Assembly: GCA_965226885.1 (NCBI GenBank)
Contig: CBDDEL010000017.1
Span: 64,001 to 128,000, forward strand
DNA length: 64,000 bases
Source of the DNA: Opitutales bacterium
Lineage (GTDB): Bacteria; Verrucomicrobiota; Verrucomicrobiia; Opitutales; UBA2987
Direction: 5' to 3'
Positions 1 through 64,000 of this stretch are shown here, piece by piece. The position numbers and the translations under genes were made by a program. The notes under the pieces are model-generated. The model searched no databases and was not told the origin of the DNA. It saw only the letters and a program-made list of their open reading frames with translations. The number at the start of each line of letters is the position of its first letter. The stretch's first letter is position 1.

Positions 1-560
1 ATGCCCATAAGCGGCCCTTGGCCTCTTTGTGTACCTTCAGGATCGCCCCCTTGATTCCCTCGTCCTCGATCCGCCGGGCCGAGGGCGCTCGGTGCCTCCA
101 GCAGTAATAGCCACTGCGACAAATCCCCATCGCCGAGCATATTTCCTCGATCTTGAAGCGCCCCTCGTTGTCTTTGACAAACTGGTACTTCATTGTTCGT
201 CCTTGGCAAAGTAGCCCACCGTTTTTTTTAGTATCTGGTTGATCCGCTCCGAGCGGCGCAGCTCTTTGCGAAGACGATCTATCTCGGCCGCCATCTCCTT
301 CGGACTGCTCTGTCGCTTTGAGGTGGCTTCGCCCTGCTGATCGTCCAGATAGAGCCTCTTCCACCTATACAATTGGTTGGTGTTGACCCCAAGTTTGGTC
401 GATACCTCGGTGGCTTGGTCGATACCTCGGTGGCGCTCAGACCATCGAGTATCATCAGTTGAACTGCCTCATTTTTGAACTCTATACTAAAGCGTCTTCT
501 TCCCATGCTTCGATTCTCCATTTAGGAGAATCTCGTGTCCACTTTTTCCAGTGCACATCA
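1..560 (-). mobile_element. IS3-family element type A, left part (runs off the window start); degenerate copy
   Basis: IRL TGATGTGCACTGGAAAAAGTGGACAC ends at 560 on the minus strand. Near-identical to the full copy at 36741-38068. orfA is frameshifted by a 20-bp tandem duplication (395-414/415-434), and there is an extra A near position 9-10 in orfB. Confidence 0.93.
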
Positions 561-2622
561 GCCAGTAAGAATTTCTTTTTTCAACAATTTCGCTCGGACG
601 GCAAAATAGCCAACCGAGTTCGCGGTGAAAAATCCACGGATAATGCTGTATGTTCAAATCGCCGAAGCCAATGGCGGACACCCAGCCCCCATTAACATTA
701 AAATCAAAGGTAACAACCTCCGTTCCCTCAACATTGAATATCCTTAGCCCGGATATTTCGTAAAAAAAGTATCGTTGATATGCTTAACTGCTGATATACA
801 GCAGGATAGATCAATAATTAAAGCAATATCAGCGATGACAAAAGGTAAACAATTAAAGCTACAGTTGACAAGGGTAAAAGGCCGCCGTGTGCGGGTTGAT
901 TTCAAGGGCGGAGAGGTTACTTCGGATGCCGGACTGCTTTTGATCCGGGAAGTGGATCGGCAGTTGGGCTTGACCGAACGAGCGGCCCGACAGTTAGTGG
1001 ACAAACGGCAGAAGGGCAAAGTACGCCATGAGGTATTGGGGATGCTGCGGCAGCGCGTTTACGGGCTGGTGGCGGGCTATGAGGATTTGAACGACTTTGA
1101 TACCCTGCGCCACGATCCATTGTTAGCAAACGGTAACGGGGCGCATTGAAACGTTGGCCAGCGCGCCGACTTTGTGTCGTTTTGAAAACGGGCAGGATCG
1201 GCGGGCGGCCTTTGCGGTAAACGAGCTGTTGGTCGAACAGTTCATGGGCTCCTTTGCCGAGGAACCCGAAGAGATCATCCTGGACTTTGACGCCACCGAC
1301 AATCCGGTGCACGGGCTCCAGGAGGGACGTTTTTTCCACGGTTATTATGATCATTACTGTTTTCTGCCGCTATATGTTTTTTGCGGTGATCAGCTGCTGG
1401 TGGCCTACCTGCGGCCGAGCAAGATCGATGCCAGCAAGCATGCCGGGGCCATCCTCAAATTGCTGGTTAAACGGATTCGCCAAAGCTGGCCCCGTACGCG
1501 GATTATTTGGCGCGCCGACAGTGGATTTTGTCGAGACCGGATACTCTCTTGGTGCGACCGCAACGAAGTTAGTTACATCGTGGGGATGGCTCGCAATGCA
1601 CGCTTGCAGCAAGACGCCCAGCAGTTGCAAAAGCAGGCCAAAGAATGGTTCGAACTAAGGGGTAAAAAACAACGGTTATTCCAGGACTTCGTCTATGCTG
1701 CCGATTCGTGGCGATGGCTGCGGTTGGTCATCCATAAAGCCGAACACACCGCACAGGGGTCCAACCCGCGCTTCGTGGTGACGAACCTGCCGGGCGATCC
1801 CCAGGAGCTTTACGACAAGGTATACTGTGGCCGCGGTGAAATGGAGAACCGAATCAAGGAACAGATGCAATTGTTCAGCGAGCGCACCAGCGCCCATCAA
1901 TGGTGGGCCAATCAGTGGCGATTGCTCTTGTCGGCGCTGGCCTACACCTTGATGGAAGCCATGCGCCGGTTAGCCTTAAAAGGGACGAAGTGGGCGCGGG
2001 CCCAATGCCACACCCTGCGGCTCAAATTAATCAAGATCGGAGCGGTCATCGTGCGCAACACCCGAACGATTCACTTTCACCTAAGTGAGAGTTATCCTTG
2101 GGCCAGTCTTTTCAACCATGCGGCCCGCCGATTGGTGCCAACCTAAAGGGTGCATTGGTGCTGCCCCCGGCACTACCGAACCAATGGGGGAAAGGGGGCA
2201 GTGTCTCTACACCCTGAAAAACACCTAAAAATCAAGACGATCTGCTCAAAATACAAAGAAATCCATCTCCAATAGCAATAACGAGCCAAACTTTACCCTT
2301 CATGAAATATCCGGGTTAGGCCAATAAGATTCCTGTCGATTAAGCTCTCTGTTCTTTCGCTTAGAATCCAGGTTATGGCAATTGAAGGAGCCTCAACCTG
2401 AACAATGTTCGAAGGGATGCCGAACAATTCATCGGAGGGTGCTACTTCATTTTCTTCCCTGGTTACAACTATGATGCCTTTAGGCGATTGCTCCATCCAG
2501 ATAATACTGGTCGTGGAATCCGAATATTCGCTTGGTCCGAAGACAATAAACTCCTCGCCATGAGAAACGTAAGGAATGTATGCTAATAAAATAAAAGGTA
2601 GGATTTTGAGAGTTTTATTCAT
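561..2622 (-). pseudogene. Secreted protein with Trp-rich C-terminal domain, split by IS1380 (748-2315) and truncated by IS3 at 560
   Basis: Signal-peptide-like start MNKTLKILPFILLAYIPYVSHG. Removing the IS and one TTAG joins ...RNLIGL|RIFNVEGTEVVTFDFNVNGGWVSAIGFGDLNIQHYPWIFHRELGWLFC... in frame with no stop before the IS3 end. Confidence 0.85.
748..2315 (+). mobile_element. IS1380-family element copy 1; transposase (835-2146) frameshifted
   Basis: Terminal IRs CCCGGATATTTC / GAAATATCCGGG; TTAG direct repeats at 744-747 and 2316-2319; motifs TSDAG, LDFDATD, RADSGF, RGEMENRIKE; extra A at 1125 versus intact copies. Confidence 0.95.
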
Positions 2623-3004
2623 TTTTTTCTATTTTACATATTGGGGTTGATGTAACAACGATTCACCTGAAACGTTGAAAAATTAAAGAAAGATTCCTAA
2701 TCAGTAAATCTTTGGCCGGGGTAAATGCTTTGGTTGCCGGGACCATGCTAGGTATCCGTGTAATGTCGTATCATTGGGTGTTTGCAATAGAAGTCTCTAA
2801 ATTCGTTAGGCGTTAGCCTTGAACGAGTTCCTGTCGGGTTTGGCTCATGTTCGGTGCATTTGGGGATCGGTATTCGAGCTATAAAAGCACAACGTCGTTA
2901 CTTTGGAAAGAAAAAAGTGAAAAAAAACATAAATTTACCACGTTATACTTGCTACTTGAAGATAATCTTTTCATACTGAGGTATTTGTAGAATTAAATGG
3001 TTAG

Positions 3005-4572
3005 CCCGGATATTTCGTAAAAAAAGTATCGTTGATATGCTTAACTGCTGATATACAGCAGGATAGATCAATAATTAAAGCAATATCAGCGATGACAAAA
3101 GGTAAACAATTAAAGCTACAGTTGACAAGGGTAAAAGGCCGCCGTGTGCGGGTTGATTTCAAGGGCGGAGAGGTTACTTCGGATGCCGGACTGCTTTTGA
3201 TCCGGGAAGTGGATCGGCAGTTGGGCTTGACCGAACGAGCGGCCCGACAGTTAGTGGACAAACGGCAGAAGGGCAAAGTACGCCATGAGGTATTGGGGAT
3301 GCTGCGGCAGCGCGTTTACGGGCTGGTGGCGGGCTATGAGGATTTGAACGAACTTTGATACCCTGCGCCACGATCCATTGTTGCAAACGGTAACGGGGCG
3401 CATTGAAACGTTGGCCAGCGCGCCGACTTTGTGTCGTTTTGAAAACGGGCAGGATCGGCGGGCGGCCTTTGCGGTAAACGAGCTGTTGGTCGAACAGTTC
3501 ATGGGCTCCTTTGCCGAGGAACCCGAAGAGATCATCCTGGACTTTGACGCCACCGACAATCCGGTGCACGGGCTCCAGGAGGGACGTTTTTTCCACGGTT
3601 ATTATGATCATTACTGTTTTCTGCCGCTATATGTTTTTTGCGGTGATCAGCTGCTGGTGGCCTACCTGCGGCCGAGCAAGATCGATGCCAGCAAGCATGC
3701 CGGGGCCATCCTCAAATTGCTGGTTAAACGGATGCGCCAAAGCTGGCCCCGTACGCGGATTATTTGGCGCGCCGACAGTGGATCTTGTCGAGACCGGATA
3801 CTCTCTTGGTGCGACCGCAACGAAGTTAGTTACATCGTGGGGATGGCTCGCAATGCACGCTTGCAGCAAGACGCCCAGCAGTTGCAAAAGCAGGCCAAAG
3901 AATGGTTCGAACTAAGGGGTAAAAAACAACGGTTATTCCAGGACTTCGTCTATGCTGCCGATTCGTGGCGATGGCTGCGGTTGGTCATCCATAAAGCCGA
4001 ACACACCGCACAGGGGTCCAACCCGCGCTTCGTGGTGACGAACCTGCCGGGCGATCCCCAGGAGCTTTACGACAAGGTATACTGTGGCCGCGGTGAAATG
4101 GAGAACCGAATCAAGGAACAGATGCAATTGTTCAGCGAGCGCACCAGCGCCCATCAATGGTGGGCCAATCAGTGCCGATTGCTCTTGTCGGCGCTGGCCT
4201 ACACCTTGATGGAAGCCATGCGCCGGTTAGCCTTAAAAGGGACGAAGTGGGCGCGGGCCCAATGCCACACCCTGCGGCTCAAATTAATCAAGATCGGAGC
4301 GGTCATCGTGCGCAACACCCGAACGATTCACTTTCACCTAAGTGAGAGTTATCCTTGGGCCAGTCTTTTCAACCATGCGGCCCGCCGATTGGTGCCAACC
4401 TAAAGGGTGCATTGGTGCTGCCCCCGGCACTACCGAACCAATGGGGGAAAGGGGGCAGTGTCTCTACACCCTGAAAAACACCTAAAAATCAAGACGATCT
4501 GCTCAAAATACAAAGAAATCCATCTCCAATAGCAATAACGAGCCAAACTTTACCCTTCATGAAATATCCGGG
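3005..4572 (+). mobile_element. IS1380-family element copy 2; transposase (3092-4403) frameshifted
   Basis: Same IRs; TTAG at 3001-3004 and 4573-4576; extra A at 3351/3352. Confidence 0.95.
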
Positions 4573-4576
4573 TTAG

Positions 4577-6143
4577 CCCGGATATTTCGTAAAAAAAGTA
4601 TCGTTGATATGCTTAACTGCTGATATACAGCAGGATAGATCAATAATTAAAGCAATATCAGCGATGACAAAAGGTAAACAATTAAAGCTACAGTTGACAA
4701 GGGTAAAAGGCCGCCGTGTGCGGGTTGATTTCAAGGGCGGAGAGGTTACTTCGGATGCCGGACTGCTTTTGATCCGGGAAGTGGATCGGCAGTTGGGCTT
4801 GACCGAACGAGCGGCCCGACAGTTAGTGGACAAACGGCAGAAGGGCAAAGTACGCCATGAGGTATTGGGGATGCTGCGGCAGCGCGTTTACGGGCTGGTG
4901 GCGGGCTATGAGGATTTGAACGTCTTTGATACCCTGCGCCACGATCCATTGTTGCAAACGGTAACGGGGCGCATTGAAACGTTGGCCAGCGCGCCGACTG
5001 TGTGTCGTTTTGAAAACGGGCAGGATCGGCGGGCGGCCTTTGCGGTAAACGAGCTGTTGGTCGAACAGTTCATGGGCTCCTTTGCCGAGGAACCCGAAGA
5101 GATCATCCTGGACTTTGACGCCACCGACAATCCGGTGCACGGGCTCCAGGAGGGACGTTTTTTCCACGGTTATTATGATCATTACTGTTTTCTGCCGCTA
5201 TATGTTTTTTGCGGTGATCAGCTGCTGGTGGCCTACCTGCGGCCGAGCAAGATCGATGCCAGCAAGCATGCCGGGGCCATCCTCAAATTGCTGGTTAAAC
5301 GGATGCGCCAAAGCTGGCCCCGTACGCGGATTATTTGGCGCGCCGACAGTGGATTTTGTCGAGACCGGATACTCTCTTGGTGCGACCGCAACGAAGTTAG
5401 TTACATCGTGGGGATGGCTCGCAATGCACGCTTGCAGCAAGACGCCCAGCAGTTGCAAAAGCAGGCCAAAGAATGGTTCGAACTAAGGGGTAAAAAACAA
5501 CGGTTATTCCAGGACTTCGTCTATGCTGTCGATTCGTGGCGATGGCTGCGGTTGGTCATCCATAAAGCCGAACACACCGCACAGGGGTCCAACCCGCGCT
5601 TCGTGGTGACGAACCTGCCGGGCGATCCCCAGGAGCTTTACGACAAGGTATACTGTGGCCGCGGTGAAATGGAGAACCGAATCAAGGAACAGATGCAATT
5701 GTTCAGCGAGCGCACCAGCGCCCATCAATGGTGGGCCAATCAGTGGCGATTGCTCTTGTCGGCGCTGGCCTACACCTTGATGGAAGCCATGCGCCGGTTA
5801 GCCTTAAAAGGGACGAAGTGGGCGCGGGCCCAATGGCACACCCTGCGGCTCAAATTAATCAAGATCGGAGCGGTCATCGTGCGCAACACCCGAACGATTC
5901 ACTTTCACCTAAGTGAGAGTTATCCTTGGGCCAGTCTTTTCAACCATGCGGCCCGCCGATTGGTGCCAACCTAAAGGGTGCATTGGTGCTGCCCCCGGCA
6001 CTACCGAACCAATGGGGGAAAGGGGGCAGTGTCTCTACACCCTGAAAAACACCTAAAAATCAAGACGATCTGCTCAAAATACAAAGAAATCCATCTCCAA
6101 TAGCAATAACGAGCCAAACTTTACCCTTCATGAAATATCCGGG
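4577..6143 (+). mobile_element. IS1380-family element copy 3, tandem to copy 2
   Basis: Same IRs; TTAG at 4573-4576 (shared with copy 2) and 6144-6147; 1567 bp. Confidence 0.95.
4664..5974 (+). CDS. IS1380-family DDE transposase (open frame)
   Basis: Uninterrupted ORF; ATG start MTKGKQLKL preferred over the upstream TTG at 4604; IS1380 motifs as in copy 1. Confidence 0.92.
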   Translation: MTKGKQLKLQLTRVKGRRVRVDFKGGEVTSDAGLLLIREVDRQLGLTERAARQLVDKRQKGKVRHEVLGMLRQRVYGLVAGYEDLNVFDTLRHDPLLQTVTGRIETLASAPTVCRFENGQDRRAAFAVNELLVEQFMGSFAEEPEEIILDFDATDNPVHGLQEGRFFHGYYDHYCFLPLYVFCGDQLLVAYLRPSKIDASKHAGAILKLLVKRMRQSWPRTRIIWRADSGFCRDRILSWCDRNEVSYIVGMARNARLQQDAQQLQKQAKEWFELRGKKQRLFQDFVYAVDSWRWLRLVIHKAEHTAQGSNPRFVVTNLPGDPQELYDKVYCGRGEMENRIKEQMQLFSERTSAHQWWANQWRLLLSALAYTLMEAMRRLALKGTKWARAQWHTLRLKLIKIGAVIVRNTRTIHFHLSESYPWASLFNHAARRLVPT

Positions 6144-6301
6144 TTAGTATATTTTTGGTGCGATTTTTTGCTGTCAGCATTGGGTCGCGGCAAAGTGTGA
6201 AGCCCGCAGTATTTTGAATACGTTGGGGCAGCGGGGGTGTTTTGGCGGGCTCGGCGAAGAGGGTGTGCCGGTCTTGGGGGCACAGCTTGTCCGCCCATGA
6301 T

Positions 6302-6580
6302 TAGAACCTATCTCAAATTCGCAGATGAATGATGTTTGTAGCGCCACGGTGGCAGATGCCAGGCGGCTTTGCGCCCAGATGGGCTGGTAAGCCCCTTGAG
6401 CGCAAACCAACGCCGCAGGTGCTACCGTGCCGCACAAATCCTTTGGACAGAGGCAATTATGCGTTTGAGCGGCGTTCCGCCGGGGCCACAGGGCTACCAG
6501 CCCGGCGAGCTCCGTCGCGCCTTGCTCCAAGCGTATAATTGCTCTCTGCATCACCATTTGCGAATTTGAGATAGGTTCTA
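6302..6580. mobile_element. MITE-like non-coding element with 26-bp terminal inverted repeats (including flanking TA)
   Basis: TAGAACCTATCTCAAATTCGCAGATG (6302-6327) is the reverse complement of CATTTGCGAATTTGAGATAGGTTCTA (6555-6580) with 1 mismatch; GC-rich internal hairpins; no credible ORF. Confidence 0.8.
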
Positions 6581-6713
6581 GTAGAATTTTTTGGAATTTG
6601 GCGGTTTTTATCTGTTGGATGGGTGTTTTTTGGATGAAATTGGGTTTTTTTGGTGAAAAATTCCCCGAAAATCGGTGTTTAATCAAACGCATCAAACGGA
6701 GCCAACCTATCCA

Positions 6714-6742
6714 TTGACGTTTTTTGCATTTTGCTGTATAAT
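6714..6742 (+). promoter_or_regulatory. sigma70-type promoter upstream of the GH13 gene
   Basis: TTGACG-17 nt-TATAAT, about 110 bp before the ATG at 6855. Confidence 0.7.
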
Positions 6743-6854
6743 GTCGGCTTATGTTGCAAGTGACTAATAGTTAAAGTGAAACCCGATATTGGGCCGCGCA
6801 GGGCAATGATCCAACAACGGTTAAAGATCGAATAACCGGATATTGTGAAGGTAG

Positions 6855-9296
6855 ATGATCATGACTAAGCCGATCAAGAAAATTGCGAGCGCCCGATGGA
6901 TTTCCGAGCATGGCGGCCTTGTCGAATTGTGCCGGGATTGGAAGTTCGCCGATCTTCCGCCGCTGTTTTCCACTTTGGACAAGAGGCCTTTGAGTGAATT
7001 GCAACGGGCTTCACCGCTACTTTTTGCCGAGAAAAGTGGGTATTTTGTCGAGGGGGAATTGGTTACGTTCGTGATTTTCCCCGATCATTATCCAAATATC
7101 GAACTGGAAAATCGGGTCTTGTATGTGGTCGGAGATTTCAATGATTGGGGAAATGCCGAGTGTGAGAATAGATGGATATTGCAACCCATTGAGGCGGATG
7201 GGCAAAGGCGCCTGGAGTTAAAAGCGCCTCAAAAGAGTTGTTATGATCGAAAATGGTCGCAGTTTAAATTCGTTACCGATGACGGCCAATGGCTGGAGGC
7301 GCCTGCCGACGCCCCCAACGCTGGTTACGACCGCCGGGGTCACCGAAATTTTCGCATCCATCCGCACCAGACGGGACGGCATATTTTTACCTTTACCAGG
7401 TCGCAACTGGAAGGATTCGACGGGGGAGGGGGTGTGCTGTGGAAAGAGGGCGATTATGAGGAAGTGGCAGGGTTGGTCCAGGGCGACTATTTCCTGAAAG
7501 CCGGAACCGATTTGGCGCTGGGAGCCATCGTTGAAAAGAACCGGACCGTTTTCCGCTTATTTGCACCGAGGGCTACGGGCGCGACTGTATCCATTTTCAA
7601 GGATTTGCAGAATACAAACAGCAAGGAGGTCCTGGAGATGGAACGGGTGGACGCCACTACATGGGAGGCTGTTTTTACCCTCAACCTGCACGGCTATTAT
7701 TATCATTTCAATCTGGAGGACAGCCATAACCAGAAGCATACCGGGATCGTTCCCGGTCACGATATTCTCGACCCTTACGCAATTGTGGCGGTAGGTCCGG
7801 GCGGACCCGGAATCGTTTGGGACCGGTTCCTGATCGATAAACCGGCGAAAAATTTTGTTCCGCCAGCGCGGGTGGACCTGGTCATCATGGAGGCGCATGT
7901 GCGGGACCTTACGGCACGGGCGCCGATCGATCTGGACGAGCGCGAGCGATTGGGATTCAGCGGACTTCGGAAATGGATCGAAAGCGAGGAATTTTATGCG
8001 ACATCTCTCGGAGTCAATGCCCTGGAATTGCAGCCGGTGCAGCAATACGATGTGGGGGAGGCGGCGTTTTACCAATGGGGCTATATGCCGGTAAATTATT
8101 TCTCGCCCCATGCGGGGTATGCAAGTTTTCCGAATCGAGGTTCACAGATTCGAGATTTTCAAGACCTGGTGACGGCCTGCCACAGCCGGGGTTTGGCCGT
8201 TATCCTGGATGTCGTTTACAACCACACGGGCGAGCCCAATCATCTGGGCCGTATCGACAAACGATACTTTTTTGAACTGGATAATAAGGGCGAATTTTTC
8301 AACTGGAGCGGGACCGGCAACACCCTTCGAGGCAACAGCCCGATGGCTCGCAGGCTCATCATCGAAAGTCTCATTCATTTGATGGAAATATACGATGTGG
8401 ACGGATTTAGATTCGATTTGGCCGAGTTGATCGGTGTGGAAACCCTTCGTGAGATTGAAAAAGCCCTGAAAAAAGTTCGTCCCTCGGTGATATTAATTGC
8501 CGAGCCGTGGAGTTTTCGGGGGCATATCGCCAAAAACCTCAAAGCCACCGGATATTCTTCCTGGAATGACGGATTCCGTAATTTCATGCGCCAATACCTG
8601 ATGGGTCACGGCGACCTGGAGGGGATTCAATTTTACCTTGCCGGTTCGCCCGGTCACCTGACTTCGTTTCCCGCCCAAACGATCAATTATGTGGAATCCC
8701 ACGATGACCGCTGCTGGCTCGATAATATTACCGAATACCCCGGCCACAACGGGTCGGACCCGACCTTTTTGGATCGCAGGAGAACACATTTGATGGTGGC
8801 GATTCTCATGAGTTCGCTTGGCATCCCCATGATATCAGCCGGCCAGGATATGCTTCGCTCGAAGGGAGGCGTGCACAATACCTACTTACGGGGCGATTTG
8901 AACGCTCTGGACTATGATCGGATGCTGCGTTTTTCTGGCACTCATGAGTATTTCCGCAACTGGATTCGTTTTCGGCTTTCGGCAAAGGGCAGGGCGTTTC
9001 GCCTATCTTCGCATCCTGGCAAAGAGTATTTGCGTTTTTTTGACACCGCCGGATCCAGTGCCCTGGCGGTATTGTATAATGCCGATGGCAGCGTGGTACT
9101 GGAGCGCATTCTTTTCGCTGTCAACCCCCACAATGAGGAGGTTGCCCTAAAATTAAACGACATTGCGCTTAAAGAGTGGACACAGGTTGCGGATCATGAA
9201 CGGTTTGCGGAAACCGGTCTGGATGCCGCTCTTTTACGTTGCGAAGGAAAAATCCTTCACCTGCCCGCCATGAGCTGCGGTCTCTGGGTGGAGTGA
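6855..9296 (+). CDS. GH13 pullulanase/glycogen-debranching-type enzyme with N-terminal CBM48-like modules
   Basis: GH13 conserved regions DVVYNH, DGFRFDL, AEPW, YVESHDD; WGYMPVNYFSP; FRLFAPRA; YVVGDFNDW. Confidence 0.88.
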   Translation: MIMTKPIKKIASARWISEHGGLVELCRDWKFADLPPLFSTLDKRPLSELQRASPLLFAEKSGYFVEGELVTFVIFPDHYPNIELENRVLYVVGDFNDWGNAECENRWILQPIEADGQRRLELKAPQKSCYDRKWSQFKFVTDDGQWLEAPADAPNAGYDRRGHRNFRIHPHQTGRHIFTFTRSQLEGFDGGGGVLWKEGDYEEVAGLVQGDYFLKAGTDLALGAIVEKNRTVFRLFAPRATGATVSIFKDLQNTNSKEVLEMERVDATTWEAVFTLNLHGYYYHFNLEDSHNQKHTGIVPGHDILDPYAIVAVGPGGPGIVWDRFLIDKPAKNFVPPARVDLVIMEAHVRDLTARAPIDLDERERLGFSGLRKWIESEEFYATSLGVNALELQPVQQYDVGEAAFYQWGYMPVNYFSPHAGYASFPNRGSQIRDFQDLVTACHSRGLAVILDVVYNHTGEPNHLGRIDKRYFFELDNKGEFFNWSGTGNTLRGNSPMARRLIIESLIHLMEIYDVDGFRFDLAELIGVETLREIEKALKKVRPSVILIAEPWSFRGHIAKNLKATGYSSWNDGFRNFMRQYLMGHGDLEGIQFYLAGSPGHLTSFPAQTINYVESHDDRCWLDNITEYPGHNGSDPTFLDRRRTHLMVAILMSSLGIPMISAGQDMLRSKGGVHNTYLRGDLNALDYDRMLRFSGTHEYFRNWIRFRLSAKGRAFRLSSHPGKEYLRFFDTAGSSALAVLYNADGSVVLERILFAVNPHNEEVALKLNDIALKEWTQVADHERFAETGLDAALLRCEGKILHLPAMSCGLWVE

Positions 9297-9308
9297 AAAT
9301 CAATTTAA

Positions 9309-10490
<1,182 letters not shown>

Positions 10491-10563
10491 ACATCTTTCA
10501 AATCCCGTTTTATCCATCCAGTGTTGCATTGATCGGCGATTGACGATCAAGCTGGTTTTATAA

Positions 10564-11769
10564 ATGAAAACCCTTCGTGATATTTCCCCCAAGGGCAAAC
10601 GCGTATTTGTCAGAGTGGATTTTAACGTGCCCTTCGATTCGGGGGGCGAAATATCCGACAGCACGAGGATTGAGGCAGCTCTTCCCACCATCAAGCATTT
10701 GCAGGGCGAGGGCGCAAAAGTCATCCTGGCCAGTCATCTGGGCCGCCCCAAAGGGGAGCGGAATCCTCAATTCAGTCTCCAGCCGGTAGCGGCGGAACTT
10801 GCCAGAAAACTGGGGCAGCCGGTTATATTCTTGGAAGATTGCGTGGGCCCGGAAGTGGAATCGGCAGTGGGCGGAATCTACGACGGTTCGGTTGTCCTGC
10901 TGGAAAATCTCCGCTTTCATCCAGGTGAGGAAAAAAATGACGCTGAATTTAGCAGAGGATTGGCCCGGCTGACCGAAATTTATGTTAACGATGCCTTTGG
11001 TGTGGCCCACCGGGCCCACGCCTCGACTGCGGGTTTGCCGGCCTTGATAGAGGAAAAAGCGGGCGGATTCCTTCTCCAAAGGGAACTGGCTTATCTGGGC
11101 GAAAAGACTGAAAATCCGGAGCGTCCCTTCGTGGTCATACTGGGCGGAGCCAAAGTGAGCGATAAAATCGGGGTCATCGACGCTCTGCTGGAAAAAGCGG
11201 ATTCCATTTTAATCGGCGGAGCGATGGCTTATACATTCAGCCTGGCACAAGGCTTCGAGGTCGGTTCCAGTCTCTGCGAACCAGACAAAATTGAATTAGC
11301 CAAAAACATCCTCGAAGCGGCCCGGAAAAAGGGCGTCAAATTCCTGCTCCCGGTCGATCATTTGATTGCTGAAAAACTGGATTTCAAAACATTCGCTACG
11401 GGAGAGTTGCGCGTAGTCGAAGGTAGTTTTCCGGAGGGCTGGTCGGGAGTCGATATCGGTTCGAAAACGATTGAGTTTTATTTGCATGAAATTGCTCATG
11501 CGCGAACCATCCTCTGGAATGGACCGATGGGAATTTTCGAGATTGAGTCCTGTCGCAAAGGGACTTTTGCGGTGGCCGAAGCGATTGCCGGAAATACCCA
11601 GGCAACTTCCATTCTGGGGGGAGGGGACTCCGTCAAGGCGATCAAAATGGGTGGTTTTGACGATGGCATCAGTTTCATCAGCACCGGGGGCGGGGCCAGC
11701 CTGGAATTTCTCGAAGGCAAACCGCTCCCCGGGGTATCGGCTCTGGAAGCAATCGAACAGTCCGCATGA
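10564..11769 (+). CDS. pgk: Phosphoglycerate kinase
   Basis: [42 protein letters not shown]. Confidence 0.98.
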
Positions 11770-12818
11770 AATCACTTTTTTTCAGTATCTACCTGTCATT
11801 TCTGTGGGCCGCCTTGGCCAACGCTCAAACTGTCATTGATCCAATACCCGATGGTTACTATAGTACAGCAGAGGGCAAAACAGGGACGGAGTTGGCCGAT
11901 GCCCTCCATGACATCATCGACGATCACTTCAGCATTGGATATACTCCGACACGTGAGGCATTACCAATTACGGACATGGATCCTTCGAATCCCAACAATA
12001 CGATCTTAATTTATTCGAGAGACTCGGTACCCTTCACCACTCTTACCGGAATTTATAATCGGGAACATCTCTGGCCACGTTCGAGGGGCATCGGCAGTTC
12101 CGGACCGGATAATTCGGACCTGTTCAACCTTCGCCCAAGTCATGTTTCCACCAACAGCGACCGGGGCAATTTGATTTTCGATGAAAGCGATGTAAATGAC
12201 TCCGGTTATCGACCGCCGGGATCTTTTTCATTGGCGCCCGAGGTATCCCGCGATTCGGATTCGTGGGAGCCGCCCAACAGCGTGAAAGGGGCCATCGCCC
12301 GGTCGATGTTTTATATGGCCGTTCGTTACGATGGGAGCGATTCCGCTACCACCGACCTGGTTTTGACCAACGATTCGCAATTATCCAGTACGGAATTGGG
12401 CGCCCTGGACACCCTGCTTACCTGGCACCGGCAGTTTCCCGTGACCGATGCGGAACGCCTCCGAAACCAGAAAATTTTCGACCAATTTCAGCATAATCGT
12501 AACCCATTCATCGATTTCCCGGATTTTGCCGAGATGATTTACGGCACTGAATCACCCGACGTTTTTGGTGGGGTTGCGATTATTGGATTCTCTGGATGGC
12601 GCAGTTCATCCTGGTACAAGAACTATAACGCGGAGTTCTGGCCCTGGATTTATCATGACGAGCACGGGTGGCAATATGTTGACGCAAATAGCGCCGAAAA
12701 CGAAATATTTATTTGGGATTTTGGCCTCAACGAATGGATTTTCCTGAACGAATCCACCTATCGCTGGATTTATATCTTCGGGGATAATCCGGGTTGGATT
12801 TTTACTTTTTACCTTTGA
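11766..12818 (+). CDS. Secreted endonuclease I (Bsn/EndA-like) family protein with Trp-rich C-terminal domain; tail probably truncated by a 7-bp duplication
   Basis: Signal peptide; NREHLWPRS, SDLFNLRP, NSDRGN, KGAIARSMFYMAVRY, QHNRNPFID; ATGA overlap with the pgk stop. Confidence 0.88.
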   Translation: MKSLFFSIYLSFLWAALANAQTVIDPIPDGYYSTAEGKTGTELADALHDIIDDHFSIGYTPTREALPITDMDPSNPNNTILIYSRDSVPFTTLTGIYNREHLWPRSRGIGSSGPDNSDLFNLRPSHVSTNSDRGNLIFDESDVNDSGYRPPGSFSLAPEVSRDSDSWEPPNSVKGAIARSMFYMAVRYDGSDSATTDLVLTNDSQLSSTELGALDTLLTWHRQFPVTDAERLRNQKIFDQFQHNRNPFIDFPDFAEMIYGTESPDVFGGVAIIGFSGWRSSSWYKNYNAEFWPWIYHDEHGWQYVDANSAENEIFIWDFGLNEWIFLNESTYRWIYIFGDNPGWIFTFYL

Positions 12819-12927
12819 AACTAATACCCCGCAAAGCCGATTCTTTCAGAGATTCGACGATGGAAGCTTATTCAGCATCCCGGCAGGGTTGACCCCCGAT
12901 TGATTTTATTAATTATTTTCAGGCGCA

Positions 12928-13956
12928 ATGGTATTTGAAATTCTGCCTCAGGTAACCAAGGGGTGGATGCAAATGGGCATTTCCATCGGTGTCATCTTGC
13001 TGGTCCTTGGGTTTTTCTTTTTCCGGATGGTGTCCATGCCGGGGAAAACCTACTCCGGTACTTTGCCTAAGCTGGACGGGGAGGAGGCGGAAACGGCCCG
13101 AAATCTCCAACGCCATGTTGGCAAGCTGGCTCACGAAATTGGAGAGCGGAATTACGTTGCTTACGCAGGTTTGCTAGCCGCCGCCGAATACCTGGAAAAG
13201 ACCCTGGGGGAATTGGGGTATAAAGTTCGGTCACAAACCTTCGACATTCCCGCGGGCGTGGTGAGGAACCTCGAGGTCGAACTTCCCGGCAAGGCGCGGC
13301 CCGAAGAAATTATCGTTATCGGCGGGCACTACGATTCTGTTGTCGGCTCCCCGGGGGCGGACGATAATGCCACCGGCTCAGCCGCAGTGATTGAGCTGGC
13401 TCGAATCTTTGCTCAAAAAAGGCTGCAAAAAACCATTCGCTTTGTCCTCTTTGTCAACGAGGAAGATCCCCATTTTCAAACGCCGACTATGGGTAGTCTG
13501 GTTTACGCCAATGAGCTTCACGAGCGGGGAAATAATGTAGTGGCGATGTTCTCCCTTGAGTCCATCGGGTATTTTTCCGGCCAGGCCGATTCGCAGAATT
13601 ATCCGTTCCCTTTCAGCCTTCTTTATCCGGACAAGGGTAATTTTATAGGTTTTGTGGGCAACCTAGGGTCCCGCGGCCTCGTTCGCCGATCCTTGGATAT
13701 TTTCCGCAACAACTGCATTTTCCCATCAGAGGGGCTCGCAGCTTTGGAAATAATACCGGGCATCGGCTGGTCGGACCACTGGCCGTTTTGGAAATTCGGC
13801 TACAAGGCATTAATGGTCACCGATACGGCCCCGTTTCGAAATCCCCATTATCATCTCGCAACAGACACCATCGAGACCATTGACTATGCCTCCATGGCCC
13901 GGATTGTGCACGGCCTTGAGGCCGTCATATCCAATTTGGCCGGAGAAACAGAATAG
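12928..13956 (+). CDS. M28-family metallopeptidase, N-terminal membrane anchor
   Basis: GGHYDS, GADDNATG, NEE, SDH, YHLATD. Confidence 0.9.
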   Translation: MVFEILPQVTKGWMQMGISIGVILLVLGFFFFRMVSMPGKTYSGTLPKLDGEEAETARNLQRHVGKLAHEIGERNYVAYAGLLAAAEYLEKTLGELGYKVRSQTFDIPAGVVRNLEVELPGKARPEEIIVIGGHYDSVVGSPGADDNATGSAAVIELARIFAQKRLQKTIRFVLFVNEEDPHFQTPTMGSLVYANELHERGNNVVAMFSLESIGYFSGQADSQNYPFPFSLLYPDKGNFIGFVGNLGSRGLVRRSLDIFRNNCIFPSEGLAALEIIPGIGWSDHWPFWKFGYKALMVTDTAPFRNPHYHLATDTIETIDYASMARIVHGLEAVISNLAGETE

Positions 13957-14016
13957 GTCGGCTGCTTTGCCATTGAAGTCAGCCAGTGAGCTATTGTTGA
14001 TCTGTCCAAAAGGGCT

Positions 14017-14583
14017 CTACCTGACGACTATCAGATCGCAGCGGCGATCGTTGGCCATTTGGTCGGACGAACCTTCCTCTATCGCATCGAAGTCGCCTTT
14101 TGAATTGGTTTCCATACGATCTTCTGCCACGCCTAGGGCTGCCAAGTACTGTTTTACATTGTTCGCTCTGCGATCGCCCAGGGCCAGATTGTATTCGGTG
14201 GTTCCCCGCCAGTCGCAATGGCCCTCGATGAGAAGTTTGTCGTTGGGATTGTCGAGCAAGTGGGCTGCGGCGCCCTGAAGTATTTCACGCTGGCCGGGTA
14301 AAATGGAGACTAGGTCATAATCAAAAAATACCGGGGACAGTAAATCCGGCAATTGATTGTCCACCGACATAAAGTCGGAATCCGGTGCCCTGACATTCAA
14401 TAATCCCGATTCTCCGGTATAGGCATCGGTCACAATCGTATAATCGATTCTTTCACCGCCGGGCCCTAAAATGGTGTCCTGAGGTGTGGGGTCGGGGTTT
14501 TTTTTGCCGCACCCAGCCAGTGCCAGCGCCAGTATTAGAGGAATCAGAGCCAGTAAAAGATATTTTCGGCCTTTCATAAGCAT
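14017..14583 (-). CDS. pal: OmpA-domain peptidoglycan-associated lipoprotein (Pal-like)
   Basis: Lipobox LAGC; FFDYD, GHCDWRG, YNLALGDRRA, NDRR. Confidence 0.82.
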   Translation of the reverse strand: MLMKGRKYLLLALIPLILALALAGCGKKNPDPTPQDTILGPGGERIDYTIVTDAYTGESGLLNVRAPDSDFMSVDNQLPDLLSPVFFDYDLVSILPGQREILQGAAAHLLDNPNDKLLIEGHCDWRGTTEYNLALGDRRANNVKQYLAALGVAEDRMETNSKGDFDAIEEGSSDQMANDRRCDLIVVR

Positions 14584-14641
14584 AAGTAGTATGTGTTTTT
14601 CAGTTTGAATTGGAACTTTTTATTGATGGGAACGTAAATTT

Positions 14642-15295
14642 TTATGGACGCCCCGGCGTGTCGATCAATCCTTGCTCAATGGCAAACCGGGTGAGCCCGG
14701 CGACATCGTGCAAATCAAGTTTCTTCATCAGGTTGGTGCGATGGTTTTCGGCTGTTTTCACACTGATGTTGAGCTTGCTGGCGACTTCTTTTGTGCTGTG
14801 GCTTTCGGCAATGAGCTGTAGAATTTCCCGCTCGCGGGTGGTCAACAATTCCAGAACCGGATTTTGCGAAGAAGGGTTGGCCACCGCTTCACGCAAGTGG
14901 CGGGCCACATCCGGGCCAAAATAACTACCTCCATTGGCGACCGCCTGGATTCCATTTTTAAGCTCAGACAGAGGCGCAGATTTTTCCACAAAACCGTGGG
15001 CTCCGGCTTGCAGCAGCTCTCGAATCAAAGAGGTGTTCTGGTATCCAGAAAATACCAGCACCCTGGTTTTTTTAAGAGACTTGGAAAACCTGCGCAAAAC
15101 TTCCGTACCGTTAAGGCCGGGCAGCATGACATCGAGAATGACAAAGTCCGGCTTCAATTCGATGCAGAGATTGTAAGCGGCCTGTCCGTCACCCGATTCG
15201 GCGACGACATCAAAATCGGGCTGTGAGGAGATAATTTCAGCAATCATCTCCCGAACCGCAGTTTGATCTTCAATTATAACAACTCTTTTTATCAT
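14642..15295 (-). CDS. NarL/FixJ-family response regulator (REC + LuxR HTH); no kinase adjacent
   Basis: [26 protein letters not shown]...[17 protein letters not shown]. Confidence 0.93.
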
Positions 15296-15515
15296 CCGTA
15301 GGGTGGAAAACAGTTTCCAAGACTAAGTTAATCAGCTATTTGAAACATTCCATCGGCGCAATATAATTCTGGGATTGCCATTGATTTTTAATGATTTGCG
15401 AAATTCAAGGAAATCGAATATCTTAAATCCATTACTTGTGTGAATAAAGGGGACTGTTGACGCCTCCTGTTTAGAACTGGCAGCAACCCAATGACAGACT
15501 GGAAAGTGAATAAAA

Positions 15516-16289
15516 ATGTTTGCTAGATTGGCCCTTTGGCTGGGAGGAATCGGGACCTTCCATGTGAAGCGATTGGGACGCTCGGGGATTTTTCTGATCG
15601 AGAGCCTGGCCTGTTTGTTGTCGCCGCCCATCAAATGGGGGCGGATTGTCAGGCGCATACAATTTATCGGCTGGCAATCAACCGGATTGATCTGCCTGAC
15701 GGGAGTATTTACCGGCATGGTCCTGGCCTTGCAGGGCCATAACACATTGAAAAGAGTTGGCTCGGAAGCTCTTTTGGGTCCGCTTGTGGCGCTCTCCTTG
15801 ATTCGCGAACTAGGGCCTGTTCTGGCCGCTTTGCTAGTTACGGGCCGGGCCGGCTCGGCCTTGACGGCGGAAATTTCCATCATGCGCAATAACGAGCAGA
15901 TTGACGCCATGCAGCTGATGGGGCTGAATCCGTTGCGCTACCTCGTTCTTCCCGTCATGGTGGCGGGTGTCATTGCGCTCACTATTTTAACCTGGATATT
16001 CGATGTTACTGGAATTTTTGGAGGCTATTTAATTGGCGTAAAACTGTTAGGGCTGCCTTCGGGAACTTATTTTGGGGAAATCAGCCGCTACCTGGTTATG
16101 GACGATATTGTGGGCGGCATTTACAAATCCTTGAGTTTCGGCCTCATCATGACCTGGATCTGTTGTTACAAGGGTTATTTTACCGGACTGGGAGCCGAAG
16201 GCGCCGGGCGGGCCACCACGCAGGCGGTGGTCACCACATCGGTCTTTATCCTGATATGGGACTTTTTTGTTACTACCGTTATTTTTTAG
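15516..16289 (+). CDS. mlaE: MlaE-family lipid ABC transporter permease
   Basis: IRELGPVLAALLVTGRAGSA..AEI..M...EQIDAM; GAGRATTQAVV. Confidence 0.92.
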   Translation: MFARLALWLGGIGTFHVKRLGRSGIFLIESLACLLSPPIKWGRIVRRIQFIGWQSTGLICLTGVFTGMVLALQGHNTLKRVGSEALLGPLVALSLIRELGPVLAALLVTGRAGSALTAEISIMRNNEQIDAMQLMGLNPLRYLVLPVMVAGVIALTILTWIFDVTGIFGGYLIGVKLLGLPSGTYFGEISRYLVMDDIVGGIYKSLSFGLIMTWICCYKGYFTGLGAEGAGRATTQAVVTTSVFILIWDFFVTTVIF

Positions 16290-16301
16290 GAATCCATCGA
16301 A

Positions 16302-17048
16302 ATGATTCGCGTTGAGAATTTAAGAAAATCATTGGCCGGAGCGGAGGTATTGCGGGATGTTTCCCTCTGCGTCGAGAAGGGCGAATTCCTGGCTTTAATA
16401 GGCGGGAGCGGGAGCGGGAAGAGCGTTTTGCTGAAGCATATCGTCGGCCTCATGCAGCCGGACTCGGGTCGCATTTGGATTGATGGCAAGGATCTGGGAT
16501 CGCTGCGCGGAAGCAGATTGGAACAGATGCGCCGCAGGTACGGGTTCGTATTTCAAAACGGCGCTCTGTTCGACTCCATGACCGTTTACGAAAACCTGGC
16601 CTTTCCCCTGCGGGAAAAAACCCGCCTAAGCGAAACAGAAATCAGGAAAAAAATCGCGCAAGAGCTGGAACAGGTCGAACTGGACGGAGTCGAATCGAAG
16701 TACCCTGCACAGTTAAGCGGAGGCATGGTTAAAAGAACCGCTTTGGCCAGAGCCCTCATAATGGATCCCGAAATCATATTCTTCGATGAACCGACCACGG
16801 GACTGGACCCCATCATTGCCGATTCTATGCTCAAGCTGTTCGAGAGATGTCATCAACAGTTAAATTTAACCGGCATCATCGTTTCCCATTTAATCCCGAA
16901 AATTTTTACCATCTCCCAGAAGGTAGCCATGCTGCACGAGGGAAAAATCATCAGCGCACCTTGCGAAAATGGTTCCATAATCACAGAAAATCGGATTTTA
17001 AAGCAATTTGTCGAGGGAACCACCGAAGGGCCCGTGCGTTATGAATAA
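16302..17048 (+). CDS. mlaF: MlaF-like ABC ATP-binding protein
   Basis: Walker A GGSGSGKS, FQNGALFDS, LSGGM, FFDEPTTGLDP; operon context. Confidence 0.9.
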   Translation: MIRVENLRKSLAGAEVLRDVSLCVEKGEFLALIGGSGSGKSVLLKHIVGLMQPDSGRIWIDGKDLGSLRGSRLEQMRRRYGFVFQNGALFDSMTVYENLAFPLREKTRLSETEIRKKIAQELEQVELDGVESKYPAQLSGGMVKRTALARALIMDPEIIFFDEPTTGLDPIIADSMLKLFERCHQQLNLTGIIVSHLIPKIFTISQKVAMLHEGKIISAPCENGSIITENRILKQFVEGTTEGPVRYE

Positions 17049-17107
17049 CCTGGAATATTTACTGAAGAACCCATTAAAAAAATCCGCAAAGGCAGCATAA
17101 CTAAACT

Positions 17108-17554
17108 ATGAAAACGAGAGAGCATTATTTGGAATTTTCCGTCGGGCTTTTCATGATCCTTGGCTTGGCGGCGATAGGATACCTAAGCGTCAAACTCGCT
17201 AAAAAGGATTTTTTCGATACCGGCGGTTACCAGGTGCACGCTTTATTCTCCAATGTGGGAGGGCTCACCGCTGGCGCCCCAGTGGAAATTGCCGGTGTCC
17301 AAATCGGGCGCGTGAAAGCCATCACCCTCGACAATTATGACGCCAATGTCCTCATGATTATGGATGAGGGTGTGGAATTGCAGGAAGACGTCATTGCTTC
17401 GATCAAGACCAAGGGTTTGTTCGGGGAAAAATTCGTGGAAATCGTCCCCGGCGGGGTAGAGGAGGTCATTCAACCGGGGGGCTTGATTTTGGAAACGGAA
17501 CCGGCCATGGATTTTGAAGGACTCATATCTAAATTCGTACACGGGAAATTCTAA
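17108..17554 (+). CDS. mlaD: MlaD (MCE-domain) protein
   Basis: N-terminal TM; FSNVGGL..GAPVEIAGVQIGRV; ASIKTKGLFGEKFVEI. Confidence 0.92.
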   Translation: MKTREHYLEFSVGLFMILGLAAIGYLSVKLAKKDFFDTGGYQVHALFSNVGGLTAGAPVEIAGVQIGRVKAITLDNYDANVLMIMDEGVELQEDVIASIKTKGLFGEKFVEIVPGGVEEVIQPGGLILETEPAMDFEGLISKFVHGKF

Positions 17555-17567
17555 CTTTTGGCCCTCA

Positions 17568-18215
17568 ATGCACCCGATACCGTTTCCAACAAGCGTCCGC
17601 TGGCGTTTAAAAGGGATTTTTTCTGTAACTCTTGTGATGGGGTTATTGTCAGCAACTTTGGCGATGGCGGGACTGCCCACGGACCTGATAAGGGAAACGA
17701 ATAAGAAATTAGTGGCTATTCTTGAGGATCCGGACCTCACGGATGCGGAAAAGCTTCCTCAAAAAAAGGTTCAAATTGGAAAAGTAGCGGACGAACGAGT
17801 CGATTGGTACGGTCTTTGCCAGAGATGCCTGGGGAGGCATTGGAGAGAACGGACAGCCGAAGAAAAAAAACTTTTTATATCCACCCTGACCCGATTCGTG
17901 AAAATTAAATACACCAATCAGATTCTTGATAATTTTGGAGATTTAAAGGAGATCGTCTATCAGGATGAGACCACTGTAGGCAGCTATGCCCTGGTGAAAA
18001 TTATATTGGTTACCAAGGATCATTTGGTAACTCCCATTTTTTATCGCATGAAATCGAATTCCGACGAATCCAATTGGGAAATCATAGATATCGTGATCGA
18101 AGGGACCAGCATGGTGAAGATTTACCGGACTCAGTTCGACGATATCCTCAGAAACGGCACGTTCGATGAGTTAATAGAAAAAATTAATTCCAAGACCATC
18201 GAGTTAACTTTATGA
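17568..18215 (+). CDS. mlaC: MlaC/Ttg2D periplasmic lipid-binding protein
   Basis: LGRHW, YRM...WEIIDIVIEGTSMVKIYRTQF; start codon uncertain. Confidence 0.85.
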   Translation: MHPIPFPTSVRWRLKGIFSVTLVMGLLSATLAMAGLPTDLIRETNKKLVAILEDPDLTDAEKLPQKKVQIGKVADERVDWYGLCQRCLGRHWRERTAEEKKLFISTLTRFVKIKYTNQILDNFGDLKEIVYQDETTVGSYALVKIILVTKDHLVTPIFYRMKSNSDESNWEIIDIVIEGTSMVKIYRTQFDDILRNGTFDELIEKINSKTIELTL

Positions 18216-18255
18216 GGTTAAATGTCTAAATATCAAAGATTTAGGAAAATAGCAT

Positions 18256-18283
18256 AAAACGCACAATATATATTATGTCTAAT
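18256..18283 (+). other. Putative dif (XerCD) recombination site
   Basis: AAAACGCACAA-TATATA-TTATGTCTAAT versus E. coli dif GGTGCGCATAA-TGTATA-TTATGTTAAAT: 6/11, 5/6, 9/11; intergenic. Confidence 0.6.
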
Positions 18284-18379
18284 TATTATCTTCGTGTTTT
18301 AAGACCATATTGCCCTTTTAACTTTTCGACCTGAATTTTTTGGCTTTCCTCAGTATACTGAATTTCTCATGTTGAAATC

Positions 18380-19381
18380 ATGAATTTGCGGAATGAAGGA
18401 AAAATTCTGGTTACGGGCGGGGCCGGTTTTATCGGGAGCGCATTGGTTTGGGCTCTCAATAAGCGGGGAATTGAGGACATTATTATTGCCGATTATTTGG
18501 GGAGCGATGAAAAATGGAAAAATCTGGTTCCTTTGCGCTTCGAACATTATCTGGAAGCAGACGAGTTGCTTGAGAACCTGAAAAGAAAAGAAAATTCTTT
18601 CTTGGGAGATTTGAGCACCGTTTTTCACCTTGGGGCCTGTTCCAGCACGACAGAAACGGACGCTTCCTATCTGGCGAATAACAATTACGAATATACCCGG
18701 TTTCTGGCTGAATGGGCGCTTTCCAGAGGAATCCGTTTTATTTATGCTTCCTCAGCCGCCACTTACGGTGATGGCGGCCAAGGTATGGATGACAAAGATA
18801 AGGACCTCGCCCGCCTGAGACCGCTCAATATGTATGGATATTCCAAACACATGTTCGACCTCTACGCTCAAAGGCACAATCTATTGGAGCAAATTGTAGG
18901 GCTTAAATATTTCAATGTCTTCGGTCCCAATGAAAACCATAAGGGAAATATGCGCAGTCTGGTCCACAAAGCTTTTGAACAAATTCGTGATTACGGGGCC
19001 GTTAAATTATTCAAAAGCTATCATCCCGACTACCCTGACGGCGAACAAAAGCGGGATTTTCTCTATGTCAAAGACACCGTGGAGATGACCCTTTTTCTGG
19101 CTGAAAATGAAAAAGCGTCCGGCCTCTACAACATCGGCAGCGGACAGGCGCACACCTGGATTGAATTGGTCGAACCGATTTTCCATGCCATGAATAAGCC
19201 GGTAAATATCGAATTTATCGACATGCCAGAGGCCATCCGGTCTCAATACCAATATTTCACGGAGGCCGATACCTCAAAACTTCGTCATAGCGGTTATGGA
19301 GATTCAGTCATGTCACTGGCGGAAGCCGTCACCGACTATGTGAAAAACTATCTCCTCGACCATAAAACCCTGGGCGCCTGA
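18380..19381 (+). CDS. hldD: ADP-L-glycero-D-manno-heptose 6-epimerase
   Basis: VTGGAGFIGS, HLGACSSTTE, ASSAATYG, PLNMYGYSK, YFNVFGPNE.HKG.M. Confidence 0.93.
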   Translation: MNLRNEGKILVTGGAGFIGSALVWALNKRGIEDIIIADYLGSDEKWKNLVPLRFEHYLEADELLENLKRKENSFLGDLSTVFHLGACSSTTETDASYLANNNYEYTRFLAEWALSRGIRFIYASSAATYGDGGQGMDDKDKDLARLRPLNMYGYSKHMFDLYAQRHNLLEQIVGLKYFNVFGPNENHKGNMRSLVHKAFEQIRDYGAVKLFKSYHPDYPDGEQKRDFLYVKDTVEMTLFLAENEKASGLYNIGSGQAHTWIELVEPIFHAMNKPVNIEFIDMPEAIRSQYQYFTEADTSKLRHSGYGDSVMSLAEAVTDYVKNYLLDHKTLGA

Positions 19382-19418
19382 GGGCCCCCCTTCCCTTTTA
19401 AACGCGAGGGATAAGGTA

Positions 19419-20096
19419 TTATTCGAGCGGGAAAAGTTCCAGAATCTCTTCCACTTTCCACGAATTGGGCCGCTCGTGGCTGGCCCTGATTGCGGTCACC
19501 TGCTCGGCGGATACCTGGTCGGAATTATTACCCCAGTCGGGATTGGTACGAACATAGGTGGCAATGGCGGCTATCTGCTCATCGTCCAACAAAGAGGAAA
19601 AAGGCGTCATAATGCTGTTATAGGCATTTCCGACAACTTCAATTTGGCCAGACATGCCGTTCAACATAATGGCCACCATGCGGTCCGGTTCCCCACGCAC
19701 CCAGCGCGAACCGACAAGCGGCGGAAAGGCTCCGGGTAGCCCCGTGCCGTCGGCTTGGTGGCAGGCGATGCAATTGCGTTTGTAAAGCTTTTCCCCATCA
19801 ATTGCCACTGGCTGCAAATCCCCGGAACCTACATCAAACGAGGGTGGCTTACCCTCGGGATCGAAAACAAAAGGATGGTAGCCGCCGGCGTATTTACTGA
19901 GGTATATGCTCCCGAAGACAAAGATGAATGTGAACAAAGCTGTCCCCAAAATAGGCATGGAAAGGACACCGTTGCCATTACTCTCGGATTTCGAGAATGT
20001 CCGGGCATGGGTTTCCAGAAGAGCGTCGTCCGGCATCCGGCTTTTTTCAGCCAGATTCATGGATGGGTCGGAATCGTTAGATTTTGAGTGGCTCAT
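19419..20096 (-). CDS. Membrane-anchored monoheme class I cytochrome c
   Basis: One TM; CIACHQADGTG..GAFPPL; distal Met (IMTPF). Confidence 0.9.
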   Translation of the reverse strand: MSHSKSNDSDPSMNLAEKSRMPDDALLETHARTFSKSESNGNGVLSMPILGTALFTFIFVFGSIYLSKYAGGYHPFVFDPEGKPPSFDVGSGDLQPVAIDGEKLYKRNCIACHQADGTGLPGAFPPLVGSRWVRGEPDRMVAIMLNGMSGQIEVVGNAYNSIMTPFSSLLDDEQIAAIATYVRTNPDWGNNSDQVSAEQVTAIRASHERPNSWKVEEILELFPLE

Positions 20097-20107
20097 TAAT
20101 GGATCGA

Positions 20108-20794
20108 TTAATTCTGCGGTTCTTCCTGTAAACGGGCTTCGGGCAGGCTGTAATCGAGTTTCAGGCTCTGCAAATAGGCAACCAGAGCCTTTGCCCGGCG
20201 GGTGGGCACAATTTCGTATCCTTCGGCGGGGCCAAAGCCCTCCTGAAATTCAATGGCGTTGGGCGAAGCTTCCCCATTTGAGGCGATTTTGCGTTTTTGG
20301 TATAAAAAAGCATAGGGAGGCATGTTGGAACCGGACTTTTCGGATTGCGGGTTATACAAATGGGCGTGTAGGCGGTTCACCGAGCCGCTGCGTTGGCCGA
20401 AGTCGGCCAAATCCGGCCCGTTGCGCGAAGATCCCAGCAACACCCTCTTTTGCTGTATGTAATCGCGGGGCACTGATTGGCGGTTTCCCCAGCCGCGCTC
20501 GAAATCGGTTCCGAAGCCTTTTCGGCGAACCTGCTGGGTGTGGCAATAGACGCAGCCCAGGCCAACGTATTGGGCTTTCCCCTGTTGGGCCAGACCGACG
20601 GATTCCTCGGGGTATCGAGGCTCGTCTTTTTGAGGCGTCTCGATTCTCGCGGTATTGGAAACCGGGTCGATGGCGTAATATTCCGACATGGGTTGAAGCT
20701 CGCCCAATTGCTTTTGGCCCTGCCAGAGAATTCCAGCCCAGGAAAGAGCCAGGGTGGCGAATAATCCGCAAAATATTAAAGGCAGGCTTTTCAT
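20108..20794 (-). CDS. ccoO: cbb3-type oxidase subunit II-like monoheme cytochrome (CcoO/FixO)
   Basis: GCVYCHTQQVR, LGSSRNGPDLA, HLYNP...SNMPPY. Confidence 0.88.
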   Translation of the reverse strand: MKSLPLIFCGLFATLALSWAGILWQGQKQLGELQPMSEYYAIDPVSNTARIETPQKDEPRYPEESVGLAQQGKAQYVGLGCVYCHTQQVRRKGFGTDFERGWGNRQSVPRDYIQQKRVLLGSSRNGPDLADFGQRSGSVNRLHAHLYNPQSEKSGSNMPPYAFLYQKRKIASNGEASPNAIEFQEGFGPAEGYEIVPTRRAKALVAYLQSLKLDYSLPEARLQEEPQN

Positions 20795-20804
20795 TCTATC
20801 TCAA

Positions 20805-22283
20805 TCATGAAGCGGCGGTTTCGGGAAGCAGGTTGTTGTCGGCCGTGAAGAAGGCTTTTTTACAAGAAAGGGCCGCCAGTGCAAACATCCAGAGAATGTT
20901 GGCCGCAAACGCCAGATGCCCAACGCCTATTAACAAGATCGATACCGTGCGGGCATGAAGCCAGGGCAGTGTATTGCGCACAATTTGCAGGAAATCCAAT
21001 TGAACCGGGTTTCCATAGCTATCCAGTGTGGCCAAATTCATCTGCGAGCCTTGAATCCAGCCGCCCACGTAGAGGGCAACGAGCATGAGGGTTATTCCGC
21101 CAGCGGCGCACCAAAAATGGCATTGGATCAACTTTGCCGAAGGCCAGGGGCAATTGAGAAGGCGTGGCATCATGAAATAAATCGCCCCGAACATGGTCAT
21201 GGTGAAAAAGGCATAAATCATATGATGGGTCTGCCCCTGCACCATGAGGGTGAATTGGGCAACTTCACTGACCGATCGCAGGGACATGGCGCAGCCGATC
21301 AGACTAGCCAAGGTGTAGGAAATCGTTCCGAAGACCACGAACCGCAAGGCGGGGCTGGCCGCAACCTGATTCCATCGGCCGGAAACGGTGAGGTGGTGGT
21401 TAACGGCGGCGATGGCGATGGGGAGAACCATAGCCATGGATGCCACGATCCCGACCGTGACCAGCCATGAGGGCACGGGCCCACCAGCCAGGTGGCGTAT
21501 TCCGCCCCACCCTACTATGAGGGCCAGGGACCAAAATCCGAGGGAAGCCAGGTAGTAACTGTGGATGGGCCGGCCCAGAATTTTGGGTATGAGGTAATAG
21601 GCGGCGCCCAGCCCGGCGGGAATCAGCCAGAGACCCAAAAGGTTGTGCATGTACCACCAATTGGCCATAGCCTGGACCACTCCCCGGGCCGGAGCATAGA
21701 CGAGAAAGATTTGCGCCGTTACATAAATCCAGGGAAACCAGAACAGGGCGCCCAGCACATACAACTGGGAAATAAAAACGGGTCCGGGCCGGCCATAGAA
21801 GACTACGAGTGTTCCCCATATTCCCATGATAATGCTGGAAAAGGCCAGCAGAGGGACCGCGTAGGCGGGCATTTCGAGCCATTCAATCGAGGTCATATCC
21901 CCGATAATAATCCCGCCGATCCCGATGGTGACGGCCACGTTCCAGAACATGGCCCCGATCAAAAGCATCCCGGCTTGGGGAACAGGCCGCCGGCAAAGTC
22001 GGGCCAAAATCCATAATCCAACCCCAAAAAAGGCGTTGCCGCCCCAGCCATAAATCATGGAGTTGAGGTAGGCCGCCCAGACACGCCCGTAGGTGAGCCA
22101 TTCGCAACCGGCCAAGAATCCGGGATGGGTCGATTTTACGGAGGCCATGAGAGCGAAAGTTGTGGCCGTCAAGAGCCAGAGAATGGCTGAAAGCAAGAGT
22201 AGCAATACGGGCCATCTCAACGAGCGGTCGATCTCGTTCAACCTGGATTGTGCCGTCACTGGCTCTGTGGATGGTGTGTTCAC
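20805..22283 (-). CDS. cbb3-type oxidase subunit I-like protein (CcoN homolog) with degenerate metal ligands
   Basis: Collinear with CcoN (TYGR, E..E, WWYMHN, YYLIPK..GRPI.SY.L, LRF, HFW), but heme/CuB histidines and the cross-linked Tyr are partly substituted. Confidence 0.85.
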   Translation of the reverse strand: MNTPSTEPVTAQSRLNEIDRSLRWPVLLLLLSAILWLLTATTFALMASVKSTHPGFLAGCEWLTYGRVWAAYLNSMIYGWGGNAFFGVGLWILARLCRRPVPQAGMLLIGAMFWNVAVTIGIGGIIIGDMTSIEWLEMPAYAVPLLAFSSIIMGIWGTLVVFYGRPGPVFISQLYVLGALFWFPWIYVTAQIFLVYAPARGVVQAMANWWYMHNLLGLWLIPAGLGAAYYLIPKILGRPIHSYYLASLGFWSLALIVGWGGIRHLAGGPVPSWLVTVGIVASMAMVLPIAIAAVNHHLTVSGRWNQVAASPALRFVVFGTISYTLASLIGCAMSLRSVSEVAQFTLMVQGQTHHMIYAFFTMTMFGAIYFMMPRLLNCPWPSAKLIQCHFWCAAGGITLMLVALYVGGWIQGSQMNLATLDSYGNPVQLDFLQIVRNTLPWLHARTVSILLIGVGHLAFAANILWMFALAALSCKKAFFTADNNLLPETAAS

Positions 22284-22315
22284 GAAATTGCTTGAATTTA
22301 AAAATGAATGGGCGA

Positions 22316-22636
22316 TTACGGGCTGCCGTCTACAGGTGGTTCCTTGGACAGATCTTTTAGGGTCAGTTCCATGGCGCGCTTGATGGGGATGCGAACAATC
22401 CCGGCGGACTGATCAATCCACCCATAGGTGGTGCGGATTTCTTCGTGCCAACTGCGGACTTCCATCAAAGTGTTGTCTCTCTTTTGCGAGACCCGATCGC
22501 CGACCGGCGCGGGGCGGTTGACGGCAACCATAATGATGACCACCAGCAAAAAGGAGAGAATCAGCCCGAAAATGCTGAGGGCGGATAGGCTCAAGGAGAG
22601 CCCGCCCGGTTCCGAAGTTGGAGGGTGTTCACTCAT
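22316..22636 (-). CDS. actG: ActG-like single-TM subunit of alternative complex III
   Basis: TM segment plus C-terminal YGWIDQSAGIVRIPIKRAMEL; directly after actF. Confidence 0.7.
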   Translation of the reverse strand: MSEHPPTSEPGGLSLSLSALSIFGLILSFLLVVIIMVAVNRPAPVGDRVSQKRDNTLMEVRSWHEEIRTTYGWIDQSAGIVRIPIKRAMELTLKDLSKEPPVDGSP

Positions 22637-23927
22637 GGGCGTTGATGGATTCGAGGATACGCGGATCCCGGATGGGAATGGGTTTCACCTTGCGGGAACT
22701 GATGATAAAAGACCAAACACAGATGCTCCCCACACCGAGCCAGGTTAAAAAGTCAACCCAGTTAGGAATGAAGGGCCTGACGACGAAACCGAGAATATTT
22801 TCATCGCTGGGAATCTGGCCCGGCAAAATATTCCAATACATGTCGAGGCCGTGAAAAGCGAGTATCCAGATGGCGATAAAAAGTACCCGGAGGCCGAATT
22901 TATTGTGGTACCACAACAGGTAGATGAAGGGGAAAAGGAAGTGGGCGAAAACCAATCCCATACTGACCCACCACCAACTGTTTTTGGTACCGTCGAAATT
23001 CATTTCCCGAATGTTGTACCAAAAAGTCTCCTCGGGGATATTGGTGTTATAAATGAGGAAATACTGGCAAAAGCTGATGTAGGCCCAGAATACCGTGAAA
23101 GCCAGCATGAGGCAGGCCAACAAGTAGGAATGGTAGCGGTTGTAGATGCCTTTGAGGTAGCCGCGGGTTCCCAGTATCCAGCAGATTACCATGGTCCCGG
23201 CCAGGCCGGCTCTCATGCTCTCGGCAAAAAACCAAACTCCGTACATGGTCGAGAACCAGTGGTACTCGAGGGACTTGAACCAATCGACGGCTGCGAAGGT
23301 GGCGCAGAAGGCGCACAGGTAAATGCCGACGGCGGAAACATTGTGGGCCAGGCGCGCCCATTTGGGATCGCCATCCTTTTCCATAGAAAAAGAACAACGC
23401 CGCAATATACCTGCCAACCCGATCCAGGCGGCAAAATAAAAAATGGTCCGGAAGGTGAAAAAGCCCACATTGAGAAAGCTGGATTTTTTTTGAAGTAAAA
23501 CATCGCCGCTGACCGGTTCGCCACTGGGAAGTAAATTACCCGGATCCATCCAGACCCAGGGCACGGCATTGTTTTCGGGGTGGAAAAAACTCAGTGCCGC
23601 CACCGGTAGAAAGATTAAGGCAATCCATTTGAAACCGGACAGGGCGTGCTCGATCTGCCGCCTGACGATGATCGACCAGCCGGCGTCGAAAACGTATAAT
23701 ATCATGAGCAGGAAGAGCATTCCGACGCCCATGGAAAGCCAGTAGGAGAGCCCGATCATCCAGCCCAGGAAGGGACGTGAATCACCGGTTCGCCAACCCA
23801 TCATCAAGAGGATGAAGGCACCGGCGAGGCTGACTAAACCGAGGATCAAGGCTTTTGTCGCCAGATCGTTATTTTTACCGGAGGAAGCCACCGCTTCCAG
23901 GGTTGGGTTGGCCGCTTCAGCGCTCAT
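22629..23927 (-). CDS. actF: Alternative complex III subunit ActF
   Basis: Polytopic; AVDWFKSLEYHWFSTMYG, FWAYISFCQYFLIYNTNIPEET, PIRDPR. Confidence 0.9.
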   Translation of the reverse strand: MSAEAANPTLEAVASSGKNNDLATKALILGLVSLAGAFILLMMGWRTGDSRPFLGWMIGLSYWLSMGVGMLFLLMILYVFDAGWSIIVRRQIEHALSGFKWIALIFLPVAALSFFHPENNAVPWVWMDPGNLLPSGEPVSGDVLLQKKSSFLNVGFFTFRTIFYFAAWIGLAGILRRCSFSMEKDGDPKWARLAHNVSAVGIYLCAFCATFAAVDWFKSLEYHWFSTMYGVWFFAESMRAGLAGTMVICWILGTRGYLKGIYNRYHSYLLACLMLAFTVFWAYISFCQYFLIYNTNIPEETFWYNIREMNFDGTKNSWWWVSMGLVFAHFLFPFIYLLWYHNKFGLRVLFIAIWILAFHGLDMYWNILPGQIPSDENILGFVVRPFIPNWVDFLTWLGVGSICVWSFIISSRKVKPIPIRDPRILESINAHE

Positions 23928-24532
23928 AGTCCTAAATCCCCCCTATGTTCGGCCGGCACATCGGCGAGTCTCGAATTTTGCGCGCGCTGCAATGCTCTCA
24001 AGTAGGCGATAACAGCCCAACGCTCGGCGGGCCTCAGCTTTGCCCCATAAGGTCCCATATTATTTTTGCCCTTGGTTATGGTATTAAAAATCTCCCCTTC
24101 GGGCATGTCGCGAAATCGCTGGTTGTGGTAGGTCGGGGTGGCCACCATGCCGTATTTTTTGGTGATGCCGTTGCCATCTCCGCTGGCACCGTGGCATACG
24201 GCGCAAAAAATAGTAAATTTTTCCTGCCCCAGTTTCATTAAACCGGCATCGATGGACAGGGGGAATCCTCGTCCGAAATCCTCGTCGATCTTTCCGGTGA
24301 CGTAGTATTCGTTTTCGTGAAAGGAGCTGAATGAGACTGTTCCGGGCACCGCAGGGCGGTCTGCGCGCCCGTCGGCAAACATATCGCTCTCCGCCTGGGG
24401 TTTGTATTTTTCCTGCCGGTCCATGTCTGGAAACACTTCCAGTGGAGGCTTGCTCGAACGCGATCCCCTAAACCCTGTAAAGGAGAGGGTCGTGACGACC
24501 AGAAATATCAAGAAGGCAATAAAGTAACGCAT
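23924..24532 (-). CDS. actE: Alternative complex III monoheme subunit ActE
   Basis: DMDRQEKYKPQ, FADGRADRP.VPGTV, CAVCHG, ERWAVIAYLRALQ. Confidence 0.9.
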   Translation of the reverse strand: MRYFIAFLIFLVVTTLSFTGFRGSRSSKPPLEVFPDMDRQEKYKPQAESDMFADGRADRPAVPGTVSFSSFHENEYYVTGKIDEDFGRGFPLSIDAGLMKLGQEKFTIFCAVCHGASGDGNGITKKYGMVATPTYHNQRFRDMPEGEIFNTITKGKNNMGPYGAKLRPAERWAVIAYLRALQRAQNSRLADVPAEHRGDLGL

Positions 24533-24537
24533 ATTAA

Positions 24538-25068
24538 TTATTCCTTCAATTCTACTACTTCGAGGCTCTTCAGGCCTTCCAGAAATTTGCGTGTTTCCTC
24601 CAGGTCGAATTTTTCATCCTGGGCTTCGAGGAGGATGAGAAACTGGTCGTCGGTAATGCCGGGCCATTTTTTAAAGTCCATCACCGGGTGGTGGTGGCGA
24701 GGGAGCCGGTTGGTGATAAACATCCCGAAGAAGGCCCCGAAGGAGGCCAGCAGAATAGTCATTTCATAAGCCACAGGAAAGGGAAAAATGGGGCTAAATA
24801 AGGGTTTCCCCCCGACCACCAGGGGAAAGTCGAACTCACCCATATACCAGGCGATAAACATTCCGGTAATAAACCCGGTGACGCCTCCTATCAAAGAAAA
24901 TAGAGGCACTTTGGAGCGTTCCAGGCCCATGGCCCCTTCCAGTCCGTGCACGGGAAATGGAGAATAGACATCCCAATGGCGGAAGCCGGCCTCGCAAATT
25001 TCCTCCGCCGCCTTGTAGAGGTTGTGGGTGTTGCCGAAAGTGGCGATCAATCCGAAAGTTTTGCTCAT
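24538..25068 (-). CDS. actD: Alternative complex III subunit ActD (DUF3341)
   Basis: [21 protein letters not shown], two TMs. Confidence 0.9.
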
Positions 25069-26498
25069 TGAGTGAGTTCCGGTTCGTGATGATTCCCGTA
25101 GGGATCGGCCTGGGGGGTCACGTGTTTAATTTCGGCAATGGCCATGAGGGGCAGAAAGCGGATGAAGAGCAGGAATAAAAAGGAGAAGAAACCAAAAGTC
25201 CCGATGAAGGTAAAAATGTCCACCACGGTGGGGGAGAAGTAATCCCAGTTGGCCGGCATATATTCATTGGCCAAGGTGGTCACGACGATGACAAAGCGCT
25301 CGAACCACATGCCGATATTGACAAAAATGGAAACGATCCAGACCAGCGCCGTGTTTTCCCGAATCCAGCGGAACCAGAATAGTTGAGGCGTGATGACATT
25401 GCATGAAATCATAATCAGGTAGGCCCACCAATAGGGACCGAAGGCGCGGTTGATGAAGGCGAATCCTTCATAGGGGTTGGCCCCGTACCAAGAGATGAAA
25501 AACTCCATGGCGTAGCCGTAGCCGACCATGCTGCCGGTGGCCAAGGTGACTTTACACATGCAGTCGATATGGTATTGCGTAACGAGGTCGTGCAAACCGT
25601 AAATCGCCCTCAAGGGTAGTATAAGCGTCAAAACCATTCCGAAACCGGAAAAAATGGCGCCAGCGACAAAGTAAGGGGGAAATATGGTGGTATGCCAGCC
25701 CGGCAGGTTGGCCACCGCGAAGTCGAAGGAGATGATGGTGTGGACCGAAAGTACCAAGGGAGTGCTCAATCCCGCCAGTAATAGATATGCCATCTCGTAA
25801 TTGGTCCAGTGGCGGCAGGACCCGCGCCAACCCATGGCTAGAATACCGTAAAAGTATTTGCGCCAGGTCTTTGTGGCCCGGTCCCGCAAAGTGGCCAAAT
25901 CGGGTACCATGCCCATATACCAGAATAATATCGAAACCGTAAAATAGGTTGAGACGGCAAAAACGTCCCACTCCAGTGGGCTGCGGAAGTTAGGCCAGAT
26001 AGATTGCGAATTGGGCAGGGGAAAGAGCCACCAGGAAAACCAGATTCGACCCATGTGGAAGAGAGGGAAGATGCCCGCGCACATAACCGCGAAAATCGTC
26101 ATGGCTTCAGCTGTGCGGTTGATGGAGGTGCGCCACTTCTGTTTCAACAGGCAAAGAATGGCCGAGATAAGGGTGCCGGCATGGCCGATGCCGATCCAAA
26201 AGACGAAATTAACAATGGCCCAACCCCAATAAACCGGCCCTCCCAAACCCCATACGCCGACCCCCGTGGCAACCAAGTATAATAGCCCAAGGCCCGTAAA
26301 TGAAGCCACGAATCCAGCCACCAAAAAGCAAACCCACCACCAATTGGGCGTTTTTTCCTCCACGATCCGGCAGACTTTTTCCGTGATCCAATGGAAATCG
26401 CGGTTGTTTTCGACCAGCGGCCGACGCGGCATATGGGTTTGCCTGACCTCGTCCAGAACAACCGGCCTGACAATGGGAATTTCTTCTGTATATGCCAT
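25065..26498 (-). CDS. actC: Alternative complex III quinol-binding subunit ActC (NrfD/PsrC family)
   Basis: [61 protein letters not shown]. Confidence 0.95.
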
Positions 26499-26525
26499 AT
26501 TCTTCTACGTTCCAGACGTTAAAAT

Positions 26526-29500
26526 TTAATGATGACTGCCGTTTCCATGTTCCGTGTCCTCGCCGTGTGCGGCACCGTGCGGGTTGAGTTTTTCATACTC
26601 CATACGGCTCAGGGGCATAGACTCATAATCCGGCATGAGCGGGTTGGGGTTGCGCAGCCGGGCCAGGTAAGTCGTCCGCGGGCGGGTGTTCAAATAGCCT
26701 AACATGCCGTAATTCAAATCGGAATTTTTGATTTTCGAGACCTCCGAATCGGCATCGGCGACATCGCCGAAAACAATGGCCCCGGTGGGACATACTTGCT
26801 GGCAGGCAGTCTTGATGGCGCCTTCCCGGACTTTTACGTCGTCGGAATCCCGCGCCGCCACCTTGGCTTTGATCACCTCGACATCAATGCGCTGCTGGCA
26901 GTAGGTGCATTTCTCCATCACCCCGCGCATGCGAATGGTGACTTCGGGATTTTTTTGCAGGCTCTTGATTTCGGGTTTTCCGGCCGGCCCCAGCGGTCCT
27001 TCGTAAAAATGGTCGATTTCGCGCTTGTTCCAGTCGAAAAAGTTGAAACGGCGAACTTTGTAGGGGCAATTGTTGGCGCAATAGCGGGTACCCACGCAAC
27101 GGTTGTAGGCCATTACGTTGAGGCCCTGAGAGTCATGCACGGTGGCATTGACCGGGCAGACCTGTTCGCATGGCGCCATCTCGCAATGCATGCAGGGTAT
27201 CGGGGCCACGGAAACCTGCGGATTGTCCGGCACATGCTGTTTATTTACCTCGACATCGCCGCTGGAATAATAGCGGTCGAGGCGAATCCAGTGCATTTCC
27301 CGCCCGCGGGCCACCTGGTCCTGGCCAACGATGGGGATATTGTTCTCGCTCTGGCAGGCGACCACGCAGGCGCTGCACCCGGTGCAGACATTGAGGTCGA
27401 TGGACATGCCCCATTGCTGCGCGCCGCCGAATTTGGGAGTAAAATAAAGAGAGTTGCCGCGGGGTTGGGTTACGACCTGCTCTTGCAGCGATTTATCTTT
27501 GGCGCTGCCCAGAATGGGGGGCGAATGGGATTCCATGCCCAGTTTTTCCACAAAATGGGGTTCCTTTTGGAAATCCCCCACATTTGCTTCCCTGATGATG
27601 GCCCGCCCTTCCATGGACCAGTGTTCCTGGGTATTGGCCAGATTATGAGTAGTCCCGGCCAGTTCCAGCCGAGCGCCCCGGATGATTCCGCCCGATTGCG
27701 AGGAAAATAACGGATAGGCGCTGAAACCGACGTTGTCCCCTACCCGTCCGGATTTTGTGCGCCCATAGCCGGTTGTCAGGGCGACGGTATAATCGGCCAG
27801 GCCGGGCTGGACATTGATGGGGCCTGTTATGGTCGTTCCGTTGATGGAAAGCGTGCCCACCGGGGCGACTTGCCGGCCCATTTTAAAATCGTTAAACCTT
27901 TTGGCTGAAACTTGCGCCAGTTTGAGAAACCGGGAAACCGGGGAGCGCGGGGTGTTGGGCTCCCAGCCCAAATCCCGGGCCAGTTGCGGACTGATCGAAA
28001 TGACATTATCCCAGGTGATCTTGGTCATGGGATCGGGACATTCCTGCAGCCAGCCATTGTTGCTGTAACGCCCATCCAGCACTTTGGGGTCGGCCGTAAT
28101 GCGAACTTCCAGGTCGTCTGCGGAAAAAGGCCTGGAGGGCGGGATCATCCTGGCAACATCTTTTTGCAAAGCGCCCACATCCAGGGCAACCTTTTTCCGG
28201 GCATAGCCTGAATTTTCGAGTAGACCATCGCTCAGGAATCGTTCAAAAGCTCGATCATTATCGAGTTTGCCAGTGATGGCGGCAATCGTTTCGCGCACCA
28301 AAATGTAGGGATCGGTTTCCTCCAAACCGGCCAGGCGAGCCAGTATGGCAATTTCCTGAAAACCGTCGAAGAGGGGAAGGATCATCGGCTGCACCGGCAG
28401 TATAACGCCGTCCCAGGCGCGCCCGTCACCCCAGGATTCCAGATAATGGGCGGCGGCGATATGCCCTTGTGAAAGTGCGGAAGTCTCATCCTCATAATAA
28501 CCGAAGCGGATGACTTCATCCACCGCTCCTTGCAAATCGGCCCAATGAAGGTCGCCGGGGGCATTGTAGGCTGGATTTCCGCCGAGGATAAAAAGAGTTT
28601 CCACCCGGCCGGCTTGAATAGCCTCGGCCAGGTCTTGAATGGTCACGCCCTCCTTTTCCGGAATTTCCAGGTAATCCACAGTTTTCCCGTTGGCGGATAA
28701 AAGATCGTTGGCAAAATAGGCCAGTTGATGAACTTCCACCGGCTGGTCCTCCCCTGCCACGATGACGGCTTCCCCCCGGTGTTCGAGGAGATCGGCCACA
28801 CATTCCCTGATCCAGGCGGAATCCACTTCCAGACCGGCCGCTTTTCGTCGCAGAAGAGCCGCCAAGGATGCATTTTGGTCCATCTTTTCGAGCAATTCGG
28901 CAACTGTCAGAGCGGCCAGAGCAGGAATATGACTGGCCGGTAAACGGAGGCGGTGATCGGCCATGGTTCCTGTGATGCTGTAATGGCTCTCGGCCATATA
29001 AAGGCGGCTCATTTTTTCGGCTGCGGCAGGCTCGTGTACCCTTCGACGGTCTGAAAAATCCCGAGCTTGTTGCAAAAGGCCCGGCCCGCTATTTAAAAAG
29101 TCCGCATCAAGGGATAATATTCGACGCGCATTCTTGAAATTGTAACGGGGCCGCAGTCTTTTCCCCAAAATCCGGGCCAAAGCCGACTCGGCATTATTCT
29201 GCTCGGTCGCATCGTATTCCGCCCATATGCTCCGCGGAAATCTTTCCCGAAGGGCTTTGACGAGGCGTTCACGGGTTGGTGAGGTGCTTCCCTCGGCCAG
29301 AATGGCCAGTCCCTGCCCTTGTGTGGGGCGGTATTTTTCACCGATCGCATCAAGCCATGCTTCTACCTCTGCGCGGTTCAGTTCCCGCGATCTCTTTTTG
29401 CTCGTTGCCGACCTGTCCGGATCATACAGATCGAGAATAGAGGCCTGGGCCTGAAGATTGGTCGATCCGCCATAGGGACTGTAGGCAGGATTGCCCTCAA

Positions 29501-29879
29501 TCTTGGTGGGGCGATTCTGATGCGTCTTGACCACCAATGGGATGTTGTCCTTGGCTGACGGCAGGGAGGTGGAAAAATAAACCGGAACCCCCGGAACTCC
29601 ATTTTCAGGCTGTTTGGAGTAGGGTAAAATATGCTGTTCGGGCCTGCGGCAACCTGCCATGCCGGCCCCGGCGAAAGCAAAGGAGGCAGCCATGATCTTG
29701 AGGAAATGCCTACGGTTGAAGCCCTCTATTTCGGAGGCCCCGGCCGGGAATTCGCGTTCCACCCAGTCGCGGAATTCAGCCGATTCCGCCAGCTCGTCGA
29801 GGCTTTTCCAATAATGAGGACCACTGCGGTGTTTTTCCGCGGTTTCCGATGGCTGTTTTTGTTGGGTTGGGAGAATCAT
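26526..29879 (-). CDS. actB: Alternative complex III subunit ActB (molybdopterin-fold + Fe-S domains)
   Basis: YWKSLDEL..REFP, Tat motif NRRHFLK, AGC; Fe-S motifs CTGCSACVVAC, CMHCEMAPCEQVCP, CVGTRYCANNCP, CTYC, CQQVCP; start set at the ATGA overlap with the actA stop. Confidence 0.93.
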   Translation of the reverse strand: MILPTQQKQPSETAEKHRSGPHYWKSLDELAESAEFRDWVEREFPAGASEIEGFNRRHFLKIMAASFAFAGAGMAGCRRPEQHILPYSKQPENGVPGVPVYFSTSLPSAKDNIPLVVKTHQNRPTKIEGNPAYSPYGGSTNLQAQASILDLYDPDRSATSKKRSRELNRAEVEAWLDAIGEKYRPTQGQGLAILAEGSTSPTRERLVKALRERFPRSIWAEYDATEQNNAESALARILGKRLRPRYNFKNARRILSLDADFLNSGPGLLQQARDFSDRRRVHEPAAAEKMSRLYMAESHYSITGTMADHRLRLPASHIPALAALTVAELLEKMDQNASLAALLRRKAAGLEVDSAWIRECVADLLEHRGEAVIVAGEDQPVEVHQLAYFANDLLSANGKTVDYLEIPEKEGVTIQDLAEAIQAGRVETLFILGGNPAYNAPGDLHWADLQGAVDEVIRFGYYEDETSALSQGHIAAAHYLESWGDGRAWDGVILPVQPMILPLFDGFQEIAILARLAGLEETDPYILVRETIAAITGKLDNDRAFERFLSDGLLENSGYARKKVALDVGALQKDVARMIPPSRPFSADDLEVRITADPKVLDGRYSNNGWLQECPDPMTKITWDNVISISPQLARDLGWEPNTPRSPVSRFLKLAQVSAKRFNDFKMGRQVAPVGTLSINGTTITGPINVQPGLADYTVALTTGYGRTKSGRVGDNVGFSAYPLFSSQSGGIIRGARLELAGTTHNLANTQEHWSMEGRAIIREANVGDFQKEPHFVEKLGMESHSPPILGSAKDKSLQEQVVTQPRGNSLYFTPKFGGAQQWGMSIDLNVCTGCSACVVACQSENNIPIVGQDQVARGREMHWIRLDRYYSSGDVEVNKQHVPDNPQVSVAPIPCMHCEMAPCEQVCPVNATVHDSQGLNVMAYNRCVGTRYCANNCPYKVRRFNFFDWNKREIDHFYEGPLGPAGKPEIKSLQKNPEVTIRMRGVMEKCTYCQQRIDVEVIKAKVAARDSDDVKVREGAIKTACQQVCPTGAIVFGDVADADSEVSKIKNSDLNYGMLGYLNTRPRTTYLARLRNPNPLMPDYESMPLSRMEYEKLNPHGAAHGEDTEHGNGSHH

Positions 29880-30529
29880 CGATGGCATCTGGAACAGCTC
29901 AAAGGTGGGTCGATTTTCCATGCTTCGACAATTTTTTGACCCATTTCGAGTTGTTCCCGGTGGTTGGGGGCTTTCCAGTCCAAATCGTAAACTTTGTCGA
30001 GGGGGCGTACTTTTTCTTCGGGATTGCGGTGGCAGGTAAGACAAAAATCCATGCTCAGTGATTCTGCGTGCTCGACTACTTTCATTTTATTGATCTGCCC
30101 GTGGCACTCCACACAGCTGACACCCCGATTGACGTGCGCTGAGTGGTCAAAATAAACGTAATCCGGCAATTTGTGTACGCGAATCCAGGGAACGGGTTCC
30201 CCCGATTGGTAGCTTTCGCGGATGGGCGCCAGCTTGGGGCTTTCCGGCAGAATCTGGTTGTGACAATTCATGCAAGTGGCCGCATCCGGCACATTGGCGT
30301 GCTCCGAGCGGTCCACATAGGTATGACAATAGCGGCAATCCAGGCCAAGTTGACCGACATGCAGGCTATGGTCATAAGCCACTGGTTGGGTAGGTTGATA
30401 GCCGACGCGGGTGTATTTGGGCGAAAAAAAGTAGGTCACTCCGGCGGTTCCGACTCCGCTCAAAAGAAACAAGGCGATGATCACATTGATCGGTACCTGA
30501 TTGGACCATTTAGGGAAAATATTCGCCAT
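29876..30529 (-). CDS. actA: Alternative complex III pentaheme cytochrome ActA
   Basis: N-terminal TM; five CxxCH (CRYCH, CMNCH, CVECH, CLTCH, CSRCH); PDYVYFDHSAH. Confidence 0.95.
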   Translation of the reverse strand: MANIFPKWSNQVPINVIIALFLLSGVGTAGVTYFFSPKYTRVGYQPTQPVAYDHSLHVGQLGLDCRYCHTYVDRSEHANVPDAATCMNCHNQILPESPKLAPIRESYQSGEPVPWIRVHKLPDYVYFDHSAHVNRGVSCVECHGQINKMKVVEHAESLSMDFCLTCHRNPEEKVRPLDKVYDLDWKAPNHREQLEMGQKIVEAWKIDPPLSCSRCHR

Positions 30530-30583
30530 TACTCAAAAAAGAATTCTAACCGTGCCTCGTTTTTACGATGTTTCAACAGCTTC

Positions 30584-30772
30584 TTAGGCAAAGGGATTTT
30601 TACGGGCTACAGCCCGTGGGTCCCTCTTTACGGCTAGCGGTTTGTCAACCGAAGGACTGATTTTTGGGTCTCTCCACCCGGAAAGACCCGCTTTGGTCAG
30701 GCCGAATAATCCGGCGCCCAGTCCCACCATCCATTTAAGAAAGTTTTTTCGCTCTATACTGACAATCGACAT
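30584..30772 (-). CDS. Small hypothetical protein with Tat-like signal, leading the act cluster
   Basis: 62 aa; ERKNFLK followed by a hydrophobic stretch; co-oriented, 54 bp before actA. Confidence 0.5.
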   Translation of the reverse strand: MSIVSIERKNFLKWMVGLGAGLFGLTKAGLSGWRDPKISPSVDKPLAVKRDPRAVARKNPFA

Positions 30773-31078
30773 CCAGAGTTATTTAGGGGTTTCAATTCAG
30801 TTCAGTTCAAAAATGAACCTGTCACAGGAAATACAAAAGGAGAAATAATGTTCGCAATTCAACTATTGAGGCCCGGGATCAGGTAAATATTTTCAACCAT
30901 GCCCAGCCCCAGCCAATAGAAGAATTCAGTTCAATTCTTCAACATATTTTTGTAATTTATCGAATTAATTTAAAATTTAATAACTATTATTAGAAGAATT
31001 TTGCATTAAAAAGGATAGTGAACCCGAAATTGGAAAACCAATTCTCCGCTGTCAACCCCGGAAGAAATGATTTTTGGG

Positions 31079-31228
31079 TGACGTGTACTGGATTTGTTGG
31101 ACACGGGATTCTCTTATATTCATTGTTTATTGAACTGCCTCATTTTTGAACTCTATACTGCGTCTTCTTCCCATGCTTCGATTCTCCATTTAGGAGAATC
31201 TCGTGTCCACTTTTTCCAGTGCACATCA
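31079..31228 (-). mobile_element. 150-bp internally deleted derivative of IS3 type A (both ends retained)
   Basis: IRR TGACGTGTACTGGATTTGTTGGACAC... joined at TTGA to the orfA 5' region and IRL ...CCAGTGCACATCA. Confidence 0.93.
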
Positions 31229-31477
31229 GTACTAATTGACAGCAGATACCAAAATCATTTGCCAAATCACCTTGAAAGCAATAAATTGGATCGAATTATT
31301 AGAAAGTAACTATTTTCAACGATTATGAATGTTCATATGGGAAATCTCGGATTTAATTAATATAAATCAAATCACTGATTGCCGGATGCCAGACGGCGAC
31401 CGGGATTTTACGCTCTATTCCTTGCATATAAAGCGGCCTACGGACTTTAAGCTTTTCCCGAAAAATTCTTCCCCACT

Positions 31478-31690
31478 ATGGCAGGCAATCTCGTAAAACG
31501 AATCAAGTGGATAGTCTTGGGCCTAGTACTGGTCCTGATTTTAATACTGATTTTGCAAAATACCGAGAGCGTGGCTTTGAGATTTTTTCTCTGGAATCTT
31601 GAAATGCCTAAGCTGGCATTGGTAATTCTTTGCCTCCTGGCCGGTATGGCCGCCGGATTCATGTTAGCCAAGCAGCCGTGGGACCATTAA
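31478..31690 (+). CDS. Small LapA/DUF1049-like membrane protein
   Basis: Two TMs with ILQNTESVALRFFLW...MP motif. Confidence 0.75.
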   Translation: MAGNLVKRIKWIVLGLVLVLILILILQNTESVALRFFLWNLEMPKLALVILCLLAGMAAGFMLAKQPWDH

Positions 31691-31946
31691 CGGCCGGGCC
31701 GGACAAGACCTTCATTGTAAATCCGAATCCGGTTTTTCCAATTCAATCCATGCGGACAGCGAAATTTATTTGGTTTCCGAACTTGAATATTATTTCCAAA
31801 AGTATTTGTTGTTGAATCTTTTTCGTTGACTGGCGCGTCCCAAATAGAATTTAGCAAGCTGTTGCGGAATCGAATAATGTCGCCTGAACAGAATTTCCTT
31901 TCGGGTATTCAATGTATAAGCAAAAATAGTAAATAATTTTCAAGGA

Positions 31947-33068
31947 ATGAACAAATCGATCATCATTGCGTTAAGCCTTTTCGTAGCTCTTTTACTTTGG
32001 CTGGCATCCGGCCTTATTATAGGTAACGGGGGAAATATTGAAAACGGCTCCACGGAACCGACCGCCATGGATGAGGGCGAAAGCCCGCTCCAGAGTGTGC
32101 GAGTGCGGCGGCAGCGAGCCCAGTCGGTGGTCCGTGAGGTCATCATCCATGGGAAAACGGATGCCGCCCGCAAAGTTGAAATGAAGGCGGAAACGGCCGG
32201 GCGCGTCATCCTGGTGGGGTCGGAAAGGGGTGCCTTGGTGGAAAAAGGAGAATTAATCGCCAGAATAGAAATGCGCGATCGTGACAACCGGCTGGCTCAA
32301 TCGAAGGCCTTGTTAAAACAGCGGCGGCTCGAATACGAGGCTTCCCGGGAGCTGGCGGAAAAAGGCTACCAGGCAGAGACCAAGGTGGCCGAATCTTTCG
32401 CTGCCCTGCTACAGGTTGAAACCATTTCTATCGATATCGAAAAAACTCGCATCGCGGCCCCATTTGAAGGCGTTTTAGGAGAACGTTACATTGAAGAGGG
32501 CGATTATTTGAAGGATGGCGATCCGGTGGGGCTCCTCCTGGAACTGGATCCCTTGATTATCAAAGGAAAAGTCACCGAGCGCGAAATCGACGCGTTGAAA
32601 ATGGGCATGACGGGCAAGGCTGAATTGGCCTCAGGAGACATTGTGCAGGGTCGCCTTCGTTACATAGCGCCCTATTCAGATGAGGAAAGCCGTACCTATA
32701 GCGTTGAAATCGAGGTTTCCAACGCTGGTTCCCGCATACCCGCAGGATTAACCGGCCAGATGTATATCCCGGTGGAAACGATCAAGGCTCACTACCTATC
32801 TTCCGCAATGCTGTCCCTCAACGACCAGGGCGTGCTCGGCATCAAAATCGTCGATGAACAGGACACTGTTTTATTTGTCCCATCGAAACTGGTAAAGGCA
32901 GATGCCAATGGGGTCTGGCTTTCGGGATTGCCGGATGTTGCCAGGATTATCACCGTCGGCCAGGGTTTTGCCAGAGCCGGGGACCGCGTCCTGACCCAAC
33001 CGGACAAAGAGGAAGTTGTGCCCGTCGATGTTGAAGACCGGAGCCATGTTGGCCAGTTGCAGGAATAG
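31947..33068 (+). CDS. RND efflux periplasmic adaptor (MFP)
   Basis: N-terminal TM; AETAGRV, IAAPFEGV, SRTYSVEI, IITVGQ. Confidence 0.92.
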   Translation: MNKSIIIALSLFVALLLWLASGLIIGNGGNIENGSTEPTAMDEGESPLQSVRVRRQRAQSVVREVIIHGKTDAARKVEMKAETAGRVILVGSERGALVEKGELIARIEMRDRDNRLAQSKALLKQRRLEYEASRELAEKGYQAETKVAESFAALLQVETISIDIEKTRIAAPFEGVLGERYIEEGDYLKDGDPVGLLLELDPLIIKGKVTEREIDALKMGMTGKAELASGDIVQGRLRYIAPYSDEESRTYSVEIEVSNAGSRIPAGLTGQMYIPVETIKAHYLSSAMLSLNDQGVLGIKIVDEQDTVLFVPSKLVKADANGVWLSGLPDVARIITVGQGFARAGDRVLTQPDKEEVVPVDVEDRSHVGQLQE

Positions 33069-33071
33069 CCA

Positions 33072-35974
33072 GTGATTAAAAGCTTTATTACCATTTGCCT
33101 GGCCCACTCCCGAACGGGGCTCATGTTCCTGGCCTTGATTTTGGTTTCGGGAGTTTACTCCTATGTGACCATCCCCAAAGAGGCCAATCCCGATATCACC
33201 GTGCCCTGGATTTATGTGGCCATGGTGCACGAAGGAATATCGCCCGAGGATGGCGAGCGGCTCCTCGTCCGGCCTATGGAAAAGGAGCTGCGCAGCATCG
33301 AAGGAGTCAAGGAAATGACTGCCCTGGCCTCCGAAGGCAGCGCCAGCGTGACCCTTGAGTTCGAGGCTGGTTCCGATCTTGACGAGGCCCTTAACGATGT
33401 GCGTGAAGCAGTCGATTTGGCCAGACCCGAACTTCCCGATGAAACCGAGGAGCCGATTGTTAATGAAATAAACCTGGCCCTGGAACCCGTCATTACGATC
33501 AGCCTTTATGGGGACGTGCCGGAGCGGCAGCTCGTCCGCCTGGCACGGGACCTCAAGGATGAACTGGAGGGAATCGGTGAAATCCTCGAAGTCGATATCG
33601 GGGGGGATCGCGAAGAAGTGGTCGAAATCCTGGTCGATCCCGTGATAATCGACACCTATGACCTCAAGCAGGAGGAACTGTTTGCCACGGCCAGGCGCAA
33701 CAACAAGCTGGTGGCGGCGGGAACCCTCGACTCCGGATCGGGCCGCATACCCATCAAGGTGCCCGGTCTTTTCGAAACGGCCGAAGACGTTCTGGGATTG
33801 CCTGTTAAGGCGGTTGGCGACAGCATAGTGACTCTGCGCGATATCGGAGTGGTGAGGAAATCCTTCAAGGATCCCAATGGGTTTGCCCGCGTAAATGGGC
33901 GCCCGGCGGTTACCCTGGAAGTAAAAAAACGGGTAGGCGAAAACGTAATCGACGCCGTGGACAAGGCCATTGCGCTGGTCGAGGAAGAGCGGCGGAACTG
34001 GCCGGAAGGATTAAAAGTCTCCTACTCCAACGACCAGTCCAAGGACATCAAGGAGATGCTGACGGACCTGCAAAACAATGTAATCAGCGCCATAATATTA
34101 GTCATGATTGTAATCGTGGCGGCGCTCGGGTGGCGTACCGGGCTGCTTGTCGGCATTTCCATTCCGGGGTCTTTCCTGGCCGGGATACTGGTTTTATCAG
34201 CTCTCGGCTTGACGGTTAATATCGTGGTTCTGTTCAGCCTTATCCTGGCCGTGGGTATGCTCGTAGACGGGGCCATTGTGGTGACGGAATTTGCCGACCG
34301 CAAGATGTCCGAAGGAATCCCCCGAACAAGCGCCCATTTGCAGGCCTCCCACCGCATGGCCCTGCCCATCATCGCCTCGACCGTGACTACCCTGGCCGCG
34401 TTCATGGCGCTCCTTTTCTGGCCGGGGATCATGGGCGAATTCATGAAGTATCTGCCCATAACCTTGATCGCCACCTTATCGGCCTCATTATTTATGGCCC
34501 TGATATTTGTTCCAACACTGGGGGGCATTTTTGGCAAACCCGGTCCGGCCAGCCCGGAAACGATGCGCAGCCTGGACGCCGCCGAAGGCGGAAACCTGGA
34601 AGACTTAAGAGGATTCACCGGCTGGTATGTCAATACTTTGCGGCGCATTTTGCGGCGACCATTCATTGTGGTGGTGGTTGCGGTGGTCTCTCTGATTTCC
34701 GTTATTTTCGCCTATGGCAAATTCGGCAAAGGGTTGGAATTTTTCCCCGATGTGGAGCCAACTTTCGCCAGCCTATATGTGCGCATGAGGGGGAACCTCT
34801 CCGTCCGGGAGATCGACGACCTGGTGCGGGAAGTGGAGGAGGAGGTAATACAGGTCGATGGCATCAAAACCGTTTACGCCCGCAGTGGAGCCTCTTTTCG
34901 GGGCGGAGATTTGGCGGACGATGTACACGGCATTCTCCAATTAGAATTCGAAGACTGGAAAAAAAGAAGAAAAGCCAATGAAATTTTAGCCGAAATCAGA
35001 GAAAGGACCAGCTGCCTGGCCGGAATCATCATTACGGAACGAAAAATGGAGGCCGGACCCCCCACCGGCAAAGCCATTCAAATCGAATTCAGCTCTTCCT
35101 ACCCCGAATTACTGGAACCAGCTCTCGTGCAGACCCGCCGCCAACTGGAATCCATGGCCGGACTCATGGATATCGAGGATTCCCGCCCTGTGCCAGGAAT
35201 TGAGTGGCAGATCGCCGTCGATCGGGCCGAGGCCAGGCGTTTCGGGGCGGACATAACCCTGGTCGGAAACGCGATCCAGTTTGTCACCAATGGGCTCAAT
35301 GTGGCTACCTACCGGCCAGACGGAGCCGACGACGAAATCGACATCAATGTGCGTTATCCGAGCAGCAACCGGCATCTGGATCAGATCGAAAGGCTGCGGG
35401 TGGGTACAGCCGCCGGACTGGTCCCGATAAAAAACTTTATCGAGCGCAAGGCCGCGCCCAAAGTGGGTAAAATCGAACGCACCGATTCGCACCGCGTACT
35501 TGAAGTCTCGGCCGAGGTTGAGCCCGGTGTGCTGCCGGATACCAAAGTGCGCGAAATCCGCCAATGGCTGGAAGAGGAAGCCCATTTTCCTGAGGACGTC
35601 AGTTGGACCTTCCGGGGGGAGGATGAGGAGCAAAAGCAATCGCAGGATTTTTTGGTGAAAGCCTTCATGGTGACCCAGTTTAACAGTTTTTACCAGGCCT
35701 TTCTCATCCTCACGGCGGTGGTTTTTTCCACTGTGGGGGTACTTCTCGGACTGCTTATCACGGGGCAGCCTTTTGGAATTGTCATGGCCGGAATCGGGGT
35801 GATTTCCCTAGCCGGCATCGTGGTCAATAACAACATCGTGCTGATCGATACTTTCGATTACCATATTCACAATGGAGCCTCCACTTTCGACGCCGTTTTG
35901 CGAACTGCTTCGCAAAGGCTCCGCCCCGTTTTACTGACAACCGTTACGACCATTCTTGGACTTTTGCCGATTGG
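33072..35974 (+). pseudogene. AcrB/AcrD/AcrF-family RND transporter, 3'-truncated by IS3 insertion
   Basis: GMLVDGAIVVTE, GIVVNNNIVLID, RLRPVLLTTVTTILGLLP, then IS3 IRL at 35975; final TM missing. Confidence 0.9.
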
Positions 35975-36740
35975 TGATGTGCACTGGAAAAAGTGGACAC
36001 GAGATTCTCCTAAATGGAGAATCGAAGCATGGGAAGAAGACGCTTTAGTATAGAGTTCAAAAATGAGGCAGTTCAACTGATGATACTCGATGGTCTGAGC
36101 GCCACCGAGGTATCGACCAAACTTGGGGTCAACACCAACCAATTGTATAGGTGGAAGAGGCTCTATCTGGACGATCAGCAGGGCGAAGCCACCTCAAAGC
36201 GACAGAGCAGTCCGAAGGAGATGGCGGCCGAGATAGATCGTCTTCGCAAAGAGCTGCGCCGCTCGGAGCGGATCAACCAGATACTAAAAAAAACGGTGGG
36301 CTACTTTGCCAAGGACGAACAATGAAGTACCAGTTTGTCAAAGACAACGAGGGGCGCTTCAAGATCGAGGAAATATGCTCGGCGATGGGGATTTGTCGCA
36401 GTGGCTATTACTGCTGGAGGCACCGAGCGCCCTCGGCCCGGCGGATCGAGGACGAGGGAATCAAGGGGGCGATCCTGAAGGTACACAAAGAGGCCAAGGG
36501 CCGCTATGGGCATCGGCCAATGCACCGCCCCATCTGAAGGATGATGAGGGCATCGATTGCGGCCGTGACCGGGCTCTGCGTCTGATGCGTGAAATGGGAA
36601 TCAAAAGCACCCAGAGTAAACGCTTTAAGCCATTAAAAACCAACAGTAACCATCCCTATGGTTACAGCCCCAATGTGCTTAAAAAGCATGGCCAGCCGAC
36701 CCATATCGACGAGGTCTGGGTGGCGGACACGACCTACCTA
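35975..36740 (+). mobile_element. IS3 type A, 5' fragment (interrupted by a second copy of itself)
   Basis: IRL at 35975; intact orfA; orfB has C4 instead of C2 at 36528-36531; breaks after ...GACCTACCTA. Confidence 0.93.
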
Positions 36741-36794
36741 TGATGTGCACTGGAAAAAGCGGACACGAGATTCTCCTAAATGGAGAATCGAAGC

Positions 36795-37091
36795 ATGGGA
36801 AGAAGACGCTTTAGTATAGAGTTCAAAAATGAGGCAGTTCAACTGATGATACTCGATGGTCTGAGCGCCACCGAGGTATCGACCAAACTTGGGGTCAACA
36901 CCAACCAATTGTATAGGTGGAAGAGGCTCTATCTGGACGATCAGCAGGGCGAAGCCACCTCAAAGCGACAGAGCAGTCCGAAGGAGATGGCGGCCGAGAT
37001 AGATCGTCTTCGCAAAGAGCTGCGCCGCTCGGAGCGGATCAACCAGATACTAAAAAAAACGGTGGGCTACTTTGCCAAGGACGAACAATGA
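36795..37091 (+). CDS. IS3 OrfA (HTH)
   Basis: RRRFSIEFKNEAV...LYRWKR...ILKKTVGYFAK; A8C run near its end is a plausible -1 frameshift site. Confidence 0.9.
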   Translation: MGRRRFSIEFKNEAVQLMILDGLSATEVSTKLGVNTNQLYRWKRLYLDDQQGEATSKRQSSPKEMAAEIDRLRKELRRSERINQILKKTVGYFAKDEQ

Positions 37092-38005
37092 AGTACCAGT
37101 TTGTCAAAGACAACGAGGGGCGCTTCAAGATCGAGGAAATATGCTCGGCGATGGGGATTTGTCGCAGTGGCTATTACTGCTGGAGGCACCGAGCGCCCTC
37201 GGCCCGGCGGATCGAGGACGAGGGAATCAAGGGGGCGATCCTGAAGGTACACAAAGAGGCCAAGGGCCGCTATGGGCATCGGCCAATGCACCGCCATCTG
37301 AAGGATGATGAGGGCATCGATTGCGGCCGTGACCGGGCTCTGCGTCTGATGCGTGAAATGGGAATCAAAAGCACCCAGAGTAAACGCTTTAAGCCATTAA
37401 AAACCAACAGTAACCATCCCTATGGTTACAGCCCCAATGTGCTTAAAAAGCATGGCCAGCCGACCCATATCGACGAGGTCTGGGTGGCGGACACGACCTA
37501 CCTACGGACCCTGGCCGGTTGGATGTACTTGGCCACGGTGATGGACCTGTTCAGCCGACGCCTGCTGGGCTGGAGCGTTTCCAACCACAACGACGCGAAG
37601 CTGGTTGGCAAGGCCCTCAAAGCCGCGGCCATGACCCGCGGCACACTGCGCACCGGGATTATTCATCACAGCGATCGGGGCAGCCCCTACGCCAGCGACG
37701 ACTATCAGAGGCTGGTCTCTGAACTAGGCATGAAGCCGAGCATGAGCGCCCAAGGCAACTGCTACGACAACGCGGCCATGGAATCGTTCTACGGCCGCTT
37801 CAAGACCAGCACGATTCGAGGCCGCCACTTTGCCGACGAGCGCGAACTGCGATCAACTGTCTTCGAATACGTGGAAATCTTCTACAACCGATATCGCAAA
37901 CATTCCTCTCTGAGTTACCAAAGCCCAGTCCAATTCGAGGAAAATATTTGCCCCCCATGGGGGGCAACGAGAAAACAAAACCCTTTACCAAAACAAGCCG
38001 CCTGA
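37088..38005 (+). CDS. IS3 OrfB (rve/DDE)
   Basis: WVADTTY, MDLFSR, HSDRGS, GNCYDNAAMESF, FYNRYRKHS; -1 frame relative to orfA. Confidence 0.93.
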   Translation: MKYQFVKDNEGRFKIEEICSAMGICRSGYYCWRHRAPSARRIEDEGIKGAILKVHKEAKGRYGHRPMHRHLKDDEGIDCGRDRALRLMREMGIKSTQSKRFKPLKTNSNHPYGYSPNVLKKHGQPTHIDEVWVADTTYLRTLAGWMYLATVMDLFSRRLLGWSVSNHNDAKLVGKALKAAAMTRGTLRTGIIHHSDRGSPYASDDYQRLVSELGMKPSMSAQGNCYDNAAMESFYGRFKTSTIRGRHFADERELRSTVFEYVEIFYNRYRKHSSLSYQSPVQFEENICPPWGATRKQNPLPKQAA

Positions 38006-38805
38006 CACACTAATCAATAAACAATGAATATAAGAGAATCCCGTGTCCAACAAATCCAGTACACGTCATTCTGCGATCGTTTCAATGAGGGTAAATTTAA
38101 TCTTCAATAGAAGACATTATTAGATAACTAATTGAGAATCAAATAAATAGGAATTAGAGAAATAATTTTGCCGACCCGAAAATGTCGCTTTCAACATTTC
38201 TCAAGAACAGGATACACTTTTCGCCGGAGAGGGTTAAAAAACAAGGTCCAGAAAAAACAAAACGAATTTTCACAAAGTTTTAACAATTAAAGAGATAGAA
38301 AAAAATAGCCCAATTGACCGAAAAACCGAACGAATTCCCTATATTTTTTCGTAAAATAAATTCAAATATTTGATGGCCGACAACACTTTTTCGAGAATCA
38401 GACGATATTAGAGCAAGAACAGGCAGGTAAATCTTGAAACTGTATTTCCACAACCAAAGTGCTAAAGGATTGCGAGCCAGGAGGCTCCTTTCGGCATTTC
38501 CCGCTGTACTTGTGTGTATTTTCCTGTTTCCCGCGATTCTTTTCACTGCTGCGCCTACTCCAAATCCAATCACAGACAACACGGGCGATGACCTAACCTT
38601 TCCAGCCCACGACACCAATGGATCAGATATTAGTTTGACCGATACGGGCGATAATTGGGACGACGGCAATTCCGTTTCCTTTTCTGGCACTGCACTGTAG
38701 TGACCGATGGTGGCCTATGAAGTGGACGGGGTTGTTTGGACAATTTTGACGTGGGATTAAGGTGGAAATCGTGTTCATATTATTTTTTAAAAATATATTT
38801 TGTCC

Positions 38806-39669
38806 TTAGCCAAAGACGGGCACGCAGGTGCCCGCAAGCTGTATTGGCGGGGAGGTTGGTTTTGCTCCGATTGCATGGACTTCGGCCGGGGTCCGGTAGC
38901 CCAGGGCTTGGTGGGGGCGCAGGTGGTTGTAGAAGTCCAGGTAGCGGGCTATCCCTTCGCTGGCTTCCTTTGCCGTGGCGTATTCGCGCAGGTAAATGTC
39001 TTCATACTTGAGGGTTCTCCAAAAGCGTTCAACAAATATGTTGTCCAGGTAGCGGCCACGCCCGTCCATGCTGATGCGCACCCCGGCTTGCCCCAGCACC
39101 GAGGTGAACTCGCTGCCGGTAAACTGGCTGCCTTGATCGGTGTTGAAGATTTGAGGTTGGGCCCGCCTCAGAGCTTCCTCCAGGGCGAGCACACAGAAGC
39201 GGCTCTCCAGGGTGTTGGAAAGCTGCCAGCTCAACACGTAGCGGCTGAACCAGTCCAACACCACGGTCAAGAAAAGGAATCCTCGGCTCAGCCGCAGGTA
39301 AGTGATGTCGCTGCACCATACCTGGTCGGGCCGCTCGACCGCCAAACCCCGCAGCAGATAAGGGAAAATGCGGTGCTGCCGGTGCCCCTGGCTCAAGTTT
39401 CGACGCGGATAAATAGCCTCCAGGCCCATTTGGCGCATGAGCCGCTGGATGCGGCCTCGTCCCACTGCATGGCCCTCTCGACGCAGCCACTGGGTCATCC
39501 GGCGAGAACCAAAAAACGGATATTGGGTGTAGAGCTCATCCATGCGATGCATGTAGAGAACGTTCTGCTCGCACTGGGCACGGGCCCGATAGTAATAGCT
39601 GCCGCGGGCCAGCCCCAGCAACTGACATTGCCTGCCGATACTGATTTTTCCTTGAAGTGGTTGCACCAT
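38806..39669 (-). CDS. IS3 type B OrfB (DDE)
   Basis: WCSDITY, LDWFSR, FNTDQGSQF, DNIFVERFWRTLKYE. Confidence 0.92.
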   Translation of the reverse strand: MVQPLQGKISIGRQCQLLGLARGSYYYRARAQCEQNVLYMHRMDELYTQYPFFGSRRMTQWLRREGHAVGRGRIQRLMRQMGLEAIYPRRNLSQGHRQHRIFPYLLRGLAVERPDQVWCSDITYLRLSRGFLFLTVVLDWFSRYVLSWQLSNTLESRFCVLALEEALRRAQPQIFNTDQGSQFTGSEFTSVLGQAGVRISMDGRGRYLDNIFVERFWRTLKYEDIYLREYATAKEASEGIARYLDFYNHLRPHQALGYRTPAEVHAIGAKPTSPPIQLAGTCVPVFG

Positions 39670-39679
39670 CTTGCGCCTC

Positions 39680-39985
39680 TCACCAACCGAATTGTTCAGA
39701 CTTTTTTTTTAGCCAATCGCATTCTACTTTCAGCTTTCCAATCTCCTGGTAAAGGTGATCTTTTTCCGTCTCGTTGTCCTTGCTGAGAGTCTGCCGCTGG
39801 CGCGAAAACAGCTCCGTTGCTCCCTGCAAAAGCTGCTTCTTCCATTGGGTCACCTGGTTGGGATGCACCTCAAAACGACCGGCGATCTCGTTGATGGTAT
39901 GAGCGCCCCTGATGGCTTCCAGGGCCACTCGGGCTTTAAACTCAGCACTGTATTGTCTTCTCTTTCGTGATTTAATAACATTCAT
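39680..39985 (-). CDS. IS3 type B OrfA
   Basis: YSAEFKARVALEA...HPNQVTQWKK...WLKKK; A9G slippery run on the minus strand near 39701-39710. Confidence 0.92.
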   Translation of the reverse strand: MNVIKSRKRRQYSAEFKARVALEAIRGAHTINEIAGRFEVHPNQVTQWKKQLLQGATELFSRQRQTLSKDNETEKDHLYQEIGKLKVECDWLKKKSEQFGW

Positions 39986-40910
39986 AGGTTAGCGGATTTA
40001 GTGGTTCAAGACCACCTTATTCCACTGTCCAGTTTTCCCCGTCCATTTCACTATTCACCTTTGACCGGAGGGGAAACCTTACTATTTCCGGTGATTTAGA
40101 GACCGGCAACGGCGGCGATGTCAGCATCACCGATCCCAGTGGAGTAACTTCCACAACAACAATTACCGGCGGAGTGGATACCAACGGCGGGGCTTTTACC
40201 TTCAATCGCACGGGGGATCTCGACATTACAGGCACTCTGACCACAACCTTGGGAATCAATAGTGGAACGGTGACCATCTTGGGCACAGGCGAAACCACTC
40301 TGGGCGTTGTCGATGTGCAGCATGGGACCTTTACTTTGAACCGGGTCGGGGACGCCACCTTCAACGGTACCATAACGTCAAATCAAGGAGACATCAATGT
40401 TACCGGAGGTAATCTTGTATTCGAAGGCAATGTTTCCACCAATTCGGGTAATTTCAATGTCACCAGCTCTGGAGATATCACTTTAAACGGCGATATCAGC
40501 ACAAACACCAACAGCGGCACTGTTACGATAATCGGGACGGGGACCACAACGGTAAACGGCGACATCAACGTAGGGATTAATGGAGAGATTATCCTGCAAG
40601 CTGGAACTTTGATCATCAATCCTAACAGCAATGTGATCGATGGCATCGATATGACTCTCTCCGGGGGTACCTTAAGCACCAGCGATATTGATTTCAACAT
40701 CGATACCCTGACTCTTAGCGACAACTCCTTTATCGATTTGGACACCGGCAACACTAGCAGCACCCTTACGATTGACGATGTGGACTGGAGCGATCCCACA
40801 AAAACGCTCACCATCCTGAACTGGAATTTTCATTCCCCTGACCCCGTATCCACAGGAGACCATGTTATCTTCAATGTAAATCTGGATACGGGAGGGGAGG
40901 GTGTCCTTAG

Positions 40911-42477
40911 CCCGGATATTTCGTAAAAAAAGTATCGTTGATATGCTTAACTGCTGATATACAGCAGGATAGATCAATAATTAAAGCAATATCAGCGATG
41001 ACAAAAGGTAAACAATTAAAGCTACAGTTGACAAGGGTAAAAGGCCGCCGTGTGCGGGTTGATTTCAAGGGCGGAGAGGTTACTTCGGATGCCGGACTGC
41101 TTTTGATCCGGGAAGTGGATCGGCAGTTGGGCTTGACCGAACGAGCGGCCCGACAGTTAGTGGACAAACGGCAGAAGGGCAAAGTACGCCATGAGGTATT
41201 GGGGATGCTGCGGCAGCGCGGTTACGGGCTGGTGGCGGGCTATGAGGATTTGAACGACTTTGATACCCTGCGCCACGATCCATTGTTGCAAACGGTAACG
41301 GGGCGCATTGAAACGTTGGCCAGCGCGCCGACTTTGTGTCGTTTTGAAAACGGGCAGGATCGGCGGGCGGCCTTTGCGGTAAACGAGCTGTTGGTCGAAC
41401 AGTTCATGGGCTCCTTTGCCGAGGAACCCGAAGAGATCATCCTGGACTTTGACGCCACCGACACTCCGGTGCACGGGCTCCAGGAGGGACGTTTTTTCCA
41501 CGGTTATTATGATCATTACTGTTTTCTGCCGCTATATGTTTTCTGCGGTGATCAGCTGCTGGTGGCCTACCTGCGGCCGAGCAAGATCGATGCCAGCAAG
41601 CATGCCGGGGCCATCCTCAAATTGCTGGTTAAACGGATTCGCCAAAGCTGGCCCCGTACGCGGATTATTTGGCGCGCCGACAGTGGATTTTGTCGAGACC
41701 GGATACTCTCTTGGTGCGACCGCAACGAAGTTAGTTACATCGTGGGGATGGCTCGCAATGCACGCTTGCAGCAAGACGCCCAGCAGTTGCAAAAGCAGGC
41801 CAAAGAATGGTTCGAACTAAGGGGTAAAAAACAACGGTTATTCCAGGACTTCGTCTATGCTGCCGATTCGTGGCGATGGCTGCGGTTGGTCATCCATAAA
41901 GCCGAACACACCGCACAGGGGTCCAACCCGCGCTTCGTGGTGACGAACCTGCCGGGCGATCCCCAGGAGCTTTACGACAAGGTATACTGTGGCCGCGGTG
42001 AAATGGAGAACCGAATCAAGGAACAGATGCAATTGTTCAGCGAGCGCACCAGCGCCCATCAATGGTGGGCCAATCAGTGGCGATTGCTCTTGTCGGCGCT
42101 GGCCTACACCTTGATGGAAGCCATGCGCCGGTTAGCCTTAAAAGGGACGAAGTGGGCGCGGGCCCAATGCCACACCCTGCGGCTCAAATTAATCAAGATC
42201 GGAGCGGTCATCGTGCGCAACACCCGAACGATTCACTTTCACCTAAGTGAGAGTTATCCTTGGGCCAGTCTTTTCAACCATGCGCCCCGCCGATTGGTGC
42301 CAACCTAAAGGGTGCATTGGTGCTGCCCCCGGCACTACCGAACCAATGGGGGAAAGGGGGCAGTGTCTCTACACCCTGAAAAACACCTAAAAATCAAGAC
42401 GATCTGCTCAAAATACAAAGAAATCCATCTCCAATAGCAATAACGAGCCAAACTTTACCCTTCATGAAATATCCGGG
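40911..42477 (+). mobile_element. IS1380-family element copy 4
   Basis: Same IRs; TTAG at 40907-40910 and 42478-42481. Confidence 0.95.
40998..42308 (+). CDS. IS1380-family DDE transposase (open frame)
   Basis: Uninterrupted ORF, a few substitutions versus copy 3. Confidence 0.92.
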   Translation: MTKGKQLKLQLTRVKGRRVRVDFKGGEVTSDAGLLLIREVDRQLGLTERAARQLVDKRQKGKVRHEVLGMLRQRGYGLVAGYEDLNDFDTLRHDPLLQTVTGRIETLASAPTLCRFENGQDRRAAFAVNELLVEQFMGSFAEEPEEIILDFDATDTPVHGLQEGRFFHGYYDHYCFLPLYVFCGDQLLVAYLRPSKIDASKHAGAILKLLVKRIRQSWPRTRIIWRADSGFCRDRILSWCDRNEVSYIVGMARNARLQQDAQQLQKQAKEWFELRGKKQRLFQDFVYAADSWRWLRLVIHKAEHTAQGSNPRFVVTNLPGDPQELYDKVYCGRGEMENRIKEQMQLFSERTSAHQWWANQWRLLLSALAYTLMEAMRRLALKGTKWARAQCHTLRLKLIKIGAVIVRNTRTIHFHLSESYPWASLFNHAPRRLVPT

Positions 42478-42731
42478 TTAGCCAGCTTATCTTTCAGGAC
42501 CCTGTTGGGTTTGATCCTGGACTCTATTCGGCGGTTTTGAAGTCGGGAACCGAATTTGAATACATTCCTGGCGTTGTCGTGCCGGAAGCCTCAACCGTTT
42601 TTTCCATCAGCTTGCTGGTTCTGGCAGCGGGCGGCGATTTTTACCGCCGAAGGAAACTAGTCATAAAAACCTGAGTCTACGAATCATTCATTCGTCTTCT
42701 TAATGTTATAGAAATTAAGGAAGGCAAGGAC

Positions 42732-43193
42732 TCATGTATTTGGCTTATTCTCTTTATTATCCGTTATGGATTCAAAAAAGAGATAGGCGCTGATTGCGAC
42801 CAGTGCCAGGTTCCTGAAAAATGCGAACTGCACGGTGCCGAAAATGGTATTTTTTTCCATAGCGGTGCCGAAACATCCGCAATCAATTTCAAGACCCCGC
42901 ACCCAGGCTTGCCCCGTCGCAATAAGAAAAACCGCCATCAACATGAGGATGACCCCTAGGGTGGATTCCGGCCAGAAACCCGTCAGCAAGGAAAGTCCAC
43001 AGACCAGTTCGAGCCAAGGCAATGTGACGGCTGCGAAACGCAGAAAAAATTCAGGCAGGGGGAGCCGGTAATCGAAGAGATTGACCAAAAAATTCTGCGG
43101 ATCGACCATTTTCCCCAAAGCGGCCCAGATGAAGACAATGCCAAGCAGCCACCGTAACCCAAGCGTTATGGCGTATTTACCGGGCAGGTTCAT
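42732..43193 (-). CDS. MauE/DoxX-family membrane protein
   Basis: LRWLLGIVFIWAALGK, LPWLELVCG, RGLEIDCGCFG, RN. Confidence 0.88.
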   Translation of the reverse strand: MNLPGKYAITLGLRWLLGIVFIWAALGKMVDPQNFLVNLFDYRLPLPEFFLRFAAVTLPWLELVCGLSLLTGFWPESTLGVILMLMAVFLIATGQAWVRGLEIDCGCFGTAMEKNTIFGTVQFAFFRNLALVAISAYLFFESITDNKENKPNT

Positions 43194-43443
43194 TTTTTTT
43201 CTCCGAACCGCCGCGAATTAGGGTCACCGCTTCGGTTTTGTTTTCTATAATGGATTTTGATTCCGAATCGTGAGAAGCTGCCGGGTGCGGTTCGGATGGC
43301 GCCTCATGACGGGCTTTTTTGGTAATCAAAGGGATGCCGTTGGGATTTACAGAATTGAAGGCAATTCCCATGAGCAGCGATACGCCAATCAATGCGATGG
43401 CCCGTAGTGTTAATCGAGTCAGAAGATTCATCTCTTTACGCAT
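43177..43443 (-). CDS. Hypothetical single-TM protein
   Basis: TM followed by FNSVNPNGIPL; overlaps the DoxX start; co-oriented between dsbA-like and doxX genes. Confidence 0.6.
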   Translation of the reverse strand: MRKEMNLLTRLTLRAIALIGVSLLMGIAFNSVNPNGIPLITKKARHEAPSEPHPAASHDSESKSIIENKTEAVTLIRGGSEKKNEPAR

Positions 43444-43501
43444 TGGTTTGAAATTTCCTGCTGTTGTTTACGATGCCAAAATGAATGAAATATTTTATTA
43501 A

Positions 43502-44626
43502 TTAATGCTCTTCCAATAATAGGTTAATCTGGCGCTTGAAATCCGTCCAATAGCGAGACCCGGCCACGAGTTCGCCTTCGACATCGCCCGTTTCCATGGG
43601 ATGTCCGAGGATGAAGCTTGGGGTCTGGCGAATGCCGAGGCTTTTCGCTCTCAATTTTTCTTTCTGTATTTCCCCAGTGTATAAGTTGCTTTCCAGACAA
43701 GCCTGGAATAGTTCCAGATCAAGCCCCAATTCAGCGGCCAAAGACTGGAAGGTATCGGGTCCCAGATTTAGATTGTTTTCGAAAAGCAAATCACGCATGG
43801 CCCAATACCGCCCCTGATCACCAGCGCAATAGGAAGCTTCGGCCGCTTTTTGCGAGTGTCGGTTGTTGTTCAAGGGAAAATTTCCGCTCAAAAAATAAAC
43901 CAGACCGGTATCGACATATTCTTCCTTTATTTTTGGGAATGTTATCTCATGAAACATGCGGCAGTGCCCGCATTCATAGTCGGAGTATTCGATGATGACA
44001 ATTTTGGCTTCGGTACTGCCGACCCCAAATCGAAGCGGTTCCGGGAACCGAAATATTTTTCCCGACCCGCCAATATTTTGTCTATTTCGGGTCGAAGCTT
44101 CAGACTCCTGAGCTTTTGTTTTCGGAGCGGTTTTGGCGGCAGCTTTGCGGCTTTCCCCTACTACCATTTTTTTGGGGGCCTGGGCGAGGTTCTGATCGGG
44201 TTCCAGTTTTTGAAAACCGTTTTTTCCGTCGTTAAACCAGATGCGCAGATTCAGATTGGGGAATGTGTTTATTACGGAGTCGGTCAATGCAGGCATATTT
44301 TGTTCGACAGAACCGAGGTAAACCGTGTAAACGCCATCGACCACGGGAAGTTCGTTGGCTTGGTGGGGAATGCCGGAAGCATCCGCTGCTGAACTGCTCC
44401 ATAGAAGCTCCCCTTTTTGACTCAGGAGGACGAATTTGAACTGGCCGGTTCCGTTAAAAGATTGCCCATCTACAACGAGATTTCCGCGGTAGGAGATGGT
44501 GTCTCCCTCCACCCCCCGGAGGCCGTTGCTTCCCAAGTTCAGAGTGGTGAAAACGATGAGCAGCCATCTGCAACCGCTCTTGAATCGATTGACGAATCTG
44601 TTTGTTGGCATTTTGTAATGATGCAT
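43502..44626 (-). CDS. DsbA/thioredoxin_4-family oxidoreductase with extra N-terminal domain
   Basis: IIEYSDYECGHC, AAEASYCAGDQGRYW, cis-Pro loop QTPSF. Confidence 0.85.
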   Translation of the reverse strand: MHHYKMPTNRFVNRFKSGCRWLLIVFTTLNLGSNGLRGVEGDTISYRGNLVVDGQSFNGTGQFKFVLLSQKGELLWSSSAADASGIPHQANELPVVDGVYTVYLGSVEQNMPALTDSVINTFPNLNLRIWFNDGKNGFQKLEPDQNLAQAPKKMVVGESRKAAAKTAPKTKAQESEASTRNRQNIGGSGKIFRFPEPLRFGVGSTEAKIVIIEYSDYECGHCRMFHEITFPKIKEEYVDTGLVYFLSGNFPLNNNRHSQKAAEASYCAGDQGRYWAMRDLLFENNLNLGPDTFQSLAAELGLDLELFQACLESNLYTGEIQKEKLRAKSLGIRQTPSFILGHPMETGDVEGELVAGSRYWTDFKRQINLLLEEH

Positions 44627-44818
44627 AGACCTAATTAATGGAGAGTGTACGGATTGATTGAAGTTGGCAAGTTCAAGTGAGACAACGCCCAGTAATTCCG
44701 ATATGGTTAAATTTCTCGGTTCCGTTAGAATTTTATGGACAAGTAAACTATGTTAAATTAAAGCCATACTTTTATTAGAAGCATCAATATTGCCTAACCG
44801 ACAGTATATAATTCCCAA

Positions 44819-45898
44819 ATGCGATTTAACCGGCGATCCTTATTAAGGCATAAAGTTCAAGTACGTTGGCTTGTGCCGTTGATCTTATCTCTTGCCACAG
44901 TATTCAATCCTTTGTTTGCGAATGGCATCAAAGATTCTTTGTTAAAAGAACCGGTGCCCATAAAGATTGTGGACCCTGTTTACCCGTTTGAGTTTCACCA
45001 AACAAAGGTGGAAACCATGGTGGAAATGCTCGTCGAGATAAACGAAAATGGAGAGGTCGAGGAAGTCAGCGTGTTGAGCGGCCCGCATGTTTCTTTTGGA
45101 AATGCCGCCCTCGGTGCGGTTCGCCGATGGAAATTCAAGCCAGCTATGAAAGACGGAAAAGCGATAGCCGTGCGGCGCGTCCTGCCCATCTTTTTTTCCT
45201 ATTCGGGCCGAAAGTATCCAGCAAAATCCGTAAATTTGTCCCGAATTTCAAAGTCTCGGAAAAATCAAAACGTGGTTTCCGCTGAGATACTCGATCACCA
45301 TCAGCCGGCCTATCCGTTTGAGTTGCTCTCAAAAAGCATTGATGGAAACGCCAAGTTAAACTTTGCCGTGAGTGAGGATGGTTCTGTTTCAAGCGTTGAA
45401 ATAGAGGAGCAATCCCATCCGGAATTTGGCCATGCCGCCGCGGCTGCCTTGATGCATTGGAAATTCAAGCCCGTGAAAAAGGATGGCCAAATAATTCCTT
45501 TTTCTCTCCAGCAGGAGTTTTCCTTCAACCGAAGTTATCTGGAACCTACAATTCGCAATTGGGTCCGGCAACTCAAGAATTCCAAAGTTGATTTTATCAC
45601 TAAGCCCAAGGAACTGGATAAAAACCCGAGGCCAATTTTAAGGAAAATGCCGGTTTACCCACCGGCGCTCGCCCACAAGGCTGCTGAGGGAAAGGTAAAG
45701 ATTCGGTTTATAGTTGATAAAAAGGGAAAAGTCCGGTTGCCCAGAGTAGAAGAGGCTAGCGACCCATTGTTCGGATATGCAGCCGTGGCGGCCATTTCAT
45801 TGTGGAAATTTGAACCGCCCCTCAAAGATGGCGAGCCGGTTATTACGGAATTTGTCCTGCCAATGACTTTTAAGCTGGAATTCGCCGAGGTTCTTTGA
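44819..45898 (+). CDS. TonB-family protein with three TonB_C domains
   Basis: Three repeats P.YP...G.V...FG.AA...WKF.P..KDG; signal/TM at N-terminus. Confidence 0.85.
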   Translation: MRFNRRSLLRHKVQVRWLVPLILSLATVFNPLFANGIKDSLLKEPVPIKIVDPVYPFEFHQTKVETMVEMLVEINENGEVEEVSVLSGPHVSFGNAALGAVRRWKFKPAMKDGKAIAVRRVLPIFFSYSGRKYPAKSVNLSRISKSRKNQNVVSAEILDHHQPAYPFELLSKSIDGNAKLNFAVSEDGSVSSVEIEEQSHPEFGHAAAAALMHWKFKPVKKDGQIIPFSLQQEFSFNRSYLEPTIRNWVRQLKNSKVDFITKPKELDKNPRPILRKMPVYPPALAHKAAEGKVKIRFIVDKKGKVRLPRVEEASDPLFGYAAVAAISLWKFEPPLKDGEPVITEFVLPMTFKLEFAEVL

Positions 45899-45960
45899 GA
45901 ATAGAACCAGATTTATAAGTCTGTTGCTTGATAAGTAGAAATTGCATATTACCTTAATTA

Positions 45961-47777
45961 GAGGCTGTCCCAAAAATATAAAGATTTTATAGTCAACTGG
46001 ATGACGTTGATAAAAAGAGCCGGAAAGAGCAAGTTTTTGCTCGATCCGGCCAAAAAAGGGTTCTATAATTGAGTTAGCGAAAATCAATATAGCCCTTTCT
46101 ATGAAAAATATAGCCATCCAATGCCTCCTGCGTCCAGCTTTAACTGTGGTCGACCGGTGCCTCGATTACGATAACTTCCGCGCCACCATTGATCGAATCG
46201 ATCGGCTGCTGATCGACTCGGAGGTGGAATCGCAGGCCATTGAGCTGGCCTTGGAGGGGTGGCCGCCAATGGGTCTAAAGGCCCGGCGGCAGCGGGCCAG
46301 TTTTGCCATCAAGGCACTGCGCATGGATACGCTGGGCCGTCTGCTCGGAGGGATTTCGTTTCGGCATTTGTCGCGGGCTCTGGGCAGCAGCGATCTGTTG
46401 GCCGACTTTTGCCGTGTCCGGCAGATCGATGGCATCAGGGGCATCTCCAAAAGCACCCTGGAGCGGGCCTCGAAGTTTTTCAGCGAAGAGCAGTTGAGGG
46501 CCTTGCACCGGACCTTGACTGAGGTGGTGGGCGATGCCCTTCTGGCCCGGCAGGTGGGATTGGACAAGCCGATTGACACCACCATTTGCCTGATCGACGG
46601 CACCTGTTTGGAGGCTAACATTCATTGGCCGACGGACTGGGTATTACTCAAGGATGTAGCCGGCACGTTGCTCAAAGCGATCCGGCTGATCCGCGAGAAG
46701 GCCGGTGTGCGCCATCGCATGCCGATCGAACCGGAGCCCTTGGCTCGGCAGATGAATCGGCTGTGCATACAGATGACCCACAGCCGGCGGCGAAAGGACA
46801 GCGCGCGGCAGCGCAAGGGTATCTTGAGGCAGATGAAAAAGCTGCTCAAACGGATCGGGGAGCATGCCCGCAGTCACCGGGAATTATTGCAAGCCTGCTG
46901 GGAGCAAAGCGATTACAGCGAAAAACAGGTCCAACAGATCCTCGCCCGGATGGAGCGCATGAGCGAGCAAATCCCGGTGGTCATCAAACAGGCGCACGAG
47001 CGGATCATTGGCGGCCGCCAGGTGAAAAACGCAGAGAAAGTCTTGAGTGTTTACGAACTCGATGGGCAGGTGATTGTGCGAGGTAAAGCGGGCCAAGAGG
47101 TCGAGTTCGGCAACACCCTGTTTTTGGGAGAAAGCGTTGAAGGGTACCTGCTGGACTGGAAACTCTACGGCAGCCGAACTCCAAGCGAAAATGAACAAAT
47201 GCAAGAGAGTTTGCAAAGACAGAACCGCTTCAACCTGGAAGAACCCATAGCGGCCATGTGCGCGGACCGGGGATTTGCCTCCCAGCGGGCCCGCCGGCAG
47301 TTAGCCCAGGAGGGAATCTACGACGCGCTCTGTCCACGCGATCCGAAGCAGTTGAAAAAACGGATGGAGGAACCACTGTTCAGGCAATTGCAAAAGCGCC
47401 GGGCCAGCACCGAAGGGCGGATCGGGGTATTGAAGAATCGCTGGCAGGCCGGGCGGTTGCGCAGCAAAGGCTTTGCCAACCGCTCGATCAGCGTAGCCTG
47501 GTCGGTACTCTCGCACAACCTATGGAAAGTAGCCAAGATGCTGGCCCAGCAAGACGAACTAAAAGCCAAAGCGGCGGCCTAGAGAGCGGAAAAGCAAGGA
47601 CAATACTTTTTCACAGCCTTACTGTCGGCTCATACAAAGAAAACCAGGCAACCGGACCCCAAAACCAGTATCCTAACGTCATAGGAGAGCAAAGTTGATA
47701 CTCTCCCAAATGCAAATACCTCTAAAATGAGCGCCTATCAAAAGCCCTCGCAAAAATCACCCTTTTGGGACAGCCTC
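45961..47777 (+). mobile_element. IS5-like/ISNCY insertion sequence (1817 bp)
   Basis: 15-bp perfect IRs GAGGCTGTCCCAAAA / TTTTGGGACAGCCTC; both flanks TAATTA. Confidence 0.9.
46101..47582 (+). CDS. DDE transposase (IS5-like/ISNCY)
   Basis: IDGTCLEANIHWPTD, RGKAGQEVEFG, ADRGF, RASTEGRIGVLK. Confidence 0.88.
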   Translation: MKNIAIQCLLRPALTVVDRCLDYDNFRATIDRIDRLLIDSEVESQAIELALEGWPPMGLKARRQRASFAIKALRMDTLGRLLGGISFRHLSRALGSSDLLADFCRVRQIDGIRGISKSTLERASKFFSEEQLRALHRTLTEVVGDALLARQVGLDKPIDTTICLIDGTCLEANIHWPTDWVLLKDVAGTLLKAIRLIREKAGVRHRMPIEPEPLARQMNRLCIQMTHSRRRKDSARQRKGILRQMKKLLKRIGEHARSHRELLQACWEQSDYSEKQVQQILARMERMSEQIPVVIKQAHERIIGGRQVKNAEKVLSVYELDGQVIVRGKAGQEVEFGNTLFLGESVEGYLLDWKLYGSRTPSENEQMQESLQRQNRFNLEEPIAAMCADRGFASQRARRQLAQEGIYDALCPRDPKQLKKRMEEPLFRQLQKRRASTEGRIGVLKNRWQAGRLRSKGFANRSISVAWSVLSHNLWKVAKMLAQQDELKAKAAA

Positions 47778-47883
47778 TAATTAGATTTACAGGCTTATGG
47801 ATTCGGGTGTCGGGGCACAACGCAGTTTCCTGCATCCATCCATTAAAAATGCCGGGGAAGCGGGATTCTCACCCTGGCTCCCA

Positions 47884-48073
47884 GCCGCGGCAGTGAGCTT
47901 GATGAAACCCATTCTGCCTTACGCCCTTTCTTTTACGGCCGGAGCGATGATATTTGTCGTGGTGGAAGAGTTGATACCCGAATCCCAATTAGGCGAAAAA
48001 CACCGATATCGCCACTATGGGAACATTGCTTGGATTTACGGTAATGATGGTGCTGGATGTGGCCCTGGGGTAA
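47884..48073 (+). pseudogene. ZIP/GufA-family metal transporter C-terminal remnant, frameshifted
   Basis: [35 protein letters not shown]; after the A5 run (47996-48000) another frame gives [23 protein letters not shown]. Confidence 0.82.
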
Positions 48074-48228
48074 ATTCCTTCAGACCGGATTTTCAGGCAG
48101 GTGAGCAAAATCTGGACAAATTCAGATTTTTTCTATATATTAAAGAGACTTAAATCATTTAGGGGGAAAGGTGCCTTGATGCCTGGAGCGTTGGGGGGGG
48201 ACATCATTTCAATAATCTTTTTAACTCA

Positions 48229-48723
48229 ATGCCAAAAAAATTCGCCAATACAGTCACTTTGAAATTTCTTCAATCCCATGCCCTCTTTGGAGGCATCGAA
48301 GATGAAGAATTGATAAAATTCCTCACCTTCATGGAGCAGGAAGAATACCCCAAAGGGAAAAAAATCGTCATCGAAGGGGACCCGGGGAATTGCCTCTTTT
48401 TAATTGCTGAGGGCTCTGTTGAGATACTCAAAACCGTTCCCGGTGCGGGTCATGACGATGGCGAACAAATTGCCACATTGGGAAAGGGTGAAACGTTCGG
48501 AGAAATGGCCATCATCGATTTGCACACCCGTTCTGCCACCGTGCGAGCCCTGGAAGATTCAATTGTCCTCATTCTTTCGCAGAAAAGCCTCTCCCGGATT
48601 TGGCACAACCACCCGAAAATTTACACCTTGATCCTCATGAATCTGGCTAGGGAAATCAGCATGAGGCTGCGCAGTATTGACACCCGGTTCGCCATTTCAC
48701 TTTTTTCCGTAAAGGGTAAATAA
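48229..48723 (+). CDS. Stand-alone cyclic nucleotide-binding domain protein
   Basis: EGDPG..LFLIAEGSV, GETFGEMA, RSATVRA; no HTH. Confidence 0.88.
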   Translation: MPKKFANTVTLKFLQSHALFGGIEDEELIKFLTFMEQEEYPKGKKIVIEGDPGNCLFLIAEGSVEILKTVPGAGHDDGEQIATLGKGETFGEMAIIDLHTRSATVRALEDSIVLILSQKSLSRIWHNHPKIYTLILMNLAREISMRLRSIDTRFAISLFSVKGK

Positions 48724-48749
48724 GTCCTCAAAACCCAGCGGGACAGGTC

Positions 48750-50627
48750 TTATTCTCTCCGGGTCACCTGTTCCAGAAGACGGTAGATTCGGTCCACCAT
48801 CCCGCGAGGGTCTTCATTGTAGCCCGCCGCCACCAAGGCGGTATCGTAAATCTGTTCCACAACCTGCCCGGCCAGTTCCTCTTCCTTCTCATAAATGGAG
48901 AAGAGGTTTTTAACCAATGGATGACCTAGATGGATCTCCAGATTTACCTTGGGTTGAGCGGCGACATCCTGCTGCATGGCTTTCATCATGCGGCGCATGG
49001 TGGGCGAGATCATTTTATCGGCATTCAGAACGATCGCCGGGCTGTCCACCAATCGCTTGCTCCCGGTCACTTTGTCAACGCGATCTTCAAGTTGTTTTTT
49101 AATCCATTCGCACAACCGGGTTTCCTCATCCCTGGTCAACGATTCCGCTTCGCTTTGGTCTTGGCCTAAATTCTCAATTTGCACCTCGGCCTGATCCGCC
49201 GACACCAGTGATTTGCCATCGAACTCATTCAGATGGCTCATGACGAACTCATCGATAGGCTCATAGAGAAAAAGGACCTCCAGGCTACTCGCCTTGAACG
49301 CTTCCAGATAAGGCCCCGCTTCGATCGTTTCACGGTTGGGGGCAAAATAATAATAAATCTCCTTTTGGCCCTCTTTCATGCCCTCGACATAATCCGCCAG
49401 ACTGGTAAATTCATTCTCCTCCCGATGGGAAGATTCATACCGCAGCAATTTTCCCAATTGTTCGCGGTGGCTGAAGTCCGAAGTAATCCCCTCTTTCAAA
49501 AATATCCCGTGATTTTTGTAAATCTCCAGGTAATGATCGGGGTTTTTCTTGGCGATGCCCTCGAGGTGCTTGAGAAAGCGGCGCGTCAGCAATTTGTTTA
49601 ATTTTTTAACCAGAGCGCTGTCCTGCATGGTTTCGCGGGAAATATTGAGAGGCAAATCGGCGCTATCGACCACCCCCCTCAAAAAGCGGAGCCATTCGGG
49701 CAGCAGCCCTTCCGGCTTGGAATCTATAAGAACCTTGCGGCAATAAAGGCTCACACTCGATTCCAGCCGCATAGATCCCATCTTTTCCATGTTCGTTTTG
49801 GGAACGAAAAGCAGGGCGTTGATGGCCAGGGGGGCATCCGCACTGAAATGCAGCCGCGTGCTCGGCTCGTCGAATGCATTGGCCTGAAATTTATAAAACT
49901 CGGTATATTCCTCTTCCTTGATTTCGTTTTTATTGCGCAGCCATAAAGCCTGGATCTTGTTCACCCGCTCTCCGTTCAGATTGATGGGGAACTGCACAAA
50001 ACTCGAGTAGCGGGTCAAAATATCCTTAACCGTGGCCTCTTTGGAGAATTCCTTTTCCTCCTCTTTGAGCAGCATGACTACCTTGCAGCCCCGGCGCTGC
50101 CCCTCGACCGTCTCAATTTGATAATTTCCAACGCCATCGCTGGTCCAGACCAGATGCTCGCCCTCTTTTTGCCATGAACGGGTATAAACCTTCACCTCAT
50201 CGGCCACCATGAAGGCGCTGTAAAAACCGACTCCGAATTGGCCGATTAGATCGCCCGTAGATTCCGGTCCCTCCTTCAACGCCTGCAAAAATGCCTTCGA
50301 GCCGGAATGGGCAATGGTGCCGAGGTTTTCCACCAATTCCGCACGGCTCATACCCAAGCCGAAATCCTGAATGGTAATCGTTCCCGCCGTTTCATCGGTC
50401 GTCAGGTTGATTTCCATCTCCAGCTTGTCGTCAAATATCTCCTTTTCGACCAATTGCACATGCCGGAGCTTTTCCAGCGCATCAGAGGCATTGGAAACCA
50501 ACTCACGCACAAAAATCTCCTTATTCGTATAAAGGGAATGGACCACTATATCCAGAAGCTGGGAAACCTCCGCCTGGAACGAGTGTTTTTCGATTCTCTC
50601 CTCTTTGTCTTTGCTTACTGTAGTCAT
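48750..50627 (-). CDS. htpG: Hsp90 chaperone HtpG
   Basis: FQAEV..LL..VVHSLY, RELVSNASDA, NLGTIAHSG, IGQFGVGFYSAF, LPLNISRE. Confidence 0.97.
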   Translation of the reverse strand: MTTVSKDKEERIEKHSFQAEVSQLLDIVVHSLYTNKEIFVRELVSNASDALEKLRHVQLVEKEIFDDKLEMEINLTTDETAGTITIQDFGLGMSRAELVENLGTIAHSGSKAFLQALKEGPESTGDLIGQFGVGFYSAFMVADEVKVYTRSWQKEGEHLVWTSDGVGNYQIETVEGQRRGCKVVMLLKEEEKEFSKEATVKDILTRYSSFVQFPINLNGERVNKIQALWLRNKNEIKEEEYTEFYKFQANAFDEPSTRLHFSADAPLAINALLFVPKTNMEKMGSMRLESSVSLYCRKVLIDSKPEGLLPEWLRFLRGVVDSADLPLNISRETMQDSALVKKLNKLLTRRFLKHLEGIAKKNPDHYLEIYKNHGIFLKEGITSDFSHREQLGKLLRYESSHREENEFTSLADYVEGMKEGQKEIYYYFAPNRETIEAGPYLEAFKASSLEVLFLYEPIDEFVMSHLNEFDGKSLVSADQAEVQIENLGQDQSEAESLTRDEETRLCEWIKKQLEDRVDKVTGSKRLVDSPAIVLNADKMISPTMRRMMKAMQQDVAAQPKVNLEIHLGHPLVKNLFSIYEKEEELAGQVVEQIYDTALVAAGYNEDPRGMVDRIYRLLEQVTRRE

Positions 50628-50629
50628 GC

Positions 50630-51697
50630 TGACGTGTACTGGATTTGTTGGACACGGGATTCTCTTATATTCATTGTTTATTGATTAGTGTGTCAGGCGG
50701 CTTGTTTTGGTAAAGGGTTTTGTTTTCTCGTTGCCCCCCATGGGGGGCAAATATTTTCCTCGAATTGGACTGGGCTTTGGTAACTCAGAGAGGAATGTTT
50801 GCGATATCGGTTGTAGAAGATTTCCACGTATTCGAAGACAGTTGATCGCAGTTCGCGCTCGTCGGCAAAGTGGCGGCCTCGAATCGTGCTGGTCTTGAAG
50901 CGGCCGTAGAACGATTCCATGGCCGCGTTGTCGTAGCAGTTGCCTTGGGCGCTCATGCTCGGCTTCATGCCTAGTTCAGAGACCAGCCTCTGATAGTCGT
51001 CGCTGGCGTAGGGGCTGCCCCGATCGCTGTGATGAATAATCCCGGTGCGCAGTGTGCCGCGGGTCATGGCCGCGGCTTTGAGGGCCTTGCCAACCAGCTT
51101 CGCGTCGTTGTGGTTGGAAACGCTCCAGCCCAGCAGGCGTCGGCTGAACAGGTCCATCACCGTGGCCAAGTACATCCAACCGGCCAGGGTCCGTAGGTAG
51201 GTCGTGTCCGCCACCCAGACCTCGTCGATATGGGTCGGCTGGCCATGCTTTTTAAGCACATTGGGGCTGTAACCATAGGGATGGTTACTGTTGGTTCTTA
51301 ATGGCTTAAAGCGTTTACTCTGGGTGCTTTTGATTCCCATTTCACGCATCAGACGCAGAGCCCGGTCACGGCCGCAATCGATGCCCTCATCATCCTTCAG
51401 ATGGCGGTGCATTGGCCGATGCCCATAGCGGCCCTTGGCCTCTTTGTGTACCTTCAGGATCGCCCCCTTGATTCCCTCGTCCTCGATCCGCCGGGCCGAG
51501 GGCGCTCGGGGCCTCCAGCAGTAATAGCCACTGCGACAAATCCCCATCGCCGAGCATATTTCCTCGATCTTGAAGCGCCCCTCGTTGTCTTTGACAAACT
51601 GGTACTTCATTGTTCGTCCTTGGCAAAGTAGCCCACCGTTTTTTTTAGTATCTGGTTGATCCGCTCCGAGCGGCGCAGCTCTTTGCGAAGACGATCT
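50630..51697 (-). mobile_element. IS3 type A, 5'-truncated copy (IRR, orfB 50693-51610 open, end of orfA)
   Basis: IRR at 50630; identity to type A stops at 51697 where another IS begins. Confidence 0.93.
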
Positions 51698-52982
51698 TGA
51701 TCGGACCCCATCTTTGCTACCACTTTAAGTGAGAGTATTTCCGTAGGTTTGGTATTGTAGGTTTTGCAGCGGGTGGCGCAATGAGGCCGTAGGCCGAATG
51801 GAGCCAGCCGCTGCTTTGTTGATTGTTCGCCAGAGTCTGGCAAATGTATTTGGGGAGAGAAAGCCTAATCGGCTGTGGGGGTGTTTCGCGTTGTATTTGT
51901 GTCGCCATTGTTCGACCACCACACGCGCTTCGGTCACGCTCAGGAACAGTTCCTGATTAAGGCATTCATCGCGCAAACGATTATGAAAGGATTCTATATG
52001 TCCATTCTGCCAAGGGCTTCCTGGATCAATGTATGCGATGGCAATTTCCTGTCGCTGCAGTTCTTCTTTGACTTGGTGGGCTATAAACTCCGATCCGTTG
52101 TCCGAGCGGATGCACTGAGGTTTGCCGTTCTCTCTTATGGCATCGTTCAATACCTCTACCACATCGGCACTTTTCAGTGAGCGCGCAACCTTAATGGCCA
52201 GGCATTGACGGGTATGTTCATCGATCAGTGTCAAGAGCCTGAGCGGACCGCCCCGGTCGGTGCGATCCGCCACGAAGTCCCAACTCCACACATGGTTGGG
52301 CTGCACTGCTCAGGTCGGGGTAGCCGTGGATTGGCCCTGCCGGCGACGGCGCTTGCGAGACGGCCGCACACCCAGTCCTTCGAAACGACGCACTTTTTGG
52401 ACGAATTTGCGACTCACGGGCCAACCTTCATGGGTCAACAAAGCGCGGATCCGACGATAGCCATAGCGCGGATGCTTCTTCGAAAAGGCAATGATGCGTG
52501 CCACCAGTTTATGCCTATACTCAGTAGCTTTCTTGGGTTCATACAGGTAGGTTGAGCGGTGCAACCCAAAATACTGACAGGCCCGACGCAGCGAGCACGA
52601 CCCTTGGGCCAATACATGCTTCACCGCTTCCTTTTTCTGCTTCGGGCCTACCATTTTTTTGCGTTCACCTCCTTGAGCACACGGTTCTCCAGCATCTGCT
52701 CGGCTACAATCTTCTTAAGCTGTGTGTTCTCGCGCTCCAGCTCCTTCAGCCGCTTGGCGTCACGCAGCTCCATGCGGCCATACTTTTTACGCCAACGATG
52801 GTAGCTTTGAGGACTGATATTGTGGGACCGACAGACATCCTGAATGCCTTTGCCTGCGTCTACTTCGCGCAGTATCGTTATGATTTGTTCAGGGGTGTAT
52901 CTTTTTTGCTTCATAGGTCTTTCCGGTAATTTCTCCAGAAAGACTCTCACTGGCAATGGTAGTGTTTTCGGCGGTCACATCA
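51698..52982 (-). mobile_element. IS3-family IS407-group element (1285 bp); orfA 52648-52914, orfB 51725-52654 with in-frame TGA at 52310-52312
   Basis: Imperfect IRs TGAT..GACC...CTACCA...AGTGAGAGT at both ends; MKQKRYTPEQIITILRE; WSWDFV, RSDNGSEF, PWQNGHIESF. Confidence 0.9.
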
Positions 52983-53285
52983 ACCACATAGTCTTTTAAA
53001 ATTTCCAAAATGTTCTAAAATAATATTTTTGTCCCATTTGTAATTATTGGATATGATTTTCACCAATTTACTTAAATGTTTTTTAAAAAACTTAATATTT
53101 TCCTGAATCTCTTTAATTGATATACCAGCATGTTTTCGATACTCCTCGACCAATTCCACTATTGCTGGAGTTGATCTACAATATTCATAATAAAATATTC
53201 CCTGCAAAGCGGGTTTACTGTATCCATCAAAATCCCACTCCTCGCGAGGTAGGGGTTCAGGAAGTGAATTAGGATTTTCAGCCAT
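52983..53285 (-). pseudogene. AT-rich hypothetical gene downstream of the integrase, 3'-truncated by IS
   Basis: ATG 3 bp after the integrase stop; frame runs into the IS end, which supplies the stop. Confidence 0.55.
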
Positions 53286-54215
53286 GTCTTATTTCTCTGT
53301 TTCGGCTGTAAAAACCATTCTCTTTGCCATTTCCATTGAGTGATCGTCTCTCAAATGCCCGTAGGTGTAGGTATTTGCAACCAACAGGCCGCCGTCTTTG
53401 TGCCCTACCCAACCGGCTATCGGTGCAAAATTAATTCCGGCTTCGATAGCATTGCTGACAAAGTAATGTCTGAAACTGTGGTGTGTGTAGTTAGGGATTC
53501 CGGCCTTTTTGCAGGCGGTGATTAATGCCTTTTTTGCACTCCTGATCGGGATTAGTAAATCATCCGCTCGAAGGGATTGCCGATCAAGAATTCTCTCAAT
53601 CAATTGTACCATGGCCGGAAACAAGGGAACTGCCCGGACTTCGTGGTTTTTTGTGCCGGTTTTCCCGCCAGTGACCAGGAAGATATTCCGTTGAAAATTT
53701 ATGTCTCCCAAGCGCAACTCAATAGCTTCCCCCAGGCGCATTCCTGAATAAGCCAGCAACTCGACTAAATCCGCCGCATGGATCGTCCGATCATCCGCCG
53801 TCCGGAGAGTGGAAACCAGCGCCCGGAATTGCTCCTGGGTCGGAATAGCGATGACTGATTTTTCCGCTTTCCTGCGTTTTATCAGTTTTACCGGGTTATC
53901 CAGCATGAGACCTTCCCGGATCGCGTATTCAAGAACCAATACAAACGTTTCCCGCTCATTGTTAAAGGTGGAGGCGGCAATCTCCCCGCTTCGCCTCAAA
54001 ACCCATTCCTGACAAGCCCTGTCGTTTATTCTGGCGACCGGGTGTAAACGCCGGGATGAAACCGGTACGGGGGTCGGGGTAAAACCGGTACGCTTGGAAT
54101 AAGGTTTAGGTTAGTAATTGCAGGTACGTCAAGGTTTAGGGTTTGGGAGTTGGTTTTGGGGATTGGCTTGGGGTCGGTGAGGAGGCCGGAGGCCGACGAG
54201 CCGGGCCCAAGGCGT

Positions 54216-54983
54216 TTATTGTTTTGTGCCACGGCGACGGCGTCGAGCATCGCGCAAGCGGTAGCTTTGCCCGTTGGCTTCGAGGATATGCACCCGATGG
54301 GTGAGTCGGTCCAGCAGAGCTCCGGTGAGCCGTTCGGAACCGAGCACTTCGATCCAGTTCTCAAAGGGCAGGTTGGTGGTGACGATGAGACTGGTGCGCT
54401 CGTAAGCGCGGCTGACCACGTCGAAGAGCAGTTCGGAACCGGTCTTGGAAAAAGGGACGTAACCGAGTTCGTCGAGGATGAGTAGGTCGAGCCTTTCGAG
54501 TTGCTTCATGAAGCGCTGCAGGTCGTGGTTGTCGCGTTGCTCGAGCATATGGGTAACCAGGGCGGTGACCCCGAAGAAACGGATCCGCCGGCCCTGGGCA
54601 CAGGCGGCAAAGCCCAGGGCGGTGGCCAGGTGCGTTTTACCGGTACCGGCGTTACCGAGGAGCAGCACGTTTTCGCGCTGGTCGACATACTCCCCGCGCA
54701 TGAGCTCTCGGATGAGCGCTTCGTTGATCGAGGGCTGCGCTTCAAAGGCGAAGCTCTCGAGGGTCTTGAGCACGGGGAAACGGGCGTTTTTGATCCGCCG
54801 CTGGGCGGCCCGCTGTTCGCGTTCAATGAGCTCCCGTTCGACCAGATGCAACAAAAAGGCGGCGTAATCGAGCCGGTCCCGGGAACAAGCCGCGGCCACC
54901 GCCGGCCATTCGCGCAGGATGGTGGGCAACTTCAGTTTCTTGAGGTGATGGTGTAACAGCAGCTGGTTTTTTTCTTCCTTCAT
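54216..54983 (-). CDS. istB: IS21 helper ATPase IstB
   Basis: GNAGTGKTHLA, LLILDELGY, TTNLPF..W, ALLDRLTH. Confidence 0.96.
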   Translation of the reverse strand: MKEEKNQLLLHHHLKKLKLPTILREWPAVAAACSRDRLDYAAFLLHLVERELIEREQRAAQRRIKNARFPVLKTLESFAFEAQPSINEALIRELMRGEYVDQRENVLLLGNAGTGKTHLATALGFAACAQGRRIRFFGVTALVTHMLEQRDNHDLQRFMKQLERLDLLILDELGYVPFSKTGSELLFDVVSRAYERTSLIVTTNLPFENWIEVLGSERLTGALLDRLTHRVHILEANGQSYRLRDARRRRRGTKQ

Positions 54984-56485
54984 AAAGCCCCTCCTGGAAT
55001 CTTGAGCAGTTCGCTGTAGGCACCGAGGTCAGGGGCGGCCACACGGACGTGACGCAGGTGTGGATGGCCGTCCAGCCGGAAGGTTCTGCTCCCGTAGTCT
55101 TCCTGAGGATAGAGATACTGGGCGATGGCCTCACGAGTCAGTCCCCCCTCCCGCAGGGCCGAGACGACGGCCTGCTGCAAGGCCGCCATGGGGTGTTTCT
55201 CCAACAGCCGCAGCACCCGGATATACTCCCGGGTGCCTTCGCCCCCGCATTGGCTTTCGAGCCGGCGTCTGAGGACCTGCAGGCACTGCGGCAACTGCCA
55301 GCCCGAGAGTGGGCGGGCGAAGTCCAAAGCGCCCGGTTTTTTCTCCAGCAAAGCCAGGTAGTGCACCGGCTCGAAAGAGACTTGCTCTTTATCCCAAATG
55401 CGGCGGTGCCGGGCCACCTCTTGGCCCCCACAGAAGATCACCACCTGCCGACAGGACCCTTCCACCACCACCGGATGGTGGGCGCAGCGCACCGGCACCG
55501 AATAGTCGTTGCACTCGAAGCGCACCAGCGAGAGGCTGCTGACGCAGGTCGAGCGTTTGCGGCTCGCTTCAAAGGGTATGGGCGGCAACGCCAGCATGAC
55601 GGCGCGCTCCTCGGCCAGCAGTTCCTTTTTCACCGCCCTTTTCCCGCGTAATTTACGCTCCATGTCCCGCTCACATGCCTCCAACAGCTTTGCGTTGAGT
55701 TCCTCCAGGTCCCGAACCTGCGGTACCGGTACCAGGAAGTTGGCCCGGGCATAACGCACGATCCCCTCGACCACGCCCTTCTCGTTGGGCCGGGCGGGCA
55801 GACAGAAGTGTTCCTCGAACAGGTAATGGCTCTGTAGCTGCAGAAACCCGTCGGTCAGCTTGCGTTCACGCGAACCGATAATCTTACCCACCGCCACCTT
55901 CGAGTTGTCATAGCTGATGCGCCGGGGCACCGCCCCGAAAAACTCAAAAGCTCGCAGGTGCCCCTCCCAGAAGCTCTCCGTGCACTCCCGTTCGAACACC
56001 TGCACGAAAAAGGCATCGCTGTAGGGCAGGCTCATGGCAAAAAATGGCCGCCTACGCAATTGCCCCGCCTCCTTCACCAGGGCATGACCGAAGTCCACCT
56101 GTCCCTCCCCGGGGCGGTGCTCCAGCGGCACGAACACTTCCCGCCGCCTCGCTCGCAGCTCGGCCACCACCTCCTTGACCGCCGTGTAGCCCCCTTGGTA
56201 GCCCTTCTCCCGACCCAAACGCTGGTAGATCCGTTTGGCCGTATGGCGCTGCTTCTTGGGCACGTTCCGGTCCGCTTTGAGCACCTCCTCGATCCAGCCC
56301 ACATACGGATCGATCTTGCGCTCTCGCCTCTTCTTGCGCCGGTCTCCCGGCGGCTGGGAATAGGCCAGCATCTTTCCCAGGGTCTCCCAGTGCAGTCCCT
56401 CTTCTCGCATTACAGAGCGCTTGCTCTGCTTGTCCCGCAGCACTTTGTGCCGCACTCTTGTCCATTGCTTCATATCTCGATACAC
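54980..56485 (-). CDS. istA: IS21 transposase IstA
   Basis: KQRHTAKRI, QVDFG, YDN, EKGVVE; AGGAGGA RBS before GTG. Confidence 0.96.
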   Translation of the reverse strand: MYRDMKQWTRVRHKVLRDKQSKRSVMREEGLHWETLGKMLAYSQPPGDRRKKRRERKIDPYVGWIEEVLKADRNVPKKQRHTAKRIYQRLGREKGYQGGYTAVKEVVAELRARRREVFVPLEHRPGEGQVDFGHALVKEAGQLRRRPFFAMSLPYSDAFFVQVFERECTESFWEGHLRAFEFFGAVPRRISYDNSKVAVGKIIGSRERKLTDGFLQLQSHYLFEEHFCLPARPNEKGVVEGIVRYARANFLVPVPQVRDLEELNAKLLEACERDMERKLRGKRAVKKELLAEERAVMLALPPIPFEASRKRSTCVSSLSLVRFECNDYSVPVRCAHHPVVVEGSCRQVVIFCGGQEVARHRRIWDKEQVSFEPVHYLALLEKKPGALDFARPLSGWQLPQCLQVLRRRLESQCGGEGTREYIRVLRLLEKHPMAALQQAVVSALREGGLTREAIAQYLYPQEDYGSRTFRLDGHPHLRHVRVAAPDLGAYSELLKIPGGAL

Positions 56486-57004
56486 TCCTCCTTTCTAGGA
56501 TAAGCGTACCGGTTTTAAAGCGCCCTCTTTACCGTACCGGTTTTTCCCCGGCGTTTACAACCGGGAGATTCCCAAAGTAAGGCCGCAATTTGTTCAGGCT
56601 GGTTTCCCTCCGCAGAGCCGAGGATTTTTTCAGATGAGTTTTAATGCTCTCATGCCACATCGAGGCGATTTCCCAAAAAGTGATCCGGCTATTCAGTTTT
56701 CTCCGGTTCAACCGGCTCACTTTATCCCGGAATACAATCATTCGCCGCTCGGCAAGTTTCCGATCCGTCGTCTTGAGTGAACGCCGATATTGCTTGCCGC
56801 CCCGCTTTACCCAAACATAGTAATTCGACGATGATTTATGACGGTAGAGATTTTCAGCAACTTTCCGAAAAGGTTTTCCAGAGGGCTTTTTTGACGGCTC
56901 CTTATCTTTTCCCTGCATACCAAAAAAATATAGGTTGCATTATGGGGGCAAGTCAATAATTAAAATATCTAAAAATAGTTGTAAAACATTGATTATCAAC
57001 ATAA

Positions 57005-57081
57005 TCGGGAGTAGCTCAGCTGGATAGAGCATCGGTTTTCTAAACCGAGGGTCGGGGGTTCGAGCCCCTCCTCCCGTGCCA
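57005..57081 (+). tRNA. tRNA-Arg (TCT)
   Basis: Cloverleaf: D arm GCTC/GAGC, anticodon stem TCGGT/ACCGA with loop TTTCTAA, GGTTCGAGCCC T arm, encoded CCA; 1-72 position is T/T. Confidence 0.93.
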
Positions 57082-57185
57082 TTTCTGGTTTGACTTCCCG
57101 GAACTCAATCTGATGTTTGCCCATTGGTTTCTTATACCACCAATTACACGGTTGAACGCAGGTATTGAAGTAGAGTTTCCTTCAT

Positions 57186-58769
57186 TCAAACAATGAGGCA
57201 TTCCCCGGTCATTTCCGGCGGTTTTTCAAGTCCCATCAGGTGGAGGAGGGTTGGGGCTATATCGGCCAGCCTGCCGCCTTCCTTGAGGCGAAGCCCCCGG
57301 CAACCTTCCCCGGCCCCCGCCAGGACAACTTCCACCGGGTTCAATGTATGGGCGGTATGGGGAACCTCGTTTTGAGGGTCCCACATTTGGTCGGCATTTC
57401 CGTGGTCAGCGGTCACGAGGGCTGCCCCGCCTGCTTGCTCAAGGGCTTCGAGCAATTCCCCGAGGCAGGCATCGACCGTTTCACAGGCTTTGATGGCGGC
57501 CTCCAGCGAACCGGTGTGGCCGACCATGTCGGGGTTGGCGAAGTTGACCACAATCAAACCATATTTGCGGCTCAGGATGGCTTCTTTGGTGGCCTCGCAA
57601 ATTCCGCGGGCAGACATCTCGGGCTTGTGGTCGTAGGTGGGTACATCCCGGGGACTGGGAATGAGGGCGCGCTCCTCGCCCGGAAAAGGTTCTTCGCGGT
57701 AGTCGTTGAAAAAGAAGGTAACGTGGGGATATTTCTCCGTTTCGGCGCAACGAAACTGGGCAATGCCCGATTGACTGACGTATTCGCCCAGGGTGTTTTT
57801 CATTTTCGTGGGCTTGGGGAAAAGCATATTTTTACAGAGACCTTTTTCATACTCGGTCATGGTGACGAAAAACAGGTCGAGTTTTTTCTCCCGTGGAAAC
57901 TCGCTGAAGTCATCATCGATAAAGACTCGCGTAATTTCTCTGGGGCGGTCACCCCTGAAGTTGAAAAATATGACCGTATCGCCGTCACTTATGGGGCCGG
58001 AGGGTTCTCCATTTTCATCGGCAATCCAGGTGGGCGTAATAAATTCATCGCCTTTGAGGGAATCGCCAGAGGGATTGTCATAATAACGCTGCACGGCTTC
58101 CTCGGCGCTACGGGCGCACTGCCCTTCTTTGCCGACCAGACAGTTGTAGGCTTTCTCGACACGATCCCAACGCCGGTCACGATCCATCGCCCAATAACGC
58201 CCACAAACAGAAGCAATTCGGCCGATCCCGATTTCTTTGCACTTGTTCTCGATCTGATTAATGTAGCCAAGACCGCTTTGCGGCGGGGAATCGCGGCCAT
58301 CGGTCAAGGCGTGGATGCAGACATCGAGATCGGGCACCAATTTATCGCGGGCGACTTCCAGTAATTTGTAAAGATGTTCCAGGGTCGAGTGGACTCCGGC
58401 ATCCGAAACAAGTCCCATGAGGTGCAGTTTTCCACCATTGACCCGCAGGCGGGTCAGCCCGACTCCGATCACCGGCTTGAGCAACACTTCCCCGGCGGCA
58501 AAGGCTTTGTCGATACGAACGATCTCTTGCGGGGCAATCCGCCCAGCCCCAATATTCTGGTGGCCTACTTCGCTATTGCCGAAAATCCCGGCGGGCAAAC
58601 CGACATTGAGCCCGCTAGCGCAGATCTCTGTGCTGGGACAGGTTTTGGCAATGGCATCCGAAACCGGGGTTTCAGCCAGCTTAACGGCATTAAAAGCGTC
58701 GTGCGCCTGATGGGGGTTCACCCCCCAGCCATCGCGAATGATTAATACAACCGGTTTGATGTCTTTCAT
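57186..58769 (-). CDS. gpmI: 2,3-bisphosphoglycerate-independent phosphoglycerate mutase
   Basis: [41 protein letters not shown]. Confidence 0.97.
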
Positions 58770-58785
58770 TGTTAAAAAGGATGGT

Positions 58786-59826
58786 TCAGGCCGAACCGAT
58801 GGTTAAGCTGATTATGGTGACCGTGACCGAAAGATAAACAAACAAAAGGAGCAGCCCAAAAGGCCGGCCCAGGTTATCCTTGGAGAGAAAAATACCAAGC
58901 CTGAAAATTATAAGCACCGAGATCATGGCGGGAAAAAGAAAGCGGAAAAAATGAGGCGTCGCCATCAGACCATCACCGGTGACGGCGGCGGCAGCACCTG
59001 CCACAAAGAGGACATTGAGAATGTCCGCCCCGATAACATTGCCCACGGCCAGCTCTCCATGACCTTTCCTGACCGCTGTTATGGCGGTGACAAGTTCCGG
59101 CAAAGAGGTGCCGAATGCCACCAGGGTGGCCGCTATGATGCTGTTGGGGATGCTCAGCCGGTGGGCGGTCTCTTCCACTGCGGGGATGAGGACTTGAGAG
59201 GACAGCACCACAAGGGCGATGGCAAATAGCAGTTTTAATAAAACCAGATAAGCGGCGCCCTTCTCTTTTTTAGCATGAAGGATGACGGAATCATCACCGG
59301 AACCGCCGGTTTTGACCCAGCGCACGGAGAGGTAGAGATAGGCTGCCAGGAGGAATAAAAACAGCATACCCATTGCCTGGGGAAGCCGCCCGCCCCGAGT
59401 GAATACCTCCCCGAGGTTGGACCACGGCAGACAAGCAATGACGAGGAGAAACCCGGCGCCCAGCTGAATCCAGCCCTGCCGGTTGACAATGGCGCGGTTC
59501 AATGGCAAAGGCGCCATCACGGCGGCTATGCCGAGGATCAGCCCGGTGTCGCAAATAATCGAGCCCACGGCATTGCCCAGGGCGAGGCTCGGTTTGCCCG
59601 CCACGGCCGCCAGCACCGATACGGCCGCTTCCGGCAAGGTAGTTCCGAGGCTGACTATGGTGGCCCCGATGAGGACGGTGGGGATTCCCCATCGCAGGGA
59701 GAGCGCAACGGCTTCGTCCACCAGAATATCGGCCCCTTTACATAGGGTAATAATAAATGCGGCAATAATCAGAAAAAGAATGGGCAAGGATTGGCCTTGC
59801 ATAAACTGGCTGAGAATCTCTTCCAT
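58786..59826 (-). CDS. Calcium/sodium antiporter (CaCA, YrbG-like)
   Basis: Two alpha repeats SLGTTLPE...GNAVGS and AFGTSLPE...GNVIGA. Confidence 0.92.
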
Positions 59827-60040
59827 GGATACTATTGAAAATTGAGCGGGATCAGTTTGAAAAATCGGACTCAGGATAATTTATAAAGAAAAAGTATAGG
59901 GCAACCCCAGCCGAATAATCTCACAATAAAAGGAAAGAAAATGCGCGAATTGTCGATAGCAGTTCTTTATTTTTCTCTTAGCTTGACTTGCCCGGAGAAC
60001 CTAGCATTGTTTCGCCGGTTACTTTGCAGGGGGCAACCCA

Positions 60041-62884
60041 ATGGGTAAAATTATGGCTTATAATTACAAAGATACCCTTAATTTACCGCAGACGGAATTT
60101 CCCATGAGGGGAAACCTGGCCAAGAGAGAACCAGCCAGGATTTCGCACTGGGAAAAGCTGCGGCTGTACGAAAGAATCCAGGAGCAAAACAGCCATGGAA
60201 AATCATTTGTCCTGCACGACGGTCCCCCTTTTACCAATGGGGACGTACACATAGGGACGGCTTTAAACAAGATCCTAAAAGACATCATTTTGCGCTACAA
60301 GGCCATGAACGGCTGGCGTACGCCTTATGTGCCGGGCTGGGACTGCCACGGTCTGCCTATTGAACACAAGGTAAGCCAGCAGTTGCAAAAGAGCGGGCAA
60401 TACCGCACCCCGGCTGAAATCCGGCAGGCCTGCGCGGAGTTTTCCAACCACTTCATCGATGTGCAGCGCGCACAGTTTAAACGGCTCGGCGTGGCGGCCG
60501 ATTGGGCGCGGGAATACAAAACCATGAACCCTGCCTACGAGGCCGAGATTCTGCGCACTTTTGCCGGTTTTCTGGATAAAGGCATGGTTTACCGCAGCAA
60601 AAAACCGGTTTACTGGTCCATTCCCTGTAAAACAGCCCTGGCAGAGGCGGAAATCGAATACAAGGACCATATAAGCCCATCCGTCTGGGTTAAATTTCAG
60701 GTAGCTGCGACCGGGAAAAATGATTTACCATTTGAGGGACCGGTTTCCGTGGTCATTTGGACGACCACACCCTGGACTCTTCCAGCCAACCTGGCCATTG
60801 CCCTGCATCCCCGGCTTCTCTACGCCGAGGTGCGTCACGAGGGCCGCAATTACCTCGTGGCCGAAGCGCTGGCCAAGCAATTTATCGAGGATTGCGACCT
60901 GCAAGGGGCCTCCTTAGGGAAAATGCATAGGGGGGAAGACCTTGAGGGGATTGAAACCAGGCATCCTTTCATCGACCGTGCAAGCCCCATCGTCCTGGCT
61001 GACTACGTCACCACGGATTCGGGAACAGGCTGCGTCCACACGGCTCCGGGACACGGGCTGGAGGATTACCTGACCGGAGTTAAATACCAACTGGAAATCT
61101 ACTGCCCCCTTGATGATGAGGGTGGATATGTCGATGATGGACGCATCCCGCCAGATTTGGTGGGAATGACCGTACTGGAGACCAAAGGGCATTGTCCGGC
61201 CAATGAAGGAGTGCTCAAAATCTTGCGGCAATGTGGCGCCCTCCTGCAGGAGAAAGAAATCGAACACCAATACCCGCATTGCTGGCGGTCGAAAACACCG
61301 GTCGTCTTTCGCGCCATGGATCAATGGTTCGTCTCTCTGGACCACAACGACATGAGGCAAAAAGCTTTGGCCGAAATTGAAAACGTCGATTGGGTGCCAA
61401 GCTGGGGCCTAAACCGCATCCGGGGAGCTGTCGAAACGCGTCCGGACTGGTGCATCAGCCGGCAGCGTTCATGGGGCGTGCCCATTCCGGCCTTTTTCGA
61501 TGAGAACGGCGAATCCTATATCGACGCTTCGGTGGTGCGCGCCCTAGCGAATAAAATCGAAAAACAAGGCACCAACTACTGGTTCGAAAATGATACCGAT
61601 GAATTGCTCTCGGGAATCGATTTGCCCGATTCCTGGAAAGGCAAGAACCTGCTGCCGGGCAAGGATACCCTGGATGTGTGGATCGATTCCGGCTCCAGCC
61701 ATCTGGCCGTGCTCAACCATAATGAAGACCTTCATTGGCCCGCCGATTTGTATCTGGAGGGCAGCGACCAGCACCGGGGCTGGTTCCAGTCCTCCCTCTG
61801 GACGAGCATGGTGGTGAAAGGCAGGGCGCCCTACAAACAAATCGTCACCCACGGTTTCATCGTCAACCAGGACGGGGCTAAAATCAGCAAAAGCGAGGAG
61901 GAGGGCAAAAAGAAATCCGGCAAAACCAAACCCAATACGTCGGATTATTTCGTCAGCCGATTCGGCGCCGATATACTGCGGTTGTGGGTCAGCTCGCAAG
62001 ATTATCGCAACGACATACCCGTTTCGGAGGAAATTTACAGCCACGTCACCCAGGCTTATCGTTCCATTCGCAATACATTGCGTTTTCAGATCTCTAATTT
62101 GTTCGATTTCCAGCCCGAGGAACACACCGTGCCCTTCGCCCAGCTGACCATGTTGGACAAATGGGCTTTGCATAAAACGGCGGAATTTCTCGCCGATGTC
62201 ACGGGGTCCTACCAAAAGCATGAATTTCAACGGGTTTACCAATCCGTTAACCGGTTCGTGGCTGTGACCCTGTCCGCCACCTACCACGATATTCTCAAAG
62301 ACCGCCTCTACACGCTGGGAACGAATTCCCATAAACGACGCTCTGCCCAGACGGCCATCCGACAGATTTTTAACATTTTGAACCGTGCCCTGGCGCCCAT
62401 CCTGGCCTTCACCACCGATGAGGTCCATGCCTTTGCCCAGTGTAATGAAGAATTTTGCGATGAATCCATCCACCAGCAACCCTGGCCCGTGGTTCCTCAA
62501 GAATGGTTTGAGAATGCGGAGGCCCGGTTGATGGAGGAATTGCTGCCAGTTCGCGTGGAGGTAAACAACCGGCTCGAAACCCTGCGCAAGGAAAAAGTCA
62601 TCGGCCAATCGCTGGAGGCGGTAGTTGTCCTGACAGGCCATGAGGAGGAAGGCCTGTTGGGCAAACTTAAGTGTTGCCAGGAAGATCTGGCGGAACTTTT
62701 TATCGTTTCGGAAGTCACCTTGAAAACCGACCCGCAATGCCCGCTGCCGCTTAAGGTTGAAGCAATGAAAAGCGAGGGAAATCGATGCCCTCGGTGCTGG
62801 CGCTGGGTTGGGGAAATTAGCGCGGAAGCGGACGAAAATACTATTTGTGAACGCTGTCAAACGGCCCTAGAGAACCTACCATAA
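60041..62884 (+). CDS. ileS: Isoleucine-tRNA ligase (type 1)
   Basis: HDGPP, HIGT, GWDCHGLPIE, EGSDQHRGWF, KISKS, C-terminal CPRC..CERC; start may be 60053. Confidence 0.98.
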   Translation: MGKIMAYNYKDTLNLPQTEFPMRGNLAKREPARISHWEKLRLYERIQEQNSHGKSFVLHDGPPFTNGDVHIGTALNKILKDIILRYKAMNGWRTPYVPGWDCHGLPIEHKVSQQLQKSGQYRTPAEIRQACAEFSNHFIDVQRAQFKRLGVAADWAREYKTMNPAYEAEILRTFAGFLDKGMVYRSKKPVYWSIPCKTALAEAEIEYKDHISPSVWVKFQVAATGKNDLPFEGPVSVVIWTTTPWTLPANLAIALHPRLLYAEVRHEGRNYLVAEALAKQFIEDCDLQGASLGKMHRGEDLEGIETRHPFIDRASPIVLADYVTTDSGTGCVHTAPGHGLEDYLTGVKYQLEIYCPLDDEGGYVDDGRIPPDLVGMTVLETKGHCPANEGVLKILRQCGALLQEKEIEHQYPHCWRSKTPVVFRAMDQWFVSLDHNDMRQKALAEIENVDWVPSWGLNRIRGAVETRPDWCISRQRSWGVPIPAFFDENGESYIDASVVRALANKIEKQGTNYWFENDTDELLSGIDLPDSWKGKNLLPGKDTLDVWIDSGSSHLAVLNHNEDLHWPADLYLEGSDQHRGWFQSSLWTSMVVKGRAPYKQIVTHGFIVNQDGAKISKSEEEGKKKSGKTKPNTSDYFVSRFGADILRLWVSSQDYRNDIPVSEEIYSHVTQAYRSIRNTLRFQISNLFDFQPEEHTVPFAQLTMLDKWALHKTAEFLADVTGSYQKHEFQRVYQSVNRFVAVTLSATYHDILKDRLYTLGTNSHKRRSAQTAIRQIFNILNRALAPILAFTTDEVHAFAQCNEEFCDESIHQQPWPVVPQEWFENAEARLMEELLPVRVEVNNRLETLRKEKVIGQSLEAVVVLTGHEEEGLLGKLKCCQEDLAELFIVSEVTLKTDPQCPLPLKVEAMKSEGNRCPRCWRWVGEISAEADENTICERCQTALENLP

Positions 62885-62897
62885 TACGAGAATAATT

Positions 62898-63959
62898 ATG
62901 ACCGGCAGAAATAAATCCACTCAATCAACACCTCAGAAAAAATCCGCTGTTGTCAAAACTACAGGGAAAATCCAGAAGGCCAAACCTACCAAAAAAACCG
63001 CTGTGGTTAAAAAGGCAGGAAAGAAAACCCCTACAGAGCCCAAGAAAAAGGTCGTTAAACCAACGGCTACCAAAACCGTTAAACCCCAGGCCAAGTCTAA
63101 GGCGCAAGTCAAAGTTGCCAAAAAGAAATCCGCAGAAGATAAGGCAAAAGTGAAATGGTCAGAGGAAACCATAAAGATGCTCTCGCGGTCCCCAAAACAT
63201 ACGCCGGCCGTCTTCAAACTGCCGTCCAAAAAACAAACACCTATTGTTTTCTCCCTCGAGGATGTGCGCGAGGTTCTGAAAAAAAATCAGGAGGAAAAAA
63301 CCTTGGAGAAAAAATCGGTAACGACCGCCGATGTTGCGCCAGCCAAGGCAAAAAAACCTGCCCAACCACTCTCGGCCAAAAAGAAAACAGTCAAGCTGGA
63401 ACCACCAGCCGAAAAACGTCGAGTACTAGGAGCGGCTTCCGTAGCCGATATATTGGGTTTCAATCCCAAACAAAAGCAATCATCCCCTGATAACGATACC
63501 AAGAATATTCCCAAAAAACACCTCAAGTATTATCGAAAACTGGTTGATTTGCGCGAGCATGTGCTCTCCGGGCTGAATCTGCATTCCAAGGAAACCCTCA
63601 AACGATCCAGGCGGGAGGATTCCGGAAATTTATCCAATTTCAGCCAGCACATAGGAGATGCCGGAACGGAAAATATAGAGAGGGATTTCGCCCTCAATCT
63701 GCTTTCCAGCGAACAGGAAGCGCTTCATGAAATCGAGCAGGCCATTCAGCGTATTTATAAAGGCACCTACGGCGTTTGCCAAATCACCGCAAAGGCTATC
63801 AGCAAAGAACGGCTCTCGGCCGTGCCTTTCACCCGCTACTCGATTGAAGGCCAGGCGCAAAAGGAGAGTGAGCCGGGACGGAAAGCCTCGCGCGGTGGCG
63901 CTTTTATAGATTCCTCTGCGGCAGCCGCTGATTTTACTACCCAGGACGCTGAAAACTAA
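62898..63959 (+). CDS. dksA: DksA/TraR-family protein with long Lys-rich N-terminal extension
   Basis: Coiled coil with HIGDAGTE tip, EIEQAIQRIYKGTYGVC, ERLSAVPF; follows ileS. Confidence 0.8.
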   Translation: MTGRNKSTQSTPQKKSAVVKTTGKIQKAKPTKKTAVVKKAGKKTPTEPKKKVVKPTATKTVKPQAKSKAQVKVAKKKSAEDKAKVKWSEETIKMLSRSPKHTPAVFKLPSKKQTPIVFSLEDVREVLKKNQEEKTLEKKSVTTADVAPAKAKKPAQPLSAKKKTVKLEPPAEKRRVLGAASVADILGFNPKQKQSSPDNDTKNIPKKHLKYYRKLVDLREHVLSGLNLHSKETLKRSRREDSGNLSNFSQHIGDAGTENIERDFALNLLSSEQEALHEIEQAIQRIYKGTYGVCQITAKAISKERLSAVPFTRYSIEGQAQKESEPGRKASRGGAFIDSSAAAADFTTQDAEN

Positions 63960-64000
63960 TAAAACAGATACCGCTGGCTGGTGGCCAAAAATTGCTCGTT

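Follow-up and report, generated by a model that had tools for sequence, protein, structure and literature searches.

Organisation of the ACIII operon and its terminal genes

The window, a 64,000-nucleotide stretch of Opitutales DNA, was found to carry a reverse-strand ACIII operon that ends in three genes resembling those of a cbb3 oxidase (Table 1); the CcoN-like genes of this family carry the name 'cbb3-type cytochrome c oxidase subunit I' in the source records. ACIII (ActABCDEF) was recognised from an ActD signature, an NrfD-type ActC, an Fe-S ActB, a multiheme ActA and a monoheme ActE, all in order; ActF gave no match in Pfam or NCBIfam. ActB orthologs with 53-90% identity occupied the same operon position in six related loci with full coverage (L034, L035, L037-L040).

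Table 1 Genes of the ACIII operon and its convergent neighbour, in window positions
Feature	Position	Strand	Basis
NAD-dependent epimerase	18380-19381	+	Pfam PF01370; convergent neighbour
Membrane-anchored monoheme cytochrome c, CcoP-like, one heme domain	19419..20096	-	Pfam Cytochrom_C / Cytochrome_CBB3; weak TIGR00782 ccoP match
CcoO-like monoheme cytochrome c subunit	20108..20794	-	Pfam FixO 1.6e-17
CcoN-like shell, cbb3 subunit I fold; Y72, V257, R263 and Q351 replace 4/7 cofactor residues	20805..22283	-	
Small single-helix protein, ActG position, function unassigned	22316..22636	-	Conserved YGWVD...VRIPIERAMELT-type C-terminal motif
ActF, second large ACIII membrane subunit	22629..23927	-	Named from position and orthology
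ActE, monoheme cytochrome c of ACIII	23924..24532	-	Pfam Cytochrome_CBB3/Cytochrom_C; between ActD and ActF
ActD	24538..25068	-	Pfam PF11821 ActD 1.7e-60
ActC, NrfD-type ACIII membrane subunit	25065..26498	-	Pfam NrfD 5.3e-22
ActB, Fe-S/molybdopterin-like ACIII subunit	26526..30044	-	4Fe-4S dicluster domains, residues 878-1001
ActA, multiheme cytochrome c of ACIII	29876..30529	-	Pfam multiheme cytochrome families (Cytochrome_C7 1.2e-13, others); first gene of conserved act order

The small open reading frame between ActF and the CcoN-like gene shares 8 bases with ActF, across the stop of the latter, and is separated from CcoN by 32 bases. Its product matched nothing in Pfam or NCBIfam, and its neighbours in the protein atlas were unnamed clusters from Verrucomicrobiota and Planctomycetota. 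Its homologs occurred at the same position in canonical and degenerate loci alike (alignment made without rows L031 and L063, whose reading frames extended through stops).

Both cytochromes behind the CcoN-like gene retained a CxxCH motif and a distal Met, as had been claimed from the sequence: CVYCH and GSNMPPY in CcoO, CIACH and SIMTPF in the CcoP-like protein, the third subunit having a single heme domain. These motifs show that CcoO and the CcoP-like cytochrome c should still bind heme c. The operon had been said to end convergently at hldD; a convergent epimerase gene was indeed present and the hldD identity fits, the PF01370 domain not being specific for that enzyme. A scan of positions 19200-19600 for promoters and terminators found nothing, and a look-up of RNA runs covering positions 19419-26500 gave none.

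Cofactor residues and fold of the CcoN-like protein

The CcoN-like gene was an uninterrupted reading frame of 492 codons, in agreement with the original prediction. Pfam COX1 matched residues 26-448 of its product with 189 bits, and solved CcoN chains matched it in phmmer with E values of 2e-39 to 4e-31. An AlphaFold2 model reached a mean pLDDT of 92.3 and a pTM of 0.92, and was superposed by Foldseek on the CcoN chains of 8smr (8smr_E) and 3mk7 (3mk7_A) with TM-scores of 0.86-0.91 and an rmsd of 1.8-2.0 Å, so that Pfam, model and Foldseek alike indicated the 12-helix COX1 fold. Structures of cNOR were more distant matches (TM 0.78).

Canonical function calls for six His (H60, H207, H257, H258, H345 and H347) and the cross-linked Tyr251. 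In the phmmer alignment with P. stutzeri CcoN (3mk7_A), four of these seven residues were replaced (H60 by Y72, Y251 by V257, H257 by R263 and H345 by Q351) and three were retained (H207 as H213, H258 as H264 and H347 as H353). The ExxE pair was kept as E134/E137, and E323 was substituted by I329. All of these assignments had been made correctly by eye, but two readings built on them did not hold. The loss of E323 had been counted among the signs of degeneration; the substitution is real, yet in an alignment of 121 family members (111 of them with the full set of seven ligands), Ile occupied this position in 70 and Glu was absent from the residues listed, ligand-complete members included. The change is therefore family-wide and not part of the degeneration. 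H296, H297 and H354, described as new, were found in 118, 120 and 109 of the same 121 members, and as ancestral family residues they were rejected as replacement ligands.

The protein scored 163 bits against the NCBIfam equivalog TIGR00780, which has a cut-off of 583. Nor did it qualify as a cNOR or qNOR, which would need all six His and the FeB-binding Glu, since it is without these His ligands. The ligand alignment and the gene order support the view, already put forward in the original prediction, that this full-length CcoN homolog of an ACIII operon cannot be a canonical heme-copper oxidase. With H213, H264, H353 and Y72 left, the protein of this species may bind one heme b or a metal.

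Purifying selection on the degenerate CcoN within the genus

The same or worse ligand loss was observed in all five species of the genus, which share 70-90% amino acid identity and have intact reading frames with differing ligand sets. The patterns at the seven positions were YHVRHQH, YHTRHQH, YHTRHHH and GHVSNNQ, leaving four of seven ligands in one species, three in three and one in another. CcoN dN/dS (NG86) was 0.13-0.18 in all ten within-genus pairs, compared with 0.02-0.04 for ActC and 0.04-0.10 for ActF; ActB was omitted from the comparison (dN >2, mis-registered alignment). For ligand-complete CcoN of three other genera, the ratio was 0.012-0.057 in the five pairs with finite dS. In deeper pairs dS exceeded 1, and those dN/dS values are therefore rough. 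Judged by these codon ratios, the degenerate CcoN is being kept under purifying selection.

A young pseudogene in neutral decay, with a frame so far uninterrupted, would find some support in the stepwise erosion of ligands within the genus and in the pace of CcoN, whose dN relative to that of ActF was 2-3.5 in degenerate lineages versus about 0.6-1.2 in ligand-complete genera. However, intact reading frames have persisted in five of five species at dS values of up to about 1.5, with the low dN/dS given above, so that the degeneration of CcoN is not private to one species, nor is the gene decaying. Frames were also open, free of internal stops, in all 22 degenerate loci of the wider survey described below; 126 of the 130 nearest cluster representatives were degenerate, which implies long persistence; and the model was confident (pLDDT 92). 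Decay is thus extremely unlikely.

Gene order, ccoS and heme motifs across related genomes

The survey covered 56 genomes of the order or class, with 34 ligand-complete and 22 degenerate loci. The order ActF-(small)-CcoN-CcoO-cytochrome c was kept in these 56 genomes, one contig lacking upstream DNA. Each of two samples, the second drawn by a genome search across the phylum, comprised 30 loci, of which 29 had ActF upstream of CcoN; the exception was the same truncated contig in both. The CxxCH motif was present in all 56 CcoO proteins and in all 54 CcoP-like cytochromes at loci holding that gene. The distal Met was found in 34/34 canonical and 19/22 degenerate CcoO, and in 32/33 canonical and 20/21 degenerate CcoP-like proteins; its absence from three degenerate CcoO means that a relay role may not be universal.

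The maturation gene ccoS was located directly upstream of CcoN in 33 of the 34 ligand-complete loci (the contig of the 34th had no upstream DNA) but in only one of the 22 degenerate loci, and it was absent from that position here. In a family search for CcoS (PF03597), the maturation factor expected for a C-family CcoN, no match was found in the present genome (G000, 96% complete), G004 or G001, while the gene adjoined ccoN in G019 and G039; tblastn found no ccoS in loci L004-L008. The ccoG family (TIGR02745) was informative in G019 only, where it adjoined a CcoNO fusion.

Among 132 degenerate sequences, the conserved columns were structural Gly, Pro, Trp and aromatic residues common to canonical CcoN, and those lost specifically were cofactor-pocket residues. 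Replacements at the ligand positions were heterogeneous across 148 degenerate sequences, forming no recurrent set, and the HH pair was deleted in 48 of them. An informal group could be delineated from its position after ActF and the small gene, lost cofactor residues, intact CcoO and cytochrome c, missing ccoS and purifying selection; the present protein belongs to it as a partial-loss member that keeps three of seven residues.

These data bear on the proposal that the protein is still an enzyme, in which Tyr72 and His353 would hold a heme b and H213, H264 and R263 a non-copper centre that reduces O2, NO or another substrate. In its favour, this copy retains three of the canonical ligands, tyrosine is able to coordinate heme, selection acts on the frame, and new NOR families with altered active sites are described for the superfamily in PMC11214002. 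Nevertheless, the retained and proposed ligands vary within the genus, which argues against a re-engineered site: Y72 is Gly, R263 Ser, H264 Asn and H353 Gln in L008, and L007 has His at the position of Q351. Moreover, R69, conserved in canonical and outgroup CcoN, is Trp, Gln or Ser in the genus, and the cofactor pockets are lined by bulky side chains where G355 has become Met, Trp or Phe and G449 Ile or Leu. The missing ccoS, the lack of a recurrent replacement set in the 148 relatives and the low TIGR00780 score point the same way. We consider a re-engineered metal site, such as the Tyr/His heme suggested in the original prediction, highly improbable.

A further possibility is that the shell was kept for a duty other than electron relay, as an ACIII subunit needed for assembly or stability, or as a membrane element co-opted for ion translocation, quinone binding or lipid binding, with CcoO and cytochrome c kept separately. 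Its conservation behind ACIII in every examined locus is compatible with this, as are the loss of the CcoO distal Met in three of 22 degenerate loci and the conservation, in at least 80% of degenerate sequences, of the ExxE residue E137 and the polar residues R95, N115, N295, H389 and Q411. However, A246 was the only column conserved specifically in the degenerate set, all others being canonical as well. S240 and Y317 (P. stutzeri numbering), which we take to be part of the cbb3 proton pathway, were retained in just 8% and 27% of degenerate sequences. In addition, the heme motifs of both cytochromes were kept in all loci, which links their function to the shell. A role of this kind is unlikely on balance, though it deserves consideration.

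Repeated loss of cofactor ligands

A FastTree phylogeny of 188 CcoN sequences showed a ladder of degenerate clades, with the genus as the degenerate lineage nearest the canonical clade (support 0.92). As long branches may distort this tree, losses were counted on ActF+CcoO trees. The neighbouring-gene tree required eight state changes, at least five of which were forced by well-supported branches; on the 30-row ActF+CcoO tree alone, no more than one change was forced on well-supported branches. Ligand loss in the ACIII-linked CcoN of Verrucomicrobiota is thus, from these alignments and trees, recurrent and widespread, and not the single oddity that had been assumed. As judged by its place in the CcoN tree and its residual ligands, the genus is at an early, transitional stage of this loss.

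Other terminal oxidases in the genomes

No second ccoN was detected in the whole 5.48-Mb genome, which extends what had been noted for the window. The sole other COX1 match was an A-type subunit I on contig C16, and a complete aa3 operon was present away from the ACIII operon. The genome therefore has a canonical oxidase at another site; cytochrome bd was not found in it. An A-type COX1 scoring above 410 bits occurred in 22/22 genomes with a degenerate copy. By comparison, the ACIII-linked CcoN was the only heme-copper oxidase in four of the 12 canonical genomes covered by this check, those of the first sample.

Proposed role of the CcoN-like shell

The CcoN-like protein is probably a non-catalytic membrane scaffold of two c-type cytochromes rather than the oxygen reductase that databases name. 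We favour, with some confidence, the view that this cofactor-poor protein serves as the scaffold of a heme-c relay on ACIII and is what is left of a cbb3 oxidase linked to that complex. Such an oxidase would have lost the use of its catalytic centre, leaving the three genes behind ACIII. The shell no longer has the Tyr-CuB site, the low-spin heme has been deprived of one of its axial ligands and heme b3 of its proximal ligand, and the maturation factor CcoS is gone; with these missing, the shell would not act as an O2 (or NO) reductase. It would instead anchor CcoO and cytochrome c beside ACIII as a membrane platform, and electrons might leave from ActA/ActE through CcoO and cytochrome c to the separate aa3 oxidase or to some other acceptor in the periplasm; the reduction of O2 by the organism would be left to the separately encoded aa3 enzyme. 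The CuB/Tyr site and ccoS would have been lost first and the heme ligands later, the shell and the c-type cytochromes persisting, and ACIII-linked cbb3 modules of Verrucomicrobiota may have taken the same path repeatedly. We infer from synteny alone that the module associates physically with ACIII. A scaffold or electron exit for ACIII, as originally suggested, fits all the comparative data (selection, gene order, ccoS, trees and heme motifs).

A more far-reaching version is that the shell became an obligatory structural adaptor for docking and wiring ACIII to aa3, or to other periplasmic reductases, in a new respiratory megacomplex, with terminal oxidases turned into pseudoenzymes at least five times in Verrucomicrobiota and the CuB/Tyr site and ccoS always lost first; this must be regarded as tentative.

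The module can be set against several known systems. With cbb3 CcoNOP (P. stutzeri 3MK7/5DJQ, P. aeruginosa 8SMR) it shares the subunit I fold (rmsd about 2 Å), the ExxE pair and the kinds of partner, one a monoheme subunit of FixO type and the other carrying heme c. Supercomplexes that unite cbb3 and complex III are known (8smr, 6xkw and 9g83, by their titles). The module differs by the four replaced cofactor residues, the missing ccoS, the low TIGR00780 score, a third subunit with one heme domain instead of two, the joining of its genes to an act operon and an identity of only 22-24% to solved CcoN chains. Closer are the ACIII-linked cbb3 modules with complete ligands found in Opitutales and relatives (Coraliomargarita, Ruficoccus and Lentimonas among them; also Telmatocola and Ottowia/Alicycliphilus): they are 49-57% identical to the query and have the same order ActF-small-(ccoS)-CcoN-CcoO-cytochrome c, the NHH motif (296-297), H354 and, in place of E323, a residue other than Glu, but they possess all seven residues, ccoS between the small gene and ccoN, and the lower dN/dS. 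Fully ligand-less shells beside ACIII in other Verrucomicrobiota occupy the same position, with intact CcoO and cytochrome c, no ccoS and purifying selection. They keep 0-2 of the seven residues, often with the HH pair deleted, whereas this genus keeps 1-4; together with its position nearest the canonical clade, this indicates that the genus documents early steps.

It is established that ACIII forms supercomplexes with oxidases and that act clusters can be followed by oxidase genes (PMC5928083). In the ACIII-caa3/aa3 supercomplexes of Rhodothermus marinus and Flavobacterium johnsoniae, which likewise have an act cluster and then oxidase genes, ACIII hemes pass electrons directly to the oxidase (PMC5928083 and PMC8552683). 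Their partner is a working A-type oxidase, whereas here a C-type module would lack a working centre and aa3 is encoded elsewhere. A precedent for the relay is CcoP of N. gonorrhoeae, a heme-c subunit of cbb3 that hands electrons sideways to another enzyme (PMC8552683).

The literature searched contained no account of a CcoN that is linked to ACIII and devoid of its ligands, and an earlier mention is possible. None appeared in the accessible portions of PMC5492636, 10.64898/2026.01.22.701106, PMC11214002, PMC13274419 and PMC13608581, nor in those of PMC5928083, PMC8552683, 10.1101/2022.05.06.490989, PMC6688271 and PMC4013037. Active-site histidines are stated in a review to be fully conserved across heme-copper oxidase families except gNOR (PMC11214002); the degenerate CcoN family is a large exception. 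High-affinity, microoxic respiration inferred from these genes in Verrucomicrobiota would be wrong for the genus and for most of the family (126/130), and the paired loss of ccoS offers a genomic marker by which working modules can simply be told from dead ones. A terminal oxidase that has repeatedly become a conserved subunit without catalytic function would amount to a clean natural experiment on the non-catalytic contribution of a partner to a respiratory supercomplex, and this genus would provide the intermediate states of that conversion.

An act operon ending in cbb3-like genes

The genes from ActA to cytochrome c form a single tight series on the minus strand of the window, and a convergent NAD-dependent epimerase gene beyond cytochrome c closes the region. 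The operon was assigned to alternative complex III (ACIII) because of the ActD Pfam signature, the NrfD-type ActC, the Fe-S domains of ActB and the multiheme ActA. Only 32 bases separate the gene for the small single-helix protein from ccoN.

Genes of the act-cco operon in the window
Gene product	Position	Strand	Characteristics
ActA	29876-30529	-	multiheme
ActB	26526-30044	-	Fe-S domains
ActC	25065-26498	-	NrfD-type
ActD	24538-25068	-	ActD Pfam signature, 1.7e-60
ActE	23924-24532	-	
ActF	22629-23927	-	
106-aa single-helix protein	22316-22636	-	
CcoN-like protein	20805-22283	-	Pfam COX1, 189 bits
CcoO-like protein	20108-20794	-	Pfam FixO match
Membrane-anchored monoheme cytochrome c	19419-20096	-	

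The small gene, always located between ActF and (ccoS)-ccoN, encodes a conserved single-helix protein of ~100 aa with a YGWVD...VRIPIERAMELT-type motif. It matched no Pfam or NCBIfam family; in the atlas its neighbours fell in unnamed clusters from Verrucomicrobiota and Planctomycetota, with 2827 members in one of them. The protein may be a subunit of the ActG or CcoH kind. On the opposite strand, the region upstream of the act operon (31947-36053, +) encodes a membrane-fusion protein and a long transporter of the RND type, both assigned by eye from their translations and unrelated to the CcoN finding.

Cofactor residues are lost from a conserved CcoN shell

In a phmmer search of all PDB chains, the CcoN-like protein aligned to solved CcoN chains over near-full length (E 2e-39 to 4e-31). 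The alignment to 3mk7_A bore out the predicted replacements H60->Y72, Y251->V257, H257->R263, H345->Q351 and E323->I329, together with the retention of H207, H258, H347 and the ExxE pair. The query and its 120 best homologs were then considered, of which 111 of 121 kept all seven cofactor residues (H60, H207, Y251, H257, H258, H345 and H347 of P. stutzeri CcoN). Histidines H296, H297 and H354, regarded as new in the original prediction, proved to be present in 118, 120 and 109 of these 121 sequences. The E323->I substitution is real and was misread as a mark of degeneration, since I, F, A, L, T, V or M occupied this position across the set, ligand-complete members included. The alignment shows that a non-Glu residue here characterises the ACIII-linked subfamily as a whole and lies outside the degeneration. 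The NHH motif (296-297) and H354 were likewise conserved across the subfamily, including its ligand-complete members. Working members may, judging from these residues, use a proton route differing from that of classical cbb3 oxidases.

The AlphaFold2 model of the CcoN-like protein was confident (pLDDT 92.3) and could be superposed on two CcoN structures, 8smr and 3mk7, with TM scores of 0.86-0.91 and an rmsd of ~2 Å; the predicted fold is that of cbb3 CcoN. Among 132 degenerate sequences, the columns conserved in at least 80% were G, P, W, aromatic and a few polar residues, with the same consensus as in ligand-complete CcoN except at one (A246). Columns conserved in both the canonical set and the outgroup, but no longer in the degenerate set, were cofactor-pocket positions, including 69, 72, 209, 213, 246, 257, 263, 264, 343, 351, 353, 355 and 449 (query numbering); two pocket glycines were replaced by M/W/F and I/L in the genus of the window. 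A re-engineered metal site had been one of the readings proposed. Replacement residues were heterogeneous, the HH pair was deleted in 48 of 148 degenerate sequences, and nothing in these sequences pointed to a shared new active site.

The degenerate protein is maintained under selection

The genome holding the window (5.48 Mb, 96% complete) is one of five species genomes in its genus. An intact ortholog occurred in the same operon in all five species, with 70-90% identity and no internal stops. These orthologs beside act genes were all degenerate and showed dN/dS below 1, and the exact residues differed: the patterns at the seven positions, in the order listed, were YHVRHQH (two species), YHTRHQH, YHTRHHH and GHVSNNQ. 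Cofactor-residue loss is older than the genus, with the remaining residues still eroding.

CcoN dN/dS (Nei-Gojobori) was 0.13-0.18 in all ten within-genus pairs (dS 0.3-1.5), and these values together with the five intact orthologs show that the loss is not private and make a pseudogene very unlikely. Within the genus, the neighbours gave 0.02-0.04 (ActC), 0.04-0.10 (ActF), 0.06-0.21 (CcoO) and 0.11-0.21 (cytochrome c). Ligand-complete CcoN gave 0.012-0.057 in three other genera (five pairs with finite dS), and the ratio of dN(CcoN) to dN(ActF) was ~0.6-1.2 in ligand-complete genera versus 2-3.5 in three degenerate lineages. Constraint on CcoN is therefore relaxed approximately threefold, yet still strong.

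Loss of ccoS coincides with loss of the cofactor residues

The locus was collected from 56 genomes, all different and all within the order or class, in two rounds of 30 and 26. All seven residues were present in 34 and 22 were degenerate. ActF lay upstream of CcoN in every locus with upstream DNA (56 loci; one truncated contig excepted). The CxxCH of CcoO was kept in 56/56 loci and its distal Met in 34/34 canonical and 19/22 degenerate loci; the CxxCH of cytochrome c was kept in all 54 loci holding the gene.

A PF03597 family search for the maturation factor CcoS matched in two ligand-complete genomes, both times directly upstream of the ACIII-linked ccoN, and gave no match in three genomes of the window's genus. 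With these two CcoS proteins as tblastn queries, ccoS was found directly upstream of ccoN in 33 of the 34 ligand-complete loci (the remaining contig has no upstream DNA) and in 1 of the 22 degenerate loci. Cofactor-residue loss and maturation-factor loss coincide, an independent line of evidence against assembly of the centre.

In the ligand-complete operons (loci among L009-L018, L020 and L049-L074; e.g. L038:13746-13871), a short ccoS gene (63-91 aa in two extracted examples) followed the small membrane gene and preceded ccoN, and the maturation factor therefore belongs to the act-cco operon itself. The sole degenerate locus with a recognisable ccoS ORF (E 1.6e-15) was L021 (G020:C32, pattern FFSNYHY), whose function may have been lost very recently, or whose ccoS may be decaying later than the ligands.

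Recurrent loss of the active site

A tree of ActF and CcoO only (56 rows, IQ-TREE quick, LG+C20) grouped the window's genus and its family's second genus in a single all-degenerate clade (support 99). Degenerate loci were also nested inside otherwise canonical families: two genomes fell within a 17-genome family (support 100), one was sister to a canonical genome (support 95), and further ones occurred elsewhere. Eight state changes were needed on this tree, five of them forced by well-supported branches alone; they were taken as losses because regain of seven residues plus ccoS is implausible.

Partial losses were present in metagenomic proteins close to canonical CcoN (HHTHHHH, HHSSHHH, HSYNHHH and HHSQHQQ). 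Across nine distinct patterns keeping at least three residues, Y251 was lost in eight, H257 in seven and each other residue in one to four, suggesting that the Tyr-CuB site is lost first. Among the best 150 50%-identity cluster representatives, 130 were scorable (at least 430 aa); only four of these kept all seven residues and 124 kept two or fewer. By source names, the degenerate representatives were Opitutales/Opitutae and Pedosphaera MAGs, and the basal canonical ones Telmatocola and Ottowia/Alicycliphilus.

Alternative oxidases in genomes with the degenerate module

The genome search for a canonical oxidase identified only one other COX1 gene in the window's genome. It encodes an A-type subunit I (446 bits), and its operon comprises diheme cytochrome c, CoxII, CoxI, CoxIII, CoxIV and a CoxIII-like protein. 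Four genomes of the genus were searched for cytochrome bd, and none gave a match. Every one of the 22 genomes with the degenerate module had an A-type COX1 scoring above 410 bits; the ACIII-linked CcoN was the sole heme-copper oxidase in 4 of 12 canonical genomes checked, and in one further genome it was accompanied by a CcoNO fusion alone. Because the genomes are related, a formal test of these counts is unsafe; their direction agrees with decay of the centre only where another oxidase covers its function.

The CoxI of the window's genome belongs to a lower-scoring A-type group (~412-450 bits) also found in several relatives. Its aa3 operon (L047, G000:C16:720000-738000) is flanked by DDE transposase and rve-type integrase genes (3963-5321 and 13936-14799) and might sit on a segment that is mobile or has moved recently. 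In a relative, G017, an A-type COX1 match (G017:C3:191441-192826) contains one internal TAG stop and the ACIII-linked CcoN is ligand-complete; this may be the reverse case, with the aa3 oxidase decaying.

Implications for ACIII-linked CcoN

The degenerate modules have lost their cofactor residues and ccoS; they keep the fold, remain under selection and retain the heme c partners. The CcoN shell would act as a membrane platform that keeps CcoO and the CcoP-like cytochrome next to ACIII, and electrons could pass through their two hemes c from ActA/ActE to aa3 or another acceptor. The general frame of this proposal has support in reports that oxidase genes often come after act clusters and that ACIII forms supercomplexes with caa3/aa3 (PMC5928083), that ACIII and cbb3 genes are co-located in Methylacidiphilum (PMC6688271), and that a cbb3 heme c subunit can divert electrons to another enzyme (PMC8552683). 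According to a major survey, gNOR is the first member of the family in which an active-site histidine is replaced (PMC11214002). Searches of the full-text papers that were accessible gave no description of a ligand-less ACIII-linked CcoN.

The presence of ccoS offers a quick marker of a working ACIII-linked cbb3 module. The window adds a transitional stage, a within-genus erosion series, the ccoS contrast (33/34 versus 1/22), a minimum count of independent losses and the link to an A-type oxidase.
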